Of a DNA stretch of 64,000 nucleotides, positions 1 through 64,000 are shown piece after piece; position 1 is the stretch's first letter, and each line of letters starts with the position of its first letter. Location: positions 4,441 through 68,440 of the forward strand of contig JAUWIJ010000003.1 of assembly GCA_030605415.1 (NCBI GenBank). Reading direction: 5' to 3'. The DNA is from an archaeon (GTDB taxonomy: Archaea; Nanobdellota; Nanobdellia; Pacearchaeales; GW2011-AR1). The notes beneath the pieces were generated by a model, which was not told the DNA's origin, searched no databases, and saw only the letters and a list, made by a program, of their open reading frames with translations. Made by a program: the position numbers and the translations under genes.

Positions 1-1074
1 TTGAATTTGTGAGGGTACCAGCGAAGCGTCCGACCACCGACCGCCCGACGAAGTGTAGACAGAATCTACACTGAGCGATTCCTCAGTCAAAGTTCCAGTC
101 TTATCCGTACAAATCACCGTCGCTCGACCCAAAGTCTCCGCCGCAGGCAGTCGCCGAATTAAAGTATTAACCTTATGCATCTGCTTAATCGCAACCGCCA
201 GACTAATCACAATAATCGCAGGAAGCGCAGAAGGAATAGCCGCAATAGCCAAACTAACAGAAACCAAAAACATCTCAAGCACCCCAATCCCAGAATAAAC
301 CCCAATCCCAAAAGCAAAAGCAACTATCACCAAAATCGCAATCGAGATATTTCTGGAAAAAATATTTATCTTCTTCTCGAGTGGCATAATCTCATCCTCG
401 GTTTTCTGAACTAATTCAGCCAATTTCCCAAATTCAGTTCTGTGTCCAGTTTCAACAACAACGGCCGTAGATTTTCCTCTGGCAATAGATGTCCCGGCAT
501 AAATCATATTTTTCCTGTCCGCCAAAACCACATCACTCTTCAAAGTTCCAGTCAACTTATCAACCGGAAAACTTTCTCCACTTAAAACAGCCTCGTTAAC
601 TTGTAAATTTTCCAAACTCAAAATTCGGCAGTCCGCCAAAACCTTATCGCCAACATTCAGAAAAATAATATCACCCGGAACCAACAACCCAGAATCAATT
701 TCCATCTGAACTCCGTCTCTCAAAACCATAGCTTTATATCTTAAACTTTTTCGCAACTTTTCAATAATTTCTTCAGCCTTGTATTCTTGCACAAACCCAA
801 TCCCAGCATTCAGAAAAACAATAGCTCCAATCACAACAGCGTCAATAAAATGTCCAATCATCGCCGATATAACTGCGGCAACAATCAAAATATAAATCAA
901 CAACGAATTAAACTGTTTCAGAAAAATCATCAACAAACTCTTGCCCTTATATTTGTGAATAACATTTTTCCCAAACTTTGCAAATCTCTTTTGTACCTCA
1001 CCCTTGGTTAGCCCATTTTCAGAACTGTCCAAATTTTTTAACACCTTCTCGCGAGATTGAATATGCCAATCCAT
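1..1074 (-). CDS. P-type cation-transporting ATPase, N-terminal ~358 aa (3' part runs off the window)
   Basis: Absent from the ORF track because there is no stop in the window. Reverse translation from ATG at 1074 gives MDWHIQSREKVLKNLDSSENGLTKGEVQKRFAKFGKNV. Revcomp of 61-120 reads TVICTDKTGTLTEE, the DKTGT phosphorylation motif. The + ORFs 175..414 and 787..1011 are antisense shadows. Confidence 0.85.
   Translation of the reverse strand, partial: MDWHIQSREKVLKNLDSSENGLTKGEVQKRFAKFGKNVIHKYKGKSLLMIFLKQFNSLLIYILIVAAVISAMIGHFIDAVVIGAIVFLNAGIGFVQEYKAEEIIEKLRKSLRYKAMVLRDGVQMEIDSGLLVPGDIIFLNVGDKVLADCRILSLENLQVNEAVLSGESFPVDKLTGTLKSDVVLADRKNMIYAGTSIARGKSTAVVVETGHRTEFGKLAELVQKTEDEIMPLEKKINIFSRNISIAILVIVAFAFGIGVYSGIGVLEMFLVSVSLAIAAIPSALPAIIVISLAVAIKQMHKVNTLIRRLPAAETLGRATVICTDKTGTLTEESLSVDSVYTSSGGRWSDASLVPSQIQ
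6..52 (+). repeat. GC-rich mosaic element inside the ATPase CDS (TTTGTGAGGGTACC + CCAGCGAAGCGTCCGACCACCGACC)
   Basis: The same two modules recur at 5067, 10762 and 61839, and at 32868, 48723 and 62375. The element lies just after the DKTGT motif in the protein. Confidence 0.75.
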
Positions 1075-1157
1075 AAATTACCTAAGATATATTACATTAT
1101 AAATTTACCCCCAAAAACCATAACTCCTCAATCCAAAAGTTTTATAATATAACAAAC

Positions 1158-1165
1158 TTTATAAA
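1158..1165 (+). promoter_or_regulatory. TATA-box-like TTTATAAA upstream of the 1189 operon
   Basis: It lies 24-31 nt upstream of ATG 1189. The same motif and spacing recur at many genes here. Confidence 0.5.
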
Positions 1166-1188
1166 GTTTAATAGAGGTGTAACACTAC

Positions 1189-1398
1189 ATGGATGCAAAA
1201 AAGAAGTTGACGATTTTGGTTATAGTTGCAGTAATTCTTGCGATAACGGCAATAGTGTTAAATATTGCAGATTCAGAAGTTCCGACGACAAGAAGCTCAT
1301 CTGATGCCGACCAAAGTAGTGGGGGAGTTATCGGAGTTGATATAATACCTGGAGAAGTTGAAGATAAATTATTAGAAGAAACGGCGGGGCAACCATGA
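1189..1398 (+). CDS. small membrane-anchored protein (one N-terminal TM helix, acidic tail)
   Basis: 69-aa ORF with hydrophobic LTILVIVAVILAITAIVL. Its stop overlaps the next start (ATGA at 1395), so it is the first gene of the operon. Confidence 0.5.
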   Translation: MDAKKKLTILVIVAVILAITAIVLNIADSEVPTTRSSSDADQSSGGVIGVDIIPGEVEDKLLEETAGQP

Positions 1399-1985
1399 AA
1401 TTAGATAACACAGAAATAATAAGTTACATATCGATAGCGGTTATAATCATATCGTTATTTTTTATAGGTGCAGAAATTACGGGATACGCAGTAACGGAAA
1501 ACGAGACGGCAATAGTCAATGTTACTATTTCGACATCAGCTGCATTAGAGTTTACTACAGCTCTTCTTGATTTTGGTTCTGGTTATGTAAATGCGGGGCA
1601 GGCAGGGGCGACAATAAATAGCGACGGAACCGTTACTGACGGAACATGGGCAGTGCAAAATGGGGAATTGGTGCTAGATAATATAGGAAATATAAATTTA
1701 AGTTTAACATTGTCAACAAATAAGACTGTAGCTGATTTTATTGATGGCTTAAATCCAACATTTAAAGCAAAAGTATCAGATACTGCCGGTAATACCGGGG
1801 CGTGTACTGGTACTCAAACATTTAGTTCGTACGCAGAAGTTAATCAGACTCTTCAAACAGCATGTGGAAAGTTGGCATTTGGCGGAGACTTCGACGAAAT
1901 TGATATTAACTTTGAGCTATACATTCCTAACGACGCGGAAGGTGCAAAAACGATAGGAATAATTGCTATAGGTACTACGCTGTAA
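1395..1985 (+). CDS. secreted or anchored beta-rich surface protein, candidate filament or pilin-like subunit
   Basis: 196 aa with an N-terminal TM/signal (ISIAVIIISLFFIGAEITGYA), followed by Thr/Asn/Gly-rich beta-type sequence. No family was recognised with certainty. Confidence 0.45.
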   Translation: MKLDNTEIISYISIAVIIISLFFIGAEITGYAVTENETAIVNVTISTSAALEFTTALLDFGSGYVNAGQAGATINSDGTVTDGTWAVQNGELVLDNIGNINLSLTLSTNKTVADFIDGLNPTFKAKVSDTAGNTGACTGTQTFSSYAEVNQTLQTACGKLAFGGDFDEIDINFELYIPNDAEGAKTIGIIAIGTTL

Positions 1986-2033
1986 AGTTGATGGGAACTG
2001 TAAATTTATAAACAATAATTTCTTAATTAGCTA

Positions 2034-3179
2034 ATGAAGAGGAATATTATTTTAGGATTATTTTTGTTGGTGATTATTTTTGCAGAAATAATTTCTGCAG
2101 GAGGAGTGGGAATTAGCCCGGTATATTACAAAGAGTTTTTTGAGCCAAATTTAGAAAAGAATTTTACTTTCAATGCTTTTAATACAAAAGCAGAGGAGGG
2201 AGTAAATATTTATGTCAAAGGAGACCTCGCAGATTATGTTACATTAAGTAATGCGTATTTTTTGGGTGGTGGAGAATTTATAGTTACAATAAAACTGCCG
2301 ACAAAAATTGAGAAGCCAGGAACGCATGAAATAATCATAGGTGCAATAGAGGCCAAGAGCGAAATAGAAGGAGCAACTCTGGGTGGAATTGCGGCAATAC
2401 AGGGACGAATCGACATACTGGTTCCCTACCCAGGAAAATATTCCGAATCAACATTTACAATAAATAATATTAACGAAGGGGAATCAGCAACTTACGAAAT
2501 AGAAACTGAAAACTTAGGGAGCCAATATTTAGATATAAAGACCACAATTGAAGTTTATAAAAATAATATGTCAGAAAAAGTTTTGACAAAAAAACTAAAA
2601 GAAATAAATCTTAAACCAAAAGAAATCTTCAGCGTAATCGAAACAATAGATACTCGAAATCTCCCTCCCGGAGACTACCAAGCTCTCGCAATAATCGACT
2701 GGGGACAAATAGATAAAATAAATCAAACTTTCCGAATCGGAGAATTCTTAGTTGAAATTATCGACTATGATTATCAATTCGAAGAAAACAAAATCAACGA
2801 ATTCAACATAGAAATACAAAATAAATGGAACACAAAAATAGACAAAATATTCGCTACAGTATCGATAACAGATGAAGGAAGATTTCTGAATAGTTTCAAA
2901 ACAGTTTCGGTAGACACGGCACCATGGGAAACAAAAAATCTAACAAGTTATTTCGATACCACAGGACTTGAAACAAAAAGGTATACTGCGAATATCGTTT
3001 TGAATTACGGCGAAGAAATCTCAAGCAAACTAATAGCAATTTACATAAACGAATCTCCGAAAGAGAGATACGCAAAATATATTATAATAGCAACAATAAT
3101 AGCTCTAAGTATAATAGCAACATTCATCTACTTAATATTAAAAATAATAAAGCTAAGAAAAAATGCAAAGAAAAAATAA
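2034..3179 (+). CDS. secreted protein with tandem Ig-like (CARDB-like) domains and a C-terminal TM anchor
   Basis: 381 aa. It has a signal peptide, then GVGISPVYY, then NEGESATYEIETENLG-type beta-sandwich sequence. The C-terminal TM is IIIATIIALSIIATFIYLIL, followed by KLRKNAKKK. Confidence 0.5.
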   Translation: MKRNIILGLFLLVIIFAEIISAGGVGISPVYYKEFFEPNLEKNFTFNAFNTKAEEGVNIYVKGDLADYVTLSNAYFLGGGEFIVTIKLPTKIEKPGTHEIIIGAIEAKSEIEGATLGGIAAIQGRIDILVPYPGKYSESTFTINNINEGESATYEIETENLGSQYLDIKTTIEVYKNNMSEKVLTKKLKEINLKPKEIFSVIETIDTRNLPPGDYQALAIIDWGQIDKINQTFRIGEFLVEIIDYDYQFEENKINEFNIEIQNKWNTKIDKIFATVSITDEGRFLNSFKTVSVDTAPWETKNLTSYFDTTGLETKRYTANIVLNYGEEISSKLIAIYINESPKERYAKYIIIATIIALSIIATFIYLILKIIKLRKNAKKK

Positions 3180-3564
3180 AATCCTGTTGTCATCATTAAT
3201 AATTGTAGGAGTTGTATTTGTTTTTATGAATAGTTTAGTATTGAGCAAGGAAGTGATTTCAACGGAGTTCGTCTTGGGTGAAAATATGGGCTTTGACTTG
3301 TCGCCAGGAAAATTAAACTTCGGACAGATAGTTCCCGGCAATAGTGCATCAAGAGAAATAACAATAGAAAATAATTTTGATAAAAAAATAAAAATATCAA
3401 TAAAATCTTCAGGAGAAATATCAAAAAATATAATTGTTTCGGAGAATAACTTTATCCTAAATCCTTCAGAATCAAAAAATATAACATTCTCTGCATATAC
3501 TGACGGACTAACAGAATTCAGAAGTTATAACGGAAAAATAATTATTATATCCAAAAGAGCTTAA
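3163..3564 (+). CDS. small secreted Ig-like (PapD/ASH-like) domain protein
   Basis: 133 aa with a signal/TM, then LNFGQIVPGNSASREITIEN, which is typical of single beta-sandwich domains. It overlaps the previous gene by 17 nt. Confidence 0.4.
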   Translation: MQRKNKILLSSLIIVGVVFVFMNSLVLSKEVISTEFVLGENMGFDLSPGKLNFGQIVPGNSASREITIENNFDKKIKISIKSSGEISKNIIVSENNFILNPSESKNITFSAYTDGLTEFRSYNGKIIIISKRA

Positions 3565-3576
3565 ATTGGTTTATTC

Positions 3577-3624
3577 CTAGAACTCAGACCGCTTCACTTT
3601 TAGAACTCAGAATCCCCACTCAGA
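3577..3624 (-). repeat. short AGAACTC-type element remnant
   Basis: The sequence ctagaactcagaccgcttcacttttagaactcagaatcc resembles revcomp of the Pop5 insert (cagaactcagaccgcttcgctctcagaactc). Confidence 0.6.
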
Positions 3625-3688
3625 TTAAAAGTGTTCATTTCTGTGGAGAATCGGAAAGATTAATAAATAACTAAGTTTTGTTAAAACT

Positions 3689-4459
3689 ATGAAAAAAGAG
3701 AGTTGGGAAGTGGCTTTGGATAAGTTTCTTATACCTTGGAAGAAGAACAAAGAGGTAAGCGGAATTATTGTTTGCGGAAGCTATATTACAGGCAACCCGA
3801 CAAAACACTCTGACGTTGATATCTACATAGTCTTAAAAAAAGAATGTAAATGGGAAGAAAGAGGAAACAAGATTGTGGATGGAATTTTAATGGAGTATTT
3901 TGCAAGTCCTCCGAGGCAGATTAAAAAAAATTTAGAATCCGATTTTAAAAAAAGAGAACAAATTGATGCACATATGATTTACACTGGAAAAATCATATTA
4001 GACAAAGAGGGCGGATTAAGAAAATTAAAGAAACTATCAAAAAAATACTTGAATAAGAAATTTGGAAAAATGACTCGTTATATGTATGAATTGGGAAAAT
4101 ACGATCTTTTTGATATGTCCGATAATTTAGAAGAGGTATACCTTAGAAAAACTCCAGATTTTAACTTTGTATATTTTAACTTTCTTGAAGATGTTTTTTC
4201 AATATATTCCGAATTCTTGAGTTATTATAAAATTAAAAAAGATAATGTTTATAGATTCTTAACCGATAAAGAAAATAGAAAGAAATATTTAATATCTGAT
4301 TTTCCAGATAAAGTATTTTTAAGAAATTTTGTTTTAGCAATAAAAGAAAGGAATGAAAAGAAGATGTTAAGAAAATTTGTTGAACTGTCAAAATATGTTC
4401 AGGACAAAATGGGTGGTTTTGATATAGATGGATGGAAGTTTAAATCTAGTGCAGAATGA
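3689..4459 (+). CDS. Pol-beta superfamily nucleotidyltransferase (KNTase/ANT-like)
   Basis: CGSYITGNPTKHSDVDIYIV matches the GS...DxD nucleotidyltransferase motif, and there is a helical C-terminal half. Confidence 0.6.
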   Translation: MKKESWEVALDKFLIPWKKNKEVSGIIVCGSYITGNPTKHSDVDIYIVLKKECKWEERGNKIVDGILMEYFASPPRQIKKNLESDFKKREQIDAHMIYTGKIILDKEGGLRKLKKLSKKYLNKKFGKMTRYMYELGKYDLFDMSDNLEEVYLRKTPDFNFVYFNFLEDVFSIYSEFLSYYKIKKDNVYRFLTDKENRKKYLISDFPDKVFLRNFVLAIKERNEKKMLRKFVELSKYVQDKMGGFDIDGWKFKSSAE

Positions 4460-4610
4460 ATACAAACTAGAAGCTCTGTCTCCCACTTAAAATAGGTCAA
4501 ATCAGCAACCTTTTTAGAGAACTGTTTTTTCTAAATAAATTCGGATAAAAATTATTGTACTTAATTTCTCAAACATGGAACACTTTTTCGTTTTCGGTAG
4601 AAATCCTAAA

Positions 4611-4859
4611 TTATCTTCCAACGTGTCCATAATAGCGCCTTCTCTTTTCCATTCTCTCTTCTATTAACTTTATACGCTCTTCATAGTTCTCCTTCCACAT
4701 CGTTTTAAATGTTTTTGGAGTTGGTTCCAAATTTTTCAGATATTCTAAGCGACGCTCATCATCAGAAGAATCCGCAGAATATACCTCTTTAGACATAACT
4801 TTATCAACCAAAAATTTTGAAGTGTCTTGCTTATTCTGAGCTATTGTTTCATCTTCCAT
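4611..4859 (-). CDS. hypothetical protein (83 aa from the internal ATG)
   Basis: The ORF track extends to 4943, but ATG 4859 (MEDETIAQNK) has a TATA-like box 22-30 nt upstream. Confidence 0.4.
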   Translation of the reverse strand: MEDETIAQNKQDTSKFLVDKVMSKEVYSADSSDDERRLEYLKNLEPTPKTFKTMWKENYEERIKLIEERMEKRRRYYGHVGR

Positions 4860-4880
4860 ACTTATTATAAAATAAAATAC

Positions 4881-4889
4881 TATATAAAT
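4881..4889 (-). promoter_or_regulatory. TATA-like box (TTTATATA on the minus strand) for 4611..4859
   Basis: Spacing is 22-30 nt from ATG 4859. Confidence 0.4.
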
Positions 4890-4961
4890 CTTTCGGTGTG
4901 TTATCACTTTAAAGTAAGTCCTCCACTCCATTTTCAATCGCAATATCCTCGATGTTGCTAT

Positions 4962-5100
4962 CCCACAAATCCCAAATTCCTCGCCAGTCCCATCCCCCGT
5001 CCCCAGCTCTGAGTTCTAAGTTCTCATCCCTGAGTCGGCGTGCCCCAACCCATTTTCCCCTTGTATCTGTGAGGGTATCTCTACGTTCTCAATTCTGAAC
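4962..5100 (+). repeat. composite GC-rich mosaic element
   Basis: It reads CACAAATCCCAAAT, then CCCCGTCCCCAGCTCTGAGTTCTAAGTTCT, then GAGTCGGCGTGCCCCAACC...TTGTATCTGTGAGGGTATC. Confidence 0.8.
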
Positions 5101-5105
5101 GTCGC

Positions 5106-5972
5106 TCAAACTCCCTCTTTGGCTCCCTCTCCAACCGAAACACTTTCACTTTCTTTGGCACTTTCAGCTCGTTTCAACTTAACTTCCTCATCAGCCTTTT
5201 CAGCCAAAGTTCTCATTTTTTCCTCAATTGCACTCTCTCCAGATTTCAACTCACTCTCTTTCTTCTCTCGGGCAAGTCTTTTCTTTCGCGGTTCTTCCAA
5301 AATCAATTTCTCCCCAACAAAATCTTCAAGACTAGGCAACGGTTTATCAATCTTGTATGCCTTCATATATTCCCTTGCCATCAACCAAAAGAATAACCCA
5401 AGCGACTTATTCGATTTATTATTTCCAATCATCACGACATCAATATTCGCAGTGTGATTATTAGTATCGCAAACGCCAACGACGGGAATTCTAATATTCT
5501 TCGCATCCGCCAGAGCATTCTTATCTAACCACGGGTCGCAAATAACAATCATCTTGGTTTCAATAAAATCATCCAGCACAGTATTGGTCAAAACCCCCGA
5601 CGGATATTTCTTCGTATAAGTTCGAACCCCAGTTAATTCAGCAAACATTTTTGCCGCCCTCCAGCCAGCCTCTCTTTTACAAACCAAAGTCCAATCACTC
5701 GGCTTGAATCGCTTAATAAAATCGATACCATCAGCCAATTTTTTATCAACCAAAAGTGTGTTCAAAATCGCAAGACCATCCAGCCTTCTCCTATAAACAT
5801 ATTTTCTCATCGTCGGCGTAATAACCTTTGTCCCCAAATACGACGCCGTCTTAATATAATCCTCAAGAGGAGTCAAAATCGTCTGGTCTTCTTTCTTATC
5901 GCCAACATTTTGTTTATCAGATGACTCGTCTACATTAACATCTTTTATAGTTTCTTCTTTTTTGTCCGCCAT
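5106..5972 (-). CDS. rps2: 30S ribosomal protein S2 (uS2) with Lys/Glu-rich N- and C-terminal extensions
   Basis: The core contains LGTKVITPTMRKYVYRRRLDGLAILN and VVGVCDTNN. The tail is a low-complexity KKRLAREKKESELK sequence. Confidence 0.9.
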   Translation of the reverse strand: MADKKEETIKDVNVDESSDKQNVGDKKEDQTILTPLEDYIKTASYLGTKVITPTMRKYVYRRRLDGLAILNTLLVDKKLADGIDFIKRFKPSDWTLVCKREAGWRAAKMFAELTGVRTYTKKYPSGVLTNTVLDDFIETKMIVICDPWLDKNALADAKNIRIPVVGVCDTNNHTANIDVVMIGNNKSNKSLGLFFWLMAREYMKAYKIDKPLPSLEDFVGEKLILEEPRKKRLAREKKESELKSGESAIEEKMRTLAEKADEEVKLKRAESAKESESVSVGEGAKEGV

Positions 5973-6175
5973 TTTAATAGATTATAATTCCGTTCAGGAG
6001 TTTAGAGAATTTCCGAAGAAATTTTCTCCACGAAACTTCTTTGAAGTTACTTTAGCTATTTTGGAGAAACCAAAATAGATTCACGAAACTTCTTTGAAGT
6101 TACTTAACGCTACTACCCGTTTCCGAGCCCCGCACCTGAAACATATAATGGATGAGAAATTTTAGTTTATAAGTT
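5973..6175 (-). promoter_or_regulatory. long structured 5' leader of rps2 with a distal TATA (TTTATAAG 6166-6173)
   Basis: There is no properly spaced TATA next to the ATG. A 26-nt direct repeat cacgaaacttctttgaagttacttta (one substitution between the copies) occurs at 6029 and 6082, each copy containing the hairpin AACTTC-TTT-GAAGTT. A 9-bp hairpin ctattttgg/ccaaaatag lies at 6056-6078. Confidence 0.4.
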
Positions 6176-6186
6176 TACCGATGACT

Positions 6187-6325
6187 CACAAATCCCAAAT
6201 CCCCGTCCCCAGTTCGGAGTTGGGAGTTTGTAGTTGATAGTTAATAGCCCCCCCGCTTCCCCGTTCCCTGCCCCCACTCCCCACCCCCAACTCCAAACTA
6301 CCAACTACGAACGCAAAAGCGTTCG
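6187..6325 (+). repeat. composite GC-rich mosaic element between rps2 and eno, overlapping the eno stop
   Basis: It contains CACAAATCCCAAATCCCCGTCCCC, GAGTTGGGAGTTTGTAGTTGATAGTT, the 28-mer AGCCCCCCCGCTTCCCCGTTCCCTGCCC (identical at 46163), CCCAACTCCAAACTACCAACTAC, and the hairpin GAACGC-AAAA-GCGTTC. Confidence 0.85.
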
Positions 6326-7576
6326 TTCAATCATCATCACTCTACGAAGTTTGATAAGCCTCTCTCGTCCAAAAATTCCAGTCTTGATAAATTGTCCTCC
6401 GAATCCGATACAATAATCTGCGAGAATATTATCCATCGTTTCTCCTGACCTATGTGAAAAAATCATAACAATATTATTCTTCTTGCAAAATTCCACAACT
6501 TTTTTCACTTCCAAAATGGACCCAATCTGATTCGGTTTAATAATCACAGCATTAATCGCTTCTCCCCGAACCGCCCGATGAACTCTTTTTAAATTTGTCG
6601 TCGTCAAATCATCCCCAACAATCAAAGTCTTACTTTTCTTTATTTCTGCAATGCCATTCGAAATTTCTTTAAATCCGGAAAAATCTTCCTCCTGCATTCC
6701 ATCTTCAACATAAAAAATTCCAAACTTTTTCACCAACCTCTCAATATAATCCGCCTGGTCAACCTTGTCCCGAATCAAATCTTTATTTTTATATCTATAA
6801 TAACTTTTATCATAAAATGTAGACGCTGCAACATCCAACCCAATCCTTAATTTATATCTTTTCGCAACAGTCTTTAAAATTTCAAGCACCTCTTCATTCG
6901 TTTTACCTGTCATCCAAGCCCCCTCATCATTTCTCTCCCTCCTCCATTCCCCAAACTTACCCCCAACCCCCAACCCCCAACCCCCAACCGGTTTTTGAAC
7001 CAAAACCTTCTTCGAGTACTCATAAGCTCTCAAATTCACAGTCACCGCTCGACCAAAAGTTTTCTCTTTCGGAATTAACAAAAACTCTTGAAAGTCAGGA
7101 CGTTTTCCATTAATAGTTTTAGAATGCAATCCTCCACCAATACAATTCCCGACGGGCATCGGCATCTTCGGTCGCAAACCATCATTCACATCATCATTAA
7201 TAAACTCCCACAATTCCTTTCCATTATCCGCGGCAGCCGCCTTCAAAAACACGCCTTCCATCGCATAATTTACATTCCCCCCAAACCTTCCAAACTTCGC
7301 CTCGAACCGTCGCATCAATTCAACAATCTGTTTCAAGTGCGCAATCCTTTTAATAATAAAATTTTTGTGCTTCAACTTCGGGCAAAAAACCCGCAACATT
7401 TTCATACTCCGTTCAATTCCCTTCGCATTATAACTCGCGACCTCACTCTTTCCTTTAGACTTTCCCGACGGTGCCGAACACTTAAATTTCCCTTCATATG
7501 TTACAATCTCAATTTGTATGCTTTTTTCTCCACGGGAATTTTTTACAAAACGGGGTAACACTTCTTTAATAAACAT
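6305..7576 (-). CDS. eno: enolase
   Basis: SHRSGETMDN matches the enolase signature (SHRSGETED). The N-terminal is RGEKSIQIEIVT, and the gene sits in the conserved archaeal rpoK-eno-rps2 neighbourhood. Confidence 0.85.
   Translation of the reverse strand: MFIKEVLPRFVKNSRGEKSIQIEIVTYEGKFKCSAPSGKSKGKSEVASYNAKGIERSMKMLRVFCPKLKHKNFIIKRIAHLKQIVELMRRFEAKFGRFGGNVNYAMEGVFLKAAAADNGKELWEFINDDVNDGLRPKMPMPVGNCIGGGLHSKTINGKRPDFQEFLLIPKEKTFGRAVTVNLRAYEYSKKVLVQKPVGGWGLGVGGKFGEWRRERNDEGAWMTGKTNEEVLEILKTVAKRYKLRIGLDVAASTFYDKSYYRYKNKDLIRDKVDQADYIERLVKKFGIFYVEDGMQEEDFSGFKEISNGIAEIKKSKTLIVGDDLTTTNLKRVHRAVRGEAINAVIIKPNQIGSILEVKKVVEFCKKNNIVMIFSHRSGETMDNILADYCIGFGGQFIKTGIFGRERLIKLRRVMMIERTLLRS
6961..6988 (+). repeat. 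(CCCCAAC)x4 perfect heptamer array inside eno
   Basis: Read directly from the sequence. It encodes VGGWGLGVGG in frame. Confidence 0.95.
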
Positions 7577-7598
7577 ACCATAAAAAGAAGAAAAGATA

Positions 7599-8684
7599 TT
7601 ATAAACTTATTTGTCCACGACTATATTCATCACCCAATCTTTTCATTAGTGTTTTTACCGTTATGAATTTCCCATCAGAATCTAGACAACTTTCACGGGT
7701 AGCTCTATAGGCATTGGTGCCGGCAAAAGCAAACCCCTTGTCTAGATTTCCCTTCACCGCATTAACCAAGGCATCAATAATACAATATTGGGATTTTTTT
7801 GAATTACACGTTCGAAGACAATTCCAGCGACAATTAAAATCATATTTTTCCCCTCTATCAATTTTCTCCAGAAACGGATTTAAAATTGCTCTCCCAGGCA
7901 TTCCAACAGGACTACTAATTAGCACTATGTCTTTTTCGTCAGCCCTAAGATGTTCATTTTTAAAATTATCATGAGCATCACACTCTCTTGTCGCAACAAA
8001 TCTTGTAGCCATCTGAACTCCAGACGCACCCCACCCTCTCGCTTTTTGGATATCTCCCCCATAATAAATCCCTCCGGCAACAACAACCGGTCTGTCAAGT
8101 CCATTAGCATATTCAACAACACTTCTAGCTATACTCTCAAGTGAAGAAGCCGTTCCATTAATTAAATCATCATACTTAAAACCCAAATGTCCTCCGGCTT
8201 TTGGGCCTTCTACAATAAATACATCAGGAATTACGAAATATTTCTTTTCCCATTTTCTCGTAATTAATTTTGCAGCTCTTAAGCTGGAAACAATAACTCC
8301 GGATTTAGTTTTTCCACCTTTTAAAAATTTTGGGAAATCCAAAGGAAGTCCTCCCCCATTAATAATCAAATCGACCTCTTCTTCTACAGCCGCCTCAGCT
8401 AAATTATCATAATCACTTAATACTCTCATCAAATTTACACCAATAACGCCATCAGACATTTTACGGGCTGCGCGAATTTCATCCCTCAACGCTTTAGCAT
8501 TAGTCTTAGCATAATTCCCAGAATATCCATGCAATAATCCCAGCGCAACCCCTCCAATAATCCCAGCACCACCTTCATTCGCAACAGCACTAACCAGACG
8601 CCGACCAGAAACACCAACGCTCATACCTCCCTGAATCAAATTAATCTCCAAGTCCCCAATCTTAAAAGTAGGCAAAGCTCCCAT
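7599..8684 (-). CDS. nitronate monooxygenase / FabK-like FMN oxidoreductase family protein
   Basis: IQGGMSVGVSG..AVANEGGAGIIG and VVAGGI..G are typical of the NMO (2-nitropropane dioxygenase) TIM-barrel family. Confidence 0.7.
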   Translation of the reverse strand: MGALPTFKIGDLEINLIQGGMSVGVSGRRLVSAVANEGGAGIIGGVALGLLHGYSGNYAKTNAKALRDEIRAARKMSDGVIGVNLMRVLSDYDNLAEAAVEEEVDLIINGGGLPLDFPKFLKGGKTKSGVIVSSLRAAKLITRKWEKKYFVIPDVFIVEGPKAGGHLGFKYDDLINGTASSLESIARSVVEYANGLDRPVVVAGGIYYGGDIQKARGWGASGVQMATRFVATRECDAHDNFKNEHLRADEKDIVLISSPVGMPGRAILNPFLEKIDRGEKYDFNCRWNCLRTCNSKKSQYCIIDALVNAVKGNLDKGFAFAGTNAYRATRESCLDSDGKFITVKTLMKRLGDEYSRGQISL

Positions 8685-8729
8685 TATAATAATATATTCA
8701 GTCCACTTAAAAAACCTATAGGTAACAAA

Positions 8730-9140
8730 TTACTCTAATCCTTCCTTAACTTTTTCTTCGACACCAACATCACTTACCTCGGGCTCTTCACCAGAATCCG
8801 CAAGTTTCATCATATCTCCACTCTCAGCAATATCCTTAACCTCTTCCTTCATTGCCTGTTCTTTCTGTGCATCTGACGCTTTCGTTTCCTCAACCTTAAT
8901 TTTATCAAGACTTTCTTCCCTGCGCTTAGGCATCGGTCTACTAATAGAAATCGGCAAAACACCAGAATCAAGTTCCCTTTCCGCGATTTTCAAAGGGTCA
9001 TAATTAACACTATCCAATTCCTCTTCGCTCATATTAACCAATAAAGGTGCATCCATAGAAATTTGCAAACCCCGAGCTCCAATAATCCTCGCTCGTTCAT
9101 ATTTAGAAAATTCGTGTGATTCCATTTTACTTGAAAACAT
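8730..9140 (-). CDS. rpoK: DNA-directed RNA polymerase subunit K (Rpo6) with an acidic C-terminal extension
   Basis: SKYERARIIGARGLQISMDAPLLV is the Rpb6/RpoK core. ATG candidates are at 9140 and 9125, next to the rrp42 stop. The track start 9185 is probably too long. Confidence 0.75.
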   Translation of the reverse strand: MFSSKMESHEFSKYERARIIGARGLQISMDAPLLVNMSEEELDSVNYDPLKIAERELDSGVLPISISRPMPKRREESLDKIKVEETKASDAQKEQAMKEEVKDIAESGDMMKLADSGEEPEVSDVGVEEKVKEGLE

Positions 9141-9957
9141 ATTCCTTAATCTTAAGGAACATCTCTGTCCATTTATCTTCAGCAAGCTTTAAAATAGTTT
9201 CCATGTCCTCATCGTTGATAGTACCAGCTTTTCCTTTCTGCATAGCAGTAATCCTCGGCTCCCCTTTATTGTCACCAATAGCAATAGTCAATCTAAATTC
9301 CGAAATAGCTTCCTCATCTTTTCCAACATCTGCAACAATCTTCCCGCCAATCTTATGAAAAGTCATACTGAAAGCAGTAACTTCTTTATTTAACGGAATG
9401 CCATCTTTACTAAATCCGTCAATCTTATCTTCTTTTGCATTATAAACCGGCATTCTCGCTCGTCCAAGTGCAATCAGAGCAGCCAGTCCGGCAACATCCA
9501 ACAAATTACCATCATCATTAATTGCCATAATATCTACAAAAACTTGCCAAACCTTCTCCCCTTCCTTAATGCAAAGCTTCTTAAAATCAATAAAACCAGA
9601 CTCCCTAATTCCTCTGTCAATAACTCTGCTAAGCTCAATAGCATTAATCCCCGGTCTGCCAATATCAAACTGTTGCGAAGCCATAGGATGCAATTCCGCA
9701 CTAGTCATAAAAGTTCCCTCGTCGGGAGAATCAGGATACGGAGTAGCTACAGCCAAATGAACACCAGCATAAACCTCAGTCTTTCCAAATTTCACCTTAA
9801 CGGCAGACGCAGAATTTTCGCTAACTCCATCTTCTACAATAATCTCTCTATATTCCTCAACCGTCCGACCATCAAGTCTTTTACCTTCAGACAAATAAGC
9901 CTCGATTTTCTCTTTCTGCAAATTAGGTATAATAAAATTACTCATTGCTACCCCCAA
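9127..9957 (-). CDS. rrp42: exosome complex subunit Rrp42 (RNase PH-like, inactive)
   Basis: It has a 276-aa RNase PH fold (GKRLDGRTVEEYREI) and lies directly downstream of, and overlapping, rrp41. Confidence 0.85.
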   Translation of the reverse strand: MGVAMSNFIIPNLQKEKIEAYLSEGKRLDGRTVEEYREIIVEDGVSENSASAVKVKFGKTEVYAGVHLAVATPYPDSPDEGTFMTSAELHPMASQQFDIGRPGINAIELSRVIDRGIRESGFIDFKKLCIKEGEKVWQVFVDIMAINDDGNLLDVAGLAALIALGRARMPVYNAKEDKIDGFSKDGIPLNKEVTAFSMTFHKIGGKIVADVGKDEEAISEFRLTIAIGDNKGEPRITAMQKGKAGTINDEDMETILKLAEDKWTEMFLKIKEYVFK

Positions 9958-10657
9958 TATTCTTTAATGCTTCCATCTGAACTTTCAAAATTTCATTACA
10001 TGCCTTCTTCGCCATTTCCATAGTCTCCTTAAATTCTGGAATCGAAATCTTACCATCCAACTGCAAAAGAGCGACATTTTTAGTCCTCGAAGTAACAACA
10101 ACAGGAATATCAGTAGAACCTTCTCCCTCATGATAATCAGAATCCTCGTACTTGTCAAGATCCACAACTAAAGTCTTATCTATTTTTCCGACACCAATAG
10201 CAGAAACCATCTCCTTCATAGGAATCCCAGCATGAGCCAAAGCCATTGCGGCAGCGTTCAAACCTGCAACTCTGGTTCCCGCATCAGCTTGAGGAATTTG
10301 AATAAAAACATCAACAACAGTATTTGGAAAACCACTTAAATCAACAACCGAACTTAAAGCCCACTCGCTAACCTTCGAAATTTCCTCACTCCTTCTATTT
10401 GGACCTGGCCGAATTCTATCACTAACTGAAAAAGGCATCATCCCATACGAAACTCTTAAGATACCCGTCTGAGCATTCTGTAAATGTTGAGGATGCAAAG
10501 TTCTCGGACCCCGAACAACCGCGATAGCTCTCGTTTTCCCTGTTTCAAACATAGCCGAACCATCAGCCGACGGAACAATTCCAACCTTCGCACTCATCGG
10601 TCTAACCTCATCCATCTTCCTTCCGCTATTTCGTTTTGTATATAATCCTTTAGCCAT
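9938..10657 (-). CDS. rrp41: exosome complex exonuclease Rrp41 (RNase PH)
   Basis: GRKMDEVRPMSAKVGIVPSADGSAMFETGKT is the RNase PH N-terminal signature. Confidence 0.85.
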   Translation of the reverse strand: MAKGLYTKRNSGRKMDEVRPMSAKVGIVPSADGSAMFETGKTRAIAVVRGPRTLHPQHLQNAQTGILRVSYGMMPFSVSDRIRPGPNRRSEEISKVSEWALSSVVDLSGFPNTVVDVFIQIPQADAGTRVAGLNAAAMALAHAGIPMKEMVSAIGVGKIDKTLVVDLDKYEDSDYHEGEGSTDIPVVVTSRTKNVALLQLDGKISIPEFKETMEMAKKACNEILKVQMEALKNIGGSNE

Positions 10658-10689
10658 TTTTCAATCCTCCATCCTTTAATTTTCTAAGT

Positions 10690-10776
10690 CTACTACCAAC
10701 TACCAGAGAGGTAAAGCCTCTCGAACTACTTAGGGTCTGCCCCAACCTGTCTTTCTTTTGTATTTGTGAGGGTACC
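10690..10776 (+). repeat. GC-rich mosaic element between rrp4 and rrp41
   Basis: It contains CTACTACCAACTACC, the hairpin GAGAGG-TAAAG-CCTCTC, and GGGTCTGCCCCAACC...TTTGTATTTGTGAGGGTACC. Confidence 0.8.
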
Positions 10777-10782
10777 ACTAAC

Positions 10783-10807
10783 TGCAATGAAATTTCCGAT
10801 TTCATTG
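10783..10807 (-). terminator. 10-bp hairpin overlapping the rrp4 stop codon
   Basis: The hairpin is gcaatgaaat-ttccg-atttcattgc. Function is not established, since archaeal termination normally uses oligo-T. Confidence 0.3.
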
Positions 10808-11524
10808 CTCCCCTCCATCTGTATCTTCTGCAATGATTTCAACACTGCCAGTTTTCAAACCAAGTTCCCTAATAAAATTTTCAACTTTTTTAGTCAGACC
10901 AGCGACAGTAACATTGTCTGCAATAAACTCGATAATTTTTCTTGCGGTAACTTCACTATCAGTATCCTTTCCATAAATCCAAACCTTGCCATTTTGCCCA
11001 ACCGTAATATCACACCCAGTAGCACCTTTAATTAATTTCACCATGCTTCCTTCTTTCCCAATAATTCTGGGAACTTTATTCGGACCAACTGAAATAATCA
11101 TACCGCCACCAATTTTTCCATATCCTCTCATTTTCATTGAAACATCAACGCCCCGAGACTTGACATCCCAAACCTTAATAATTACAGATTCTCCGAAATC
11201 CAAAAATTCCTGCATCTCGTTTTTATTAATATATCGTGGCACTTCAGCAACCGGCAAAAACGCGTTCTGTGCTCCGCCGAAATCAATCAGCCACCCATTA
11301 AATGTAATATCTACAATCGTTCCAATAATTGTATTTCCACGTCGAGGATAGTAAGCCCCGGAGATAGGAGAAACTCTGACATGTTTCTCAAAAACATTAA
11401 CAATACCATACACACCTGCAACCACGTCATCACCATCTCTATAAACACCGTCGCCAGGCAAAAATTCGTTCCCGGAAACTATCGTCTCACCCGGAATAAC
11501 AATTTGTCTTTTTTCAGCTACCAT
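10802..11524 (-). CDS. rrp4: exosome complex RNA-binding subunit Rrp4 (S1 + KH)
   Basis: QIVIPGETIVSG..FLPGDGVY is the N-terminal/S1 part and GKEGSMVKLIKGATGCDITVGQNG is the KH part. The track start 11560 is TTG. The ATG at 11524 (MVAEKRQ) is preferred. Confidence 0.85.
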   Translation of the reverse strand: MVAEKRQIVIPGETIVSGNEFLPGDGVYRDGDDVVAGVYGIVNVFEKHVRVSPISGAYYPRRGNTIIGTIVDITFNGWLIDFGGAQNAFLPVAEVPRYINKNEMQEFLDFGESVIIKVWDVKSRGVDVSMKMRGYGKIGGGMIISVGPNKVPRIIGKEGSMVKLIKGATGCDITVGQNGKVWIYGKDTDSEVTARKIIEFIADNVTVAGLTKKVENFIRELGLKTGSVEIIAEDTDGGEQ

Positions 11525-11628
11525 ATTATTTTTAGATAATCTATAATTTTTTACTATCAATTTTTCTTATCTTATAATTATTTTTACAAAAAACTCTTTA
11601 TAAACTTTACTACTCAATTTTTCTAGTT

Positions 11629-11898
11629 TTAAAAATAAAAACATTCTTTAAAGTGAGAATCAATGACATTCACCAGATCAGAATTCTTAACTCTTAATTC
11701 TGCAGAGCCATCACCCCTTCCAAAAAATTTCACAATACCAAATATTGCACATTCTTCAAAATTTTCAGAACTTCCATCGTCTATTGTAAATTCAGTTCTT
11801 CCGAGATAACTATTAAGACGATATCCATTCTCTTTTAAATACGAACTCAAATTGCCTAACTCCATAGAACTTACTTCATATATTGTAGTCTTCTTCAT
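11629..11898 (-). CDS. hypothetical protein (89 aa)
   Basis: Clean ORF with a TTTTAAAG box 21-29 nt upstream of the ATG. No recognisable family. Confidence 0.4.
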   Translation of the reverse strand: MKKTTIYEVSSMELGNLSSYLKENGYRLNSYLGRTEFTIDDGSSENFEECAIFGIVKFFGRGDGSAELRVKNSDLVNVIDSHFKECFYF

Positions 11899-11950
11899 GA
11901 TAATATAATAAGAGTTCTCTTTAAAACAATTTGTATCCTAAATAATATAC

Positions 11951-12619
11951 TTATTTAATCTCCTCACTCAATACACTCCCCTGCGTCGCTCCATTAATCT
12001 TGTCATAAAAATCAAAAATCAAACCAGCCGGCATCTCAACCACAACTTCCAAATCCCCATTATCTTTCCAATTTTCCTCAATCATAAATTCTTTAACAAT
12101 ACCATAAGCTTTCCCAGTATGCAAAGCTGGAACAGTCAGCTTAACTTTTTTCATTTCAATCTTAATAGGTAATACTTTAGATAGTTGGTCCAAAATTTCA
12201 GAAACCTGCGCCTCGACGGGTTTATTTTTAACATTAACACGCGCCTCGCCTAACGCCTTCATAATTCTATCAGGTGTATATGGCCGACCCTCGGGCGATA
12301 CAGCATTGCTCGCCAAAAAATCAACAACCTGTTTATATTTAACATTATGTTCAGACTTCATCGATTCCGCCGTCCGCACAACCTCACCATCCTTAATAAT
12401 TTTCTCAGCGACCGCCATCATATCACTCGTTCCAAAAAAATTCTCCAAATCAATAACCGCAGCTTTCTCCCCCGCTTTCAAATTATGAAAAATCTCATCA
12501 GTCAAAACGGCAACCCCAAGATTTCCCTCACCCCTCCGAACTTTCATCGCCTCATCCAAATCAACAAGTATCTCAAAATTCTTCCCGCCTTTCTTTACTC
12601 GTGCCGTAGTTTGTGTCAT
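11951..12619 (-). CDS. SBDS/Sdo1 ribosome maturation protein
   Basis: ARVKKGGKNFEILVDLDEAMKVRRGEG is the SBDS N-terminal FYSH domain. The gene holds its conserved position in the exosome superoperon. Confidence 0.85.
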   Translation of the reverse strand: MTQTTARVKKGGKNFEILVDLDEAMKVRRGEGNLGVAVLTDEIFHNLKAGEKAAVIDLENFFGTSDMMAVAEKIIKDGEVVRTAESMKSEHNVKYKQVVDFLASNAVSPEGRPYTPDRIMKALGEARVNVKNKPVEAQVSEILDQLSKVLPIKIEMKKVKLTVPALHTGKAYGIVKEFMIEENWKDNGDLEVVVEMPAGLIFDFYDKINGATQGSVLSEEIK

Positions 12620-12653
12620 ATTATAATTAAAAGTTTTATGTTTAAATAGTTAT

Positions 12654-12950
12654 TTAATGATTTAAAATTAAATCAGAATCATCACGAAAATTATTATAGG
12701 AAGGAGATTTATTCCATTTTTCTATTTTTGCTATCCCATATATAGACAAGCATGTAATTGGAGATATTAAAGTAGCATATACTGCTAGTGCTTTAGGCTT
12801 CCACCCTTTTTGCTGTAAAGCATGAGGTATTCTTTTTCCATTTAATTCAACAATCCTAGCTAAATCACTATTTTCAAATTTTCTTCCACTAGAACTATAA
12901 TTAACTTTTTTAGAAAATTCCAAGTCATTAATATATTTTCTCAGTCCCAT
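12654..12950 (-). CDS. hypothetical protein (98 aa)
   Basis: ORF with its own TATA at 12972-12980. No family recognised. Confidence 0.4.
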   Translation of the reverse strand: MGLRKYINDLEFSKKVNYSSSGRKFENSDLARIVELNGKRIPHALQQKGWKPKALAVYATLISPITCLSIYGIAKIEKWNKSPSYNNFRDDSDLILNH

Positions 12951-12971
12951 AAAACTTCAAACTAAATTTAC

Positions 12972-12980
12972 TTTATAAAA
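12972..12980 (-). promoter_or_regulatory. TATA-like box for 12654..12950
   Basis: TTTTATAAA on the minus strand, 22-30 nt upstream of ATG 12950. Confidence 0.45.
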
Positions 12981-13033
12981 ATTATTACACTACACTTTTA
13001 ATTCCTCAGCGCGAAAACAGAGCGCAAAAAATT

Positions 13034-13064
13034 ACTACCAACTACCAACTACCCACTACCAACT
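13034..13064 (+). repeat. (ACTACCA)-type heptamer array abutting the psmA stop
   Basis: The sequence actaccaactaccaactacccactaccaacta was read directly. Confidence 0.85.
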
Positions 13065-13758
13065 ATTCCAATTCCTTTCCACTAACTTTCTTAATCTTTC
13101 CCTTACTCAAAATCCCAGCATCAAATCTATCAACATTAAAATCATCTCCCTGAATTTCCTTAAATATTTCCAAAGCCAGCTTAATTCCCTCTTTTAAACT
13201 CATTCCTTCTCGGTATTTTTCTCGCAACAATTTCTTAATAGCGTCGTCATTTTCACCAATAGCATTTGCTTTATATTTTAAGTAGTTGCCGGTAATATCT
13301 GTCGTATACAAAACCGGTTTTCCATTAAACCCCGCAAACATCATCGAAACGCCGAACGGTCTTGCCCCGCCATATTGTGTAAACTGTTGCTTAACATCAG
13401 CAATATCCCGAACAATAGATTCCGTGCTCGGAGCCGAGCCATAAGTCACCCAGTGCTGTTGCGCCAAAATTCTCGCTCTCTCAATCAAAACTCTCGCGTC
13501 AGAACTAATTCCCGCCGACACCGCAATAATATGCTCGTCAATTTCATTAATTTTATTTGCCGATTCTTCGATTATTAGAATATCCTTTTTTCGTCTGTCT
13601 GAAACAATCACGACGCTATCTTTGCAAACAATTCCAATCGAAGCAGAGCCAAGTCTAATCGTCTTCTCCGCGTATTCTACTTGCAAAATATGTCCATCAG
13701 GCGCAAACATTGTCGCCGCCCGGTCATATCCCATTTGCTGGTGCTGTATATCGTCCAT
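13063..13758 (-). CDS. psmA: proteasome subunit alpha
   Basis: YDRAATMFAPDGHILQVEYAEKTI is the canonical alpha-subunit N-terminus. Confidence 0.9.
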   Translation of the reverse strand: MDDIQHQQMGYDRAATMFAPDGHILQVEYAEKTIRLGSASIGIVCKDSVVIVSDRRKKDILIIEESANKINEIDEHIIAVSAGISSDARVLIERARILAQQHWVTYGSAPSTESIVRDIADVKQQFTQYGGARPFGVSMMFAGFNGKPVLYTTDITGNYLKYKANAIGENDDAIKKLLREKYREGMSLKEGIKLALEIFKEIQGDDFNVDRFDAGILSKGKIKKVSGKELE

Positions 13759-13858
13759 TTTTGTTTATCGAAAATGGTGTGAAGGTTTTGCAAACCTACT
13801 CCCATATTATAAATTGAAAACTTACCTTAATAAAATTTGTTATACTCCATTTTTAAAA

Positions 13859-14233
13859 CTATCTTTTCAACCCCTTCAATGTCCCGCTAACTTTTTCAAT
13901 CTTAATTCCCGCCAAAGCCAACGCCGCTCTAACATCCTCCAACGATTTCACTAAACAACTACCAATAATAAATTCCCGTTCCCCCTCCCCCGTCCCCCTC
14001 TGAAATCTGAGTTCTGAGTTCTGAGTTCTGGACTTCCCGTCCACCGAGTTCTGAGAGCGAAGCGGTCTGAGTTCTGAGTTCTGAATTTCCATATAAGCCG
14101 ACTTCGCAAATCCAAGTGTTCCAACATATTCCAAAATCGCAGATTCAACTTTCGCGTTACTTGCTTTAACTAAAAAATACCTTCTCTTATCTCGAGCCGA
14201 CGGTTTAAGTTTTAGCTTTTTTATTTTTACCAT
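13859..14233 (-). CDS. RNase P protein component 2 (Pop5/Rnp2) interrupted in frame by a ~37-codon repeat element
   Basis: LKPSARDKRRYFLVK is the Pop5 N-terminus, and the gene holds its superoperon position next to psmA. The ATG is at 14233 (the track start 14260 is GTG). Confidence 0.7.
   Translation of the reverse strand: MVKIKKLKLKPSARDKRRYFLVKASNAKVESAILEYVGTLGFAKSAYMEIQNSELRPLRSQNSVDGKSRTQNSELRFQRGTGEGEREFIIGSCLVKSLEDVRAALALAGIKIEKVSGTLKGLKR
13977..14088 (+). repeat. GAGTTCT-type element inside the Pop5 CDS
   Basis: It shares an identical 31-mer (ccccgtccccctctgaaatctgagttctgag) and an identical 28-mer (ctggacttcccgtccaccgagttctgag) with revcomp of intergenic 17367-17490. Confidence 0.9.
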
Positions 14234-16991
14234 GTTTCTTATTTTTTCTTTTTTTACCACGTTTTTTCTTAGACTTCAAAGTTTTTAACTTCTTCCTATT
14301 TAATCTAATAACAACTGCAAGAACCGAAATCAAAACAATAACCAAAATAACTACCACCCAAAAATAATCTTTAACCACTAAAATTTCAGTTTCAACAATT
14401 CCACTATCCATTGTGTGATAAATATTTTCTTCTTTATTACTCTCATCAACCTCAACCTCTTTTACAATCTCTTCAAAAATTCGCATCACGCTAATATTCG
14501 CCTTGCTATATTTAATTTCATTTAGCTTAACATAAAAATCATAATAGTTTGGAGAACTTAAATTTAATTTTATTTCTTCGCCAACGGTCAGTGTCAAATA
14601 AATAGGTTCACTCTCAACTATAATATCGACTGAGTTAGATTCAACTTTTAAAACTTTCAACGAATGTTTACCTGAAGCCAATCCAAAACTAATCTTATCT
14701 TTTGCTTTCAATTTAACAGAGTAGCCAGAAATCATTTCTGAATTATCTACAGAATATATTTTTATGCTAGAGCTACCTCCACTTGAACTTGAAATAACAG
14801 GAGGTGAATTTATTGTAAATGAAATTGTGGAAGAATTCCCAACGTTCCCTGCACCGTCAGTGCAATTGACATAAGCATTATGGGTCGCAACATTTAGACC
14901 GGAAACAGAAATAAGATTTGTGCCGGAATTGTTAATAGCACTTGTATTCAAAGTTCCATTGCCATCAACATAAACACTGCAATTAGAAACAGGATTTGAA
15001 TCGGAAACATCAAAGCTAAATTCAATAGTGGTAGATGTTCCATCCGCAACCCCAGACAAATTAATTAGCGGTGGCGTTGTATCATAAATTATTGTAAAAT
15101 TATTTTCTGCCGAAGAATTATAAGAGGCATTATTAATCCCCAAACAATTCCAGAGATAATTATCTTCTTCTATAAAAGTCCAGTTAAAAATCGTCCCGTT
15201 ACTTATTCCGTTAATATTTTTAGTAGTTGTATTAATTAAATCCCCCGTCGAATTCCACAAATAAAAAGTTACATTAGAAAGATTATGAATTCCCTCAGAA
15301 GTCAAGTTACAAACAAAATCAGTTTCATTAACATTGGTATAACTGTTATTTTCTGGACTAGTCAGATTTACAACAACACCCCCAATGGTTAAAGTATAAT
15401 TAGCCGCATTTCCCAAATTCCCCTCGACATCACTAACTAAACAATTCCATAAATAAGTTCCTTCGGACATATTATCCAAATCAAAACTCGTTTCATTCGC
15501 AGTCCCAGTCAAATTATTCGTTGCATTACAATAAAGCCCCATAGAATTCCAAACCTTCAAGGTTACATTCGCTAACTGCCAATCCGTCGCATTGCAAATA
15601 AAAGTCTGATTAACGGTTAAATTAATATGATTATCAGTAGGAGAAACTAAGATTACATTTGGAGCATCAATATCTAAAGAAAGAATGGCAGAATATACAT
15701 CTATCCGGGAAAAGTTGTTAGAGCTTTCGTTAAATTGTACTCCTGTGTCATATAATACATCTTCAACTTCGGATGGGGTTTTTGTTTGTCCGCTCAAACT
15801 TAAATATTGATTAATTATTGCAATTGCTCCAGCAACCATTGGAGTTGCCATTGAAGTGCCGGACATCTCCGAATAATTTTTAGAATATCCCCAACCATTT
15901 AGATAGACATCTCCAAGGGGCATTGTTGAGTTAATTAAATGACCAGGAGCAAATAATTTTGTTATAAAATTCCTATTAGAAAAATCTGAGATATTATCAT
16001 CTTTATTAACCGAAGAAATAGGTGTCGCGTTTTGAATACACGCAGGAGAAGAAATAGCACTATCCCAATTTTCATTTCCTGTTGCAACTACCACTGAAAT
16101 ATTATTAACGACCGCATTATTGATTCTTTCTGTAAAAAGATCTCTGCCACAACCAGCAGAAATATCAAATGTATCACAATATGAAGGATATCCCTCAATA
16201 GTTTCATTACACCCAAGACTCATACTTATAACAGAAATATTATTAATAAGTGAATTATTTATACACCAATCGATTCCAGCTATCACATCACTTGTATAGC
16301 CATTTCCATTAACATCTAAAACCTTAATTCCAATGAGATTCGTTTCTCTGGCAATTCCGAAGATTTCTCCACTAGCCCCGACGATTCCTGCAACATGAGT
16401 GCCATGTCCGTTATCATCAGTAATAGAACAATTTTCAACACACCCCTCTCCAGAAATACAATCAATATTACAAGTTAAATTCTTTTCAGTCAAATCTGGA
16501 TGTGAAAAATCAACCCCCGTATCAATTACACAAACTGTTTGAGTCACCCCAGTTAAATTTATTCCTAAAACTTTCAATGACCACGTCAAACTTGCATTTG
16601 TAATATCAATAGATTCTTTCAAAAAGGATTTGACAGGATAATCATATGAAATTTGTTTTATATTCTTTTTTTCTATTAATTTTTCAATATCTCTCTTTGT
16701 TAAATCAGCAGAAAACATTCCTTTAAATTGATGTCTTATTTTTTCTTTTCCAATTTCCTCAACTATTTTCTCTTTTAGATTATTTAGACTTAAATCTTTA
16801 AAATTTGAGACATCTTCATCCTTAACATCTTCATCCAACCTAACAATAACTCTTACTTTTTCTTCCCCAGAATTAAATTTTTCCAAAATATTTTTATCAA
16901 TTTTTCCTTCAAAATCTTTTTCAGAAAAACCAATTTCCAAACCAAATACAAAAACAAACAGAATAAGAACTATAATCAACCTTTTTTTCAT
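14205..16991 (-). CDS. subtilisin-like serine protease (S8), secreted, with a C-terminal TM anchor
   Basis: The catalytic triad contexts are VCVIDTGVDFSHPD, HGTHVAGIV and SGTSMATPMVAG. It has a signal peptide, a propeptide-like N-terminus, and a long N-x-S/T-rich repeat region. The TM is followed by a KKKRGKKRKNKK tail. Confidence 0.9.
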   Translation of the reverse strand: MKKRLIIVLILFVFVFGLEIGFSEKDFEGKIDKNILEKFNSGEEKVRVIVRLDEDVKDEDVSNFKDLSLNNLKEKIVEEIGKEKIRHQFKGMFSADLTKRDIEKLIEKKNIKQISYDYPVKSFLKESIDITNASLTWSLKVLGINLTGVTQTVCVIDTGVDFSHPDLTEKNLTCNIDCISGEGCVENCSITDDNGHGTHVAGIVGASGEIFGIARETNLIGIKVLDVNGNGYTSDVIAGIDWCINNSLINNISVISMSLGCNETIEGYPSYCDTFDISAGCGRDLFTERINNAVVNNISVVVATGNENWDSAISSPACIQNATPISSVNKDDNISDFSNRNFITKLFAPGHLINSTMPLGDVYLNGWGYSKNYSEMSGTSMATPMVAGAIAIINQYLSLSGQTKTPSEVEDVLYDTGVQFNESSNNFSRIDVYSAILSLDIDAPNVILVSPTDNHINLTVNQTFICNATDWQLANVTLKVWNSMGLYCNATNNLTGTANETSFDLDNMSEGTYLWNCLVSDVEGNLGNAANYTLTIGGVVVNLTSPENNSYTNVNETDFVCNLTSEGIHNLSNVTFYLWNSTGDLINTTTKNINGISNGTIFNWTFIEEDNYLWNCLGINNASYNSSAENNFTIIYDTTPPLINLSGVADGTSTTIEFSFDVSDSNPVSNCSVYVDGNGTLNTSAINNSGTNLISVSGLNVATHNAYVNCTDGAGNVGNSSTISFTINSPPVISSSSGGSSSIKIYSVDNSEMISGYSVKLKAKDKISFGLASGKHSLKVLKVESNSVDIIVESEPIYLTLTVGEEIKLNLSSPNYYDFYVKLNEIKYSKANISVMRIFEEIVKEVEVDESNKEENIYHTMDSGIVETEILVVKDYFWVVVILVIVLISVLAVVIRLNRKKLKTLKSKKKRGKKRKNKKHGKNKKAKT

Positions 16992-17025
16992 GTTAATAAC
17001 TGAGAAAAATTATATATAAATATTC

Positions 17026-17322
17026 TTATTTTACACCCACACATTCTCCATTAATGTATTCACATGATTCAATTTTACAATTAAACATTGCCATACAAAA
17101 TTGATTTTCAGGACATTCGGACAAATTTACAGAATAGTCATCCACTTCATTTTCTAAAACACATTTCTCTTCTCCTCCCATATTACAAGGGCAACATGTA
17201 GTTTGAATTTTCACACACTCCACCTCCTCCTCGCTATTGTACTCCCCAACAAACCAAAAAAATCCTGCGACTAATAAAATTCCCACAATGACAATTGTTC
17301 CGATTAGACCTCTTTTATTCAT
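17026..17322 (-). CDS. small Cys-rich membrane-anchored or secreted protein
   Basis: 98 aa with an N-terminal TM and 12 Cys in ~65 residues. It lies immediately upstream of the S8 protease on the same strand. Confidence 0.45.
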   Translation of the reverse strand: MNKRGLIGTIVIVGILLVAGFFWFVGEYNSEEEVECVKIQTTCCPCNMGGEEKCVLENEVDDYSVNLSECPENQFCMAMFNCKIESCEYINGECVGVK

Positions 17323-17360
17323 ATCAAATTAAGAATATTCGTTATTAAAAATATTGCTAT

Positions 17361-17676
17361 TGGACGAGAACTCAGAACTCGGTGGACGGGAAGTCCAGAT
17401 CTCAGAACTCCAACGAGAACTCAGAATTCAGATCTCAGAACTCCAACGAGAACTCAGATCTCAGAACTCAGATTTCAGAGGGGGACGGGGAGCTGGGGGC
17501 GGGGGGCACGCCCCCGGAGGGTAGGGCTTTTGGGAGTGGTGGTTCTAAGCTCTAAGAGTGAATGAAATGAACGGTCTGAGTTCTGAGTTCTAGGGAGTGG
17601 AACGACCTCTAAGAGCGAATGAAATGAGCGGTCTAAGTTCTAAGTTCTCAGTTCTGTTTTGAGCAAGAGACGAGCG
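17361..17676 (+). mobile_element. MITE-like foldback element, copy A (AGAACTC arm, GC-rich core, GAGTTCT arm)
   Basis: The ends tggacgagaactcag ... gagcaagagacgagcg match copy B at 44331-44563. The ~108-nt core 17501-17608 is near-identical to 44433-44541. No ORF. Confidence 0.65.
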
Positions 17677-17730
17677 AAAAACAATAACATTAAACTTTAA
17701 AAACTCCGACGTCCACAAATTTCTAGCAAG

Positions 17731-19062
17731 ATGGTGAAAATACACACAGTTGGCGGGTTCTCGGAAGTTGGAAAAAATATGGTTGTCCTTGAGTTGGAAG
17801 AAGATGCATTTATTTTTGATGAAGGATTTTTCTTGCCGGCAATCGTATCAATGCAGGAACGAGACAAGGTTATGACCGAGCGACGATTAAAATCAATTAA
17901 GGCTGTTCCAGAAGATTCTGTAATTAATAAAATTAAACATAAAGTTAGGGCTCAGTTTATCAGTCACGCACACCTCGACCACGTCGGCGCAATTCCTTTT
18001 TTATCAGATAAATACAATGCACCGATTTATGGAACTCCGTTCACAATGCAAGTTTTAGATTCCTTATTGAACGACAACGACATCGTCCTTAAAAACAAAA
18101 CTTTTGCAATAAAGCCAAACACTACGTTTTATATTAATGGTAAAAACAGAAAATACAAAGTAGATTTTATAAACATAACCCATTCAACAGCACAGTGTCT
18201 AATGATTGCAATTCAAACACCGAAGGGAGCAATTATTTACGCAAACGATTTCAAACTCGATGACACCCCAGTTTTAGGACTAAAACCGAATTATAAGAGA
18301 CTAAGAGAAATAGCAAAAGAAGGCGTTCTGGCTTTTGTGGTAGATTCTCTCTATTCTGGCTCCGAAAGAAAAACTCCCTCTGAAAAAGTAGCAAGGGTTT
18401 TACTTGAAGAAGTTTTATTAACAATCCAGAACAGAAATGCCGGAATGATTGTAACAACATTTTCTTCCCACATTGCCAGACTGAAGTCAATTGTCGAATT
18501 TGGAAAAAAGTTAAATCGGGAAGTGGTTTTACTGGGAAGAAGTATGGACAAGTATTCAACCGCCGCAAAAAATGTAGGCATCGCACCTTTTCTAAACGAC
18601 ATAAAAATTTCAAAATACCGAAGACAAGTAGAAAAAATTTTACACAAAGTGGAAAGAAGAAGAAAGGATTATCTAATTGTTTGCACCGGGCATCAGGGCG
18701 AACCTGGTTCAATACTAGAAAGATTATCGCGACATCAACTTCCATTTAGATTAAATAGGGACGACAGCATCGTTTTTTCATCCAGCGTAATCCCCTCTCC
18801 AGTCAATATAGAACAATTTGCAAAGATGGAAGCTCGCCTTAAAAAATCCAAGCCAAGAATTTTTAGGGATGCTCATGTTTCTGGACATGGAGGCAGAGAA
18901 GACCTTCGGGATATTATGCAAATAATAAATCCTCAACATGTTATCCCATCTCATGGCGGACTCGACAAAACACGACCAATGGCAGACTTGGTAAAAGAAT
19001 TGGGCTACAAGCTCGGAAAGCAATGCCACCTAATGCAAGATGGAGGCATTCTAAAATTGTAG
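17731..19062 (+). CDS. rnj: archaeal RNase J (metallo-beta-lactamase / beta-CASP ribonuclease)
   Basis: The motif is SHAHLDHVGAIPFL, with beta-CASP region motifs (HVSGHGGREDL). The 443-aa size is typical of aRNase J. Confidence 0.8.
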   Translation: MVKIHTVGGFSEVGKNMVVLELEEDAFIFDEGFFLPAIVSMQERDKVMTERRLKSIKAVPEDSVINKIKHKVRAQFISHAHLDHVGAIPFLSDKYNAPIYGTPFTMQVLDSLLNDNDIVLKNKTFAIKPNTTFYINGKNRKYKVDFINITHSTAQCLMIAIQTPKGAIIYANDFKLDDTPVLGLKPNYKRLREIAKEGVLAFVVDSLYSGSERKTPSEKVARVLLEEVLLTIQNRNAGMIVTTFSSHIARLKSIVEFGKKLNREVVLLGRSMDKYSTAAKNVGIAPFLNDIKISKYRRQVEKILHKVERRRKDYLIVCTGHQGEPGSILERLSRHQLPFRLNRDDSIVFSSSVIPSPVNIEQFAKMEARLKKSKPRIFRDAHVSGHGGREDLRDIMQIINPQHVIPSHGGLDKTRPMADLVKELGYKLGKQCHLMQDGGILKL

Positions 19063-19436
19063 CATCACCAACCCCAAACCGAGAAGAAGAATTAATCGGC
19101 GGATTAAAAAACGCACTCGACCGAGGAGAAACACTGACAAAGGCAAAACAAAGTTTCATTAGTGCAGGATACAAACCAGCCGAAGTTGCAACGGCAGTTC
19201 AAAAAATACCAACAGCAACTTCACAAATCGGAAGACAAATGGTCGCACCATCTGAAACTCCAACTAAACCACAGGGAACTCCAGCAGAAGCAAACTCTTT
19301 ACCAATAAATCCGATAGTGACGACAGGGCAACAAAAAACCCTCTCAAAAAAATTCATAATAATCCTAATCTCTATTGCGGTAATAATTCTAATTGGTGCT
19401 GCGGTTCTGGGGATTTTCTGGAATAAAATATTTTAA
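19023..19436 (+). CDS. hypothetical protein with a C-terminal TM anchor
   Basis: The ORF overlaps the rnj end by 40 nt. The TM is FIIILISIAVIILIGAAVLGIFW. The start codon is uncertain. Confidence 0.35.
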   Translation: MPPNARWRHSKIVASPTPNREEELIGGLKNALDRGETLTKAKQSFISAGYKPAEVATAVQKIPTATSQIGRQMVAPSETPTKPQGTPAEANSLPINPIVTTGQQKTLSKKFIIILISIAVIILIGAAVLGIFWNKIF

Positions 19437-20113
19437 TGGAAATTTACCAGCCCGCCGAAGATTCATATTTTTTCGCAGATTTTTTAAAAAAATACCTCAC
19501 TACCAACTACTCACTACCAACTACTCACTATTTGGATATGGGCTCTGGCTCTGGAATTCTATCTGAAACTGCATCAAAATTTTTAGACAAAAAAAACATT
19601 TTAGCCACCGATATAAATTCATCTGCAATAAAATTATTAAAACAAAAAAAGATTAATGCAATCAAAACAAATCTTTTTGAAATTTTTGGTAGAACAAGTC
19701 GTGCTTCACAAATCCCAAATCCCAAATCCCTCGTCGCTCCCCTCCCCTGCCCCACAAATCCCAAATACCAAATACCAAATCCCTCGCTTGCAAATCCCAA
19801 ATCCCGAATACCAAATCCCTCGTCTATGTCCCAAATCCCTCGTTTCGACCTAATAACTTTCAACGCACCCTATCTCCCTCTCGATTCACGCGAACCAAAA
19901 TCATCACAACTTGCAACAACTGGCGGGAAAAAAGGCGATGAAATTTCACTAGAATTTTTAAAGCAGGCAAAAAAACATCTGAACAAAAACGGCAAAATAT
20001 TTCTCCTGATTTCGAGTCTAACACCAATGGATAAAATAAAAAGGTTCAATCCGAAAATAGTTGCAAAGAAGAAAATATTTATGGAAGAGTTATTGATATT
20101 AGAGTTTAGCTAA
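19436..20113 (+). CDS. HemK/Mtq2-like SAM-dependent methyltransferase with two repeat-derived inserts
   Basis: Motif I is LDMGSGSGILS and motif IV is FNAPYLP (a variant of NPPY). Confidence 0.6.
   Translation: MEIYQPAEDSYFFADFLKKYLTTNYSLPTTHYLDMGSGSGILSETASKFLDKKNILATDINSSAIKLLKQKKINAIKTNLFEIFGRTSRASQIPNPKSLVAPLPCPTNPKYQIPNPSLANPKSRIPNPSSMSQIPRFDLITFNAPYLPLDSREPKSSQLATTGGKKGDEISLEFLKQAKKHLNKNGKIFLLISSLTPMDKIKRFNPKIVAKKKIFMEELLILEFS
19498..19530 (+). repeat. (CACTACCAACTACT)x2 array inside the methyltransferase CDS
   Basis: Read directly. It encodes LTTNYSLPTTHY. Confidence 0.85.
19707..19842 (+). repeat. CCCAAAT-type array inside the methyltransferase CDS
   Basis: CACAAATCCCAAATCCCAAATCCCTCG is followed by variants. 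It encodes QIPNPKS...QIPNPS...RIPNPS between motif I and motif IV. Confidence 0.9.
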
Positions 20114-20662
20114 ATATTTTTTAACAGAAATAAAAGCAACTGAGACTCCCACAATAGCAGTCAAAAGAACAATTAAAATATTTCTCAACAATGAATCTAC
20201 AGAAATCAAAGCAAAGTTCAGAGCATAAATTCCAAAAACATAGAGAACAAAATAATAAATATAAATTGACAATGTTTTCCATTCTGTCACCTCGCTATCC
20301 TCAATAACTTCCCTCAAATAAACTGCAATCGCAAAACCAATTCCGATTAGAACTAAAGCAGTAGTCAGGGCAGGAATAACTACTAAAACCCGAGTAATAA
20401 AATCTCCAATAATTGGAACAGAAAATTTACTAAGAGAAATTATTAAAAATGTGATATAAATTGACCATTTAATAACTATAATAATTAACCTGACAAAACT
20501 ATCCCGAATTTTTTTATTAATATCTATTGCTTTGATGAGTTTTAATAATAAATGAGAAACTAAATTTGCAAAAAGAATACCAAAAAGTAAAATTCCTATA
20601 GCTAAAAAAATTTCAAATAACAGACTTCCTATAGTATTTGTAACCATCCAGTTAAATAACAT
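20099..20662 (-). CDS. integral membrane protein (about 5 TM), unknown function
   Basis: Hydrophobic 187-aa ORF. No family recognised. Confidence 0.45.
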   Translation of the reverse strand: MLFNWMVTNTIGSLLFEIFLAIGILLFGILFANLVSHLLLKLIKAIDINKKIRDSFVRLIIIVIKWSIYITFLIISLSKFSVPIIGDFITRVLVVIPALTTALVLIGIGFAIAVYLREVIEDSEVTEWKTLSIYIYYFVLYVFGIYALNFALISVDSLLRNILIVLLTAIVGVSVAFISVKKYLAKL

Positions 20663-20696
20663 ATTTTATACAATATTTCTCCATTTAAAAGGTTGA

Positions 20697-21482
20697 TTAT
20701 TTAAAATAATCCCCTTTTCTTAATTTATTAATAATATGATTCATGGCAACATTTTGCTTATTTTTATCTTTTGATTTTTGATTAGAATGGACTCTATAGA
20801 CATAAGCATTCAATGGCAAATGTTTTATCTTGTAACCAGCACCAATAATTTGTAGCCAAAAATCGAAATCCTCTATATCTCTAAGCTCTTCATCCATTCT
20901 AATTCCATCGTCGATAATCTTCCTTCTAAAGATAGCGCTAGACGCAGGTATATATTCAGTGGGATTCAATATTTGAAAAGCCTCTTTTATTTTTAAAAGT
21001 TTTTTATTATCATTATAAATATCCTTTAAAATTTTAAGAGGTTCATTAATATTTTCAAATTCTACAGATTTTTGAAATTTCTTTGTGCTATTATCCATAC
21101 GATAAATAAAAATATTGCCATAAACCATATCAATTCCATCATTTTTATCCAAAAAAGCTACCTGTCTTTTCAACCTTCCCGAAATATTTATATCATCCGA
21201 ATCAAATAAAGCGATGTAATTTCCATTAGCTAAAGTAAATCCGTAATTAATAACACTCTTTTTCCCAAGATTTTCATTATTTTTGTAAGCCCTTACGCGA
21301 TTATCACGTTTCGCATATTTCTCCAATATCTCAAAAGAATTATCCTCAGAACAATCATCAATAGCAATTAGTTCAAAATCATAAAAATCATCTTTTAAGA
21401 AAGATTCAATAGTTTCATCAAGATATTTTCCAACATTATAAACAGGAATAATTATAGACAATAAGGATTTTTTATTCAACAT
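20697..21482 (-). CDS. family 2 glycosyltransferase
   Basis: LSIIIPVYNVGKYLDETIESFL and IAIDDCSEDNS are GT2 signatures. Confidence 0.8.
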   Translation of the reverse strand: MLNKKSLLSIIIPVYNVGKYLDETIESFLKDDFYDFELIAIDDCSEDNSFEILEKYAKRDNRVRAYKNNENLGKKSVINYGFTLANGNYIALFDSDDINISGRLKRQVAFLDKNDGIDMVYGNIFIYRMDNSTKKFQKSVEFENINEPLKILKDIYNDNKKLLKIKEAFQILNPTEYIPASSAIFRRKIIDDGIRMDEELRDIEDFDFWLQIIGAGYKIKHLPLNAYVYRVHSNQKSKDKNKQNVAMNHIINKLRKGDYFK

Positions 21483-22869
21483 TTTTTCCCTCTATATTTT
21501 CAAAAAAATTACTTAAATCAACATTTTTATCAGTTCCTTTCTTAATCAACATACAATAAAAATCAAAAGTCTGTTTTGCAATTTTGCTCCAAAAATATTT
21601 CTTAACTTTTTCTGATGCGCGACGAGAATATTTTTCCATAAGTACTGGATTATCTTTTAATTTAATAATGGAATTAATAAAATTAAATGGTTTTGGGGAA
21701 ATAATTATACCAGCATTACCTAACATTTCAGGAATTCCACCAACATTTGAACCAATCACAGGTTTGCCAAAAAGCATTGCTTCGAGTACCGTCGTAGGAA
21801 ACGAATCATATATTGAAGGCTGAATAAATATTGTAGATTCAAAATATAATTTCGCAATTTCATCTCTGGATAAATGAGCTTTATGCCAGATTAACCTTTT
21901 TGGATATTTTTTTTCTAATTTTTCTAATTTTTCTCGTATCACCATCATTTCTTCCATCATATTATTTTCTTCCAGGGATGAGACTATCTCAAATATTATT
22001 TCTTTATCGCGCGAAAGAGTTCCTTCGACTATTTCAGGCAATAATCCAATTCCTTTTTCCATGCTAAATCGACTGATATACAAAATTTTTCTCTCATTTT
22101 TTCTCTCAAATGTTGTATAAATCTTGCTGTCAACTCCGTTCGAAATCACAAAGATTTTTGACTCATTAAGATTATAATTTTTCACTATTAATTTTTTCAA
22201 AACCTCAGACACCGTGATGACAGAGTCCGCACAACTTAAAGCACTCTCCTGCCATTTTGAAACTTTCAAAAATTTACGTCTTTCTTTAGACATAAATTTT
22301 AATCTGATTTTTTCAATTGAATGAAGAGTATGTATCCATTTAATATTCAATAACTGCTTTGTCATTAATGCACCATTATAATTTGTATGAGAATGCACTA
22401 AATCAAATGGGCTATTGCTATGTTCTTTCACAATTTCATTAACAACTTTGGCATCAAAAATCATTAATGAAAGATTTTTTTTAATCAAATAGTCATCCGT
22501 TTGGATTCCATGAGAGGTATTTATTCTATGAATTACCAACTTGCCACTATTTTCAAAAAAATCAACTGTATATTTCTTATCCCCTATCGTAAAAATATGA
22601 ATTTCACAGCCTAACTTGGTTAACTCTTTATATAAATTAAATACATGTAAAGCTACTCCATTATCCGAAATACCCTTTTTATCCACATATTCAGACGTAA
22701 TTACTGCAATTTTTAGAGGTTGCCTAATTAATTTCCTAATATTAAAAATAAAATTATTAAAAAAAGTCATCCCAAAAGAAAACCTTTTTTCAGAATATTT
22801 ATATTTTTTTTTCTCAGTACCATCTGGTTCATCTTCTTCTGAATCCGAACTTTCATGGGCTTTTGCCAT
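21472..22869 (-). CDS. family 4 (GT-B) glycosyltransferase
   Basis: The C-terminal half contains FIQPSIYDSFPTTVLEAMLFGKPVIGSNVGGIPE (E-x7-E region). It overlaps the GT2 gene by 11 nt. Confidence 0.75.
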   Translation of the reverse strand: MAKAHESSDSEEDEPDGTEKKKYKYSEKRFSFGMTFFNNFIFNIRKLIRQPLKIAVITSEYVDKKGISDNGVALHVFNLYKELTKLGCEIHIFTIGDKKYTVDFFENSGKLVIHRINTSHGIQTDDYLIKKNLSLMIFDAKVVNEIVKEHSNSPFDLVHSHTNYNGALMTKQLLNIKWIHTLHSIEKIRLKFMSKERRKFLKVSKWQESALSCADSVITVSEVLKKLIVKNYNLNESKIFVISNGVDSKIYTTFERKNERKILYISRFSMEKGIGLLPEIVEGTLSRDKEIIFEIVSSLEENNMMEEMMVIREKLEKLEKKYPKRLIWHKAHLSRDEIAKLYFESTIFIQPSIYDSFPTTVLEAMLFGKPVIGSNVGGIPEMLGNAGIIISPKPFNFINSIIKLKDNPVLMEKYSRRASEKVKKYFWSKIAKQTFDFYCMLIKKGTDKNVDLSNFFENIEGKNVE

Positions 22870-23030
22870 TACCTAAACAAACCAAATCGCCTTAAAAAGC
22901 TAACTAATGCCTATTTCAAATCTTTGGAAAGAATAAAAAAGTTCAATCCACTACACAAACACACCCAATAAATCACAACTATATTTAAATATCTCACACA
23001 ACTTCTCAAATGTAAAATGGTGAAACAATT

Positions 23031-24227
23031 ATGATAAAATTCGCGCATCTGGCAGACTGTCATTTAGGTAGTTGGAGACAGGAAGAACTGCAAAAACTAA
23101 ATTTTCAGTCTTTTCAGAAAGTCATAGATAGATGTATTCAGGAAGAGGTTGAATTTATTTTAATCTCAGGTGACCTTTTCGACTCAGCATATCCCCCAAT
23201 AGAAATTTTAAAGGAGTCATTTGCAGAATTCAAAAAAGTTCATGATGCCAAAATACCAGTTTATTTAATCGCAGGTTCTCACGATTTTTCCGCATCAGGC
23301 AAAACATTTCTTGATGTTTTAGAGAAAGCTGGCTTCTGCAAAAACATAGAAAACTGGCAAACAGAAGAAGACGGGAGAATAAAACTAAAATCCCATATGC
23401 ACAATGACATTGCAATTTATGGATATCCCGGCAGAAAGTCAGGAATGGAAATTGAAGACCTGTCTAAAGTATATTTTGATTCATTTCATCCATTCACAAT
23501 TTTTATGATTCATACCACAATCAAAGATGTCGTCGGAACAATCCCAATGGAATCAATCGAAAAGCAAAAACTCCCTCTCGCAAATTACTACGCAATGGGA
23601 CACATCCACCAAGTCTTCGAAACTCGGGAAGCCAACTCTTGCTATGTTTACCCTGGACCAACATTCCCAAATAATTTTCAGGAACTATCTGATTTGCAAT
23701 ATGGCAGTTTCCAACTAACCGAATTTGACGGTGCAAACATAAAAACAAAAAATATCAAAATTCCACTAAAAGAAGTTGCTTCAATAGAAATAGAAATAGA
23801 TAACGGTTTAACTGCAACTCAACAAGTAATCGACGAGCTCGACAAACTAAATCTAAGAGACAAAATTGTTTTATTAAAATTGAAGGGAACCTTAACTCAA
23901 GGCAAAACAGGAGACATCCGTTTTAACGAAATAGAGGAATTCATAAAAAAGAAAGAGGCATTTGTTTCTCTTCGTAATATTTCATCAGTCAAAATTCAGG
24001 ATTCCGAATTTGAAATAGAATCATTTCCAACCGATAATGTCGAAAGTATCGAACGACAAATTCTCGGAGAATACTCACAAAAAAATCCAGCTGATTTTAA
24101 CAAACATCTTCCTCAACTAATGACTGCGCTTTCCGCCGAAAAGAATGAGGACGAAAAATCGAGCATTTACGAAGATAGACTTTTATCTGAACTAAAAAAT
24201 ATATTAAATATTAACCAGATGTTATAA
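23031..24227 (+). CDS. mre11: DNA double-strand break repair nuclease Mre11
   Basis: The phosphoesterase motifs are HLADCHLG, GDLFD, GSHD and GHIH. The gene is coupled to rad50 (TAATG overlap). Confidence 0.85.
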   Translation: MIKFAHLADCHLGSWRQEELQKLNFQSFQKVIDRCIQEEVEFILISGDLFDSAYPPIEILKESFAEFKKVHDAKIPVYLIAGSHDFSASGKTFLDVLEKAGFCKNIENWQTEEDGRIKLKSHMHNDIAIYGYPGRKSGMEIEDLSKVYFDSFHPFTIFMIHTTIKDVVGTIPMESIEKQKLPLANYYAMGHIHQVFETREANSCYVYPGPTFPNNFQELSDLQYGSFQLTEFDGANIKTKNIKIPLKEVASIEIEIDNGLTATQQVIDELDKLNLRDKIVLLKLKGTLTQGKTGDIRFNEIEEFIKKKEAFVSLRNISSVKIQDSEFEIESFPTDNVESIERQILGEYSQKNPADFNKHLPQLMTALSAEKNEDEKSSIYEDRLLSELKNILNINQML

Positions 24228-26269
24228 TGTTATTTAAAAAATTAACAATCCAAAATATCAGAAGCTACGAGAACCTGACAATCGAATTTCCAAAAGGCTC
24301 AATTCTTTTTGCGGGAGATATCGGTTCAGGGAAAACATCTATTCTTCTTGGGTTACAATTTGCACTTTTTGGTTTACAACCGGGGCAGAAAGGAACTTCA
24401 ATTTTAAGACAGGGAACTGATAACGCATATGCATGTTTGGAGATAGAGGTAGACGGAGAAATTATAACGCTCGAACGAACAATCAAAAAATCAAAAAATG
24501 GTGGAATAACCCAAGATTTGAACGCTATTACAATTGGCACGATGCGCACAGAACTTTCAACTTCTGAAATGAAAGACAGAGTAATTAAAATTTTAAACTA
24601 TCCAAAAGAGTTCGTCAAAAAATCAAACCTCCTATACAAATTTACCGTCTACATTCCACAGGAAGAAATGAAATCAATTATTCAGGAAAGACCAGAAATT
24701 CGACTTGATACCTTGCGACACATATTCGGAATCGATCGTTACAAGCGGATAAAAGACAACACGCAAATACTTTTGCAGAAACTCAAGGAGACAATAAAAA
24801 TCAAAGAAATTCTCGCATCAGAACTTAATCTTTTAAAGGAAAAATTTACATTGGAAAACGAGAAAAAAATTACACTGGTTAGGGAAGCGAATAATCTAAA
24901 TTTAGAATATCAAAACCTTATTTTAACAAAACAAAAGAGTGAGAATAAACTTACATCAAGTCAAGGCTTGATAGATGAAAAAAGGGAATTAGATTCAGAA
25001 TTGGGAAAATTAGAGGTTTTTCTTCAAGGCAAAAAAGATTTGGAATCTCGAATGAAAAAAGAAATTGTTTCAATGCAAAGGCAAACCCGTGAAAAATCGG
25101 ACTTTTCAGAAAATAGATTGAGCGCAGTTTCAGAATTATTAGAAAAACACAGAAAAATCCTTGACGAGGCAAACTCGAAATTCTTGGAATTATCTTCCCA
25201 GATTTCCGTTTTAAATTCTAAAAAAGAAAGACCGCTAAATCTCAAAAATAAAATAACATCCTTAGAAAATTGTCCAACCTGTCTACAGACTGTAAGTCAA
25301 AATCATAAAAACAGAATTGAAAAACAAACCCAATATGACATCGAAGAAATTAATCGCGAACTCGAACAAAAAATCCAGCAGAATCAAATATTGGTTAGCG
25401 AAATTGAAAACGAGAAAAAATTAGTACGAGATTACGAAATCGACAAAAATAATCTTCGGCAAGACAAGATAAAATATGAACACCAAAAAACTATCGAAAT
25501 AAAAATTAAGTCAGATGTATTTATTCTTGATAGGACATCAAATGAAATTAGCGAACTTCAAAACCAAATTAAAGAACTCCGAATAAAAATTCAAACATTT
25601 GCACAGTCTCAAGAAATTTTTGATTTGACCAAAAAAGCATTTCAAGAAATAAATGAAATCTCTCGGACGAAAGAAATTACCATGGCAACAAAAAATAAAG
25701 AACTGGAACTTTTGAGAATTAAACTTCAGGAACTTTCCGCAGAAATTCAAAATAAAGAACAAATTAGGGAAGATATCAATCATTTAAGGGGACTACAGGA
25801 TTGGATTCAGGAAAAATTTATAACAATGATAAATTTTACCGAGAAGAATGTGATGGTAAAACTCCGGAATGAATTTTCAACAATTTTCACAGAATGGTTT
25901 TCAATACTGGTTCCCGACTCTCTTTCTGTCCGTCTCGACGAGGATTTTACTCCAATAATTACAAATCAAGATTATGAAATCGACTATGATTTTCTTTCAG
26001 GCGGAGAACGAACCGCAACGGCACTGGCTTACCGACTTTCACTAAATCAGGTTTTAAATTCAATGTTATCAAATATAAAAACAAAAGATATAGTAATTTT
26101 AGATGAGCCCACCGACGGATTTGCAACCGAACAAATTGACAAGATGCGGGATATTTTTGAGCAACTTAAAGCCGAACAAATAATTTTAGTATCTCACGAA
26201 GAAAAAATCGAGGGGTTCGTCGACCACATAATTAGAGTTAGTAAAAATGGGGTTAGTAGAATTGAGTGA
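24227..26269 (+). CDS. rad50: DNA double-strand break repair ATPase Rad50 (short coiled coil)
   Basis: Walker A is GDIGSGKTSIL, the zinc hook is CPTC, the signature motif is LSGGE, and Walker B is VILDEPTDG. Confidence 0.85.
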   Translation: MLFKKLTIQNIRSYENLTIEFPKGSILFAGDIGSGKTSILLGLQFALFGLQPGQKGTSILRQGTDNAYACLEIEVDGEIITLERTIKKSKNGGITQDLNAITIGTMRTELSTSEMKDRVIKILNYPKEFVKKSNLLYKFTVYIPQEEMKSIIQERPEIRLDTLRHIFGIDRYKRIKDNTQILLQKLKETIKIKEILASELNLLKEKFTLENEKKITLVREANNLNLEYQNLILTKQKSENKLTSSQGLIDEKRELDSELGKLEVFLQGKKDLESRMKKEIVSMQRQTREKSDFSENRLSAVSELLEKHRKILDEANSKFLELSSQISVLNSKKERPLNLKNKITSLENCPTCLQTVSQNHKNRIEKQTQYDIEEINRELEQKIQQNQILVSEIENEKKLVRDYEIDKNNLRQDKIKYEHQKTIEIKIKSDVFILDRTSNEISELQNQIKELRIKIQTFAQSQEIFDLTKKAFQEINEISRTKEITMATKNKELELLRIKLQELSAEIQNKEQIREDINHLRGLQDWIQEKFITMINFTEKNVMVKLRNEFSTIFTEWFSILVPDSLSVRLDEDFTPIITNQDYEIDYDFLSGGERTATALAYRLSLNQVLNSMLSNIKTKDIVILDEPTDGFATEQIDKMRDIFEQLKAEQIILVSHEEKIEGFVDHIIRVSKNGVSRIE

Positions 26270-26283
26270 TTAGAAACACTTAG

Positions 26284-26401
26284 CTCACCAGAGATACCTA
26301 CTGGGTGAAAACCTCGGTTTTTAAAAGTTCAACCAAAACCTTTATCTCACCAGAGATACCTACTGGGTGAAAACCTCGGTTTTTAAAAGTTCAACCAAAA
26401 C
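26284..26401 (+). repeat. perfect 56-nt direct repeat x2 separated by 6 nt
   Basis: ctcaccagagatacctactgggtgaaaacctcggtttttaaaagttcaaccaaaac occurs at 26284-26339 and again at 26346-26401. Confidence 0.95.
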
Positions 26402-26431
26402 TTTTAAAAACCAAATTCCGCCCATATATCT

Positions 26432-26686
26432 ATGGAAATTAAGATTCTAAAAGATGAGAAAAATAAGCTGGATGTGGAATTATCCAGTTTGACCATAGCA
26501 GAAGTTCTTAGAGTCTATCTAAACAAAGAAGGCGCAAAATTAGCGGTTTGGAAACGGGAACACCCGACGAAAAATCCGGTTCTACACATAGAAGCAGACA
26601 ACCCCAAAAAACTCTTGAAAAAAGCAATCGCAACACTGGAAAAAGAAATTGACAGTATAGTAGACGAATTCAAAAAGTTAAAATAA
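26432..26686 (+). CDS. rpoL: DNA-directed RNA polymerase subunit L (Rpo11)
   Basis: 84 aa. LTIAEVLRVYLNKEGAKLAVWKREHP fits the Rpb11/RpoL pattern. Confidence 0.7.
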   Translation: MEIKILKDEKNKLDVELSSLTIAEVLRVYLNKEGAKLAVWKREHPTKNPVLHIEADNPKKLLKKAIATLEKEIDSIVDEFKKLK

Positions 26687-26731
26687 TTCTAACATATAAA
26701 TCCTTTTAATCTCAACCCACTCAATAAGTTT

Positions 26732-27472
26732 ATGACAACCCAATCAAAAATTTCCACAGGTTCATTAGATTTGAACAAATTTCTTTCCGGCGGATACGAA
26801 ACCGATATCATCACAACGCTCTACGGTCCAGGTGGTTCAGGCAAATCAAACCTTTGCATCATCACCGCAGCTTTTCAGGCGCAAAAAGGAAACAAAATAA
26901 TTTTTGTAGACACGGAGGGAGGATTTTCCACAGATAGATTTAGGCAGATTTATCAGGGGACAAAAGAAGAAATAGAAACAGCATTGCAAAACATTTTACT
27001 TCTAAAGCCAACATCTTTTAAAGAACAAGAAGCCGACTTTCAAAAATTATTGACTCACATAAAAAAAGAAAATATATCACTGATTATTATAGATTCAATA
27101 GCAATGCTTTATCGACTTGAACTTGGGGATGCGATAACTTCAAAAGACAGCGAAAAAATTTCCGAAGTAAACAGAAAACTCGCAAAACAATTAAGGTCAC
27201 TAAACGAAATTGCCAGAAAACAAAATATCCCAATTATAATAACAAATCAAGTATATGCGTCGTTTACCCAAAACTCCGAAGACAAAAACTTCGAACGGCA
27301 GGTTTCAATGGTTGGTGGCGACCTTTTAAAATATTGGAGCAAGTGTTTAATAGAACTCAAAAGCTATGGCGGCAGAAGAAAAATTATTTTAAAAAAGCAT
27401 AGAAGTCTTCCCGTTAAAGAACTGGCCTTTGAAATCGTTGAAGCTGGGATTAGAAAGCGGGGAATTTTTTAA
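26732..27472 (+). CDS. radB: RadB-type RecA-family ATPase
   Basis: TGSLDLNKFLSGGYE..LYGPGGSGKSNLC (Walker A) and VDTEGGFSTDRF. There is no N-terminal HhH domain, so RadB is preferred over RadA. Confidence 0.7.
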   Translation: MTTQSKISTGSLDLNKFLSGGYETDIITTLYGPGGSGKSNLCIITAAFQAQKGNKIIFVDTEGGFSTDRFRQIYQGTKEEIETALQNILLLKPTSFKEQEADFQKLLTHIKKENISLIIIDSIAMLYRLELGDAITSKDSEKISEVNRKLAKQLRSLNEIARKQNIPIIITNQVYASFTQNSEDKNFERQVSMVGGDLLKYWSKCLIELKSYGGRRKIILKKHRSLPVKELAFEIVEAGIRKRGIF

Positions 27473-28275
27473 TCAAAGGGGGAAACAAATTTAATTTTTC
27501 GTTCATTTTTAGGTATATTTACAATTATGGATTTTGCCATTTGTTCATCAACTAATTTATTGCCAACATAAACTTGAGTTTCTTTTGGTCCTGGTCCTCC
27601 AATATATATTCTTCCCGAATAATTTGTTGTCCAAATTGTTCCCTTTTTGCCATTATTATCAAAAGGAGAATGTCCAGAACGAAAAAAAACACCAGAATTT
27701 ATTTCAAGATAATTGCCAAAATCAATCTGTTCCCCTTTTTCTGGATTCCAAATTGCTCTTCCTTTATTCCATTTTTCATCAGAGAAAACAAATAATTGCT
27801 CAACAGGAACACAAAGGCATCTAAAAGATTTATTTAAATAAAATTTGCATTCTTCCTTAATTATTCCAGTTTCTGTAGGCAAATTCCCATAAACAGAAAG
27901 AATTTTTTGACCTTTGGATTTTGCAATATAGTCCATGAATTTTTTAACAGCGGGAACCTTATCAAATACAGAGGAGTCCCTTTTCGATTTCATATTAACT
28001 GAATGCGTATATCCTCCGGCAAAATTCCTTAAACAATAGTCCATAAATCTGTCTTCCAATTTTTCTCCATTAATCAAATGCCTATCAATTTCTATTTCTA
28101 ATTTTCCTCTTTGGTCTAATAATTTTTCAGAAGGTGAGACATCTTTATCAGCATAAATTTTTTCTATTTTTGTTTGAACCCCTATCAATTCATTAAATTT
28201 TTTCTCTAATGTTCCTTTATAAAATATTGGACAAGTAAATCCATTTTTAAATAAGGGTTGACTTCTTGCTTCCAT
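27469..28275 (-). CDS. hypothetical protein (268 aa)
   Basis: Clean ORF with a TATA at 28297-28306. No family recognised. Confidence 0.4.
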   Translation of the reverse strand: MEARSQPLFKNGFTCPIFYKGTLEKKFNELIGVQTKIEKIYADKDVSPSEKLLDQRGKLEIEIDRHLINGEKLEDRFMDYCLRNFAGGYTHSVNMKSKRDSSVFDKVPAVKKFMDYIAKSKGQKILSVYGNLPTETGIIKEECKFYLNKSFRCLCVPVEQLFVFSDEKWNKGRAIWNPEKGEQIDFGNYLEINSGVFFRSGHSPFDNNGKKGTIWTTNYSGRIYIGGPGPKETQVYVGNKLVDEQMAKSIIVNIPKNERKIKFVSPFD

Positions 28276-28296
28276 AATTACTAAAATAAACTCCTC

Positions 28297-28306
28297 TTTA
28301 TAAAAA
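28297..28306 (-). promoter_or_regulatory. TATA-like box for 27469..28275
   Basis: TTTTTATAAA on the minus strand, 22-31 nt upstream of ATG 28275. Confidence 0.45.
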
Positions 28307-28316
28307 TTATTATACT

Positions 28317-30581
28317 CTACTTCTTCCCAACCTTCTTCTTAACCACCTTCTTAACCACCTTCTTTTTTTCAGCATGATTCACAATTTTCCCATCAACAAT
28401 CTCAACCTCGCCACTCGCCAACTTTGCCTTAAACTCAGCTTTCTTTTTCTGCAACTCTTCATTCGTCGAACACTCAGAGTTAAAACAAAACTTCCACGGT
28501 GCTCTACCTTTTTGAAAACTAACAATTAGAGGAAACCCGCATTCCCCACACATTTCCAACTCCTCCCCCTCCGAACCCCGCTCCCCAGCTCCCACCCCCC
28601 GCGTCCTCGCAGGACGCATCATTCCTCTCGGTGGCAAAGAATAAGTCGTTTTACAATCAGGGTAAGCGTCGCACGAAACAAAATATCTCGAAAATCTTTT
28701 CCCATACATAACCCTCAATTTTCCCTTATGGCACACAGGACACTCAGACATAGTATTTGTTTCCTTCTCCTGTTCCCATACAATCGCATTCGCATCAGCC
28801 AAACTCTTTCCCATCGCATCCAGATTTCTAGTCATCCCCTTCGCAATTTTCGTTACCGATTTCTTCGCCTCATCCAAAATCTTTTTCTCTTTTTTCGCCA
28901 AATTTTTCTTTCCCTTCAACCCCTCGATTTTTTCCAACTCTTCAGTCATCTCTCTCGTCAACTCTTCATCCAAAATAATCGGCGCATACTTCCCGAGCGT
29001 TTCAACCATTTTCATTCCAAGCTCCGTAACTTCAATACTTTTTTCTCTAACATATCCACGAGAATACAAAGTCTCAATAATTGCCGCCCGAGTTGCCTTC
29101 GTTCCAAGTCCTCGCTTTTCTAATTCTTTAACCAACGAAGCAGCAGAATACCGACGAGGTGGCTTAGTTTCTTTTTCCTCCGTCCGAATTTCCAGAACAT
29201 CAACATTGCCATCTATCGTAGGCACATTTGACTCTTTCGTGGAATGCGAATAAACATTCATCCAACCTTTCTCTTTAATCTGCACGCCTCTCGCCTTAAA
29301 ATCTAAATTGTTAACAACAACTTTAATATTTTTATTTTCAACTTTCGCCGAATCGCAAAAACAAGAAATAAATCTTTTCACAATCAAATCATAAATTTTT
29401 TTATCCCTTTCAGCAATCTTTTTAGCCTCGCCTGTAGGATAAATCGCAGGATGCGCCGGGTCGGTCTTTTTTCCCTCGGTCGGTTTCGCATTAACGGCAT
29501 ACTTAACCTTCGATGTCCATTTTTTCAACCGTTTCAAAATTTTTCCATAACCAATAGATTTATCATACTTCTGACTTGAAGTTCTTGGATATGAAATAAG
29601 TCCAGAGAGATAAAGATTCTGTGCCGCCTTCATGGTCTGCGAAGGAGTCCACCCGCAATTTTTATAAGCCTCAATTTGCAAAGTCGTCAAATCAAAAGGC
29701 GCGGGCGGAGCAACAACATCTTCTTTAATTATAGTAGATGCAACTCCGCTTTTCCCCTGCAAATGCTTAAACTTCAACAACTCACCTTTATTAAAAATAT
29801 CTTTCGGATGCTTAACCTCGACTTTCTGATTCTTAATATCTTTCACTTGCAAAAATATCTGCCAATATGGTTCCGACTTAAAATCCATAATCTCTTTCTC
29901 TTTATCTGCAACAATTTTTAATGCAGGACCTTGCACCCGACCAATCGACAAAATCCTAAAAGTCCCAGTTGAAGACAGCGCTTTCATTAAACCTCTCGAC
30001 AAGTTAATTCCATAAAACCAATCAATATAATGTCGGGTTTCTCCCGCAATCGCCGCGCCCCAATTAAGCGTCGGCAACAAATTCTCAAACGATTCATCCA
30101 ACGCCTCTTTAGTCAACAAAGAAAACTTCATCCTGTTAACATCTTTCTGCTTACAAATAAAACGCGCGACATTCCACCCAATAACCTCGCCCTCAACATC
30201 AAAGTCCGTCGCTACAATAAACTCATCGGCTTCTTTTGCTAATTTTTTTAAGACGTTCAAATATTTCTTCGTAAAAGCCCCACCCTTTTTCTGATGTGCA
30301 GGTTGCCACTTAACCTCAAAATTAGGAAACGGTCCCCTCTTCGCAATCTGCTGAATCCCAAACAAATGCCCAACCGCGCACCCAACAATATATCTTTGCT
30401 TCCCCTTGTAAAATTCATAATACGAAACCTTATCTTTATTAGTAATTTTCTCGTCCGTCGCCCCACTTAACGCCGCCGCAATTTTCGCCGCCGCCGCCGG
30501 TTTCTCCGTAATAATTAGGGTAGTGTTTTTGCCCTGACTTTTTTGGGGTACATTATTATGTGTAGTTTTCTTTTTTGTCAT
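28317..30581 (-). CDS. topA: type IA DNA topoisomerase with C-terminal zinc ribbons
   Basis: Toprim motifs are LIITEKPAAA and DFDVEGE. The active-site Tyr context is ISYPRTSS. The Zn ribbons are CPVCHKG...CDAYPDC and CGECG. Confidence 0.9.
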   Translation of the reverse strand: MTKKKTTHNNVPQKSQGKNTTLIITEKPAAAAKIAAALSGATDEKITNKDKVSYYEFYKGKQRYIVGCAVGHLFGIQQIAKRGPFPNFEVKWQPAHQKKGGAFTKKYLNVLKKLAKEADEFIVATDFDVEGEVIGWNVARFICKQKDVNRMKFSLLTKEALDESFENLLPTLNWGAAIAGETRHYIDWFYGINLSRGLMKALSSTGTFRILSIGRVQGPALKIVADKEKEIMDFKSEPYWQIFLQVKDIKNQKVEVKHPKDIFNKGELLKFKHLQGKSGVASTIIKEDVVAPPAPFDLTTLQIEAYKNCGWTPSQTMKAAQNLYLSGLISYPRTSSQKYDKSIGYGKILKRLKKWTSKVKYAVNAKPTEGKKTDPAHPAIYPTGEAKKIAERDKKIYDLIVKRFISCFCDSAKVENKNIKVVVNNLDFKARGVQIKEKGWMNVYSHSTKESNVPTIDGNVDVLEIRTEEKETKPPRRYSAASLVKELEKRGLGTKATRAAIIETLYSRGYVREKSIEVTELGMKMVETLGKYAPIILDEELTREMTEELEKIEGLKGKKNLAKKEKKILDEAKKSVTKIAKGMTRNLDAMGKSLADANAIVWEQEKETNTMSECPVCHKGKLRVMYGKRFSRYFVSCDAYPDCKTTYSLPPRGMMRPARTRGVGAGERGSEGEELEMCGECGFPLIVSFQKGRAPWKFCFNSECSTNEELQKKKAEFKAKLASGEVEIVDGKIVNHAEKKKVVKKVVKKKVGKK
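28556..28617 (+). repeat. GC-rich element inside the topA zinc-ribbon region
   Basis: The sequence is ccaactcctccccctccgaaccccgctccccagctcccaccccccgcgtcctcgcaggacgc, including the palindrome GCGTCCT-CGC-AGGACGC. It encodes ARTRGVGAGERGSEGEELE. Confidence 0.7.
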
Positions 30582-31387
30582 TATATATTATCCAGAGGAG
30601 ACTTTATATTTTTAATTGATGCTTGAGAAATATGTGTATAAATTTGTGTCGTCTTAATATCGGAGTGTCCGAGAAGTTTTTGTATAATTCTCAAATCAGT
30701 TCCTTGTTCAAGCAAATGAGTCGCAAAAGAATGACGAAGCAAATGTGGATAAACTCTTTTTTTAATACTAGCTTTTTTTGCAGAGTTTTGAACTATTTTT
30801 TGGATGGTGTTTTTTGTGAGTTTTCCTCCACGATTAGACGGAAATAAATTTTTTTCATTAACTAATCCACAATATTTTTTTAATTCTTCAAATAAAGAAT
30901 CCGGAATTTTAACAAATCTGTCTTTTTTACCTTTGGCTAATTCAATATGAATCAAACTCTCTTCAAAATTCAAATTTTTCTTTTTTAAATTAACAATTTC
31001 ACTAACACGCAAACCACATCCATAAAGAAGCTTAATAATGAGTTTATGTTTTATATTTGAGGTGGACTTAATTAATTTTTTCATCTCCTTAGTTGTCAGA
31101 ATTTCCGGAAGAGGACTATTTTTCTTAGGATTAGGAATTTTGACTTTTTGTTTCAAAACATTTTCAAAAAAAAATTTTATTGCAAAAAGATCTTTTCTTA
31201 CACTAGATGGATTTTTCTTTTTCAAATTTAATTGAATATAATTTTTTAGAACATTTTCATTTAATCCTTTATCTTCAGAATAATCAATAAATTTACGAAC
31301 AGAAAGCAAATATCCTTTAACAGTTTGTCTAGAGAAGCTTCTAATCTCTAATTCTCTTTTTAATTTCTCAATTAAACCACCCATCAA
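30581..31387 (-). CDS. xerA: tyrosine recombinase XerA-like
   Basis: The motif is RHSFATHLLEQGTDLRIIQKLLGHSDIKTTQIYTH, with an N-terminal SAM-like domain. Its stop overlaps the topA ATG (TAATG). Confidence 0.85.
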   Translation of the reverse strand: MMGGLIEKLKRELEIRSFSRQTVKGYLLSVRKFIDYSEDKGLNENVLKNYIQLNLKKKNPSSVRKDLFAIKFFFENVLKQKVKIPNPKKNSPLPEILTTKEMKKLIKSTSNIKHKLIIKLLYGCGLRVSEIVNLKKKNLNFEESLIHIELAKGKKDRFVKIPDSLFEELKKYCGLVNEKNLFPSNRGGKLTKNTIQKIVQNSAKKASIKKRVYPHLLRHSFATHLLEQGTDLRIIQKLLGHSDIKTTQIYTHISQASIKNIKSPLDNI

Positions 31388-31437
31388 AAGATAAAAAATA
31401 TTCTAATATATAAAAGTATTGTTTTTACCAGTATTAG

Positions 31438-31469
31438 AAGATTATCGATAATAAACTATCGATAATCTT
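31438..31469. promoter_or_regulatory. 13-6-13 perfect palindrome, candidate dif/XerA site or operator
   Basis: aagattatcgata-ataaac-tatcgataatctt lies 51 nt upstream of the xerA ATG. Confidence 0.4.
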
Positions 31470-31519
31470 ATGTTAATTGCAATAAATTTGGAGTCCTAAA
31501 AAATAAAAAGAGGCTTTGG

Positions 31520-32017
31520 CTAAAGTCTATCGGAAGCAATTCTAAGTCTTTCATTATAGGGGATAAGCAAGTCATCTGGTATTTCAATTCCTTTTTTTCT
31601 TAATACATAGAATCCCATTTGGTCACAAAAATCTTCTTCGCAAAATTTTCCAATTCCGGCTACATCAACCATTTTCTCCAAGTCTTTTCTAAGACCAAGA
31701 TAACAAACAGCGTGAGATTCTTCATGTGCTCTTGTTTTGATTTCAGCTACTTCAGGAGATTGATGATTATAAAAAATAATTGCTTGCCTACTCTCATTCG
31801 TTTCAGAACCTATGTGCAAACCTCCTTGGTTATGTCTTAAAACAGTCATAGGAAATCCTAATTTTTCAATAGTTTCCATATCTGTTTTATGTCCGCTATT
31901 TTGCAGAATTTCTTGAACTGTTTCTATTAAGTTGTCAGTAAACCCCAAATCATGATAAACATCATTAGATGAAATTCTTCCTTCAAAATCCAATATTTGA
32001 AAATATGCATCCTTCAT
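31520..32017 (-). CDS. hypothetical protein with an HExxH motif (possible small metalloprotease)
   Basis: 165 aa. HEESHAV is the only recognisable feature. Confidence 0.35.
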   Translation of the reverse strand: MKDAYFQILDFEGRISSNDVYHDLGFTDNLIETVQEILQNSGHKTDMETIEKLGFPMTVLRHNQGGLHIGSETNESRQAIIFYNHQSPEVAEIKTRAHEESHAVCYLGLRKDLEKMVDVAGIGKFCEEDFCDQMGFYVLRKKGIEIPDDLLIPYNERLRIASDRL

Positions 32018-32129
32018 ACTAATAAATATTAATTAATAGTATTTAAATATTTCGTTTACGTAACCACTTACTAGTTACTAATAAATAAAGTGGCGCCAAA
32101 GCCCATTAATTCTGTATTTTGATTGCTCA

Positions 32130-32340
32130 TTGTATTCGCCTGATTACGGACTCCAAATTTACTTCTTCGCTCCACTTCGTTCCGCTCGACCACGCTGCGC
32201 TCTCGCCTATCGGCTCGGGGCAATTAACAGGAATTTAACGAGAAATGGCTCGGCTCGCCATTTCTCCAAATTTGATTTTCCAGCTCTGTTTCGCTTCGCT
32301 TCACGAGGGAAAATCAAACTTCGTTAAATTCCGATTAGGC
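32130..32340. repeat. GC-rich structured element with nested perfect inverted repeats (ncRNA or MITE candidate)
   Basis: Three stems were read by eye: 32230-32240/32322-32332 (11 bp), 32241-32248/32258-32265 (8 bp) and 32271-32281/32308-32318 (11 bp). A related shorter copy lies at 36556-36628. Confidence 0.55.
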
Positions 32341-32359
32341 GTAATTCAGAAAAAGTCTT

Positions 32360-32695
32360 TTAACCATATAACGCTATTCCAACAATAATTACTAATTCAA
32401 CAACAGCCAGCGAAATATGCGTTAAAAGAATTGGCTTTTCTTCATGAACAAAACCATAAATTGCAGATATTACCGCAACAAAAAAATAAGTAATCCAAGT
32501 TAATAATGAAACTCCTACTGCGCTTTTAAGAGACCAAATAGTATATGCTTGGGGAATAGTCATAATTACAAGAATAATTCCGGCAACAAACATTAAATCA
32601 TCAAGTAATCTTTTCCATTTATTTGGATGCGGATATTTCTCGTGTTTTTGATGTATTCTCTTTCTTTTATTTATGTGATGCATTACTTGAGTCAT
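32360..32695 (-). CDS. PQ-loop / SemiSWEET-like 3-TM membrane protein
   Basis: 111 aa with three TM helices and a TIPQAYTIW PQ motif in TM1. Confidence 0.5.
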   Translation of the reverse strand: MTQVMHHINKRKRIHQKHEKYPHPNKWKRLLDDLMFVAGIILVIMTIPQAYTIWSLKSAVGVSLLTWITYFFVAVISAIYGFVHEEKPILLTHISLAVVELVIIVGIALYG

Positions 32696-32730
32696 ACCAA
32701 TATTTACAATTTAATATTATATATATTTAT

Positions 32731-32903
32731 CGGAGCTTTCAACAAAGCTCCCGATGTTGAAACCCCTAACCCCTAACTCCCAACTGCAACGTCAAAGACG
32801 TTGCCCCACAAATCCCAAATACCCAATCCCAAATCCCTCGCCCCCTTCCTTCTCCCCCCGACTACCGACCAGCGAAGCATCCGAACCCCGACAACCGACC
32901 CCC
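32731..32903 (+). repeat. composite GC-rich mosaic element downstream of the phosphoesterase gene
   Basis: It contains the hairpins GGAGCTTT-CAAC-AAAGCTCC and GCAACGTC-AAA-GACGTTGC. It also contains CCCTAACCCCTAACTCCCAACT, CACAAATCCCAAATACCCAATCCCAAATCCC and CGACCAGCGAAGCATCCGAACCCCGAC. Confidence 0.85.
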
Positions 32904-33506
32904 CTATATTTCCAAAATCTTTCCCTTCCGTCCGACCTGCACAACTTTCGTCTTCCCTATCTTATCCTCAATCCCCTCACCCTCATGAATATGCGCCGCA
33001 ATCAACAAATCAGGTTTAAAATCCTTGACAGCTTTCCTCAAAATCACATCCCCCGGAATTCCAGACAACTCCGCCGTCGTTCCACTCGCATGCAAATGCG
33101 AAACTAAAATTTTCTTCGCCGGTTTCATCTTCTCAAAATTTAGTCTTATACTTTCCAAATCCGCATCATCCAAACTCAATTTCCAATTCGGACTTCCAAT
33201 CCCGGCAATACCAACATCTCCATAAGTCACATAATAATTATGAATACTTTTTCCCTCTCTCGCCAACATCGCACATTCCTCATCAAAATCACAATTCCCA
33301 GGCACAAAAACAACTTTCTGCCCTGCCTTCCGAAACGGCTCCAAAATTCCCTTTTCTCCTTCGCTATACCCATAAATATCCCCAGCCAAAACCACCAAAT
33401 CCACTTTCTCCCGTTTCCCCTTAGCCGACAACTTCTTCGCAATATCCAAACTCCCGTGCAAATCCCCCGCCGCCAATATCCTAAGTTTTTTATTTTTAAT
33501 TACCAT
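32904..33506 (-). CDS. calcineurin-like metallophosphoesterase
   Basis: The motifs are AAGDLHG, LAGDIYG, PGNCD, SHLH and AAHIHEG. Confidence 0.85.
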   Translation of the reverse strand: MVIKNKKLRILAAGDLHGSLDIAKKLSAKGKREKVDLVVLAGDIYGYSEGEKGILEPFRKAGQKVVFVPGNCDFDEECAMLAREGKSIHNYYVTYGDVGIAGIGSPNWKLSLDDADLESIRLNFEKMKPAKKILVSHLHASGTTAELSGIPGDVILRKAVKDFKPDLLIAAHIHEGEGIEDKIGKTKVVQVGRKGKILEI

Positions 33507-33590
33507 GTTATAAATTAATCAAGAGACTTTTTAATTCTTATTAATGATTGAGAAAGAACGTTAATAAAGTTCTTATCGAATTAAAATGAA

Positions 33591-33680
33591 ACTCCCCTTT
33601 CCTCACAAATTCCAAATCCCAGTTCCCAGTTTTCCCCGTCCCCACTACCTACTACCCACTACCAACTAGTCCCGCCGACA
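33591..33680 (+). repeat. GC-rich mosaic element upstream of valS
   Basis: The sequence is CACAAATTCCAAATCCCAGTTCCCAGTTTTCCCCGTCCCCACTACCTACTACCCACTACCAACTAG. Confidence 0.8.
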
Positions 33681-33711
33681 CTTTTTTAAATAGCTTCCCA
33701 TTTCTATCACT

Positions 33712-36093
33712 ATGCCAAAACTATCAGAAATAAAAAACTGGAACATTGAAATAGAAGCAGAAATTACTCAAAACTGGAAAAAGTCAGAGTTCTTCACATT
33801 TAATCCAAAAACAAAAAAGAAAATATATTCAATAGACACGCCACCGCCTTATGTTAATTCGCCAATCCACATGGGACACGCCGTAACTTACTGCTTCATG
33901 GATTTTTTCGCACGATACCGAAGAATGAAAGGAGAAGAAGTTTTATTCCCATTAGGACTGGACAGAAATGGACTTCCGATAGAAATAGCAACAGAAAAGA
34001 AATTTAAAATTTCACCGTTTAAAATTGGCAGAGAAAAATTTGTCCAATATTGCGAGAAACTTTTGAGCGAGGCATCATCAGAATCAACCAACACTTTTGC
34101 AAAACTCGGAATTTCATTTTCATCCTATAAAGAAGGCAATACAATCGGCTCAATTTACAACACCGATTCGCCGGAATACCGAGCGCTAACGCAATCGACT
34201 TTTGCCAATCTCTATAAAAAAGGGTTAATTTACGAAGCATCCCGAATTAATAACTGGGACCCAAAACTTCGAACTACGATTGCCGATTCTGAAATTGATT
34301 ATGAAGAGATACAATCCACATTCAGCGATATTAAATGGACGGTTAAAGAAACGGGCGAAGAAATCGTAATTGGAACAACACGTCCAGAACTAATCGCAAC
34401 TTGTGGAATGGTAATTTATAATCCAAAGGACAAACGATACCAGAACCTCGAGGACAAAACTGCAATTTCCCCAATTTTCAACGAAGAAATTCCAATCAAA
34501 GCACACCCCTTCGCGCAAATTGACAAGGGAACAGGATTAGTTATGATGTGTTCAGCAGGAGACTTGACGGATATCCAATTTTTCCGAGAAATGAAACTGA
34601 CGCCAAGAATTGCAATTGGGCAAAATGGAAAGATGAACGAAAAGGCAGGGGTTCTTGAGGGGTTGAAAGTTAAAGAGGCAAGAGAAAAAATAATTGAGCT
34701 GATAAAAGAAAAAGGATTACTTGTCCAGCAGGAACAGGTGACACATAGAACTCCAATTTCTGAAAGATCAAAAGTTGAAGTTGAGTTTATTGAAATGCCA
34801 GAATTCTATCTCAAGCAAATTGATTTTAAGGATGACATGCGAAGAATAATTAAAGATATAAATTTTTATCCAAAAAATTCAAAGAAAATTTTGGATAAGT
34901 GGATTGATTCAGTTTCGATTGATTGGCCGATTTCTCGACGACGATATTATGCGACACCAGTCCCATTATGGTATTCAGATAATCTGATTGCGTTAGTTCC
35001 GCAAGGAAAATATGTTGAGCCGTGGAGACAAGAACCGCCAAAAGAATCCGAAGTTTTAGATGCAGAAACCAAAAAAGTATTAGGTGTTGTAGCAGATTTT
35101 CCAGAAAATAAATGGACAGGCGAAGAAAGAGTTTTGGACACATGGTTTGACTCTTCAATTTCTGAGTTAAGTATATTGAAATATAAATCAGATGACGATT
35201 TGTTTAAGAAGGCATATCCAGTGACACTTCGACCACAGGGAAAGGAAATCGTTCGGACATGGTTATACTACACAGTTTTGAGAGGATTTTTAGAAACTGA
35301 AAAAATATGTTTTAAAGACGTATGGATTCATCAGCATATTCTTGATGGCAAAGGAAAAAAAATGTCTAAGTCACTAGGGAACGTAATTGACCCTCAACTA
35401 ATTTTAAAAGAGGACGGAGCAGAGGCATTAAGATTTTGGGCAGCAACGGAGGGCGACTTATCAAGAGGCGACTTCACCTGCTCAAAAGAAAAAATCAAAG
35501 CCGAAAAAAAATCTTTAAACAAATTACTAAATATATCAAAATTTGTCTCGATGTTTGAAAAACCAAAAAAGAAACCAAAAATAACAGAACTCGACCAACT
35601 CTTTATTGATTATATTGAAGATATGACGCAAAATATTGACAAAGATTATGAGATCTATAATTTTAATCATCCGGCACAAGATTTAAGAAAATTTTTATGG
35701 GACACATTCGCATCGAATTATATTGAACTTGTAAAAAACAGGGTATATAATGAAAATAAAAAATTTACTAACGAAGAATCAGAATCCGCAAAATATACAC
35801 TCCACTTTTTATTGGAAAGATTACTAATTTTGCTTTATCCGATTATTCCGCAAATTACAACTTTAATTGCGAAAGAAAAAGGGATTAATATGTTAAAGGA
35901 AAAGTGGCCAGAAACAAAACTCGGAAATTCAAATCTTAAGTTAATAGACGAGTTAATTAATTTTAATGGGCAAATTTGGAAAATAAAAAAAGAAAAAGGA
36001 ATTTCTCTCCGAAATCCAATTGAAGGAATTGAAATACCGACGGAACTTGCTGAATTTGAAAAGGATTTAAAAGCGTGTCATAATATATGTTAA
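33712..36093 (+). CDS. valS: class I aminoacyl-tRNA synthetase, most likely valine-tRNA ligase
   Basis: The evidence is IDTPPPYVNSPIHMGH (HIGH region), LGLDRNGLPIE and KMSKSLGNVIDP. The archaeal ValRS-type N-terminus favours Val over Leu or Ile. Confidence 0.7.
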   Translation: MPKLSEIKNWNIEIEAEITQNWKKSEFFTFNPKTKKKIYSIDTPPPYVNSPIHMGHAVTYCFMDFFARYRRMKGEEVLFPLGLDRNGLPIEIATEKKFKISPFKIGREKFVQYCEKLLSEASSESTNTFAKLGISFSSYKEGNTIGSIYNTDSPEYRALTQSTFANLYKKGLIYEASRINNWDPKLRTTIADSEIDYEEIQSTFSDIKWTVKETGEEIVIGTTRPELIATCGMVIYNPKDKRYQNLEDKTAISPIFNEEIPIKAHPFAQIDKGTGLVMMCSAGDLTDIQFFREMKLTPRIAIGQNGKMNEKAGVLEGLKVKEAREKIIELIKEKGLLVQQEQVTHRTPISERSKVEVEFIEMPEFYLKQIDFKDDMRRIIKDINFYPKNSKKILDKWIDSVSIDWPISRRRYYATPVPLWYSDNLIALVPQGKYVEPWRQEPPKESEVLDAETKKVLGVVADFPENKWTGEERVLDTWFDSSISELSILKYKSDDDLFKKAYPVTLRPQGKEIVRTWLYYTVLRGFLETEKICFKDVWIHQHILDGKGKKMSKSLGNVIDPQLILKEDGAEALRFWAATEGDLSRGDFTCSKEKIKAEKKSLNKLLNISKFVSMFEKPKKKPKITELDQLFIDYIEDMTQNIDKDYEIYNFNHPAQDLRKFLWDTFASNYIELVKNRVYNENKKFTNEESESAKYTLHFLLERLLILLYPIIPQITTLIAKEKGINMLKEKWPETKLGNSNLKLIDELINFNGQIWKIKKEKGISLRNPIEGIEIPTELAEFEKDLKACHNIC

Positions 36094-36156
36094 TTGCAAT
36101 TGCAAATTCGGGCTCATAGCGATAATTTTATATAATACATAAATTACTGTCTCAAT

Positions 36157-36537
36157 ATGCAAATCGAAAAAACAATTAGAAATTATCTGAAAGGATTAGA
36201 AGTCGGCTCTGCTGAAGAAATAATAAAACTTTTTTCCCCAGATGCTGTTGTTCATTCTCCTCTTTATGGAGAAATCCAAGCCAAAAAGTTTTATCAAAAT
36301 TTGTTTAAAGATACTTCGAAATCCAAAACTACCTTAATAAATATCTTTGTTAGTCAAAATAATTCTCAAATCGTCGCAGGGCATTTTCGTTATGATTGGA
36401 TTTTGAAAGATGGAACGCCGACTTCTTTTGAATGTGTTGACGTTTTTCGATTTGTTGAAGATGGTAAAATCAAAGAACTGACAATAATTTATGATACTTC
36501 TAAAATCAGAACTTCTTTTGAAGATATGAAAAAGTAA
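36157..36537 (+). CDS. SnoaL/NTF2-like fold protein
   Basis: 126 aa. The N-terminal IRNYLKGLEVGSAEEIIKLFSPDAVVHSP pattern is typical of SnoaL-like proteins. Confidence 0.5.
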   Translation: MQIEKTIRNYLKGLEVGSAEEIIKLFSPDAVVHSPLYGEIQAKKFYQNLFKDTSKSKTTLINIFVSQNNSQIVAGHFRYDWILKDGTPTSFECVDVFRFVEDGKIKELTIIYDTSKIRTSFEDMKK

Positions 36538-36555
36538 CGCTCGAATTTACAATTT

Positions 36556-36628
36556 CTTCGAAAAACTTCATTTTCTTCGACCACGCTACGCTCGGACTTC
36601 GTTAAATTCTGATGATATAAATTTAACG
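36556..36628. repeat. short relative of the 32130-32340 element
   Basis: It shares tcgaccacgct[a/g]cgctc and acttcgttaaattc. It also carries the inverted pair cgttaaatt (36600) and aatttaacg (36620). Confidence 0.5.
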
Positions 36629-36671
36629 CAATATTTTCATCTCCCCATAAATAAATATCTTTAACATTTCA

Positions 36672-37265
36672 TCACCCCAAATAATCCTTCAAAATCTTTT
36701 TCCCCAATTTCTTATTATAAATTTTTAAATATTTCATTAATTTTTTCTCATCAATTTTCTCCCGGAATTTCCCTAAGACATCCTCACTAATTTTTTGTTT
36801 AAATAAAAACATATCAATAAAAGTCTTTTCCAAATCTGAATACGGAAGGCAAAATCCTCCATCATCTAAATAATCAATCCCAAACATAAATTCTTTTTTT
36901 GTGCTTCTAACCAAAACATTTCCCCCAAGGACTTTCCTGATTCCCACCCTGACTTTTTTCGGAGTTATTACTATTGGGATTGTTTCCTGTTCCCATAAAC
37001 CATAAAAACTTAAAGCAGACTGCAAACCCAAATAGGCAGGAAAACAAAGAACTATCAAACTATTATCATTGTGTTTTGTATAATACCCTTTTGCGATTTT
37101 TTTTATCTCCCCGGATTTTAAAAGATTATGAACAACAAGTTTCGCATAATTACTCTTAGAATTTTTTCTTTCAAATCGGACAATTCTCTCTATAGATTTA
37201 AAATCTACGACAAGACTTTTCTCAAATAAATTTCTTATTCTCTCTAAATGTTTGGATTTTCCCAT
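36672..37265 (-). CDS. AbiEi-like antitoxin / transcriptional regulator (type IV TA)
   Basis: An N-terminal wHTH-like region (LVVHNLLKSGEIKKIAKGYYT) is followed by AYLGLQSALSFYGL, which is typical of AbiEi. It overlaps the NTase gene by 22 nt. Confidence 0.55.
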   Translation of the reverse strand: MGKSKHLERIRNLFEKSLVVDFKSIERIVRFERKNSKSNYAKLVVHNLLKSGEIKKIAKGYYTKHNDNSLIVLCFPAYLGLQSALSFYGLWEQETIPIVITPKKVRVGIRKVLGGNVLVRSTKKEFMFGIDYLDDGGFCLPYSDLEKTFIDMFLFKQKISEDVLGKFREKIDEKKLMKYLKIYNKKLGKKILKDYLG

Positions 37266-37897
37266 TTTCTTTTTATGTATTCTTTTAGTTCATTAAAATT
37301 AGGGACAACTCCCTCCAAAAGAAGAACCTTAAGATCTTCTACATCCTCCGGAATATCTTTCTCATCAATTACTTTTTTTATGTTTTTATCAATCAAAGAG
37401 ACATTGCCAACCAACCTCATCAAGAAAAAAACGTCGTAAATATCCCTAATTTTTTTTCTACTAAGATAGGTCTTAATTTTTTCATTTAATAATTGTTCAA
37501 CAGCTAAACCATAAATAGAAATAATAGTCCCATCCACTTTTTCATAATCCAAAAGAACCCCCTTAATATTTTGAAAGGTAGCTTCTAATTTCACAGAAAC
37601 CCGACCATACTTTAGCTCTGAATAAACACTCCTGTCGGAAATTTTCTTCTTCTTAATCTCAAAACCTTTATTTTCCAAATTCTTAAATAATTTCTCTATC
37701 AAACTTTTATTCTTCGGAAAATAAAAATCTAAATCTTCGGAAAATCTTTTCCCACCATAACATCTCCAAATACAGGTTCCGCCATGAAAAACCGTAGAAG
37801 GAATTACTTTAATGGTCTCCTCAATGAGTATATCCTGAGCAAAGGCTATATTTTTATGTAATTCTTTCCTTATTCTGGAAATTAATGGCAATTTCAT
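37244..37897 (-). CDS. AbiEii/DUF1814-family nucleotidyltransferase toxin
   Basis: FHGGTCIWRCYGGKRFSEDLDFY matches the GGT...R.SEDLDF motif of AbiEii. Confidence 0.75.
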   Translation of the reverse strand: MKLPLISRIRKELHKNIAFAQDILIEETIKVIPSTVFHGGTCIWRCYGGKRFSEDLDFYFPKNKSLIEKLFKNLENKGFEIKKKKISDRSVYSELKYGRVSVKLEATFQNIKGVLLDYEKVDGTIISIYGLAVEQLLNEKIKTYLSRKKIRDIYDVFFLMRLVGNVSLIDKNIKKVIDEKDIPEDVEDLKVLLLEGVVPNFNELKEYIKRKWENPNI

Positions 37898-38004
37898 AAT
37901 ATTGACAAAAGTTATACATTTATATATCTTTCGTTACTCTTAGAATAAGGGTGTGCCATAATATCTAACACCAACTTTAATAAACTGATTTCTTATATAC
38001 TCTT

Positions 38005-39099
38005 ATGGATGAAGCACAAAAATTTGAATTAGAATCTCTCGTTGAGGAGTTGGAGAGTTACCGAGGCAGACATACAGAACTAATCACAGTCTTAATTCCA
38101 GCCGGAGCAACGCTGACTCAGACAACAAAACAACTTGAAGATGAAAAGGGAACGGCGACAAATATCAAATCAAGTGGCACAAGAAAAAATGTGATTAATG
38201 CACTCGAGCGAGCGGTTAGAAAATTGAAAGAAATTGGACGAACTCCGGAAAATGGATTGGCGTTATTCTCAGGAAATGTAACAATGGCCGACGGGAGAGA
38301 ATCTCTGGAAGTTTGGGCAATTGAACCCCCTAAAAAATTAAAAATTAAAATCTACAGATGTGACCAGACATTTGTCTTAGAGCCATTAAAAGACATGCTC
38401 GAAACAGACGAAGTTTATGGACTTTTAATTATTGAAAGAAACGAAGCAACAATTGGACTTCTCGATGGGAAGCACATAAAAAAATTGCAGAATATGACAT
38501 CGGGAATTCCGGGAAAAACGCGAGCGGGGGGACAAAGCGCTCAACGTTTCGCCCGTATCAGAGAATCCGCGGCGAAAGAGTTTTTCAAGCGAGTGGCCGA
38601 GGCAATGAAAAAACATTTTTGGGACAATAAAAAATTAAAGGGGATTCTCGTCGGTGGACCAATTCCAACAAAAGATGAATTTTTAGAGCAGGGTCAGTTA
38701 GTAACCGCCCTAAAAGATAAAGTAATCGCGGTGAGAGATATCGGCGGAACTGGAATGCACGGACTTCAAGAACTTGTCGAACGATGCCAAGACATTTTAG
38801 CCGAACAAGAAATCACAAAGCAAAGATTAATTCTGGATTTGTTTTTCGAAAAATTAGCAAAAGAACCGAATAAAGTTTCATACGGCGAAGCCGAAGTCGA
38901 AGACCGATTAAATCGAGGAGCAGTAGAAAAACTAATCATTTCAAAATCGCTTTCAAGAGAAAAAGTCAAAATGTTAGAAAATTTAGCAAAAGCATCATCC
39001 ACAGAAATCCACATCGTAACAAACGAAACCGCAGAAGGAGTTCAGTTTGATAATTTAGGTGGCGTAGCAGGAATATTAAGATTTGAAATTCACGATTAA
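38005..39099 (+). CDS. prf1: peptide chain release factor aRF1
   Basis: It has the NIKS motif (TATNIKSSG) and the GGQ motif (RAGGQSAQRFARIRE). Confidence 0.9.
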   Translation: MDEAQKFELESLVEELESYRGRHTELITVLIPAGATLTQTTKQLEDEKGTATNIKSSGTRKNVINALERAVRKLKEIGRTPENGLALFSGNVTMADGRESLEVWAIEPPKKLKIKIYRCDQTFVLEPLKDMLETDEVYGLLIIERNEATIGLLDGKHIKKLQNMTSGIPGKTRAGGQSAQRFARIRESAAKEFFKRVAEAMKKHFWDNKKLKGILVGGPIPTKDEFLEQGQLVTALKDKVIAVRDIGGTGMHGLQELVERCQDILAEQEITKQRLILDLFFEKLAKEPNKVSYGEAEVEDRLNRGAVEKLIISKSLSREKVKMLENLAKASSTEIHIVTNETAEGVQFDNLGGVAGILRFEIHD

Positions 39100-39149
39100 T
39101 TTATTTTAGCCTAAATATTTATATATAGATTACATCTCCAATTTACTAC

Positions 39150-40412
39150 ATGAATAAAAAACTTTTAACAATTGGAATAATAATTCTTATGGCTACTATA
39201 GTAGTTGCTACAATAGGATTATTTCTTTATCCATATTCCCCAGACCGGCCTCCAAGTACAGATGATACTGGTTCAACTCAACAAGGAATCCAACAAGTTG
39301 TAAATGCAAACAACCAATTTGCTTTTGATTTATATTCAGAATTAAATAAAGATTCAGATAGTAATATTTTTTATTCTCCTTATAGCATCTCTGCCGCTTT
39401 AGCAATGACTTATGAAGGCGCAAAAGGACAAACGGCAGACGAAATGAAATCTGTTTTTCATTTCCCAGAAAATAATATATTAAGACCAAATTTTGCAACA
39501 ATTTATAATAATATTAATGAGGGAAATAATGATTACGAATTAAAAACAGGAAATGCCTTGTGGGTTCAACAAGATTATCCTTTTCTTGAAAATTATACAA
39601 GCAGAGTTGAAAATTATTATGGAGGAAAAACAGCAAATTTAGATTTTATTAAAGAAACAGAAAAGTCCAGACAGACAATTAATAGTTTTATAGAAGAACA
39701 AACTAATAATAAAATTAAAGATTTAATTCCTCAGGGCGTTCTTAATGAGCTGACAAGATTAGTTCTTACAAATGCAATTTATTTTAAGGGAACATGGGAA
39801 TGGGAATTTGACAAATCTGATACTCGTGAACAGGATTTTAAAATAACAGAAAATAATATAGTTAAAGTTCCAATGATGTCCATGAAAAATGATAAAGCAA
39901 TGTTTAATTATGCCGACACTGAAGACTTACAAATCTTAGAATTATCATATAAGGGTGAAGATATTTCTATGTTAATCCTTTTACCAACAGAAAATCTTGA
40001 TAGTATAGAATCTTCTTTAACAACAGAAAAACTTAATGAATACAAAAATCAAATGAAAGAGACAAAATTAGATGCTATTTATTTACCTAAATTTGAATTT
40101 GATTCAAAATATACTTTAAATGAAAATTTGAGGGCTTTAGGAATGCCAACTGCTTTTTCTGACAGCAATGCTGATTTTTCTGGAATGACTGGAAATAGAG
40201 AATTATTTATTAGCGCAGTAATCCACCAGGCTTTTGTCAAAGTTGATGAAAAGGGAACAGAAGCAGCAGCCGCAACAGGAGTTGTAATGCAACTAAAAAG
40301 TGCTCCAATGCCAAAAAATATATTTAGAGCAGACCACCCATTTATATTCATTATACAAGAAAAAGAAACAGGTAATATTTTATTTTTGGGAAGAGTTATT
40401 GACCCTCGATAA
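39150..40412 (+). CDS. serpin (serine protease inhibitor) with an N-terminal membrane anchor
   Basis: The evidence is FYSPYSISAALAMTYEGAKGQT, the hinge DEKGTEAAAATGVVM, and FRADHPFIFIIQE. Confidence 0.9.
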   Translation: MNKKLLTIGIIILMATIVVATIGLFLYPYSPDRPPSTDDTGSTQQGIQQVVNANNQFAFDLYSELNKDSDSNIFYSPYSISAALAMTYEGAKGQTADEMKSVFHFPENNILRPNFATIYNNINEGNNDYELKTGNALWVQQDYPFLENYTSRVENYYGGKTANLDFIKETEKSRQTINSFIEEQTNNKIKDLIPQGVLNELTRLVLTNAIYFKGTWEWEFDKSDTREQDFKITENNIVKVPMMSMKNDKAMFNYADTEDLQILELSYKGEDISMLILLPTENLDSIESSLTTEKLNEYKNQMKETKLDAIYLPKFEFDSKYTLNENLRALGMPTAFSDSNADFSGMTGNRELFISAVIHQAFVKVDEKGTEAAAATGVVMQLKSAPMPKNIFRADHPFIFIIQEKETGNILFLGRVIDPR

Positions 40413-40415
40413 TCT

Positions 40416-40943
40416 TCAAAATATTCTCACAATCCAATTCGGAAAAATTCCCGTATCTCCGCAATGATAAACCTTATGAAAAATCTGATTCCAAATTAAA
40501 TCAACTTTCATTCTATCTTTAATCCAATTATTTTCATTTGTCCATGCTAACTGCGGTGGCTTAAACCTCGTCGGTTTAACTCCAAAACACTCTTCAAAAA
40601 TCTCAACTCCCTCGTCCAAATATTCAAAATCTCGAACAATTCCAAATTCTTCAAACGAATGATAAACCCCATGCATCGCCAATTTTTTATCCCAACTACC
40701 AACTCCCAACTCCGAACCAGATAAAGAAGCTCTCCTCTTTATCTCCTCACACCATTCTCTATCAATCGACACATTTTCAAACTTCGGAATCACATAATAA
40801 ACGTCCGCCCAATCTAATAACTTTTCCTCGCAAAAAATTTCTGGCGAAACATCGTCAAGATGGCTCGGCAAAACCAATCGAACAAAAAATAAACAAATTA
40901 TACACCCAACAAACCCAATCGCAAAATACTGCCAAACCTTCAT
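40416..40943 (-). CDS. DUF2334-like (polysaccharide deacetylase-like) membrane-anchored protein
   Basis: It has an N-terminal TM, LAMHGVYHSFEEFG, and a small repeat-derived insert. The family assignment is tentative. Confidence 0.4.
   Translation of the reverse strand: MKVWQYFAIGFVGCIICLFFVRLVLPSHLDDVSPEIFCEEKLLDWADVYYVIPKFENVSIDREWCEEIKRRASLSGSELGVGSWDKKLAMHGVYHSFEEFGIVRDFEYLDEGVEIFEECFGVKPTRFKPPQLAWTNENNWIKDRMKVDLIWNQIFHKVYHCGDTGIFPNWIVRIF
40691..40718 (+). repeat. CCCAACT/ACTACCA heptamer patch inside the CDS
   Basis: cccaactaccaactcccaactccgaacc encodes SGSELGVGSW. Confidence 0.75.
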
Positions 40944-40993
40944 GAAAAAGGCAAGTCAGCAATCTTTTAAAACTCTTTCATCTAACAAGTTGC

Positions 40994-41563
40994 ATGGATG
41001 AACAACCCGTCAACCCAAAAGTTATTACTGAATCTACAGCAAAAGAATTGGATAATGTTTTTGAAAATAAAGAACGAGATTCGACCGAAAAAGTTGAAGC
41101 CGCACTTTTCATAGCAGGCCGTTTTTTGAGCCTTCAGGAATTAATTATGCTAACAGACGTAAATCCAATTATGCTCAAAGGAATTCTTAATAGACTCGAA
41201 AAAAAATATTCCACAGGAGTTTTAAGATTAATAAGCCGAGGTAATTCGTGGAAAATGGACGTCGCAGAAAAACATCATTATCTAATTAATAAACTGGCAA
41301 CGGGCAACGCTGAATTCACAAAAGCCGAACAGGAAACTCTCGCAATTATTGCATATAAGCAACCAATCAAACAATCAGTGATAATTAAAATACGGGGAAA
41401 TAAATCTTACGACCACATCAAAAAATTCCGTCAGCTCGGTCTTATCACCGCGAAACGAGTCGGACACACCCTCGATATCTCACTCTCCGAAGAATTTTAC
41501 GAATACTTTAATGTGCATGATGTCAAAAAATCAGAACCTAAAGACAAAACAGGAACCGAATAA
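40994..41563 (+). CDS. scpB: segregation and condensation protein B (ScpB)
   Basis: VEAALFIAGRFLSLQELIMLTD is followed by a second wHTH (AEQETLAIIAYKQPI). Confidence 0.75.
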   Translation: MDEQPVNPKVITESTAKELDNVFENKERDSTEKVEAALFIAGRFLSLQELIMLTDVNPIMLKGILNRLEKKYSTGVLRLISRGNSWKMDVAEKHHYLINKLATGNAEFTKAEQETLAIIAYKQPIKQSVIIKIRGNKSYDHIKKFRQLGLITAKRVGHTLDISLSEEFYEYFNVHDVKKSEPKDKTGTE

Positions 41564-42795
41564 TGGAATTTTTAACAATCTTATATCTAACATACACATT
41601 TATAGCGTTCTATTTTCTGATAATATACATTTTAACTTACATTCAAAACCAAAAACAAATATACGAAGTAATCAAGCCCGACAAAATTCGTTCATTAAGT
41701 ATAGTTATTCCCTGCTTCAATGAGGAAAAAAACATCGGCAAAAACATCGAGGCATTCTTAGCATCAGATTACAAAGGGCTAAAGAAATTAATTATTGTCG
41801 ACGACTGCAGCACAGATAATTCTTACGAAATAGTAAAACAGTATGCAAAAAAATATCCAAAAGTTATGGCTTTACAAACGCCGAAAAATACCGGGAGAGC
41901 AGCTGGTGCAAAAAATTTTGGAATTAAATATGTCCGAACCGAATTAATTGGTTTCAGCGACGCAGATTCATTGCCAGACAAAAACGCAATTTTAAAAATG
42001 GTTGGTTTTTTCAATGATTCAAAAGTTGGCGGCGTCACATCAAGAGTATTTGTAAATAATCCGCAAAATTACTTAACAAGAGCTCAGGCAATAGAATATA
42101 AAATAATTGCATTCACAAGAAAACTACTGGGATTTTTAGATTCAATCTATGTAACTAACGGACCGCTCAGCATTTACAGGAAAAAAGCTTTTGACCAAAC
42201 TGGCGGATTTGACGAAAACAATTTAACCGAAGACATCGAACTAACATGGCATCTCGTATCAAAGGGCTGGAAAATCCACATGTCAATTTCGGCAACCGTC
42301 CGCTCATTTGTTCCAACAACGGTCAAAACATGGTTCCGTCAGAGAATAAGATGGAACGTCGGAGGCATGCAAACCGTCGCAAAATACAGAAAAAAAATCC
42401 TTCAATGCGGAATGCTCGGCTACTTTATAATACCCCTCTTCACACTCTCGTGGTTTCTCGGATTAACCGGTCTGCTTTTTCTCAGCTATCGCCTGACTAA
42501 ATACATCATGATGAAATTCCTCGTAGCCAAATATTCTGTAGCCGCTCAGGTTGCAATAATCTCAATGGAAGACATAAATCTCAACCCAAGTATCCTATTC
42601 TTCTTCGGAATGGTTCTGTTCACTTTCGGTTTCATCTACACAATCACCGCCCTCTCTTATTCAAAAGAACACGGACGATTCATAGGACATCCAATCCGCG
42701 ACATATTTATATACTCGCTTTTCTATTTACTTATGTATCCGCCGTTATTAATTATAGCGTTTTATAAATATCTTCGTGGCTACAACACATGGTAA
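41563..42795 (+). CDS. processive family 2 glycosyltransferase (PgaC/chitin-synthase-like, multi-TM)
   Basis: The evidence is SIVIPCFNEEKNI, VDDCSTDNS, FSDADS and the RQRIRW (QxxRW) motif, with N- and C-terminal TM helices. Confidence 0.8.
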   Translation: MEFLTILYLTYTFIAFYFLIIYILTYIQNQKQIYEVIKPDKIRSLSIVIPCFNEEKNIGKNIEAFLASDYKGLKKLIIVDDCSTDNSYEIVKQYAKKYPKVMALQTPKNTGRAAGAKNFGIKYVRTELIGFSDADSLPDKNAILKMVGFFNDSKVGGVTSRVFVNNPQNYLTRAQAIEYKIIAFTRKLLGFLDSIYVTNGPLSIYRKKAFDQTGGFDENNLTEDIELTWHLVSKGWKIHMSISATVRSFVPTTVKTWFRQRIRWNVGGMQTVAKYRKKILQCGMLGYFIIPLFTLSWFLGLTGLLFLSYRLTKYIMMKFLVAKYSVAAQVAIISMEDINLNPSILFFFGMVLFTFGFIYTITALSYSKEHGRFIGHPIRDIFIYSLFYLLMYPPLLIIAFYKYLRGYNTW

Positions 42796-42796
42796 A

Positions 42797-43447
42797 ATGC
42801 TGAAAAGTAAAAAACACGTATTTTGGGAAGCTCTCGCTATGACGATAGTAATTTTTTTAGCAGGAATATTTCTTGGAATATTAATCGAAACAAGTAACTC
42901 AAACAAAATTAGTAATTTATATTTACAATCGGAAATAAGCCTCGCAGATGCAATGGCAAGTTCAGAATTAGCCGAAAATTTCGATTTTAATTGTGATGCA
43001 ATAAAACAAAATAATATTGATTTCGCAGACCGAATTTATGAAGAAGCAAAACTTTTAGAAAAATACGAAGAATCAGGAAAACTAACAGATAGTATGAAAC
43101 TCTTACATAAAAAATACGATTTGTTAAGAACACTTCTTTGGACAAGCAATCAAAATTCTCTAAAAAGATGCAACAATTACAATTTAATAGTTTATCTTTA
43201 CGAGTATGAATCCGAAGATATAATAAAAAAAGCAGTTCAAAATGTTTGGTCAAAAATCATATTAGACGTGAAAATTCAGAACGATGACATTTTACTTTTG
43301 CCAATCGCGGCAGACCAAAATTTGACATCATTAAATCTAATAATCGACAAACACGACATAACACAATTCCCGGCGATAGTAATAAATAACGACAAAATAT
43401 TATATGACCTCGAGAGCGTCGCATCAATAGAAGAATATCTCAACTAA
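42797..43447 (+). CDS. membrane-anchored hypothetical protein
   Basis: The ATG at 42797 lies just after the GT2 stop (the track start 42776 is GTG). It has one TM. The C-terminal FPAIVINNDKILYD is loosely thioredoxin-fold-like but lacks CxxC. Confidence 0.4.
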   Translation: MLKSKKHVFWEALAMTIVIFLAGIFLGILIETSNSNKISNLYLQSEISLADAMASSELAENFDFNCDAIKQNNIDFADRIYEEAKLLEKYEESGKLTDSMKLLHKKYDLLRTLLWTSNQNSLKRCNNYNLIVYLYEYESEDIIKKAVQNVWSKIILDVKIQNDDILLLPIAADQNLTSLNLIIDKHDITQFPAIVINNDKILYDLESVASIEEYLN

Positions 43448-43500
43448 CATATACATCCAATTACATATTTATTTAAAAATAACTTTTTCTTTCTAAATCA

Positions 43501-44280
43501 ATGAGATGCGCGATATGTAAAAAAACTTCAGACGAAATTAAACTATTTGAAGGAATTCACAATGCAGAAATGATAAACGTCTGTGAAGAGTGTGCAGAAT
43601 CTGAAAAAATTCCATTAATCAAGAAGCCATCCGAATCACAATTAAACAAAGCCGACGAGCGTTATTCTGTCCGTGAGCGAATGGAACGAATGTCGGGAAT
43701 GCATGACATCACAGAAATAAGTCACGACCAAACAATTTCACAAGGTAGTCTGGCAAAACTTCGAATCCCGCCAAAAAAACAACACCATGAAGACATCATT
43801 GATAATTACTACTGGACACTAAACATCGCAAGAAGACGGGTGAAAATGAGCGTAGGACAACTGGCTGAAAAAATGAGAGTTGAGCCGCAAATAATTCAGA
43901 AAATAGAAAAAGGGAATCTGCCAGATGACTTTGAAGAAATCTTCATTAAACTTGAAGCTTTTCTTGGAATCAAACTTTTAAAAAACCATAAAGAAAAAAT
44001 TAATTTCGTCCGAACTCGTGACGAAGAACAAGAAATTTTAAATGGTGTTCGGAAGAAAATGAAAATCCCGGAATCATTCAAAGTAGATATTGAAAACAAA
44101 AAAACGCAATTAGACAAACTATCAAAAGGCGAAATCGATTTCTCACGAAAAGACAATTTGTCAGACATAACTCTTAACGATTTGGTTAATATAAAACAAA
44201 AGAAAGAGAAACAAAAAGCCAGAGCGAAAGAAAACGCAATGCTCGGTGACGATTTAGATTTGGAAACTGACGAGTTGTAA
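43501..44280 (+). CDS. zinc-ribbon plus HTH (XRE/MBF1-like) protein
   Basis: CAICKK...CEECAE is at the N-terminus. RRVKMSVGQLAEKMRVEPQIIQKIEKGN is the HTH. Confidence 0.45.
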   Translation: MRCAICKKTSDEIKLFEGIHNAEMINVCEECAESEKIPLIKKPSESQLNKADERYSVRERMERMSGMHDITEISHDQTISQGSLAKLRIPPKKQHHEDIIDNYYWTLNIARRRVKMSVGQLAEKMRVEPQIIQKIEKGNLPDDFEEIFIKLEAFLGIKLLKNHKEKINFVRTRDEEQEILNGVRKKMKIPESFKVDIENKKTQLDKLSKGEIDFSRKDNLSDITLNDLVNIKQKKEKQKARAKENAMLGDDLDLETDEL

Positions 44281-44330
44281 AGTCAATTTCTTAAATGATT
44301 AAATCTTTATCCATAACTCTTAACAACTCT

Positions 44331-44563
44331 TGGCGAGAACTCAGAACTCGACGAGAACTCAGATCTTAGAACTCAGATCTCAGAACTCAGAGGGGGCAAC
44401 CGACGAGGACAGGGATAGGAGAAGCGGGAACGGGGGGGCACACCCCCAGGGGTAGGGCTTTTGGGAGTGGTAATTCTAAGCTCTAAGAGTGAATGAAATG
44501 AACGGTCTCAGTTCTAAGTTCTATAGAGAGTGAAACGACCTGAGTTCTGGGAGCAAAGCGACC
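44331..44563 (+). mobile_element. MITE-like foldback element, copy B
   Basis: It has the same termini and ~108-nt core as 17361-17676. Arms of AGAACTC (left) and GAGTTCT (right) form long imperfect inverted repeats. Confidence 0.65.
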
Positions 44564-44568
44564 TAAAT

Positions 44569-45243
44569 TCATCCCAAATACCGAAGCCGCCCCGGTCGTG
44601 GCTCATAAATCAAACCCTCTTCCAACAGTTTTTTAACCTCAACATTAATCGCATCGGGACTTGCCTCGACATCCATAATTATAGTATCAACATCAATCCC
44701 GCCATCACTCTCGGCATCCCTAATTTTTTGCATAACCTCATTCTTCAACGCAGAATCTTTATTGTCCGTAGCTGGCATATCTTTCCGCGCATTCTGAATC
44801 TCTAACTTCCTAACTAACAGCCACCGAGTATCAACTTTTTTAAGAACTTCGGGAATCATATACAACTCACCATTCCACTCTCTCATATTCCCAATAATCT
44901 GCAAAGTATCTCCCTGCACAATCTCCTTTAACGGTTCAATATCCTCACCAAACGCCTTCAACTTCAACTGTCCCGAAGCATCATCAACCGTCAAAGACGC
45001 AAACTGCTTTACCTCCGAAGGAGGTACTTGCGAAGCGCGACTACCCTCCTGAATAAATTTATCAACACAATTAGCCAAAATATTAACCCGCACAACTTTC
45101 TTATCCCCCAACTCCAAAAACAAAAACCTCCCCTCGTTCATCATCGGCACGCCCTTCAAAACATCTCCAATCCGCAACTTATATGCAATATTTCTTTTCC
45201 TCTGTTCCGTAAAAGGCGCAGGCGCGCTATTTTCCCCTTCCAT
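44569..45243 (-). CDS. RPA32/Rpa2-like OB-fold ssDNA-binding protein with a C-terminal winged helix
   Basis: The OB region is RVNILANCVDKF...LTVDDASGQLKLKAFG...GNMREWNGELYM. The C-terminus is wHTH-like. Confidence 0.55.
   Translation of the reverse strand: MEGENSAPAPFTEQRKRNIAYKLRIGDVLKGVPMMNEGRFLFLELGDKKVVRVNILANCVDKFIQEGSRASQVPPSEVKQFASLTVDDASGQLKLKAFGEDIEPLKEIVQGDTLQIIGNMREWNGELYMIPEVLKKVDTRWLLVRKLEIQNARKDMPATDNKDSALKNEVMQKIRDAESDGGIDVDTIIMDVEASPDAINVEVKKLLEEGLIYEPRPGRLRYLG
45011..45050 (+). repeat. possible small GC-rich insert in the OB-fold gene
   Basis: acctccgaaggaggtacttgcgaagcgcgactaccctcct contains the CCTCC-GAA-GGAGG palindrome and a GCGAAGC core. Its membership of the family is weaker than for the others. 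Confidence 0.35.
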
Positions 45244-45361
45244 ATTTTGAAATATCTCTTAGGGTTTATAAGGATTATTGGGATTGAGTTAGAATAAATT
45301 ACAACATCTAATATAATCAATCCATAAATAATTATTAAACAAAAACACACTAAATTCTTTT

Positions 45362-46054
45362 TTAATAACAACCTCTTTGAGTTGTGGTAGCAGAAGTTGT
45401 AACAGATTTAACATTACAACCATTACAATATTTAACTCCTGGAGCATTAGCACTACATGATTCTGCTGCCTGATTGCTGAACTCATGACTCCCAGTGTTG
45501 CAAGTAATTGGAGAAGAGAAGCTTGCCCTACAAATATAAGGACCAGTGAATTGAGCGTCTCTGTAATACAGCTTGCATGTTGCTGAATTACTGGATGTAG
45601 TACTCCACTCTTTAAATCGTGCCCATCCTGTTGGGCAACTTGCAAATCTGCAGAGTTTATCTCCTCCACTGCTAACCACTGTTCCGCCTAAATTAGTGCA
45701 TTGTGTGCTACTATGAATTCCATAAACTAAATCAAACTGAGTTGAAGTTACTCCGGTTACATCTTTACAAACAACTTTGCCAGTGGTGAAATCAATTTTT
45801 ACAATAGCTTTAGCTCCACAATCATAAACACCGAGTTCTCTTTGAAAGTCATTACATCTCCAACTGCTTCCACTCCATTCTAAAACCTGTCCACTCCCAC
45901 AACCAGCTGGAGGAGCAACTTGAGTTATCAAATGCCCTGGATTTGGAGCAACTCCTGGGGTCAAAGCATAAACAACACCGACGACCAACACAGCAACTAA
46001 CAAAACTATCAAAGTAATATTTTTCTTCCCCAACTCAATTTTCAAACTTGGCAT
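45362..46054 (-). CDS. Cys-rich secreted or anchored protein
   Basis: 230 aa with an N-terminal TM (ITLIVLLVAVLVVGVVYA), then a PNPGH motif and more than 16 Cys. No family recognised. Confidence 0.5.
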   Translation of the reverse strand: MPSLKIELGKKNITLIVLLVAVLVVGVVYALTPGVAPNPGHLITQVAPPAGCGSGQVLEWSGSSWRCNDFQRELGVYDCGAKAIVKIDFTTGKVVCKDVTGVTSTQFDLVYGIHSSTQCTNLGGTVVSSGGDKLCRFASCPTGWARFKEWSTTSSNSATCKLYYRDAQFTGPYICRASFSSPITCNTGSHEFSNQAAESCSANAPGVKYCNGCNVKSVTTSATTTQRGCY

Positions 46055-46085
46055 ATAAATATCAACAATATGTTATATATAAACA

Positions 46086-46250
46086 TTACCCTCACCCCCG
46101 CTTCCCAGTTTGTAGTTGGTAGTCTCCCCTCGCCAGTCAGGAGTTTGGAGTCAGGAATTAGTAGCCCCCCCGCTTCCCCGTTCCCTGCCCAACTCCCAAC
46201 CCCAAACTCCCAACTCCCAACTATCAGCGAAGCTGATAAACCTCTTCGAT
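46086..46250 (+). repeat. composite GC-rich mosaic element downstream of mcm
   Basis: It contains an inverted TACCCTCAC, GTTTGTAGTTGGTAGTC, the shared 28-mer AGCCCCCCCGCTTCCCCGTTCCCTGCCC, (CCCAACT)n, and the hairpin TATCAGC-GAA-GCTGATA. Confidence 0.85.
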
Positions 46251-46256
46251 GTTGAA

Positions 46257-48311
46257 CTACCGCGTCTGTCCAAGAAATCCCCTCTTCGGTCTAAACAAAT
46301 CCCCCGACGCTAACAACTTCCCAACAGCCTCATCAATCTCAGACTGCTTCATTTTACCTTCAAGATATTTATTCAACTCTTCCATCGGAATTCTTTTCCC
46401 AACCCGTTTCTCCAACTCTTCAATCGCATCCTGAATAACACGAATCTTATTTCTCGCCGAAGCAGGATTCCCGGTAATCCTATCAATATCAAAAGTTTTC
46501 GTATCCTTATCGTAACCCACCTGCATCAAATAACTCTTTACCAAATCAATTGCCGCAATCGCATCCTTAATCCCAATTTCTTTCGCTAATCTCATACGAG
46601 CATGCGCCTCCGCCAACCGAACCATCGCTTCCAACTGCCTTGCCCCAATAGGAATCGGCTTACTCGGACCGTCCCCAATCTGTGGCATATTCCGAAGTCC
46701 AACATAAAAATCTTTCATTACCCCCACAGCTTCCTCAGTCAAAACCGGATTATATTTTTGCTTAGCGTACGAAATATATTTTCTCAGTAAATCCTTGTCA
46801 ATAACATCATGATGCGCCTCTTGCCTATGCTCCAACAAAACATGCGTTGCAATCGCCTCATCACCCTTCCTGCTGGGAATATCCCTTATAATAAAAATTG
46901 CATCAAAACGTGAAAGCAAAGAAGGAGATAAATTAATTTGTTTCGGAATAGATTGCAAAGGGTCGAACCGACCAAACTTAGGATTCGCTGCCGCCAAAAC
47001 AGCAGTTTGAGAATGCAAAGTTGCCTGAACGGTCGCCTTTGCAATCGTTATCGTTTGCTGTTCCATTGCCTCGTGCATCGTCGACCTGTCCTCATCGTTC
47101 ATCTTATCAAACTCATCAACACAAACAATACCCTTATTTGCAAGAACCATCGCCCCTGCCTCCAAACCCCAACCCTTCAAAATATCATCCTTAACAACGG
47201 TCGCCGTCAATCCAGCTCCCGTTGTTGACTTACCCGAAACATACCTGGCCTTCGGAGCAACCCCGGCAATAAACCCAAGCATAACCGATTTCGCAACGCC
47301 AGGGTCTCCGACAAGCAAAACATGAATATCCCCCCTCATTTTCGTTCCGTCACTCCGCGTCTTTTTTACTCCGCCAAACAACTGAAACGCCAACGCCTTT
47401 TTAACATCACGATGCCCCCAAATCGAAGGTGCAATACTGTCAACCATTTTTTCCATAAACTCGGGATTCGCAGCCAATTCTTTTATAACTCTCTCATCCT
47501 CCTCATCAATATTAACATCCTCGAAACTTTCCTCCAACGGAATAATATTATTCGTCTCAATCGCCAAATCAAATCTGGTAAGCATCGCCCCGCTCGAAGA
47601 AGAAATCGCAATCTCCTTCAAAATTCCAATAATCTTAACTCTGCTACCAGGCGTTGTTCTCATCTCCATATTAGGGTCAACTAAATCTTCCTTCAGAAAA
47701 ATCGTCATTCGTTTTGGTTGCTCACCGCCGTGCAAGTTGTCAGACGCTTCCTCAATTACCAAAACCTGCGCATCAACCATATCTTTGGACAGTTCCTTAA
47801 ACCCTCCTCGACGACCACACGAACAACGACTCGGTTCCTTAAATTTTTTCTCAATCTGCAAAACCGAAATAATTGTACCACAACTCGGACATTCAAACTT
47901 TGCATTCGTAACCAGCGGTCGGACTTCCGAAGATTGCCGGACAATTCCCTCAATCGCAATCATTTTCCCCAAATGTTTCGAACGGATGTTTCGAATAAAA
48001 AGTTCCTGCTGATGCAAAATACTAGTAAGCCGAACCCTCACATCATTCGGAGCCCATTCTAATTCCTCAAGTGCAACCTCCAATAATTGAATCGTTTCTT
48101 CTGGTCTGTCAATAAGATTTCCAGCCAGCTCAGGCGAATGCGCCGAGAAATCTTCAAAATTAATCGAAACAATTTTCTCCCCCACTTTTGCAATCTTGCC
48201 GAGTTCTTTCCTATTAACCTCAAAAAATTCCTTCGCCTCACTTAAAAAATCATCTTGATTAATAGCATTAGTATTGACACTCTCCTTATTCACCTCGTCA
48301 TCTCCTTCCAT
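46257..48311 (-). CDS. mcm: MCM replicative helicase
   Basis: The Zn finger is CPSCG..CSCG, Walker A is GDPGVAKS, Walker B is CVDEFDKM, and the Arg finger is SRFD. The track start 48368 is TTG. The ATG at 48311 (MEGDDEV) is preferred. Confidence 0.9.
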   Translation of the reverse strand: MEGDDEVNKESVNTNAINQDDFLSEAKEFFEVNRKELGKIAKVGEKIVSINFEDFSAHSPELAGNLIDRPEETIQLLEVALEELEWAPNDVRVRLTSILHQQELFIRNIRSKHLGKMIAIEGIVRQSSEVRPLVTNAKFECPSCGTIISVLQIEKKFKEPSRCSCGRRGGFKELSKDMVDAQVLVIEEASDNLHGGEQPKRMTIFLKEDLVDPNMEMRTTPGSRVKIIGILKEIAISSSSGAMLTRFDLAIETNNIIPLEESFEDVNIDEEDERVIKELAANPEFMEKMVDSIAPSIWGHRDVKKALAFQLFGGVKKTRSDGTKMRGDIHVLLVGDPGVAKSVMLGFIAGVAPKARYVSGKSTTGAGLTATVVKDDILKGWGLEAGAMVLANKGIVCVDEFDKMNDEDRSTMHEAMEQQTITIAKATVQATLHSQTAVLAAANPKFGRFDPLQSIPKQINLSPSLLSRFDAIFIIRDIPSRKGDEAIATHVLLEHRQEAHHDVIDKDLLRKYISYAKQKYNPVLTEEAVGVMKDFYVGLRNMPQIGDGPSKPIPIGARQLEAMVRLAEAHARMRLAKEIGIKDAIAAIDLVKSYLMQVGYDKDTKTFDIDRITGNPASARNKIRVIQDAIEELEKRVGKRIPMEELNKYLEGKMKQSEIDEAVGKLLASGDLFRPKRGFLGQTR

Positions 48312-48364
48312 ATCCAAATCAAGAAATCTCCACTTAAAAATAAACCTATATTCTAAACTATATA

Positions 48365-49315
48365 TCAATTAAATACAAACTCGCTTCTGCCAAAAATCAA
48401 CTCTTCGGTCGTTCTCCGATAAATTCCTACAAATTGCTTCTTACAAAAAACCGCAAACCTATCATCAACTTTAATTTCGCCAACATCACTAATTACACTA
48501 TCTCTAAACAAAGGTCTTCCGATGTGCAATCCCTTAATCGCTTTCTTTTCAATCTCAACAACTGGTAGAACTTGCTTAATCGCATCCTCGGCAGGAATCA
48601 ACATTTTCCGCAAATCACTATCATCTCCAGCCTTCCATTTCCCAACAGCAATCTCAAACTCATCCAGCCGAACAAGTCGTCCGACACTCCGACCATCTAT
48701 TCCCATCCCCTCCGACCATCCGACCAGCGAAGCGTCCGAACACCGACCATCCGCTTCGGAGAATATCCCCGCAGATATTCGACGAAGTTCGCCCATATGC
48801 GCCCCGCCAATCATCTCGCCTAAATCCGAACATAATTTTCTAATATAAGTTCCACCCTCAACTTTGCATTCAAACAAAAAATCCCTGCCGTCCCCTTTCT
48901 TCCGAACACCGAACACCGAACACCGAACACCGGCTTCGAGAAGTCTCCAAAAGAATACTTCTCGTATTCTTTCTTCTCGAAGAACTGCCGACCGATGCGG
49001 AGGAGTTTGTTTAATCTTCCCAATAAAATTTTTATCAATCAATTTCTGCAATTTAGCTATATCCTGTTTCTTATGTGTATGTAAAATTCCGACATAGCTT
49101 TTATCGTGCTTAATAAAATATCCGGCCAACTTACAAGCCCGCCCCAACGTAATCGGCAAAACCCCAGTCACCTTCGGGTCAAGCGTTCCCATATGCGATG
49201 TCTTTTTCAGCTTTAATTGTCTTCTGACAAATTCAGAAATCGAATACGACGTCGGTCCGGCTGGCTTGTCGATATTTATTAAACTGAAATTTAGGAGCCC
49301 TTTGATTGGTTTCAT
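48365..49315 (-). CDS. cbf5: tRNA/rRNA pseudouridine synthase Cbf5 (TruB + PUA) with two repeat-derived inserts
   Basis: The evidence is INIDKPAGPTSYS, HMGTLDPKVTGVLPI, GTYIRKLCSDLG and a C-terminal PUA domain. Confidence 0.9.
   Translation of the reverse strand: MKPIKGLLNFSLINIDKPAGPTSYSISEFVRRQLKLKKTSHMGTLDPKVTGVLPITLGRACKLAGYFIKHDKSYVGILHTHKKQDIAKLQKLIDKNFIGKIKQTPPHRSAVLREERIREVFFWRLLEAGVRCSVFGVRKKGDGRDFLFECKVEGGTYIRKLCSDLGEMIGGAHMGELRRISAGIFSEADGRCSDASLVGWSEGMGIDGRSVGRLVRLDEFEIAVGKWKAGDDSDLRKMLIPAEDAIKQVLPVVEIEKKAIKGLHIGRPLFRDSVISDVGEIKVDDRFAVFCKKQFVGIYRRTTEELIFGRSEFVFN
48676..48765 (+). repeat. CCGAC/CCAGCGAAGCGTCCGAAC element inside cbf5
   Basis: The sequence is gtcgtccgacactccgaccatc...tccgaccatccgaccagcgaagcgtccgaacaccgaccatccgcttcgg. 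It encodes GRCSDASLVGWSEGMGIDGRSVGR. Confidence 0.85.
48902..48932 (+). repeat. (CCGAACA)x4 perfect heptamer array inside cbf5
   Basis: Read directly. It encodes GVRCSVFGVR. Confidence 0.95.
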
Positions 49316-49468
49316 AATACAAATTACGAAAGTAAGTTTTTAATTCTTGCTGATAGTTGAGAGATATAGAAGTATTGTTTTTATCTTTCATTGGGAGGTT
49401 GTTAATAATAAACTGTTGATAACTCAATATTATGTGTAATTCAAAGAAACTTTAATAATTAAAATTCC

Positions 49469-49939
49469 CTAATCCAACTCAAGATAAATTCTATTTGGAT
49501 CCGTTTCTCTATATCTTCTATATCCTGCATTTTGTGCAAATTCATTTCCCAAGACTTCCATTCTTTTTACTAAACCCTGACATTCATCAATTTTTTGCAA
49601 GGCAGACTTTTTAACCGTGGATGAACATGAAATATATTGTGTCAATAGAGAATCTAATTCATCATATTTCTCTCCCATTTTTGGGAATACATTATTTTTC
49701 AATTCTTTTAATATGTCAACAGGAAATACATCATCTAACAAATTCAAATCCATTTTTTGAAATCTTGTAGAAATCTTTCCGTAACGAGCTTTAGTTATAT
49801 CCCATAGTCTTTGTCTATATTTTTTATTCGCTTGAACTTCTTCTTCAATTATATCTAAAGCCATTTTAAATATAGTATTAGATGAACCGTACCGCCCAAC
49901 GTCCACTATTCTCCACAAATCTAATTCTTCTTGTTCCAT
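49469..49939 (-). CDS. hypothetical protein (~156 aa)
   Basis: The ATG at 49939 (MEQEELD) has a TTTTATAAATAT box about 25-36 nt upstream. The track start 49954 is TTG. Confidence 0.4.
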   Translation of the reverse strand: MEQEELDLWRIVDVGRYGSSNTIFKMALDIIEEEVQANKKYRQRLWDITKARYGKISTRFQKMDLNLLDDVFPVDILKELKNNVFPKMGEKYDELDSLLTQYISCSSTVKKSALQKIDECQGLVKRMEVLGNEFAQNAGYRRYRETDPNRIYLELD

Positions 49940-50059
49940 ATTACCATTCGACAACGGTATCTATTTTATAAATATATCGACTTGAGTTTTTATATTTTTC
50001 ATAACGGCTCACTTTGTTTATCTAAAAGAAGGTTTTTTCTGAACTTCTTCAAATTTGCT

Positions 50060-50160
50060 ACACAAATCCCCGTCCCCTTCCCCCCCCTTGCCCTCACAAA
50101 TCCCAAATCCCCAATCCCTAATCCCTATTCCCCCTCAACCACCCCTTCCTCTCCCCTTCC
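50060..50160 (+). repeat. C-rich mosaic element overlapping the 3' end of the alkylation-repair gene
   Basis: It contains CACAAATCCCCGTCCCC and CACAAATCCCAAATCCCCAATCCCTAATCCC. Confidence 0.8.
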
Positions 50161-50813
50161 TCAAACCTCTCAATAGCATATCTCAAAGTCGTCCTCGGCA
50201 ATTCATCATAATTCTCCCTCAAAAACTTTTCCAAAACATCCTTATTCTTTTTCCCAACCTCTCGCAACATCCATCCAACTGCCTTATGAATCAAATCATG
50301 TTTATCTTTCAACAAAATTTTAGAAATCTTCAGCGTATCAACAAGTTCCCCCTCGCGAATAAAAGCAAAAGTCGAAACAATCGCAATCCGCTTCTCCCAC
50401 AAATTTTCAGACTTCGCCAACTTGTATAAAATTCCCCTATCCTTCTTAAGCAAATAATCGCCTACAATCTTCGGCGCTGACAAATCAACCAAGTCCCAAT
50501 TATTCACACCCTTAGTATTGGCCAAATAAAAATCGTAAACAATTTTCTTATCATCTCCCTTATATTTATCAACCAAAATCAATAACCCAACCATTCTCTC
50601 GTCGTGAATTTCAGAACCCAAAAGCATCTCAACGTCATCCAACAAAATTCTCTCACTTGCCAATTTCGCAATCACCCTCTGTTGCGGAACGGTCAACCCA
50701 AGAAAAATATCCCCCTCACCATACTCCCCCTTACCCGTTTTAAAAAATCCCTGCAAAATTTTAGCTTTTTCCTTATTTGAACACCTCCTTATCTCTTCCC
50801 GTAACTTCTTCAT
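50118..50813 (-). CDS. DNA alkylation repair protein (AlkD-like HEAT-repeat family)
   Basis: The N-terminal KEKAKILQGFFKTGKGEYGEGDIFLGLTVPQQR matches the DNA_alkylation family. The last ~14 aa are encoded by the repeat element. Confidence 0.65.
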   Translation of the reverse strand: MKKLREEIRRCSNKEKAKILQGFFKTGKGEYGEGDIFLGLTVPQQRVIAKLASERILLDDVEMLLGSEIHDERMVGLLILVDKYKGDDKKIVYDFYLANTKGVNNWDLVDLSAPKIVGDYLLKKDRGILYKLAKSENLWEKRIAIVSTFAFIREGELVDTLKISKILLKDKHDLIHKAVGWMLREVGKKNKDVLEKFLRENYDELPRTTLRYAIERFEEGERKGWLRGNRD

Positions 50814-50842
50814 AAAACTAAATAGAACTTGTGATTAAAAAC

Positions 50843-51592
50843 CTACTTCTTCAAACTCTTCCGAACGGGCATAGTTTTTTTCGCGTGCTTTCCCTGTGCA
50901 GTGTGCTGAATTTTTTTTGCCGCGACTTTTTCAGCTTTGGCATCTCTTTCAGCGCCAGCTTTCTTAGTTTCTTTCTCCTCTACTTTATCATCAACACCAT
51001 CCTTGTCTTTGTCAGCTTCAACGGGTTCTTTCTCTTTCTTTGGTGCTTTGGCCTTACCCTCAACAGCTTTACTCCTCCGCTTCTCAGCCCATGCCATCTT
51101 ATATCCAACAGCCTCAGGAATCTCAGCCAACTCGACATAAACAATCCCGTCAACCTTCTTAGCCTTCACCTTAATTTTATTCGCCGGTTTCTTAATTCCC
51201 CTAAACCACAATTCATTATTCAAATACATATCAATCTTAACTTTTTTCAAATCCCTATCGCGAACCTTCATGTGCTTAACCATAAATTCTTTCAAAACTC
51301 TAATAGCTTTCTTGGCTCTTCGATAACGCGGAACATTCAAAACACCCTTCTTTAAAGGCACAATATATTCTCTCTCAAGTTCAACCTTAGACTCAACCTT
51401 CTTTTCCTTTTTCGAAACCTTGGCAACTGCGGGCTTTGATTCTTTTTTAGTTTCTTTCTTAGTATCCGTATCTTCAACTTTTCCCTCACTCTCAGCAATA
51501 GCTTTTTTATTCTCCTCATTATCTTTAAATTCTTCCAGCTTCTTAATTCCCTTATCTTCTTTCTCAACCGTAGTTTTTGTTTCTTCTGCCAT
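50843..51592 (-). CDS. rpl31e: 50S ribosomal protein L31e with long Lys/Glu/Ala-rich N- and C-terminal extensions
   Basis: The core is EREYIVPLKKGVLNVPRYRRAKKAIRVLKEF...NNELWFRGIKKP. Confidence 0.75.
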   Translation of the reverse strand: MAEETKTTVEKEDKGIKKLEEFKDNEENKKAIAESEGKVEDTDTKKETKKESKPAVAKVSKKEKKVESKVELEREYIVPLKKGVLNVPRYRRAKKAIRVLKEFMVKHMKVRDRDLKKVKIDMYLNNELWFRGIKKPANKIKVKAKKVDGIVYVELAEIPEAVGYKMAWAEKRRSKAVEGKAKAPKKEKEPVEADKDKDGVDDKVEEKETKKAGAERDAKAEKVAAKKIQHTAQGKHAKKTMPVRKSLKK

Positions 51593-51807
51593 TATCCTAA
51601 ATGTTTTTTAGCCATCTTCCTCGGTTTAATTTTTAACTTACTTCTCTGCCACGCTCTCTTAACATGAGTAATTTTCGACGGATGAACCTTTTTACCCTTG
51701 CCAAATTTCTTAATAACTGTCCAAAACGGCGCCCACTTAGTCTGCTTCTTAGCTCTATCAAGATGCCTTTTTTTACTACTTCGCATTTTAGATTTACGAC
51801 TTGCCAT
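51592..51807 (-). CDS. rpl39e: 50S ribosomal protein L39e
   Basis: A basic 71-aa protein. WAPFWTVIKKFGKG...HVKRAWQRSKLKI fits L39e. Confidence 0.7.
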   Translation of the reverse strand: MASRKSKMRSSKKRHLDRAKKQTKWAPFWTVIKKFGKGKKVHPSKITHVKRAWQRSKLKIKPRKMAKKHLG

Positions 51808-52358
51808 TATTCTTTGTCCTCCTTAATTTCTTCCTCAGTTGCTTCCTCAACTTCTTCTTTTACACTTTGATTTGCAACTTCTGCAGATTCTACTTTGGGT
51901 TTACTTACAACTTTTAAATCATCAAAATCCAAATCTTCACTTTTTTCGACCTCAACAGAATCCAATAAATCTCGCCCTGCCGCAGTCAATCTCCTACCAT
52001 GTTGTAATCTTAAAACTTTCTCAACTAATCCAGCCGCCTCAGCCTGTTGTAAAATAACTCTAATAATTTTCCCGCCTGACTTCTTGAACTTATCGGGCTT
52101 TCCACCCCTGTCTTTTCTCGAGCCATACCGGGTCCTTAACTTTCCAACACCAACGACACCCTTAATATACAACTGCCTCAAAATTGACGCCGCTCTGGTA
52201 TACCAAAAATCGTCATCAACCGGCGGTCTCTCTCGTGAAACACCAGACTTAACATACATAGCCCATTCAGGAACTTCAAATTCCTCAATCTTTTTAAGCG
52301 CCTCAGCTAAAGCCGGAATAAATTTCACAGGGTCTTTCGTAAATATTGTCTTTGCCAT
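51807..52358 (-). CDS. rps19e: 30S ribosomal protein S19e with an acidic C-terminal extension
   Basis: The evidence is PEWAMYVKSGVSRERPP, WYTRAASILRQLY and GGKIIRVILQQAE. Confidence 0.9.
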   Translation of the reverse strand: MAKTIFTKDPVKFIPALAEALKKIEEFEVPEWAMYVKSGVSRERPPVDDDFWYTRAASILRQLYIKGVVGVGKLRTRYGSRKDRGGKPDKFKKSGGKIIRVILQQAEAAGLVEKVLRLQHGRRLTAAGRDLLDSVEVEKSEDLDFDDLKVVSKPKVESAEVANQSVKEEVEEATEEEIKEDKE

Positions 52359-52525
52359 TTTTGTATTCAGGCTCTCTTCTCAGAGATAGATAAGCCGAAG
52401 CTCATTAACCTAAATTGATTGAGAAAATTTGATTTATAAACTTACCGCTATAATTATAATTATAATTATCCCATCAATACCAGTAAAAAAGATAAAGTTA
52501 AAAACTAAAAACGATTACAAATTAT

Positions 52526-53197
52526 ATGTGTTTCGCACCATATATTTCACTTTCGACGTTTATAATAGAATTTACACTAGCTATTTTTTTCTTATTAAAA
52601 AACCCTAAAGACAATTTGAATAGAGTTATTTCTTTAATTTCTTTTTTACTAGGATTTTACCAACTCAATGAATTTTTGATTTGCGTAACTGAATTTAATT
52701 TATTCACTAAACTTGCCATGATTACCACTACAATTCTTCCGGCTTTAGCAATTTCATACGCATTGATTATATCAAGAAAAAAAATAAAATTTTATTGGCA
52801 TATGTTAATATATTCCCCTGCTGTATTTTTTATTCTAATGTTTATATTTTCCAATTATTATAAGCAATCTGCAATTTGCTCAACAGTATTTATTCAATAT
52901 CCGTTTCTAGGATTGTTAGGAAAATTTTTCGCACTATACTATCTTTTATATATAATCGCATCCGTAGCTATATTTTATTTTGCTTCAGCAACAACTAAAT
53001 CAAAATCTGACAGAAAAATATCTTATTTAGGAATGTTTGGGGTGTTTATATTTACAATACCGACTTTTATATTTTTATTATTTCTTCCAACTTTTCAAAT
53101 TAAATTCCCAAGTATTCTTTGCGAATTTGCATTATTACTCGCAATAGAATTTATCTTTGTATTATACTATAAAGAAAAACATAAATTAAAATATTAA
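52526..53197 (+). CDS. polytopic membrane protein (about 7 TM), unknown function
   Basis: Hydrophobic 223-aa ORF. No family recognised. Confidence 0.45.
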   Translation: MCFAPYISLSTFIIEFTLAIFFLLKNPKDNLNRVISLISFLLGFYQLNEFLICVTEFNLFTKLAMITTTILPALAISYALIISRKKIKFYWHMLIYSPAVFFILMFIFSNYYKQSAICSTVFIQYPFLGLLGKFFALYYLLYIIASVAIFYFASATTKSKSDRKISYLGMFGVFIFTIPTFIFLLFLPTFQIKFPSILCEFALLLAIEFIFVLYYKEKHKLKY

Positions 53198-53220
53198 TTT
53201 ATAAACTACCGCCAATCACA

Positions 53221-53517
53221 TCAAAACAACATACCTTCTAATTCCCTTATTCTTGCCTTAGCCAGTGCCCATCCAAATTCCTCTATAGGCACAGAAGAAT
53301 TTTCTGATTCATAGTCAGTTCCTTTAAGATTAAGATACCCTAATCTAATCTCTGTAGTGCTGGCGTTCGCCCACTCACTCATTATTCCTCTATTAAGAAA
53401 AATATAATTTTTTCCAATAATAACATCATATTCATCAGTGCCAGACGCAGACTTATGAATTCTAATCTTCCCATCGTTATATAATATCCCGCCTTCTAAA
53501 ACAAAATCATCAGCCAT
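53221..53517 (-). CDS. hypothetical protein (98 aa)
   Basis: The track start 53529 is GTG. The ATG at 53517 (MADDFVLEGG) sits 22-31 nt from a TATA box. Confidence 0.4.
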   Translation of the reverse strand: MADDFVLEGGILYNDGKIRIHKSASGTDEYDVIIGKNYIFLNRGIMSEWANASTTEIRLGYLNLKGTDYESENSSVPIEEFGWALAKARIRELEGMLF

Positions 53518-53538
53518 AGTATTAAACACTAAAACTTA

Positions 53539-53548
53539 TTTATAAAAA
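53539..53548 (-). promoter_or_regulatory. TATA-like box for 53221..53517
   Basis: TTTTTATAAA on the minus strand. Confidence 0.45.
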
Positions 53549-53564
53549 TTTGTATCCTGCAAAA

Positions 53565-53819
53565 CTATCTTTGCATCTTCCGATACTTAATAATCGTCAT
53601 CACGTATCCAACCAGTTTGTAACTATATTTTGGTCCCAACGATTCAACCAACTTTTTTGCAATTTTTTCAGCCTCGGATTTATCCCGACACGCCGATTTT
53701 AAAATAGAAACCTTCACCAACTTCTCATTCTCAAAAATAGATTTAACCTGCTCAATGAATGTATCACTAAGTCCATTTTTCCCTAATTGTAATTTTTTAA
53801 TTTGTTTCATTTTTTTCAC
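53565..53819 (-). CDS. CRM-domain (YhbY-like) RNA-binding protein
   Basis: LQLGKNGLSDTFIEQVKSIFENEKLVKVSIL is the CRS1/YhbY signature. Confidence 0.7.
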   Translation of the reverse strand: MKKMKQIKKLQLGKNGLSDTFIEQVKSIFENEKLVKVSILKSACRDKSEAEKIAKKLVESLGPKYSYKLVGYVMTIIKYRKMQR

Positions 53820-54189
53820 GCAACTTCTCTTCGAACCTCAAAATATCACTTTTCTTAACTTTTATATTCTTTTGCTTTTTAACTTTCCAACTTCCTGCTT
53901 TCATTTTCAACGACTTATTCATATCACCCCGCAAAAATTTGCCCACAATAATATCTCTCTTTCCACTTCTCCAGTCCTGAGAATATTTCGCGCAAAAAAT
54001 GGCAGCCTCTTTAATATTTTTTCCAGAAGGGTCTTCGCCGACATTAACAAACGGACTTCCGGGTTCAGATGTATGTAGTAAAATATCTTTCATTCCAGCA
54101 TCCCAAACCAACTTATCATTATTCTCCGCACTCTTACCGCCGAACACACGCAATCCCGACGATGTCACATATTCCCTAAAATTAACCAT
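53797..54189 (-). CDS. DUF814 / NFACT-R domain protein
   Basis: The evidence is SSGLRVFGGKSAENNDKL and HTSEPGSPFV. It overlaps the CRM gene by 23 nt. Confidence 0.55.
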   Translation of the reverse strand: MVNFREYVTSSGLRVFGGKSAENNDKLVWDAGMKDILLHTSEPGSPFVNVGEDPSGKNIKEAAIFCAKYSQDWRSGKRDIIVGKFLRGDMNKSLKMKAGSWKVKKQKNIKVKKSDILRFEEKLREKNETN

Positions 54190-54228
54190 AATCTCACCAA
54201 GAAAAAGAACTTTATAATCTATTCTATT

Positions 54229-54849
54229 TTAAAAATCATCTTCCCCACTCTCTTTCCGTTTCTTCTCTATCTCCTTAATTCTTCTAAGAGCGGCCCTCAC
54301 ATTCTTATTTAACTGAACTATAGAATCATCTAATTGCGCCTTATTTTTCGTTCCCGTACAAACCAATTTCCCATTCGAAAAAAGCAAAAAAGTCGCAGTC
54401 GGATATTCCAACTTATAAACTAAACCAGGAAACTGCTCAGGTTCATATTCAGTATTTTCCAATTCAAGGGCAAGAGTATTCAAATTCAAATTCAAATTAA
54501 TTGCTCCCGAAGCAACAATATTTTGCACGGTAATCTTAGGCTTAACCACAACATGTACCCCAATCTTTTTCAACTGCTTAATAACCTGCTGAACAACATC
54601 ACGAACTTGCACAATCGATTTCGTTCCCGTACAAACCAAATTACCAGAACTAAAAACTAAAACCGCAGATTTCGGTTTTTTAATTCTCAAAACCAAACCG
54701 GGAAAAGTATCAGGATTATATTCAGTATTCGGCTGCGTCCTCGCTAATGTCGTCAAGGAAACTTCTTTTTCAAGCGAAGTAGTCGCAACAATATTTTGAA
54801 TTTTCAATATAGTATCTTTCTTAGAACTGCTTTTTTTCGCTACTGTCAT
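54229..54849 (-). CDS. tbp: TATA-box binding protein
   Basis: It has two TBP repeats (IQNIVATTSL... and VQNIVASGAI...), each with FPGLV and LVCTGTK. Confidence 0.9.
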   Translation of the reverse strand: MTVAKKSSSKKDTILKIQNIVATTSLEKEVSLTTLARTQPNTEYNPDTFPGLVLRIKKPKSAVLVFSSGNLVCTGTKSIVQVRDVVQQVIKQLKKIGVHVVVKPKITVQNIVASGAINLNLNLNTLALELENTEYEPEQFPGLVYKLEYPTATFLLFSNGKLVCTGTKNKAQLDDSIVQLNKNVRAALRRIKEIEKKRKESGEDDF

Positions 54850-54870
54850 ATAATATTATAAAAAATTCCG

Positions 54871-54878
54871 TTTATAAA
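54871..54878 (-). promoter_or_regulatory. TATA-like box for tbp
   Basis: TTTATAAA lies 22-29 nt upstream of ATG 54849. Confidence 0.45.
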
Positions 54879-54924
54879 GGCTTTGATTTTGTCGACGAGC
54901 AACTATTTATAATATTTTACTATT

Positions 54925-57261
54925 TTACTTCTTCGCCTCTTCCTCAACTTCCTTAATCGTCGCCACATCTCCGACTCCCCTATCACTTCTCAGTTGAATA
55001 ATACGAGGAAATCTCAAAGCATAACCCGAAGAATAAGTCGGCGACTTTTGAATGTTCTGATATTGAACCGTAATAACAATCTCGGGCTTAACTTTAATTC
55101 TCCGTCCTTTAGTTTCAATCAACAACTTTTCTAACATGTCTGTCATCTCAACAAAACTCAAACCCTGCTCTGGCAATTCCTTCAGCCCCGTCGACACTTT
55201 CCCAACTCCAAGCAACTCGTCATTGCCATGCGATATTTTTATATTCTCAATCTCCTCTAAAACTTCTGGTACCTTCTTCAAGCACCTTCCAAAATGAAAC
55301 TTATCTTTATAAATTTTAAATTTTGCATTCAATCCCTTCGCATTTCTTTCTCCCGCCTCAAATGCAATAATAGGATCATTTCGAGAATGAATTACAATAA
55401 AATTATCACAGTGAGATTTAATCTTTTCAAAATCATAAAGACCAGCCTCATAAAACCCATGTGTATTTTTCTCTCGACTTTTCTTAATATCAGTAGGGTT
55501 ATTCGTCCCAATCAAAATTACTTTTTTAATTCGTCTCCCTTTAGATAACCTTTCCAGCCACCTCATAATCGCAACTCCTCCTCGAGAATGCCCAACTAAA
55601 ACACTATTTTCATTAGGATTAATCTTATCCAATTCCTCAAGCCACTCGCTTAAAACAGGATCATTAGTTTTTGGCAAATCTGGAGCAACAAATTCAAAAC
55701 CTTTCTTCTTGACTTCTTTACCAAGCCAAGGATACCATGCATCATTTGATGTCATCTTTTTTCCATGCATAAAAACAACATTATCTAAATTGTTTGCCGA
55801 AGGCAACTCTCCTTCGAACCCCGAACCCCGAACCCCGAATTCCGAATTCCGACACGCAACATCAAACGAAGTCAACCACCCCGCTCGCTTTCCAGTTCCC
55901 CATTCAGCACCGGTAATTACCAAATCGAAATCTTTATCTTCAGGTTTCAGTTTAACAGCATATCCAATCCGAGCCCCCGGTTTATATGGCGCCTCCAAAC
56001 TTTTCCCCATCAAACCTTCCTGATTATCATTCAATGCCTTCTCATAAAATTTCTCAACCACTTTCCCATCATCAGTAATAATTTGTTTCGCCAGAACAAT
56101 CTTAAATTTTTTCTCCTGCACAATTCGTTCAATCAAATGTCGTCTCTCGGCAAACGGCGTTGCAATCAAACTATTCCCATCATAATAAACAATGTCAAAA
56201 ACAACTAACTCAATCGGCAACGACTTCCTCATTTCAGCAATTCCATATTTCCGCCGAATCCTCTGACTAATCGCCTGAAAGTCCGTATACTTTTTCGTCA
56301 TCGCATACCCTTCTTGGGTCTTACCAGCAGGTGCAAACCCAACCGCTTCAGCGTCGAGAATAAAACTATTCCCCTTAACATGATTTTCAACATACTCAAC
56401 AATTTCAGGAAATTGCGTCGTCACCTCTTCCAGTCGTCGGGTAAAAATTTTAATCCTTCCATCGCTTTCCTTATTAATCATAACCCTAAATCCATCATAC
56501 TTGTATTCAAATGCCGCGGGGCGACCGACAATTTTAAACGCATCTTCAACGTCCTTCGCCTTCGGAAACAACATAACTTTTATGGGTTTCCCCGGCTCCA
56601 ATTTAATTTTCTCCAACGAATCATCACACGCTCTCTCAAAAACCTCAGCAAAATCCGTAGCCCTGTCATACGCCTTCTGAACTTCTTTAACACAAGTCTT
56701 TTTATCTTCCAAATTTTTCGGCTTAAAACAATACATAGCAATCGCATCCCTCAAAATACCAGACCCAACACCAATTTTCAAATCACCCAAAACAGTCCGC
56801 ACAATATACCTTGCCTCTTTCGGCGTCGCTGAGTGCAACAAATCAACAATAAACCCAACCTTCAAATCAACCGTTCCATTTCCCTCAATCGTCGGCAACT
56901 TCCGTAAATTATCCATAACTTTCTCAACACTTAACTTTTCAGAAAACAAAGCCGTCTGCGTTTTCCTTTTCTTTAAAATTGATTCTGCAACTTTTCCTAA
57001 ATCTCCAAGTTTTTTAAACTCATCAACAACTTCTGCATCATTAATTCCAGCCGCTCTCCCAATTGCCCGAATCACCAACTGATGCGAAATTCCCAATTCT
57101 CGATTATCATAATCCGCAAACAACCGACCCTGCAATAAATAAATCAACTCAGGTTTATCCTTAATATTCCCCAGAAAACTCGCAAGTATATCCGTCTTTT
57201 CCAAGCCCTTCGACGTCGATTCCAACGCTTCATAAATTTCACATATCTTCGAATAGTCCAT
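54925..57261 (-). CDS. lig: ATP-dependent DNA ligase carrying an inserted alpha/beta-hydrolase domain
   Basis: It has a DBD N-terminus, the adenylation motif EYKYDGFR, EGLMGK, and the OB domain and motif VI (YALRFPRIIQLRSDR). It is 778 aa, versus roughly 550-600 aa for typical archaeal ligases. Confidence 0.9.
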   Translation of the reverse strand: MDYSKICEIYEALESTSKGLEKTDILASFLGNIKDKPELIYLLQGRLFADYDNRELGISHQLVIRAIGRAAGINDAEVVDEFKKLGDLGKVAESILKKRKTQTALFSEKLSVEKVMDNLRKLPTIEGNGTVDLKVGFIVDLLHSATPKEARYIVRTVLGDLKIGVGSGILRDAIAMYCFKPKNLEDKKTCVKEVQKAYDRATDFAEVFERACDDSLEKIKLEPGKPIKVMLFPKAKDVEDAFKIVGRPAAFEYKYDGFRVMINKESDGRIKIFTRRLEEVTTQFPEIVEYVENHVKGNSFILDAEAVGFAPAGKTQEGYAMTKKYTDFQAISQRIRRKYGIAEMRKSLPIELVVFDIVYYDGNSLIATPFAERRHLIERIVQEKKFKIVLAKQIITDDGKVVEKFYEKALNDNQEGLMGKSLEAPYKPGARIGYAVKLKPEDKDFDLVITGAEWGTGKRAGWLTSFDVACRNSEFGVRGSGFEGELPSANNLDNVVFMHGKKMTSNDAWYPWLGKEVKKKGFEFVAPDLPKTNDPVLSEWLEELDKINPNENSVLVGHSRGGVAIMRWLERLSKGRRIKKVILIGTNNPTDIKKSREKNTHGFYEAGLYDFEKIKSHCDNFIVIHSRNDPIIAFEAGERNAKGLNAKFKIYKDKFHFGRCLKKVPEVLEEIENIKISHGNDELLGVGKVSTGLKELPEQGLSFVEMTDMLEKLLIETKGRRIKVKPEIVITVQYQNIQKSPTYSSGYALRFPRIIQLRSDRGVGDVATIKEVEEEAKK
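55222..55845 (-). other. ~208-aa in-frame insertion in the ligase OB domain: YdeN/RBBP9-like serine hydrolase fold
   Basis: The insertion lies between FDVACRN and DELLGVGKVSTG. It contains VVFMHG, WYPWL and the nucleophile-elbow-like VGHSRGG. Confidence 0.7.
55815..55856 (+). repeat. (CGAACCC)x3 (CGAATTC)x2 heptamer array at the N-terminal junction of the ligase insert
   Basis: Read directly. It encodes SEFGVRGSGFEG. Confidence 0.95.
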
Positions 57262-57291
57262 TGTAAAATAAGTAGATGTGAGTTTTTATAT

Positions 57292-57771
57292 TTACTCCAA
57301 TTGTTCTTTTTTCAAAACAAAAATCTTTTCTGTGTTCAAAGATTCCCATCTCATGGAAGTAGAATAAAATAAATCGACTTCAGGATTTTTTGATAAAATA
57401 CTCTTATATAAATTCTGATCATACGACGATATATTTTTATTTTCAGACTCGAAAGTCATATTTTCTTTACTCATAACGTTATAATAGGGAACTAATAATT
57501 TTCCAATTTGCTTAGATACTTGTCTCGAGTCAAATATTTCATCATTAATATATATCTCTCGTCTACTCTCAAATCTCCCATAAGGAAAAGATTTTTTCAT
57601 ATGAAATGAAAAAATATCTCTTGTAAAACATGGAATAACATCAAAAGGACTCTTTCCCGATTCAATCTGTTCTAACATATCTAAAGCATCACTATCCTCC
57701 AGGCAAACTTCCGCCCAATTATAATCATCATAAACAAAATAGGGAACTGTAATGATGTCGGTCTCTATCAT
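57292..57771 (-). CDS. hypothetical protein (159 aa)
   Basis: Clean ORF. No family recognised. Confidence 0.4.
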   Translation of the reverse strand: MIETDIITVPYFVYDDYNWAEVCLEDSDALDMLEQIESGKSPFDVIPCFTRDIFSFHMKKSFPYGRFESRREIYINDEIFDSRQVSKQIGKLLVPYYNVMSKENMTFESENKNISSYDQNLYKSILSKNPEVDLFYSTSMRWESLNTEKIFVLKKEQLE

Positions 57772-57874
57772 AGATATTAAATCATTTGTATCTTTTTAAG
57801 GATTGTTACACTTTACCATAGACTATATTAATTCATTACTAAACATTTATAAAAAAAATAATTCTTAATTCTTC

Positions 57875-58192
57875 ATGGATGTAACAGACGCAAACTTTGA
57901 AACTGAAGTTATCGAAAAATCAAAAACAACTCCAGTTCTGGTAGATTTTTGGGCAAGCTGGTGCGGACCGTGTGTGATGCTAAAACCGGTTCTTGAAAAA
58001 ATTGCAACAGAATATGAAGGCAAATTTATTCTAGCAAAAGCAAATTCAGACGATAACTCGAACACAGCAGAAAAATTCGGCGTGATGTCAATCCCGGCAG
58101 TAAAACTTTTCAAAAACGGCAAAGTAGTAGATGAATTCGTTGGCGTGCAGCCCGAAGTAACAATCAAACAATGGCTCGACAAGAAATTGTAA
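57875..58192 (+). CDS. trxA: thioredoxin
   Basis: The active site is WASWCGPC, and VPAVKLFKNGK is the Trx fold. Confidence 0.9.
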   Translation: MDVTDANFETEVIEKSKTTPVLVDFWASWCGPCVMLKPVLEKIATEYEGKFILAKANSDDNSNTAEKFGVMSIPAVKLFKNGKVVDEFVGVQPEVTIKQWLDKKL

Positions 58193-58516
58193 TTATCTAA
58201 TAAAATATTCAATCTTATTTCTTACTTTCTCATAAAACTTTTTTTCAAGTCGTGCCAATTTTTTAATAATAATTCTTTCATCAATTGCAAAAATCCTATG
58301 AGGCTTAACCCAACTTTTGAATGGTAATGTCCCGTCGCTAAATGAATTTTTATTAATTAAAACGCCATCCATTGGTCTATTGGAAGTAATCAGGCAACAA
58401 ATTTTATCTCCGCCTTTCAAGTTTTTATTCGAAATAATTATCGCGGGTCTTTTCTTAGCGCCAGTTAAATCCGAGTAAGGAAATGGAATTAAAATAATAT
58501 CTCTTTGTTTAAACAT
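58193..58516 (-). CDS. PemK/MazF-family toxin
   Basis: The evidence is RDIILIPFPYSDLTGAKKRPAIIIS and CCLITSN. Confidence 0.8.
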   Translation of the reverse strand: MFKQRDIILIPFPYSDLTGAKKRPAIIISNKNLKGGDKICCLITSNRPMDGVLINKNSFSDGTLPFKSWVKPHRIFAIDERIIIKKLARLEKKFYEKVRNKIEYFIR

Positions 58517-58739
58517 TATTCCACCTTTCGTCGGTCTCGTTGTCCCAATCTTTTTTCAAAACTTCTTCCGACGCCAACATAGTCATAATGCCCTCGCTGT
58601 TTTTATCATTCTCAATTTGATTAAGTTCTGCAATTCTTTGCCGAATAACCTTTCTAATAAACTCGCTCCATTTAATTTCAGAATATTTTTTCATTAAATT
58701 ATAGGTTTCAGTCTCAATCGATAACGTGACATTTGTCAT
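58509..58739 (-). CDS. antitoxin (RHH-like) for the MazF-type toxin
   Basis: 76 aa. It overlaps the toxin start by 8 nt. The N-terminal VTLSIETETYNLMKK has a strand-helix pattern. Confidence 0.55.
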   Translation of the reverse strand: MTNVTLSIETETYNLMKKYSEIKWSEFIRKVIRQRIAELNQIENDKNSEGIMTMLASEEVLKKDWDNETDERWNNV

Positions 58740-58778
58740 AATTAATTAAGTGACATCACTTATTTAAACTTTTCGACA

Positions 58779-58825
58779 CACAACCCGAAGCCACAATCAA
58801 ACAATGGCTCGACGAGAAATTGTAA
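58779..58825 (+). pseudogene. orphan copy of the trxA 3' end (codes ..QPEATIKQWLDEKL*)
   Basis: cacaacccgaagccacaatcaaacaatggctcgacgagaaattgtaa compares with native 58145-58192. Confidence 0.85.
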
Positions 58826-58850
58826 ATTAATTATTTTTTCTAAAATTCTG

Positions 58851-58903
58851 TCGGTAGTCGACTTTCCCTGCCCCCACAAACCCCAAATACCTCGCGAAGC
58901 GTG
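58851..58903 (+). repeat. GC-rich mosaic element remnant between the two orphan trxA ends
   Basis: The sequence is tcggtagtcgactttccctgcccccacaaaccccaaatacctcgcgaagcgtgt. Confidence 0.7.
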
Positions 58904-58950
58904 TGCAACCCGAAGCCACAATCAAACAATGGCTCGACGAGAAATTGTGA
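58903..58950 (+). pseudogene. second orphan copy of the trxA 3' end
   Basis: It shares an identical 43-nt run (caacccgaagccacaatcaaacaatggctcgacgagaaattgt) with 58779-58825. It differs from the native copy at 5 of 48 positions. Confidence 0.85.
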
Positions 58951-58956
58951 TTTAGT

Positions 58957-59502
58957 TTAAGGTTTAATTGGAATAGCTTGTTTTAATAGTCTTAGTAATT
59001 TATCTTCTTTAGAAACATACCCAGAAGATGAAAATCTTTTACCCTCCAAATAATTATAAACAATTTCTGCATCATCTAAAGCATCTGATGTGTAAGGATT
59101 AGATCCCATAAATAGAGTTTCACCAACTCTTCCACTATCTATTTTAGAAATTTCAATTAAAGGTTTTAGATTTACAGGATCTACATAAACAGGGGATTGA
59201 CATCTGTAATGCATAACAATTTTTTCATCGGGCTCAAATTCTGCATCATCATTTGCTTTCCAGTATTGTCTAAATGATTTTGTTCCCAATACTCTAAAAA
59301 AAATTTGCTTATCAAAAACACCATTGTATTTTAATTCATCAATTGCCTGATTAAATACATCCTCTCTTTTTACCTGTTCCATCCAAAAATCCTTTTTTAT
59401 AACAACTCCAAAACAATCATAATTTCTTGAAAAATTAGAATCAACATAAATTATATCTCCTAAAGAATATTTTCTAACGCTTTTTTCTTTTAAGCTAACC
59501 AT
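58957..59502 (-). CDS. hypothetical protein (181 aa)
   Basis: ORF with a TATA at 59524-59533. No family recognised. Confidence 0.4.
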   Translation of the reverse strand: MVSLKEKSVRKYSLGDIIYVDSNFSRNYDCFGVVIKKDFWMEQVKREDVFNQAIDELKYNGVFDKQIFFRVLGTKSFRQYWKANDDAEFEPDEKIVMHYRCQSPVYVDPVNLKPLIEISKIDSGRVGETLFMGSNPYTSDALDDAEIVYNYLEGKRFSSSGYVSKEDKLLRLLKQAIPIKP

Positions 59503-59523
59503 TAAAGTGAGCTAGATTCCTAG

Positions 59524-59533
59524 TTTATAAAAA
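59524..59533 (-). promoter_or_regulatory. TATA-like box for 58957..59502
   Basis: TTTTTATAAA on the minus strand, 22-31 nt from the ATG. Confidence 0.45.
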
Positions 59534-59566
59534 TTATTATAGTAGAGTTATTAACATCCCACATTT

Positions 59567-59764
59567 TTACTTTCTAGGTATAATTATCCAGGCAATTAAA
59601 TAAGCAAGAATTCCTGTCCCGTATCCAAACACAAAAAGCACCCATAATAATCTTACCAACACAGGGTCAATTTTAAAATAATCAGCAATCCCCGCACAAA
59701 CTCCCGCAATTATAGAATCCTTCTCAGACGCCCGATACAATCTCCTTATTTTCTTTTTTGCCAT
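59567..59764 (-). CDS. PspC-domain membrane protein
   Basis: RLYRASEKDSIIAGVCAGIADYFKIDPVLVRLLWVL matches the PspC domain. Confidence 0.7.
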   Translation of the reverse strand: MAKKKIRRLYRASEKDSIIAGVCAGIADYFKIDPVLVRLLWVLFVFGYGTGILAYLIAWIIIPRK

Positions 59765-59805
59765 AATATAACATAGAAAACTAATTTATAAAATTATGTA
59801 AATTG

Positions 59806-60237
59806 CTAAATACTCTTAATTTTTCTCTGAAATTTTATTTTTTCTCCCTGATGATCAAAAATAATAATAAATTTATCGAAAAATCCATTCCTTCCCAAAA
59901 TCATCGGAGCTTTGGTTTCTTGCATTATTACTTCCACAGGAACATCTCTAAATTTATAATTTTCATGAGAATTTTGAATTTTAATGCTCATTTTAGTTTT
60001 TAATGTTTTTACTTGCCCGCCGATTCCATTTGCGATAGTTTCTTTTCCACTCAAATCCAAACCAATCAATTCCGCTAAATCTCTCGGGATAACAGAAACA
60101 TCCGCCCCAGAATCTACCAGAGCCATAGTCTGAATCCAGCCAGGACCATTTCCCTTAATTTCTATAGGAATATGTGGCAATTTCGCCTCAACTCCATCGG
60201 CTCTTTTCTGCAATTTATACTTAAAAATAATCGCCAT
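59806..60237 (-). CDS. retropepsin-like aspartic protease
   Basis: ALVDSGADVSVIP is the D-S/T-G-A active-site loop, and there is a later ILGRNGFF. Confidence 0.75.
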   Translation of the reverse strand: MAIIFKYKLQKRADGVEAKLPHIPIEIKGNGPGWIQTMALVDSGADVSVIPRDLAELIGLDLSGKETIANGIGGQVKTLKTKMSIKIQNSHENYKFRDVPVEVIMQETKAPMILGRNGFFDKFIIIFDHQGEKIKFQRKIKSI

Positions 60238-60238
60238 C

Positions 60239-60439
60239 TTAAAAAATCATTGTTTGTTCTTCAGGAACTCTAGCAATCATAATCTTCTTTTTAGGATATT
60301 TCTCTTGAGCCTCTTCAAATGTTTTTTTTGCGTTATCCCCGAACGAAACAATATTTTCCTCACAAATAGCTATCCACTTGCCCTTAAAATTTTCTAAATT
60401 AGAACTCATAAAAACATTATAATTTGATTCTTTAGTCAT
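60239..60439 (-). CDS. DUF5678-like small protein
   Basis: 66 aa with FKGKWIAICEENIVSFGDNAKKTFEEAQEKYP. Only 1 nt separates it from the protease gene. Confidence 0.55.
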   Translation of the reverse strand: MTKESNYNVFMSSNLENFKGKWIAICEENIVSFGDNAKKTFEEAQEKYPKKKIMIARVPEEQTMIF

Positions 60440-60460
60440 ATAAACTTTAAGTGAAACTTA

Positions 60461-60468
60461 TTTATAAA
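60461..60468 (-). promoter_or_regulatory. TATA-like box for the DUF5678-protease pair
   Basis: TTTATAAA lies 22-29 nt upstream of ATG 60439. Confidence 0.45.
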
Positions 60469-60485
60469 CTCTCCCTTATAAAATT

Positions 60486-61052
60486 CTAGTTGCCTCTTCT
60501 TCTGTTTGCTCTCAACGACGGTCTAACTTTTGGAGCTTTAACCGTACTGTGTCTCAATCCTCGAGCCTTTCTTCCGGCGGAACTAATTCCCCGCAAAGCT
60601 CTTTTCTTCGGAGCTTTAACAAAATCACCCAACTGCTTATCGTTCTTAATTTCAGGAGCCGAACGGTCAACCAAAATCACCTCGTAAAAATAATGCATTC
60701 CATCTTTTCCAACCTGATAAGAATTCAAAACTTCCATATTACTAAATTTCCTTGCAACCTTTTGTTCCGCAATCTCTTTATAATTCATCCTCAGATTTTT
60801 TCTAATATGCAATCTCTTCGTCCGCCTCGCTTTATTAGGACGTGTTCTTTTATGCCCGCCTCGTTTAATCTTAACCCTGACAACAGTCACACCCTTCTTT
60901 GCCTTATATCCCAAAGCCCGAGCCCTGTCCAACCTCAACGGTTTTTCAACCCGAGTAATCGCACCGCACTTCCGCCACTCAATCATTCTCGCTCTAAGCA
61001 ACTTCACGTCCGGCTTCTTCCACGCCTCTCTCAAATATTTTACAATTCCCAT
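60486..61052 (-). CDS. rpl15e: 50S ribosomal protein L15e
   Basis: The evidence is YLREAWKKP, RARMIEWRK and RLDRARALGYKAKKGVTVVRVKIKRGG. Confidence 0.9.
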   Translation of the reverse strand: MGIVKYLREAWKKPDVKLLRARMIEWRKCGAITRVEKPLRLDRARALGYKAKKGVTVVRVKIKRGGHKRTRPNKARRTKRLHIRKNLRMNYKEIAEQKVARKFSNMEVLNSYQVGKDGMHYFYEVILVDRSAPEIKNDKQLGDFVKAPKKRALRGISSAGRKARGLRHSTVKAPKVRPSLRANRRRGN

Positions 61053-61307
61053 ATTCTCTTTATCAAAAATTCCTTTTTAAATCTTTCAGTAAAAAGTTTA
61101 AACGTGAGATATCTTCGATGTTACTCTTTAAAGTTAATCATCTTAAATTTTCTCTCGAAAACCTTCTGCGCAAAAAGCACATCTACTTACCAGAACATCC
61201 TATATTGTGTTGGAGAAAAATTGAATATGAATCAACTAAATGTTGAATATGAATTGTGGGTTGTGCGATGTAAAGTCGCGGATTGATGAAAGGAGTTAAT
61301 ATAAAAA

Positions 61308-61523
61308 TCACAAAAGATTTTCTAAACCTTTTAATGTTATACTTATTATTGCTACATTATAAAATGTTAATCCAATAATTTCAGCAGTACCTTTCATAAG
61401 ATATTTTGGAAGTTTGTTTGAGTTATCTAAATTTGAGACTCCATAAACATATCTTGTTATATATTTCATTGCTCCAAGTATCGGAACAAAATCTTTTGCT
61501 TCCAATTTAGGTTTACTTGTCAT
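61308..61523 (-). CDS. small hypothetical membrane protein
   Basis: 71-aa ORF with one hydrophobic segment. Weak support. Confidence 0.3.
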   Translation of the reverse strand: MTSKPKLEAKDFVPILGAMKYITRYVYGVSNLDNSNKLPKYLMKGTAEIIGLTFYNVAIISITLKGLENLL

Positions 61524-61654
61524 AACTTTTCTAAAAATCCAAACTATTTAAACTTTTCCATCTGTTACCATTTTCTAATTACTTCAATTTTCTCCCACTA
61601 ATAATGTTGTGAATAATGATAATTAAATCAAAAAATCCTTCAACACAATTTTAA

Positions 61655-61788
61655 ATCAGATGCCTCCAAAGTATCGGTATTATGTTTAGCCCTGTCCATT
61701 TTCAGGACCCTGAACCTCAATAGGTGAGCTGTTACGCTTTCTTTAAATGATAGCTGCTTCTAAACTTACATCCCCAGTGTCTCAGGTT
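61655..61788 (-). rRNA. isolated 23S rRNA-like fragment (GTPase-associated centre H42-H44 and following, about E. coli 1040-1165)
   Basis: The minus strand reads GGGAUGUAAGUUUAGAAGCAGCUAUCAUUUAAAGAAAGCGUAACAGCUCACC...GGGCUAAACAUAAUACCGAUACUUUGGAGG. From memory, the E. coli sequence is GGAUGUUGGCUUAGAAGCAGCCAUCAUUUAAAGAAAGCGUAAUAGCUCAC...GGGGCUAAACCAUGCACCGAAGCUGCGG. There is no flanking rRNA sequence. Confidence 0.7.
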
Positions 61789-61811
61789 CAAATCAATGAG
61801 CCCGCCGTGAT

Positions 61812-61851
61812 GAGTCTGCCCCAACCAATTTTTTTATATTTGTGAGGGTAT
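61812..61851 (+). repeat. GTCTGCCCCAACC...TTTGTGAGGGTA module
   Basis: The sequence is gagtctgccccaaccaatttttttatatttgtgagggtat. The same ~45-nt module occurs at 5032-5079 and 10733-10776. Confidence 0.85.
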
Positions 61852-61965
61852 TTACTCAAAAAATACATCTCAAAATTATAAATAAAAAATCAGAACGCAT
61901 AATTTTTCAAAGCGTTTTCCTCGCACAGGACTATCCTGTCTTCAAATCAATGAGCCCGCTGTGAT
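61851..61965 (+). repeat. 115-nt unit, copy 1 (tRNA-Ile 3' flank plus 15 nt of the tRNA)
   Basis: tttactcaaaaaatacatctc...cacaggactatcctgtcttcaaatcaatgagcccgctgtgat is almost identical to 62083-62199. Confidence 0.9.
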
Positions 61966-62048
61966 GGGTCTGCCCCACCCAATCTTCTTTTATATTTGGT
62001 AGGGTACAGCGTGCCCCAACCTAATTTAAAAATATATTTGTGAGGGTA
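61966..62048 (+). repeat. two tandem GTCTGCCCCA(A/C)CC...TTTG(G/T)(T/G)AGGGTA modules
   Basis: They lie at 61966-62007 and 62008-62048. Confidence 0.85.
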
Positions 62049-62082
62049 TTGAACACTGTTCAAATCAATGAGCCCGCTGTGA

Positions 62083-62199
62083 TTTACTCAAAAAATGCAT
62101 CTCAAAATTATAAATAAAAAATCAGAACGCATAATTTTTCAAAGCGTTTTCCTCGCACAGGACTGTCCTGTCTTCAAATCCAAATGAGCCCGCTGTGAT
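62083..62199 (+). repeat. 115-nt unit, copy 2, running into the intact tRNA-Ile
   Basis: It differs from copy 1 at two substitutions and one 2-nt indel. Confidence 0.9.
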
Positions 62200-62258
62200 T
62201 TGAACACAGGACCTCTGCCTTATCAGAGCAGCGCGCTACCTGGCTGCGCCACGGGCTC
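62185..62258 (-). tRNA. tRNA-Ile (anticodon GAU), 74 nt, no encoded CCA
   Basis: Folded by hand. The acceptor is GAGCCCG/CGGGCTC and the D stem is GCGC/GCGC. The anticodon stem is CTGCT/GGCAG with loop CTGATAA. The T arm is CTGTG-TTCAAAT-CACAG and the discriminator is A. Confidence 0.9.
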
Positions 62259-62292
62259 ATATAAATATTAACAGAAAATTCAATTTATAAAA

Positions 62293-62420
62293 CTAACCCC
62301 CTACTCTTAGTTGATAGTCTTTAGTTTGTAGTCAGTAGTCTCCCGCTTCCCCCGCCCCTAACTCCTAACCCCGACCAGCGAAGCGTCCGAACTCCGACCA
62401 CCGACCTCCTCGCCCCTATC
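62293..62420 (+). repeat. composite GC-rich mosaic element between tRNA-Ile and the next gene
   Basis: It contains TAGTTGATAGTC..TAGTTTGTAGTCAGTAGTC, CCCGCTTCCCCCGCCCCTAACTCCTAACC and CCGACCAGCGAAGCGTCCGAACTCCGACCACCGACC. Confidence 0.85.
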
Positions 62421-63030
62421 CCCTCAACTCAACAATTACTTTCTCTTTCTCAATATGATATTTAATCACTTCGACTTTTAACGGGATAAACTTCACATAG
62501 CATTTATCTTTCGAATACGCTTTGATTTCCAGTCCAGTAGCCAATTCCGTCAAAACAACATCTTCCTTTCTCTGAACTCCGGGCGCTTCAATCTCATAAA
62601 CAATTGTATCCGCAATTCTCCGAACTTTCGACTCAACCTCAACACTAGGCAGACCCACCCGTCTTTTAGCTTCTTCCTCTGAAACATTGGACAATATTTT
62701 TCTCCTCTGTGGAACCCCAGAAACAATCTGTCCCATCTGCGGAACGCCTCTCGCAATCTGAATCTTAATTCCCTTAGGTATTCCCTGACCATTACCAAAA
62801 TTAACACCATCCATCTGTTTCTCTAACTGCTTAACCAAAGAATTCATAATTTTCTCAACTCCAAATGGTAATTTCAATTCTTCCTGTACTCTCTCGTTAG
62901 AATCATCCTGTCCCAACATTCCAAAATCTTTTTGTTCCTGCTCCACCTTAAATGAACTCCCACAATACGGACAATAACTAAATTGACGCTCGATTTTTTT
63001 CGCACATGACGGACACTTTCTTTTAAACAT
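62416..63030 (-). CDS. zinc-ribbon protein with a C-terminal HSP20/alpha-crystallin-like domain
   Basis: CPSCAKK..CPYCG is at the N-terminus. The C-terminal YEIEAPGVQRKEDVVLTELATGLEIKAY...KVIVEL resembles the sHSP fold. Confidence 0.45.
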   Translation of the reverse strand: MFKRKCPSCAKKIERQFSYCPYCGSSFKVEQEQKDFGMLGQDDSNERVQEELKLPFGVEKIMNSLVKQLEKQMDGVNFGNGQGIPKGIKIQIARGVPQMGQIVSGVPQRRKILSNVSEEEAKRRVGLPSVEVESKVRRIADTIVYEIEAPGVQRKEDVVLTELATGLEIKAYSKDKCYVKFIPLKVEVIKYHIEKEKVIVELRG

Positions 63031-63054
63031 CCTTTACCAACGATTCCCTTCTAT

Positions 63055-63999
63055 TTAAACATAATGCTCTACCTTTTTAACAAGATGCTCTAAATTGTGA
63101 ACTTCCCGAACAACACCTCGCATCGGACTGAATTCCCTAATAAGATAATGAGATGAAAATTTCTTAACATGTCGAACTTCTTTCAAATATTTAATGCCAA
63201 ACATCGCTACAAAAAGTCGCCCAATTCCAGAAATTAAAAAGATGAACAACATTGTACTCATAAAAGAAATTCCAATCCATGCAACTATCGAACCGAGACA
63301 CGCCCCGATAAACGTACCGACACCAACAATCAAATTCATATAAGAAACTCCGAAACCTCTTTTTCTTTGACGCACCGCATCATAAACATAATTATTCACA
63401 GCCAAGTTATAACCAGCCCACGCAAAACCGCCAACAATCGAAGGCAGAAATAGTAAATATAATTTAATATTTAAATCCCCATCAATAAAACTAGAAGCAA
63501 TCCATAACAATGGCGTCGTAACAATAAGCCAAGAACAAACCCGAAGCAATTTAACATTTCCAAATCTATCAGAAAATTTCCCCAACAAAGGTAAAAATAT
63601 TAGTTGAAAAACAATTGAAGAAACAGTAATCAACATATACCAGATGTAAGAGAACTCAAGATTTCTCAGCATGTAAACCGCCCAAAACGGACCAGCAATT
63701 CCTACCGCAATGCTGAAAACTCCTCTAAACAATGTAAACCTTCCGAACGGAGTTAATGGAGCCATCTTCAAAAATTGCAAGAATGAAAACCCGTCCTTTT
63801 TTCGAACCTTTAATCTGGGTTCATATTGTCTCCTTAAAATCGTCCACGAATAAAATTTCGCCAACGCACCCAAAACAAATAAAATTCCAAATCCCAAAAG
63901 AATCCAACCCAAAACATCTCCCCCAGTACCCATCTTTTTTGTACAATCCAATATAACAGCACCAATAATCATAGTTACTATACCAAAAAATCCCATCAC
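63055..63999 (-). CDS. MFS-like membrane transporter (N-terminus may continue beyond the window)
   Basis: A multi-TM protein with LGKFSDRFGN, which resembles MFS motif A. The ORF starts 1 nt from the window edge. Confidence 0.5.
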   Translation of the reverse strand: MMGFFGIVTMIIGAVILDCTKKMGTGGDVLGWILLGFGILFVLGALAKFYSWTILRRQYEPRLKVRKKDGFSFLQFLKMAPLTPFGRFTLFRGVFSIAVGIAGPFWAVYMLRNLEFSYIWYMLITVSSIVFQLIFLPLLGKFSDRFGNVKLLRVCSWLIVTTPLLWIASSFIDGDLNIKLYLLFLPSIVGGFAWAGYNLAVNNYVYDAVRQRKRGFGVSYMNLIVGVGTFIGACLGSIVAWIGISFMSTMLFIFLISGIGRLFVAMFGIKYLKEVRHVKKFSSHYLIREFSPMRGVVREVHNLEHLVKKVEHYV

Positions 64000-64000
64000 C

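What the first reader, a model, noticed from the sequence alone, without database searches (positions are those of the whole stretch)
13977..14088. The same ~100-nt element sits in frame inside the RNase P Pop5 gene and, inverted, in intergenic DNA
The Pop5 CDS contains ccccgtccccctctgaaatctgagttctgag (31 nt) and ctggacttcccgtccaccgagttctgag (28 nt). Both are identical to the reverse complement of the intergenic stretch 17367-17490. In Pop5 the element adds about 37 codons (IQNSELRPLRSQNSVDGKSRTQNSELRFQRGTGEGER) without breaking the frame. This is the clearest direct evidence that these islands are dispersed copies of a mobile or recombining sequence, not gene-specific low complexity.
Basis: seen in the sequence. 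Interest (0 to 1): 0.75.

Follow-up and report, generated by a model that had tools for sequence, protein, structure and literature searches.

The report
Heptamer-repeat island inside archaeal Pop5 gene
A tiny archaeon's RNase P protein gene carries an in-frame 114-base block of 7-base repeats, and about 80 bases of it match a repeat island 3.3 kb away; such islands are common in this genome and sit in the same protein loops in related species, which resembles repeats known in bacteria but which I could not find described for these archaea.

Summary
Exact matches of 31 nt and 29 nt, containing two 20-nt spacers found nowhere else in the window, link the Pop5 insert (13975-14088) to the inverted intergenic island at 17361-17665. 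Independent assemblies reproduce both.

The gene is a true Pop5 by profile, predicted fold and synteny. The insert lies in a beta-hairpin loop, is predicted disordered, and is open in all three frames on the coding strand only.

It is one of about 20 compound heptanucleotide-repeat islands in 64 kb. Period 7 is the only enriched short period. The islands carry 11 of the window's 12 G-quadruplex motifs, and all six exact copies of CCCCGTCCCC; six of the eleven GCGAAGC mini-hairpin motifs also lie in them. Nine islands sit in frame inside seven genes, and at least two supply a stop codon.

Other Pacearchaeota carry different heptamer arrays at the same Pop5 and Cbf5 loops. Two near-identical Pop5 genes differ by exactly three units.

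My best reading is that an older AGAACTC array in a tolerant loop was enlarged by copying from the nearby island, through slippage plus template switching or gene conversion. Classical transposition seems less likely, but a 12-nt target-duplication-like repeat at the intergenic island keeps a MITE-like origin possible.

The closest known kinds are bacterial G4-forming heptameric repeats (STRR) and Rickettsia palindromic elements. I rate it a new variant of a known kind.

The parts
13859..14233 (-). Pop5 (RNase P protein component 2) gene, 124 aa, intact
   Evidence: ORF; identical to called product P0001. A profile of 23 orthologues hits PDB Pop5 3wz0_C (E=8e-5) and 2av5_A. The AF2 model's best Foldseek hits are archaeal Pop5 2czv_C, 6k0a_A, 3wz0_C and 2av5_A, prob 1.0. 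The gene sits just upstream of the proteasome alpha, SBDS, Rrp4, Rrp41 and Rrp42 genes.
13975..14088 (-). Compound heptamer island inside Pop5. It adds about 30 codons to the beta-hairpin loop (residues about 50-87).
   Evidence: The loop is 43 residues against a mode of 13 in the best 120 homologue clusters, and is the longest of them. pLDDT is below 50 for residues 56-84, between strands 48-50 and 89-94. The coding strand is open in all 3 frames; the other strand has stops in all 3.
14066..14088 (-). CAGAACT array (about 3 units) at the 5' end of the insert
   Evidence: TRF 14066-14084, period 7, 100%
14052..14067 (-). Spacer AGACCGCTTCGCTCT; its + strand contains the GCGAAGC mini-hairpin motif at 14057-14063
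   Evidence: relatives of this unit are at 3583-3600, 17550-17591, 17607-17648 and 44481-44522 (D6 and I6)
14027..14055 (-). 29-nt segment identical to the reverse complement of 17371-17399; contains the hairpin spacer TGGAC-TTCCC-GTCCA
   Evidence: (I2); local hairpin in the fold
14006..14030 (-). CAGAACT array (3.6 units)
   Evidence: TRF, period 7, 100%
13988..14018 (-). 31-nt segment identical to the reverse complement of 17460-17490; includes the CCCCGTCCCC core
13975..13998 (-). G-rich tail GGGGGACGGGGGAGGGGGAACGGG on the coding strand (canonical G-quadruplex motif)
   Evidence: a homologous G-rich right junction is present in L050 and L047 Pop5
17361..17665 (.). Intergenic compound island between the divergent promoters of the small ORF (17026..17322, -) and RNase J (17731..19062, +). 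It has an AGAACTC-array arm, a G-rich core and a GAGTTCT-array arm. It is the likely donor of the Pop5 segments.
   Evidence: Sequence. Long-range arm pairing, z=-2.67. An orthologous island is present in L047/L048, with TGGACTTCCTGTCCA and GTCCCCCTCTGAG. The spacer is about 70-78 nt in L002, L003, L007, L009, L015 and L028, against 408 nt here.
44336..44560 (.). Paralogous intergenic island in the same orientation as 17361-17665, sharing a 103-nt core at 84% identity plus the array arms
   Evidence: D11, D5, D6; alignment A5; fold. The closest relative L093 has only an 89-nt spacer there, with different heptamers.
3578..3625 (.). Small intergenic island of the same AGAACTC / GACCGCTTC family
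   Evidence: (I6)

Best explanation
The Pop5 insert is a compound heptanucleotide-repeat island: arrays of a 7-nt unit separated by short hairpin-forming spacers and a G-rich tail. It sits in a structurally tolerant beta-hairpin loop and is translated as a disordered extension.

Proposed history:
1. An AGAACTC array already existed at this loop in the lineage (shown by relatives).
2. Such arrays grow and shrink by replication slippage. Inside genes, only changes of three units (21 nt) survive (shown for a relative).
3. In the window lineage, about 80 nt were copied into the Pop5 array from the inverted island 3.3 kb away. This piece comprises the array, the TGGAC-TTCCC-GTCCA spacer, more array and the CCCCGTCCCC core. 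The copying was homology-guided template switching or gene conversion, seeded by the shared AGAACTC and G-rich stretches (inferred from distribution and identity).

Selection then acts as a filter. Only the stop-free orientation and lengths divisible by three persist inside genes, and stop-containing orientations survive only at the very 3' end of genes.

The island is probably a tolerated by-product of a genome-wide repeat-generating process, not an adaptation of Pop5.
For: Copying:
- Identical 31-nt and 29-nt stretches, with 20-nt cores unique to the two loci.
- The two loci are co-linear, with internal unit differences.

Direction of copying:
- The orthologous intergenic island in L047 already has TGGACTTCCTGTCCA and GTCCCCCTCTGAG.
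- The Pop5 genes of L047, L009 and P0004 have only plain arrays.

Recency: the intragenomic copies are 100% identical, while the window and L047 orthologues differ.

A second exchange: the core of 17361-17665 resembles the paralogue at 44336-44560 (84-90%) more than it resembles its own orthologue.

Slippage:
- P0006/L009 and P0007/L051 differ by exactly 21 nt.
- Period 7 is the only enriched short period: 12 islands against 0 for periods 4-6, 8, 10 and 11, and 0 in 20 shuffles.

Tolerant site:
- The insert lies between two strands and has low pLDDT.
- 24 of 117 homologue clusters have lengthened loops.
- Different heptamers occupy the same loop in L012, L017, L004 and L050.

Selection filter:
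- The Pop5 island is open in 3 of 3 frames on the coding strand and closed in 3 of 3 on the other.
- All nine intragenic islands are in frame.
- TAG-containing arrays sit exactly at the proteasome and enolase stop codons.

No mobilising enzyme: no transposase or reverse transcriptase was found among the roughly 40 window proteins I scanned.
Against: - The relative that is closest by flanking proteins (L002/L055/L093; RNase J 96.6%) has neither the Pop5 array nor the intergenic island. The more distant L047 has both. A purely vertical history therefore needs a loss or a lateral exchange, and the S8 protease / small-ORF region is visibly mosaic.
- A roughly 12-nt direct duplication of the target (AGTAATRTTTTT) flanks the intergenic island in L047. 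It is present in degenerate form in the window and as a single copy in empty sites. That looks like an insertion event rather than slippage.
- Recurrence at identical positions in Pop5, Cbf5 and the promoter spacer could reflect targeting rather than tolerance.
- Neither template switching nor translation of the insert has been observed directly.
Confidence: 0.5

Rival explanations
1. The islands are copies of a non-autonomous mobile element (MITE-like or RPE-like). The 230-300-nt intergenic islands would be full-length elements with inverted heptamer-array arms. The Pop5 insert would be a truncated half-element that landed in frame.
For: - Two intergenic copies 27 kb apart share similar ends (TTGG(A)CGAGAACTCAGAAC ... 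GTTCTG..GAGCAA..GCGA) and a similar core.
- Their arms are inverted and pair.
- The sites are empty in the closest relative.
- A 12-nt target-duplication-like repeat flanks the island in L047.
- In-frame insertion of palindromic repeats into genes is established for Rickettsia RPEs (PMC10969869).
Against: - The Pop5 copy has no inverted arms, no significant fold (z=-0.2 and -1.2) and no clear target duplication.
- The site already held the same heptamer in relatives.
- No target duplication is seen at the second intergenic copy.
- The islands are mosaics of modules shared with other heptamer families, so there is no single consensus element.
- The specific spacers occur only twice in about 77 kb and in no related genome among the GTDB species-representative genomes scanned.
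- No transposase was found in the window.
Confidence: 0.25
2. Gene-specific low complexity only: the Pop5 insert grew in place by slippage, and its resemblance to the intergenic island is convergent.
For: Arrays at this loop vary by slippage. Unrelated heptamers arose at the same loop in other lineages.
Against: Two non-repetitive 20-nt spacers are identical at both loci and occur nowhere else in the window. Shuffles expect 0.00.
Confidence: 0.03
3. Assembly artefact: a de Bruijn-graph path wrongly threaded intergenic-island sequence into Pop5.
For: Independent assemblies break exactly in these repeats. The first 14 nt of the Logan contig L029 follow the intergenic copy.
Against: - The ENA SPAdes contig L053 (41x coverage) independently joins the Pop5 5' half to both spacers and to the Pop5-specific junction GTCCAGAACTCAGAAC. 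The intergenic copy reads GTCCAGATCTC at that point.
- The shared exact stretches are only 29 and 31 nt.
- The frame is preserved.
Confidence: 0.04
4. The insert is functional: either a selected extension of Pop5, or a regulatory G-quadruplex or hairpin element within the mRNA, or an RNA-level intervening sequence that is removed.
For: - There is a canonical G4 motif on the coding strand.
- G-rich heptameric repeats near gene ends in bacteria form G4 structures in vitro, and their positions are suggestive of gene-regulatory effects (PMC4692102).
- The loop is lengthened in 20% of homologue clusters.
- A 6-bp helix (AAAUUC/GAAUUU) can close the insert.
Against: - The insert sequence is not conserved between species; each lineage has a different peptide.
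- The closest relative has none.
- The fold is no better than shuffles.
- An intron would not need to be open in frame, yet all nine intragenic islands are.
- I did not search for a bulge-helix-bulge motif specifically; no fold suggested one.
Confidence: 0.1

Closest known systems
G-rich heptameric simple-sequence repeats of bacteria (GGGAATC in Xanthomonas, GGGGA(C/T)T in Nostoc; Rehm et al. 2015, PMC4692102), including cyanobacterial STRR sequences
   Same: - 7-nt units in short tandem arrays of typically about 3-5 copies, dispersed over the genome.
- G-rich on one strand with G4 motifs: 11 of the window's 12 lie in islands.
- Frequent placement just after or overlapping stop codons on the sense strand.
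- Similar units: GGGATTT, GGGAATT and GGGATTA occur here and in L050.
- STRRs are even known inside a functional RNase P RNA gene (Vioque 1997, cited in PMC2858038).
   Different: - The host is a DPANN archaeon.
- The islands are compound: several unit types plus conserved spacers (CCCCGTCCCC, GCGAAGC, TGGAC-N5-GTCC).
- The Pop5 unit AGAACTC is not G-rich.
- Nine of about 20 islands lie in frame inside conserved genes, whereas the bacterial repeats are under-represented in coding DNA.
- Non-repeat spacers are copied between loci.
Rickettsia palindromic elements (RPE)
   Same: Repeats of roughly 100-150 nt are inserted in frame into unrelated housekeeping genes. They add a peptide segment at positions compatible with the protein fold (PMC10969869).
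   Different: RPEs are palindromic elements with family consensus sequences. The Pop5 insert is not palindromic. It is built of tandem heptamers, varies by unit number, and occupies a site that held an array beforehand.
[quoted passage not shown]
   Same: The intergenic islands are small and non-coding, have inverted arms, occur more than once, and one is flanked by a target-duplication-like repeat.
   Different: The arms are degenerate heptamer arrays rather than defined terminal inverted repeats. No partner transposase was found. The target duplication is unconfirmed at the second copy. The content is mosaic.
d(GCGAAGC) mini-hairpin DNA (Hirao and co-workers; review PMC13037366)
   Same: The exact 7-nt motif occurs 11 times against 3.2 expected. 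Six copies lie in islands that cover 3.2% of the window (P=4e-7), and 10 of 11 are on the + strand. It also lies next to arrays in L010 and L004.
   Different: The known roles are at phage and plasmid replication origins and promoters. A role in seeding 7-nt slippage is my speculation only.

Membership tests
Archaeal Pop5 (RNase P protein component 2, Rpp14/Pop5 family) | Sequence similarity to the family | tested here: met
   The single sequence fails Pfam and is weak against PDB. A profile of 23 orthologues hits Pop5 structures 3wz0_C (8e-5), 2av5_A (2e-4), 10cy_C and 6k0a_A.
Archaeal Pop5 (RNase P protein component 2, Rpp14/Pop5 family) | Alpha-beta sandwich fold of Pop5 | tested here: met
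   The best Foldseek hits of the AF2 model (pLDDT 88-93 in the best-modelled core blocks) are 2czv_C, 6k0a_A, 3wz0_C and 2av5_A, with prob 1.0 and TM 0.48-0.61.
Archaeal Pop5 (RNase P protein component 2, Rpp14/Pop5 family) | Conserved position in the proteasome/exosome superoperon | tested here: met
   The order Pop5, proteasome alpha, SBDS, Rrp4, Rrp41, Rrp42 is seen in the window and in relatives. That this order defines the superoperon is from my own knowledge of the archaeal literature.
Archaeal Pop5 (RNase P protein component 2, Rpp14/Pop5 family) | Assembly with Rpp30 and RNase P RNA; activity | not testable with these tools
   Needs biochemistry. No paralogue was seen in the 64 kb window; the rest of the genome was not available.
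Heptameric SSR / STRR-type repeats | Tandem arrays with a 7-nt unit, enriched over other periods | tested here: met
   12 period-7 islands against 0 for periods 4-6, 8, 10 and 11, and 0 in shuffles; TRF rows.
Heptameric SSR / STRR-type repeats | Dispersed over the genome, mostly non-coding, close to gene ends | tested here: inconclusive
   About 20 islands are dispersed across the 64 kb, and several lie at or over stop codons. However, 9 are intragenic, unlike the bacterial pattern.
Heptameric SSR / STRR-type repeats | G-rich units able to form G-quadruplexes | tested here: inconclusive
   11 of 12 G4 motifs lie in islands, including the Pop5 tail. The Pop5 and intergenic AGAACTC units themselves are not G-rich. 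G4 formation was not measured.
Rickettsia palindromic elements | Palindromic (hairpin-forming) element | tested here: not met
   The Pop5 island folds no better than shuffles on either strand (z=-1.2 and -0.2).
Rickettsia palindromic elements | In-frame insertion into conserved genes at structurally permissive sites | tested here: met
   Pop5 loop; Cbf5, enolase, methyltransferase and ligase.
MITE | Defined terminal inverted repeats | tested here: inconclusive
   The intergenic islands have inverted heptamer-array arms, but no sharp terminal inverted repeats. The Pop5 copy has one arm only.
MITE | Target-site duplication of fixed length | tested here: inconclusive
   A roughly 12-nt duplication flanks the RNase J spacer island. 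None is recognisable at 44336-44560 or at Pop5.
MITE | Related autonomous element / transposase in the genome | tested here: not met
   None among the roughly 40 window proteins scanned; the only recombinase found is a phage-integrase-family tyrosine recombinase (my reading: XerA-like). The rest of the genome was not searched.
Archaeal bulge-helix-bulge intron | BHB motif at both junctions; no need for an open frame | not tested
   No dedicated BHB search was run. Folds show only a 6-bp closing helix. The island is open in all frames and in frame, as are 8 other intragenic islands, which argues for translation.

The most novel reading that the evidence does not exclude
Pacearchaeota may have a so far undescribed, actively operating process with a built-in 7-nt step. 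It could be seeded by stable mini-hairpins such as GCGAAGC or by G-rich cores such as GGGGACGGGG. Under this reading the process repeatedly writes heptamer cassettes into the same accessible DNA sites: protein surface loops, stop codons and promoter spacers. It also shuffles the cassettes between loci. It would then act as a lineage-specific engine of protein-loop and domain-junction remodelling; one island forms the junction of a hydrolase domain inserted in DNA ligase.
Probability: 0.2. Interest if true: 0.8.

Novelty: new variant of a known kind. Interest (0 to 1): 0.55.

Why it matters
- It shows that dispersed heptameric repeat islands also exist in ultra-small DPANN archaea. Until now they were characterised in Xanthomonas and cyanobacteria.
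- In these archaea the islands enter conserved housekeeping proteins in frame: Pop5, Cbf5, enolase, DNA ligase and a methyltransferase.
- The islands recur at the same loops across species, and they exchange non-repeat segments within a genome.
- This gives a concrete, testable system for how short repeats create new protein segments in streamlined genomes.
- It explains why assemblies of these genomes break at specific points.
- It warns annotators that such genes fail domain searches: this Pop5 gets no Pfam hit, although removing the insert did not restore one.

Tried and rejected
- Pfam on Pop5, with and without the insert: no hit. A single-sequence PDB search was only marginal.
- Exact look-up of the Pop5 product given with its stop codon: not on record.
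- Scan of the GTDB species-representative genomes for the 19-nt spacer: only chance hits in GC-rich bacteria.
- Metagenome scan for the 28-mer: nothing. A degenerate 25-mer found one unrelated bacterial contig.
- Rfam found no RNA family in the islands.
- A regex extraction of Cbf5 loops failed and was replaced by global alignments.
- The search for a target duplication at the second intergenic island was inconclusive.
- L001 turned out not to be syntenic upstream of the proteasome gene.
- Literature searches found no paper on heptamer repeats in DPANN, Pacearchaeota or Woesearchaeota.
- I considered a telomere-like or reverse-transcriptase origin. I dropped it because many different units coexist and no such enzyme was seen in the window.
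Full report
**Observation**

The window is from a Pacearchaeota/Woesearchaeota-type DPANN archaeon. The 28 loci found with its proteasome alpha subunit all come from such MAGs.

ORF 13859..14233 (-) encodes 124 aa and is identical to a called product, P0001.
- The 31-mer is at 13988-14018, with its reverse complement at 17460-17490.
- The 28-mer, extendable to 29, is at 14028-14055, with its reverse complement at 17371-17398.
- The repeat finder gives inverted pairs of 55 nt at 87% and 40 nt at 98%.

The non-repetitive cores CTGGACTTCCCGTCCACCGA and CCCCGTCCCCCTCTGAAATC each occur exactly twice, even with three mismatches allowed. Shuffles give 0.00. This is therefore copying, not chance and not convergent low complexity.

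About 81 of the 114 nt of the Pop5 island are co-linear with the intergenic island, which holds two additional 33-nt internal units. The last 33 nt belong to a related module, GACCGCTTCGCTCT plus array. Its relatives lie at 3583-3600 and in both large intergenic islands.

**Is the sequence real?**

An ENA SPAdes contig (L053, 41x) and Logan contigs (L029, L054) of the same strain reproduce both loci (100% over the stretches read for L053/L054; 99.99% for L029). L053 joins the 5' half of Pop5 to both spacers and to a junction specific to the Pop5 copy: GTCCAGAACTC, where the intergenic copy has GTCCAGATCTC.

These contigs end inside the shared repeat, inside the enolase island, or inside island 62290-62415. 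The islands are genuine and they fragment assemblies.

**Is it Pop5, and where is the insert?**

- The single sequence gets no Pfam hit, with or without the insert.
- A profile of 23 syntenic orthologues hits solved Pop5 structures (3wz0_C at 8e-5, 2av5_A, 10cy_C, 6k0a_A).
- An AlphaFold model built on 76 homologues has archaeal Pop5 structures as its top Foldseek hits (prob 1.0, TM 0.48-0.61).
- The gene lies immediately upstream of the proteasome alpha, SBDS, Rrp4, Rrp41 and Rrp42 genes.
- The insert lies between strands 48-50 and 89-94. It has pLDDT below 50 for residues 56-84.
- All family-invariant residues are kept.
- Among the best 120 homologue clusters the loop has a modal length of 13. 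The window's loop, at 43, is the longest, and 24 of 117 are at least 17 long.

**The wider phenomenon**

Period-7 self-similarity marks 12 islands in the 64 kb, against none for periods 4-6, 8, 10 and 11 and none in shuffles. In 528 kb of related loci period 7 is still the commonest short period, but about ten times rarer.

By eye and by self-BLAST there are about 20 compound islands covering 2.0 kb, or 3.2% of the window. They are built from three kinds of module:
- Related heptamers: CAAATCC, CAACTAC/CAACTCC, AACCCCC, GAACACC, GAACCCC, ACCGACC and AGAACTC.
- Recurrent cores. CCCCGTCCCC has 6 exact copies, all in islands, and 12 copies with at most one mismatch against 1.25 expected.
- The heptamer GCGAAGC, known as an extraordinarily stable DNA mini-hairpin (PMC13037366). 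It occurs 11 times against 3.2 expected. Six copies are in islands (P=4e-7) and 10 of 11 are on the + strand.

Eleven of the window's 12 canonical G4 motifs lie in islands, against 0.1 expected. One is the tail of the Pop5 insert, on the coding strand. Eighteen of the 20 islands are C-rich on the + strand whatever the gene orientation. The two exceptions are the two large AGAACTC-type intergenic islands, which fits the Pop5 copy being inverted relative to them.

**Islands in genes**

Nine islands lie in frame within seven genes:

| Gene | Effect | Comparison |
|---|---|---|
| Pop5 | about +30 aa | orthologues |
| Enolase | +7 aa | relative L047 |
| Methyltransferase | +49 aa, plus an older N-terminal island | relative L047 |
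| Cbf5 | +13 aa and about +24 aa | solved Cbf5 and 28 orthologues |
| DNA ligase | island at the junction of an inserted hydrolase domain | solved ligases |
| ORF 40416..40943 | one island | — |

The C-terminus of the DNA alkylation-repair protein also runs into an island.

At the proteasome and enolase genes a TAG-containing array begins exactly at the stop codon.

The Pop5 island is open in all three frames on the coding strand and has stops in all three on the other strand. This pattern is what a frequent, unselective insertion and expansion process filtered by purifying selection would leave.

**Comparative evidence at Pop5**

Most orthologues have a short xTKDFxx loop. Others carry heptamer arrays at exactly this point, with different units:

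| Locus | Unit at the Pop5 loop |
|---|---|
| L009 | AGAACTC x4.5 |
| L047 | AGAACTC x4 |
| L012 | CGGTGGT x5 |
| L017 | GGGTTTC x4 |
| L004 | GAGGTTC-like |
| L050 | GGGAATT x3 |

Many database homologues have the matching seven-residue periodic peptides. P0006 and P0007 are about 97% identical genes that differ by exactly 21 nt, which is three units.

The same recurrence is seen at both Cbf5 sites: L056 and L067 at site 1, L061 and L087 at site 2. It is also seen at the RNase J / small-ORF promoter spacer, where L004 has an unrelated GGTTGTT/GCGAAGC island.

**History of the two loci**

The divergent promoter spacer is 70-78 nt in L002, L003, L007, L009, L015 and L028. It is 408 nt in the window and 455 nt in L047. 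The L047 island is orthologous: it has the same flanks, and it contains TGGACTTCCTGTCCA and GTCCCCCTCTGAG. The L047 Pop5 has only a plain array.

The spacers were therefore at the intergenic site first, and they are 100% identical to the Pop5 copy only within the window genome. The parsimonious reading is a recent, non-reciprocal transfer from the intergenic island into a pre-existing Pop5 array 3.3 kb away in inverted orientation, guided by the shared arrays and G-rich stretch.

A second such exchange is visible. The core of 17361-17665 is 84-90% identical to the paralogous island at 44336-44560, but unlike the core of its own orthologue.

**Caveats**

- The relative closest by flanking proteins is the MAG represented by L002, L055 and L093 (RNase J 96.6%, Rrp41 97.9%). 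It lacks the Pop5 array, the intergenic island and both Cbf5 islands, while the more distant L047 shares two of them.
- The ancestral loop in L002 cannot have arisen by deletion. Either lateral exchange or lineage sorting is involved, and the adjacent S8 protease / small-ORF segment is clearly mosaic.
- In L047 the intergenic island is flanked by a roughly 12-nt direct duplication (AGTAATATTATTTTT / AGTAATATTTTT). This sequence is single in empty sites and degenerate in the window. That is a signature of an insertion event and keeps a MITE-like origin of the large intergenic islands open.
- No such duplication is recognisable at 44336-44560 or at Pop5.
- I found no transposase or reverse transcriptase among the roughly 40 window proteins scanned; the only recombinase found is a phage-integrase-family tyrosine recombinase (my reading: XerA-like).
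- The specific spacers are absent from 13 kb of extra flanking sequence, from the GTDB species-representative genomes and from JGI metagenomes.

**Structure of the DNA and RNA**

The large intergenic islands pair their inverted arrays (z=-2.7 and -1.8). So do islands 6175-6320 (z=-4.8) and 46097-46245 (z=-2.7). The Pop5 island shows only the small TGGAC/GTCCA and GCGAAGC-type hairpins, and its fold is no better than shuffles. It is therefore not a palindromic element.

**Comparison with known systems**

- The nearest described phenomenon is the class of dispersed, G4-forming heptameric repeats in Xanthomonas and Nostoc. These show a preference for about four units and for positions within 50 bp of, or overlapping, stop codons on the sense strand (PMC4692102). 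Cyanobacterial STRR sequences belong here too and also occur inside the RNase P RNA gene (Vioque 1997, cited in PMC2858038).
- In-frame invasion of housekeeping genes parallels the Rickettsia palindromic elements (PMC10969869).
- What differs here is the archaeal DPANN host, the compound architecture with conserved cores, the high share of intragenic in-frame copies, the recurrence at identical protein loops across species, and the demonstrable copying of non-repeat spacers between loci.
- Searches of the held literature found nothing on heptamer repeats in DPANN archaea.

**Verdict**

I rate it a new variant of a known kind, of moderate interest.

Steps that are shown:
- identity and uniqueness of the shared segments;
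- Pop5 identity and the loop position of the insert;
- frame and stop-codon properties;
- enrichment of period 7;
- recurrence across species;
- variation by three units;
- orthology of the intergenic island.

Steps that are inferred:
- the direction and mechanism of copying;
- slippage as the generator of the arrays;
- translation of the insert;
- neutrality of the insert.

Noticed in passing
window 54925-57261 (-), island at 55809-55861: The ATP-dependent DNA ligase (778 aa) has an RBBP9/YdeN-type serine-hydrolase domain (aa about 494-659) inserted between the adenylation and OB domains. Alignments to solved ligases stop at aa 470 and resume at aa 683. A heptamer island (GGGGTTC/GAATTCG) forms the N-terminal junction.
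   Followed up: partly
window 61685-61795 (-), with repeats 61787-62180 and tRNA-Ile 62184-62259: An isolated 111-nt match to archaeal LSU rRNA (model positions 1157-1270, 78.6 bits) lies beside two 99-nt repeats (98% identical) and a tRNA-Ile, about 630 nt upstream of the L15e gene. No complete 23S gene is present.
   Followed up: no
window 1-17 (partial), 5038-5078, 10735-10775, 61967-62007, 62009-62049; L047 about 2960-3000: A roughly 41-nt motif, GYGTGCCCCAACC...TGTGAGGGTA, occurs at least 4-5 times and often abuts heptamer islands. It also forms the centre of the orthologous intergenic island in L047. Its nature is unknown.
   Followed up: no
L052 258-282 (JGI soil metagenome contig Ga0137410_10264746): A GC-rich bacterial contig carries GTCCCCCTCTGAATTCTGAGTTCTGAG between two genes, just past the end of a 278-aa ORF. 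This is the same core-plus-heptamer junction as in the archaeal islands. It could be chance, or a hint that the motif exists in bacteria.
   Followed up: partly
window 19488-19528 versus L047 913-950: The N-terminal methyltransferase island (CTCACTACCAACTA x2.5, encoding LTTNYSLPTTHY) is 100% identical at the DNA level between the two species, while neighbouring codons carry synonymous differences.
   Followed up: no
window 6029-6105 versus L091 10360-10515: A 55-nt tandem repeat downstream of the enolase island has extra copies in the independent ENA assembly of the same strain. This is either copy-number polymorphism or an assembly difference.
   Followed up: no
L090 1-8978 (sequence beyond the window's right end): The adjacent 9 kb (a type I restriction-modification system, QueC and small ORFs) contains no heptamer island, in contrast to the core-gene region of the window. 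It may be recently acquired DNA.
   Followed up: no
window 14205-17322 (S8 protease and small ORF) versus L002, L015 and L047: The surface protease and the small cysteine-rich membrane ORF between RNase J and Pop5 are far more divergent than their neighbours. The small ORF is 75% identical to L015 but 51% to the otherwise closest relative. This indicates a mosaic, exchanged segment.
   Followed up: partly
window 26280-26406: Two tandem copies of a 62-nt unit (96% identical) lie just downstream of the Rad50-like gene.
   Followed up: no
L004 2385-2621: At the same promoter spacer as the window's intergenic island, L004 has an unrelated island with GCGAAGC at its centre, flanked by GGTTGTT arrays. 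This reinforces the link between the mini-hairpin motif and heptamer arrays.
   Followed up: partly

What the first reader, a model, noticed from the sequence alone, without database searches (positions are those of the whole stretch)
17361..17676. Two copies of a MITE-like foldback element with a conserved ~108-nt GC-rich core
17361-17676 and 44331-44563 share three things:
- Termini: tgg(a)cgagaactcag ... gagcaa(g)ag(a)cga.
- Arm structure: a left arm of AGAACTC repeats and a right arm of GAGTTCT repeats, which are long imperfect inverted repeats.
- A nearly identical core: ggggggcac[g/a]ccccc..gggtagggcttttgggagtggt..ttctaagctctaagagtgaatgaaatgaacggtct.agttct.agttcta.

Copy A carries an internal duplication of the ctctaagag.gaatgaaatga.cggtct unit. 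Neither copy has coding capacity. One copy lies in a divergent promoter region and the other between convergent genes. The conserved core could be a small RNA or a protein-binding site carried by a non-autonomous element.
Basis: seen in the sequence. Interest (0 to 1): 0.65.

Follow-up and report, generated by a model that had tools for sequence, protein, structure and literature searches.

The report
Foldback heptamer-repeat insertions in a DPANN archaeon
The two look-alike stretches are copies of a multi-copy, non-coding "foldback" repeat that was inserted into this tiny archaeal genome but not into its closest relatives; related repeat modules litter the genome and even sit in-frame inside housekeeping genes, so it looks like selfish DNA rather than an RNA gene.

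Summary
Copy A (17361-17676) and copy B (44331-44568) share their ends, inverted AGAACTC/GAGTTCT heptamer arms, and a 108-nt core that is 90% identical. Their flanks are unrelated.

The window comes from a Pacearchaeota/Woesearchaeota (DPANN) archaeon with 36% GC. Both copies are insertions: sister genomes with conserved gene order have short, empty spacers at both sites.

Contig depth in the source metagenome puts the arms and the right-hand module at about 9-15 copies per genome. The G-rich centre, which is the "core", is at about 1-2 copies. So the arms define the family, not the core. Short-read assemblies break inside both copies.

No Rfam family matches. The element has no internal promoter-like box, is not conserved in relatives, and shows no compensatory base changes. 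No transposase was found in about 77 kb.

A and B are the largest members of a lineage-specific invasion by mosaic modules: period-7 arrays, GGGGACGGGG-type G4 motifs and small hairpins. These modules are about 20-fold enriched over relatives. They also sit in-frame in probable Pop5, a methyltransferase, TruB/Cbf5 and RPA.

Best reading: selfish or neutral foldback insertion DNA, similar to MITEs and Rickettsia palindromic elements and built from heptameric repeat arrays. How it moves is not resolved. I rate it a new variant of a known kind, of moderate interest.

The parts
17361..17676 (+). Copy A, the full foldback element. It is inserted between the two back-to-back core promoters of the 98-aa membrane-protein gene (-) and the RNase J gene (+).
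   Evidence: Sequence. Window 17332-17697 (364 nt) corresponds to 32 nt in L029, and the site is likewise empty in L003, L004 and L006. Two independent assemblies break inside it.
17361..17480 (+). Left arm of A: AGAACTC/AGATCTC heptamer array, including a 33-nt higher-order repeat (x2.3) and the non-array piece GGTGGACGGGAAGTCC.
   Evidence: TRF: period 7 x11.6; period 33 x2.3 at 93%. families D5, I1, I2.
17480..17512 (+). G-rich centre of A: canonical G-quadruplex motif GGGGGACGGGGAGCTGGGGGCGGGGGG, followed by the GGGGGGCACGCCCCC mini-hairpin.
   Evidence: G4-motif scan. Fold. The GGGGACGGGG motif occurs 6 times in the window against once in 1.23 Mb of relatives.
17501..17608 (+). 108-nt core shared with copy B (90% identical).
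   Evidence: also (D11).
17541..17655 (+). Right arm of A: two tandem 57-nt units (GGGAGTGG..CTCTAAGAGYGAATGAAATGARCGGTCT + (R/G)AGTTCT arrays). This is the highest-copy module of the family.
   Evidence: D6. (I1-I11). Depth 474-782 against 55-59 in the flanks. Present in ENA NODE_66.
17677..17692 (+). Possible degenerate target-site duplication: AAAAACAATAACATTA here against AAAAATATTGCTA at 17347-17359. The empty site in relatives reads AAAAACATTACTA.
   Evidence: Ambiguous.
44331..44568 (+). Copy B, a foldback element inserted between the convergent 259-aa gene (+) and the RPA gene (-).
   Evidence: Sequence. L088 and L089 (91% identical RPA, same gene order) have an 83-nt spacer without it. 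Logan contigs end at 44394 and restart at 44479.
44336..44391 (+). Left arm of B (AGAACTC/AGATCTC array x8.4).
   Evidence: Depth 637-689 against 59 in the flank.
44433..44541 (+). Core of B. Its right arm (CAGTTCT/AAGTTCT/GAGTTCT) lies at 44506-44552.
   Evidence: Depth 698-864 over 44465-44526, but only 0-53 over 44403-44464.
13966..14084 (-). Partial copy (left arm plus G4 motif of copy A, in reverse orientation), inserted in-frame (+28 aa) in a loop of the probable RNase P protein Pop5 (13859-14233, -).
   Evidence: Inverted matches I1 (55 nt, 87%) and I2 (40 nt, 98%) to copy A. Absent in L029 and L004; a simple (AGAACTC)4.7 array sits at the same place in L007. Weak best PDB hit is 'Pop5'.
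3579..3615 (+). Short fragment of the same family (AGAACTCAGACCGCTTCAC..AGAACTC).
   Evidence: I10 (90% complementary to 14046-14075).
4945..5100 (-). Related mosaic element: promoter-like M7 module + (GAGAACT)2 + GGGGACGGGG + (GGGATTT)2.
10664..10811 (-). Related mosaic insertion (two hairpins + M7 + TAGTTGG array) between two exosome-operon genes that overlap in L029. It is flanked by a perfect 8-bp direct repeat, CCTCCATC.
19683..19843 (+). Related C-strand module (CAAATCC arrays + CCCCTCCCCTGCCCC), inserted in-frame (+49 aa) in a PrmC/MTS-type methyltransferase. It is absent in five relatives.

Best explanation
Copies A and B are two closely related members of a lineage-specific, multi-copy family of non-coding foldback insertion elements in a Pacearchaeota/Woesearchaeota (DPANN) genome.

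Anatomy. Each element has three parts:
- a left array of AGAACTC-type heptamers;
- a G-rich, G-quadruplex-prone centre that differs between copies;
- a right module ending in the complementary GAGTTCT-type array.
Either single strand can therefore fold back on itself.

Behaviour. The elements act as selfish or neutral DNA, not as genes.
- A complete unit with defined ends is copied into A/T-rich spacers. This step is inferred, and the enzyme is unknown and probably supplied in trans.
- The heptamer arrays then grow and shrink by replication slippage.
- Modules are exchanged between copies by recombination, which gives mosaic and partial copies.

Survival. Insertions persist only where they do no harm:
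- between back-to-back promoters (A);
- between convergent gene ends (B);
- in 3' regions;
- inside genes when they are in-frame, stop-free and in surface loops.

Shown: the anatomy, the insertion status at both sites, the high copy number of the arms, the mosaic relatives, and the in-frame coding insertions.

Inferred: the copy-and-paste step, slippage, and tolerance by selection.
For: 1. Insertion status. Sister genomes with conserved gene order have empty sites for A (L029, L003, L004, L006) and for B (L088, L089). Marine-sediment runs X2 and X4 contain the L029-like empty RNase J site, yet also hold the repeat modules at high depth in other flanks.

2. Copy number. In run X1 the genome is at 55-59x. 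The right module is at 474-864x, B's left arm at 637-689x, and the centres at 0-118x. 46-47 contigs were laid, and many run on into different unique flanks. All short-read assemblies break at these modules.

3. Discrete common ends abut unrelated flanks.

4. Family context.
- 22 GC-containing period-7 arrays in 64 kb against 21 in 1.23 Mb of relatives.
- 12 G4 motifs against 12 in 1.23 Mb, with 11 of 12 on the sense strand of the gene that contains or adjoins them.
- GGGGACGGGG 6 times against once.
- The same few heptamers recur at several loci within this genome: AGAACTC, CAAATCC, CCAACTA.

5. Every window-specific indel against L029 that I inspected carries such modules. One of them has a perfect 8-bp flanking duplication.

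6. In-frame, stop-free insertions in probable Pop5 (+28 aa), the methyltransferase (+3 and +49), TruB/Cbf5 (+11 and +24), a 175-aa protein (+13) and RPA (+10).

7. Not an RNA gene. No Rfam hit at gathering or E<=10 thresholds. No compensatory pairs. Fold z-scores are only -2.7 and -1.2. The core is absent from 80 related loci, from GTDB genomes, from JGI metagenomes and from IMG/VR.
Against: - No transposase or other candidate mobilising gene was found in the window or in 13 kb of extra flanks (Pfam).
- The extreme termini are not inverted repeats.
- Target-site duplication is ambiguous for A and not seen for B.
- Mosaic and partial copies, and right ends that differ between copies (loose ends), fit recombination or template switching as well as transposition.
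- Heptamer arrays arise repeatedly at the same protein positions in other lineages with other heptamers. This points to hot spots or a repair-type process.
- No transcription data could be obtained, so a cis-regulatory effect is not excluded.
- Copy numbers come from contig k-mer depth in a metagenome, so close relatives may contribute.
Confidence: 0.58

Rival explanations
1. There is no dedicated mobile element. The arrays arise in place by polymerase slippage at fragile A-rich sites. Longer composite patches, including the A/B core, are then copied between loci by ectopic recombination, gene conversion or fold-back template switching during break repair. On this view A and B are repair scars that share a donor.
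For: - Mosaic sharing of blocks: the piece GGTGGACGGGAAGTCC is in A and in the Pop5 insert but not in B (I2).
- Partial and inverted copies exist.
- Module indel variants have single-genome depth in X1 (joints).
- Arrays form repeatedly at identical protein positions in different lineages. These include a same-length replacement in L062 and different heptamers at one orthologous 3' site in the window and L029.
- Perfect mini-hairpins lie next to arrays.
- Published work attributes the excess of heptameric repeats to slippage related to the polymerase footprint (PMC4692102, citing Mrazek 2007).
- No transposase was found.
Against: - The empty sites of A and B in relatives carry no AGAACTC array that could serve as homology.
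- A and B share non-array terminal sequences that abut unrelated flanks.
- The inserted arrays are much more GC-rich than the local A-rich sequence they replace, so they are not seeded locally.
- One insertion has a clean 8-bp duplication, which is typical of staggered-cut insertion.
Confidence: 0.24
2. [quoted passage not shown] It could be an insulator between divergent promoters, a bidirectional terminator or RNA-stability element between convergent genes, or a protein-binding platform.
For: - 11 of 12 G4 motifs lie on the sense strand of the gene that contains or adjoins them.
- Arrays often start at or just after stop codons.
- In unrelated bacteria, (GAGTTCT)n-loop-(AGAACTC)n hairpins sit directly after stop codons, sometimes followed by T-runs.
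- Bacterial GGGNATC heptamer repeats show a similar placement and are transcribed (PMC4692102).
Against: - Sister species with 90-97% identical neighbouring proteins lack the elements at the same sites, so the elements are dispensable.
- Copy A lies upstream of both core promoters and is probably not transcribed.
- Arm order in A and B (AGAACTC first, GAGTTCT second) is the reverse of the bacterial post-stop hairpins.
- Copy B has no canonical G4 motif.
- Contexts are heterogeneous and include coding regions.
Confidence: 0.1
3. The conserved 108-nt core is a small structured RNA gene, or the binding site of a specific protein, carried by the element.
For: The core is 90% identical over 108 nt while the arms differ in length. 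The predicted consensus fold has 33 pairs.
Against: - No Rfam match.
- 0 compensatory pairs.
- By inspection, no A/T-rich TATA-like box inside the element.
- The core is the low-copy part of the family, while other copies have different centres.
- Absent in relatives and in all public collections scanned.
- Its right half is simply the diverged complement of the left arm (I3).
Confidence: 0.05
4. Assembly artefact: the repeats were mis-joined or collapsed by the assembler, and the two 'copies' are chimeric.
For: The G-rich middles are not covered by independent contigs. B's segment 44403-44433 has zero Logan depth. Alternative joints exist.
Against: Both junctions of each copy with its unique flanks are reproduced with 100% identity in independent assemblies (ENA NODE_66 and several Logan contigs). 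The repeat modules themselves are present in three metagenomes.
Confidence: 0.03

Closest known systems
Rickettsia palindromic elements (RPE; Ogata et al. 2000, cited from my own knowledge; mentioned in PMC1779305)
   Same: Both are short, non-coding, hairpin-forming repeats that have multiplied in a reduced, host-dependent genome. Both occur in intergenic DNA and in-frame inside housekeeping genes without breaking them. Neither has a transposase, clear terminal inverted repeats or regular target duplications, and the mobility mechanism is unknown in both.
   Different: There is no sequence relationship. Here the arms are tandem heptamer arrays, the centre is G-rich and G4-prone, the structure is strongly modular and mosaic, and the host is an archaeon.
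Heptameric simple-sequence repeats of bacteria: GGGNATC/GGGGA(C/T)T G4-forming repeats of Xanthomonas and Nostoc, and cyanobacterial STRR (PMC4692102)
   Same: Both have 7-nt tandem units, typically 2-5 copies. Both occur mostly between genes and close to stop codons on the sense strand. Both are sometimes arranged as inverted arrays that can form stem-loops or G4s. Both vary extensively in length and sequence between close relatives at the same intergenic site.
   Different: The AGAACTC arms are not G-rich. A and B are 230-320-nt composite units with unique ends and a shared non-array core, inserted as blocks. Frequent in-frame coding insertions were under-represented in the bacterial cases.
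Prokaryotic MITEs (review PMC10969869; PMC3184786)
   Same: Small size, no coding capacity, multi-copy, internal inverted symmetry, presence/absence polymorphism between close genomes, and location in intergenic regions.
   Different: No terminal inverted repeats at the very ends, no consistent target-site duplication, no related autonomous IS identified, and copies are mosaics rather than uniform.
Modular mosaic repeats: BIMEs/REP of enterobacteria and BOX elements of pneumococci (from my own knowledge; REP in PMC3733652)
   Same: They are built from a small set of modules combined in variable number and orientation, they are extragenic, and they are hairpin-forming.
   Different: REPs have a GTAG/CGTC-tagged 20-40-nt palindrome and a RAYT partner. 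Neither is present here. BOX and BIME elements are not found in-frame in genes.
Foldback elements of eukaryotes, and palindromic microsatellite or double-hairpin elements of organelle genomes (PMC7218506; Allomyces DHEs cited therein)
   Same: The inverted arms are themselves made of short tandem subrepeats. The elements are optional between close species, which is taken as evidence of mobility. They are associated with indels in AT-rich compact genomes.
   Different: Different hosts and unit sizes ((A)n/(T)n or 10-31-bp subrepeats). Foldback elements make 9-bp target duplications, and some encode proteins.

Membership tests
MITE (non-autonomous DNA transposon) | Terminal inverted repeats at the element ends | tested here: inconclusive
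   The extreme ends (TTGGACGAG... / ...GACGAGCG) are not complementary. The inverted complementarity lies in subterminal heptamer arrays: 13-44 nt, 70-100% complementary.
MITE (non-autonomous DNA transposon) | Target-site duplication of fixed length | tested here: inconclusive
   A has a possible degenerate 13-16-nt duplication of AAAAACATTACTA. B has none when compared with the L088 empty site. A related mosaic insertion at 10664-10811 has a perfect 8-bp duplication.
MITE (non-autonomous DNA transposon) | Small, non-coding, multi-copy, with presence/absence polymorphism | tested here: met
   Size is 238-316 nt, with only chance ORFs of 57 aa or less. Depth is 9-15x the genome depth. Empty sites exist in relatives.
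MITE (non-autonomous DNA transposon) | Autonomous partner with the same ends that encodes a transposase | not testable with these tools
   No transposase domain was found in the window or in L086/L092. The rest of the genome is not on hand.
REP/BIME mobilised by a RAYT | 20-40-nt imperfect palindrome with a conserved GTAG or CGTC head; RAYT (Y1 transposase) gene | tested here: not met
   There is no such tagged palindrome in A or B. No Y1_Tnp hit among the window proteins scanned (and the precomputed Pfam).
RPE-like selfish palindromic DNA (functional class, not a sequence family) | Hairpin-forming repeat found both between genes and in-frame within conserved genes that stay intact | tested here: met
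   A half-copy of A sits in-frame in probable Pop5. Related modules sit in-frame in the methyltransferase, TruB/Cbf5, RPA and a 175-aa protein. All of these ORFs are intact.
Heptameric SSR / G4-forming repeat class (PMC4692102) | Tandem 7-nt units enriched over other periods | tested here: met
   Among GC-containing arrays in the window, 22 of 29 have period 7. That is 3.4 per 10 kb against 0.17 in relatives.
Heptameric SSR / G4-forming repeat class (PMC4692102) | Units of GGGNNNN type able to form G4 with about 4 units | tested here: not met
   The arms AGAACTC/GAGTTCT have no G-runs. The G4 motif of A lies in the non-array centre, and B has no canonical motif. Other modules in the window (GGGATTT, TTGGGGG, GGGAGTT) do fit.
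Structured small RNA gene | Match to a known family, or conservation with covariation; own promoter | tested here: not met
   No Rfam match. 0 of 33 pairs compensatory. Absent in relatives. No TATA-like box inside the element on reading the sequence. With only two copies, covariation has almost no power.
IS200/IS605-derived palindrome-associated elements | Subterminal hairpins, no TIR or TSD, insertion 3' of a fixed tetranucleotide, TnpA(Y1)/TnpB in the genome | tested here: inconclusive
   Having no TIR or TSD is compatible. The 4 nt to the left of the element are CTAT (A) and CTCT (B), and two sites are too few to judge. No TnpA or TnpB was seen in 77 kb.

The most novel reading that the evidence does not exclude
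A subclade of Pacearchaeota, most extremely this genome, may have a previously undescribed, transposase-independent insertion process, for example break repair or template switching that draws on a genome-specific pool of heptamer arrays, G4 motifs and mini-hairpins. This process would repeatedly overwrite the same A-rich hot spots. Those hot spots include loop-coding segments of essential genes such as the probable Pop5, TruB/Cbf5, RPA, a RadB-like protein and a methyltransferase. The foldback elements A and B would be its largest products. This would be an archaeal counterpart of Rickettsia palindromic elements and a source of rapid protein-loop diversification in a reduced symbiont genome.
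Probability: 0.2. Interest if true: 0.8.

Novelty: new variant of a known kind. Interest (0 to 1): 0.55.

Why it matters
DPANN archaea have very small, gene-dense genomes and are usually regarded as poor in repeats. Here a lineage-specific burst of foldback and heptamer modules has several consequences:
- It occupies many spacers.
- It breaks short-read assemblies, which is a practical warning for genomes binned from metagenomes.
- It has been written in-frame into core information-processing genes.

This parallels Rickettsia palindromic elements in another reduced, host-dependent lineage. It offers a natural system for studying how selfish hairpin and G4 DNA spreads without an obvious transposase, and how it creates new protein loops. 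The recurrent use of the same protein positions by different heptamers in sister lineages is the most unusual aspect and deserves a dedicated comparative study.

Tried and rejected
1. Exact-pattern scans for the core found nothing: GTDB species genomes, JGI metagenomes and IMG/VR. The family could therefore not be enlarged from public assemblies.

2. BLAST of A and B against 80 RNase J loci of relatives found only a simple GAGTTCT array in L007.

3. Rfam, at gathering threshold and at E<=10, returned only noise.

4. A search for RNA sequencing runs returned none, so transcription is untested.

5. I considered that the intragenic inserts might be bulge-helix-bulge (BHB) type introns removed from the mRNA, and rejected it. 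The 161-nt methyltransferase insert has no complementary arms. Every intragenic insert I compared with an orthologue leaves its ORF intact and adds a whole number of codons. This is what translation-level filtering predicts and what splicing does not require.

6. Origin-of-replication (ORB plus G-string) reading: rejected. There is no AT-rich unwinding element and no orc1/cdc6 gene nearby.

7. I first read the M7 module (TACCCTCAC-AT-rich-GGTTGGGGCA) as just another hairpin. It is more likely the stable-RNA promoter, because it lies 63-100 nt upstream of the 16S 5' end. Degenerate copies of it have been dispersed. Its resemblance to the A/B centre (CTACCCTCC..GGGGGCGTGCC on the minus strand) is short and only suggestive.

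8. Pfam did not recognise the 96/124-aa protein as Pop5. That assignment rests on its position next to the proteasome-alpha, SBDS and exosome genes and on a weak best PDB hit named Pop5 (E = 0.14).

9. The scan for (AGAACTC)3 in JGI metagenomes was meant to find an autonomous partner. Instead it showed that this heptamer array is widespread in unrelated, mostly high-GC bacteria. The arm motif on its own is therefore not diagnostic of this family.

Full report
**Observation**

Both stretches exist as described.
- They begin with TTGG(A)CGAGAACTCAGAACTCG and end with GAGCAA(G)AG(A)CGA.
- The left arm is an array of AGAACTC/AGATCTC heptamers. The right arm is an array of the complementary GAGTTCT/AAGTTCT.
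- The core, 17501-17608 against 44433-44541, is 90% identical (99 of 110 columns). The longest exact shared word is 35 nt.
- AGAACTCAGAACTC with up to 2 mismatches occurs 26 times in the window against 0.49 expected. The 22-mer from the core occurs exactly twice against 0 expected.
- Copy A carries a 57-nt tandem duplication of the right module (D6). It is also present in an independent ENA contig.
- The flanks are unrelated, so this is not a segmental duplication.

**Organism and setting**

The RNase J gene next to copy A has 80 relatives in GTDB genomes labelled Pacearchaeota, Woesearchaeota or Nanoarchaeota, at up to 97% identity. The window has 36% GC. It encodes archaeal housekeeping genes: proteasome alpha, SBDS, exosome subunits, MCM, RPA, TBP, DNA ligase, topoisomerase and eRF1. 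No transposase-like domain was found in the window or in 13 kb of extra flank (L086, L092).

**Both copies are insertions**

- Copy A. In L029, L003, L004 and L006 the small membrane-protein gene and the RNase J gene are divergent neighbours, as in the window. Their two TATA-like boxes are separated by only about 10-30 nt. Window 17332-17697 (364 nt) corresponds to 32 nt in L029. Copy A sits exactly in the narrow gap between the two core promoters and leaves both intact.
- Copy B. L088 and L089 (RPA 91% identical, same gene order) have an 83-nt convergent spacer without the element.
- Target duplication. A possible degenerate duplication flanks A. None is visible at B.

**Copy number**

Logan contigs of the cold-seep run X1 cover the unique flanks at 55-59x.

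| Segment | Depth in X1 |
|---|---|
| Right module of A | 474-782 |
| Right module of B | 698-864 |
| Left arm of B | 637-689 |
| Left arm of A | 108-189 |
| Bin 17463-17513 (end of A's left arm and its G-rich centre) | 118 |
| G-rich centre of B | 0-53 |

- 46-47 contigs were laid on each region, and many run on into different unique sequences.
- The arms and right module are therefore present about 9-15 times. The G-rich centre is close to single-copy and is replaced by other G-rich sequences in other copies (loose ends).
- Runs X2 and X4 (marine sediment) carry the L029-like empty RNase J site, yet hold the modules at high depth in other contexts.
- All short-read assemblies break at these modules.

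**A and B are part of something larger**

The window is peppered with mosaic elements built from a small set of modules:
- period-7 arrays (AGAACTC, CAAATCC, CCAACTA, AACTCCC, CCGAACA and others);
- G-runs such as GGGGACGGGG or GGGAACGGGGAAGCGGGGGGG;
- perfect mini-hairpins such as ATCAGCGAAGCTGAT;
- a promoter-like module, M7.

Enrichment over 1.23 Mb of related loci is about 20-fold:

| Feature | Window (64 kb) | Relatives (1.23 Mb) |
|---|---|---|
| GC-containing period-7 arrays | 22 | 21 |
| Canonical G4 motifs | 12 (shuffles: 1.4) | 12 |
| GGGGACGGGG | 6 | 1 |

Eleven of the 12 G4 motifs lie on the sense strand of the gene that contains or adjoins them. The same few heptamers recur at several loci within this genome. 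That argues for copying between loci rather than local seeding.

**Insertions inside genes**

Against L029, each of the four window-specific insertions of about 90 nt or more that I aligned carries such modules.
- 10664-10811 separates two overlapping exosome-operon genes and is flanked by a perfect 8-bp duplication. That duplication preserves both the upstream C-terminus and the downstream GGAGG box.
- 13966-14084 is the reverse complement of copy A's left arm plus its G4 motif (40 nt at 98% and 55 nt at 87%). It lies in-frame (+28 aa) in a loop of the probable Pop5 protein.
- 19683-19843 adds 49 codons to a methyltransferase.
- TruB/Cbf5 (+11 and +24 aa), a 175-aa protein (+13) and RPA (+10) also carry module-encoded inserts.
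- All intragenic inserts compared with an orthologue leave the reading frame intact. This fits translation-level tolerance rather than RNA-level removal.

**Hot spots**

The same protein positions carry heptamer arrays in other Pacearchaeota lineages, but with different heptamers:
- the methyltransferase N-terminus (window, L010, L015, and L021/L038/L044; the ancestral state KKNKINS is kept in many others);
- a RadB-like loop (L062 and six others);
- the probable Pop5 loop (window and L007).

At one 3' site the window has (TAGTTGG)4.6 where L029 has (GGGATTT)3.3, next to a conserved hairpin.

**Not an RNA gene**

- No Rfam hit at either threshold.
- Fold z-scores of -2.7 and -1.2.
- 0 of 33 consensus pairs compensatory.
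- No TATA-like box inside the element.
- Copy A lies upstream of both promoters, while copy B lies in a convergent 3' region.
- The core is absent from relatives and from every collection scanned.
- The right half of the "core" is simply the diverged complement of the left arm (I3).

**Comparison with known systems**

- Heptameric repeats are known to be over-represented in bacteria. The G4-forming GGGNATC repeats of Xanthomonas and Nostoc share several properties with these arrays: placement near stop codons, inverted arrangements, and rapid turnover between close relatives (PMC4692102).
- A scan of JGI metagenomes showed that (AGAACTC)3 arrays are widespread. In high-GC bacteria they occur as (GAGTTCT)n-loop-(AGAACTC)n hairpins right after stop codons. 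The arm motif is therefore not specific to this family.
- The behaviour (a hairpin repeat multiplying in a reduced genome and sitting in-frame in essential genes) is closest to Rickettsia palindromic elements.
- The architecture (arms made of tandem subrepeats) recalls foldback elements and organellar palindromic microsatellites (PMC7218506).
- Defining MITE features were not demonstrated.
- No paper describing such repeats in Pacearchaeota or DPANN was found.

**Verdict**

The best explanation is that A and B are selfish or neutral foldback insertion elements of a lineage-specific mosaic repeat family (confidence about 0.6). The spreading mechanism is unresolved between trans-mobilisation and recombination or template switching. 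I rate this a new variant of a known kind, with interest 0.55.

Noticed in passing
window 61685-61795 (-), 61813-62259: There is a stand-alone 110-nt match to archaeal 23S rRNA positions 1157-1270, the GTPase-associated-centre region (78.6 bits). It lies downstream of tRNA-Ile(GAT). Between them are three copies of a TACCCTCAC-(TATA-like)-GGTTGGGGCA module. Two of the three are followed directly by a duplicate of the tRNA 3' end, and another duplicate lies further on. There is also a 99-nt duplicate pair (61850 and 62082, 98%). This could be a fragmented rRNA, a decoy or regulatory piece, or remnants of integration at the tRNA.
   Followed up: partly
L086 1-958 (about 3.3 kb left of the window start) and L086 1021-1060: The 16S rRNA gene (829 bits) is unlinked from the 23S fragment. 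The same TACCCTCAC..GGTTGGGGCA module lies 63-100 nt upstream of its 5' end, so the module is probably the stable-RNA promoter. Degenerate copies occur in mosaic insertions (5038-5078, 10735-10775) and inside the P-type ATPase ORF at the window's left edge.
   Followed up: partly
L003-L082 (for example L010 2871, L021 9123/14359/15845, L038 11755/17051, L044 4588/11265, L062 17201, L007 2949): Different Pacearchaeota lineages carry period-7 arrays with different heptamers at the same positions of the same proteins (methyltransferase N-terminus, RadB-like loop, probable Pop5 loop). The arrays often lie next to a perfect mini-hairpin. This suggests recurrent hot-spot insertion or replacement.
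   Followed up: partly
window 54925-57261 (-): The ATP-dependent DNA ligase (778 aa) has a serine-hydrolase / alpha-beta-hydrolase domain (residues about 495-657) inserted between the adenylation domain and the C-terminal domain.
   Followed up: no
window 26274-26397: A tandem pair of 62-nt units (95% identical), each with two hairpins and a T-run, lies between the Rad50-like gene and the next ORF. It is conserved in L029 and L006 and could be a small RNA or a terminator pair.
   Followed up: no
window 1104-5107 and 45362-46054: A 4-kb block of six ORFs, including an NTP_transf_2/Pol-beta-type nucleotidyltransferase, is absent from L004 and is bordered on the right by a mosaic element. A Cys-rich 230-aa ORF between MCM and RPA is absent from L088 and L091 and is preceded by a mosaic element.
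   Followed up: partly
L094-L213 (JGI metagenome contigs), for example L113, L140, L163, L197: In unrelated high-GC bacteria, (GAGTTCT)n-loop-(AGAACTC)n hairpins sit immediately after, or overlapping, stop codons, sometimes followed by T-runs. Because 7 is coprime with 3, the array provides TGA in all three frames. It may act as a combined all-frame stop and bidirectional terminator.
   Followed up: partly
window 58148-58957: Three copies of a roughly 52-nt repeat (CAACCCGAAGCCACAATCAAACAATGGCTCGACGAGAAATTGT..) lie around a MazF/PemK toxin gene (58193-58516).
   Followed up: no
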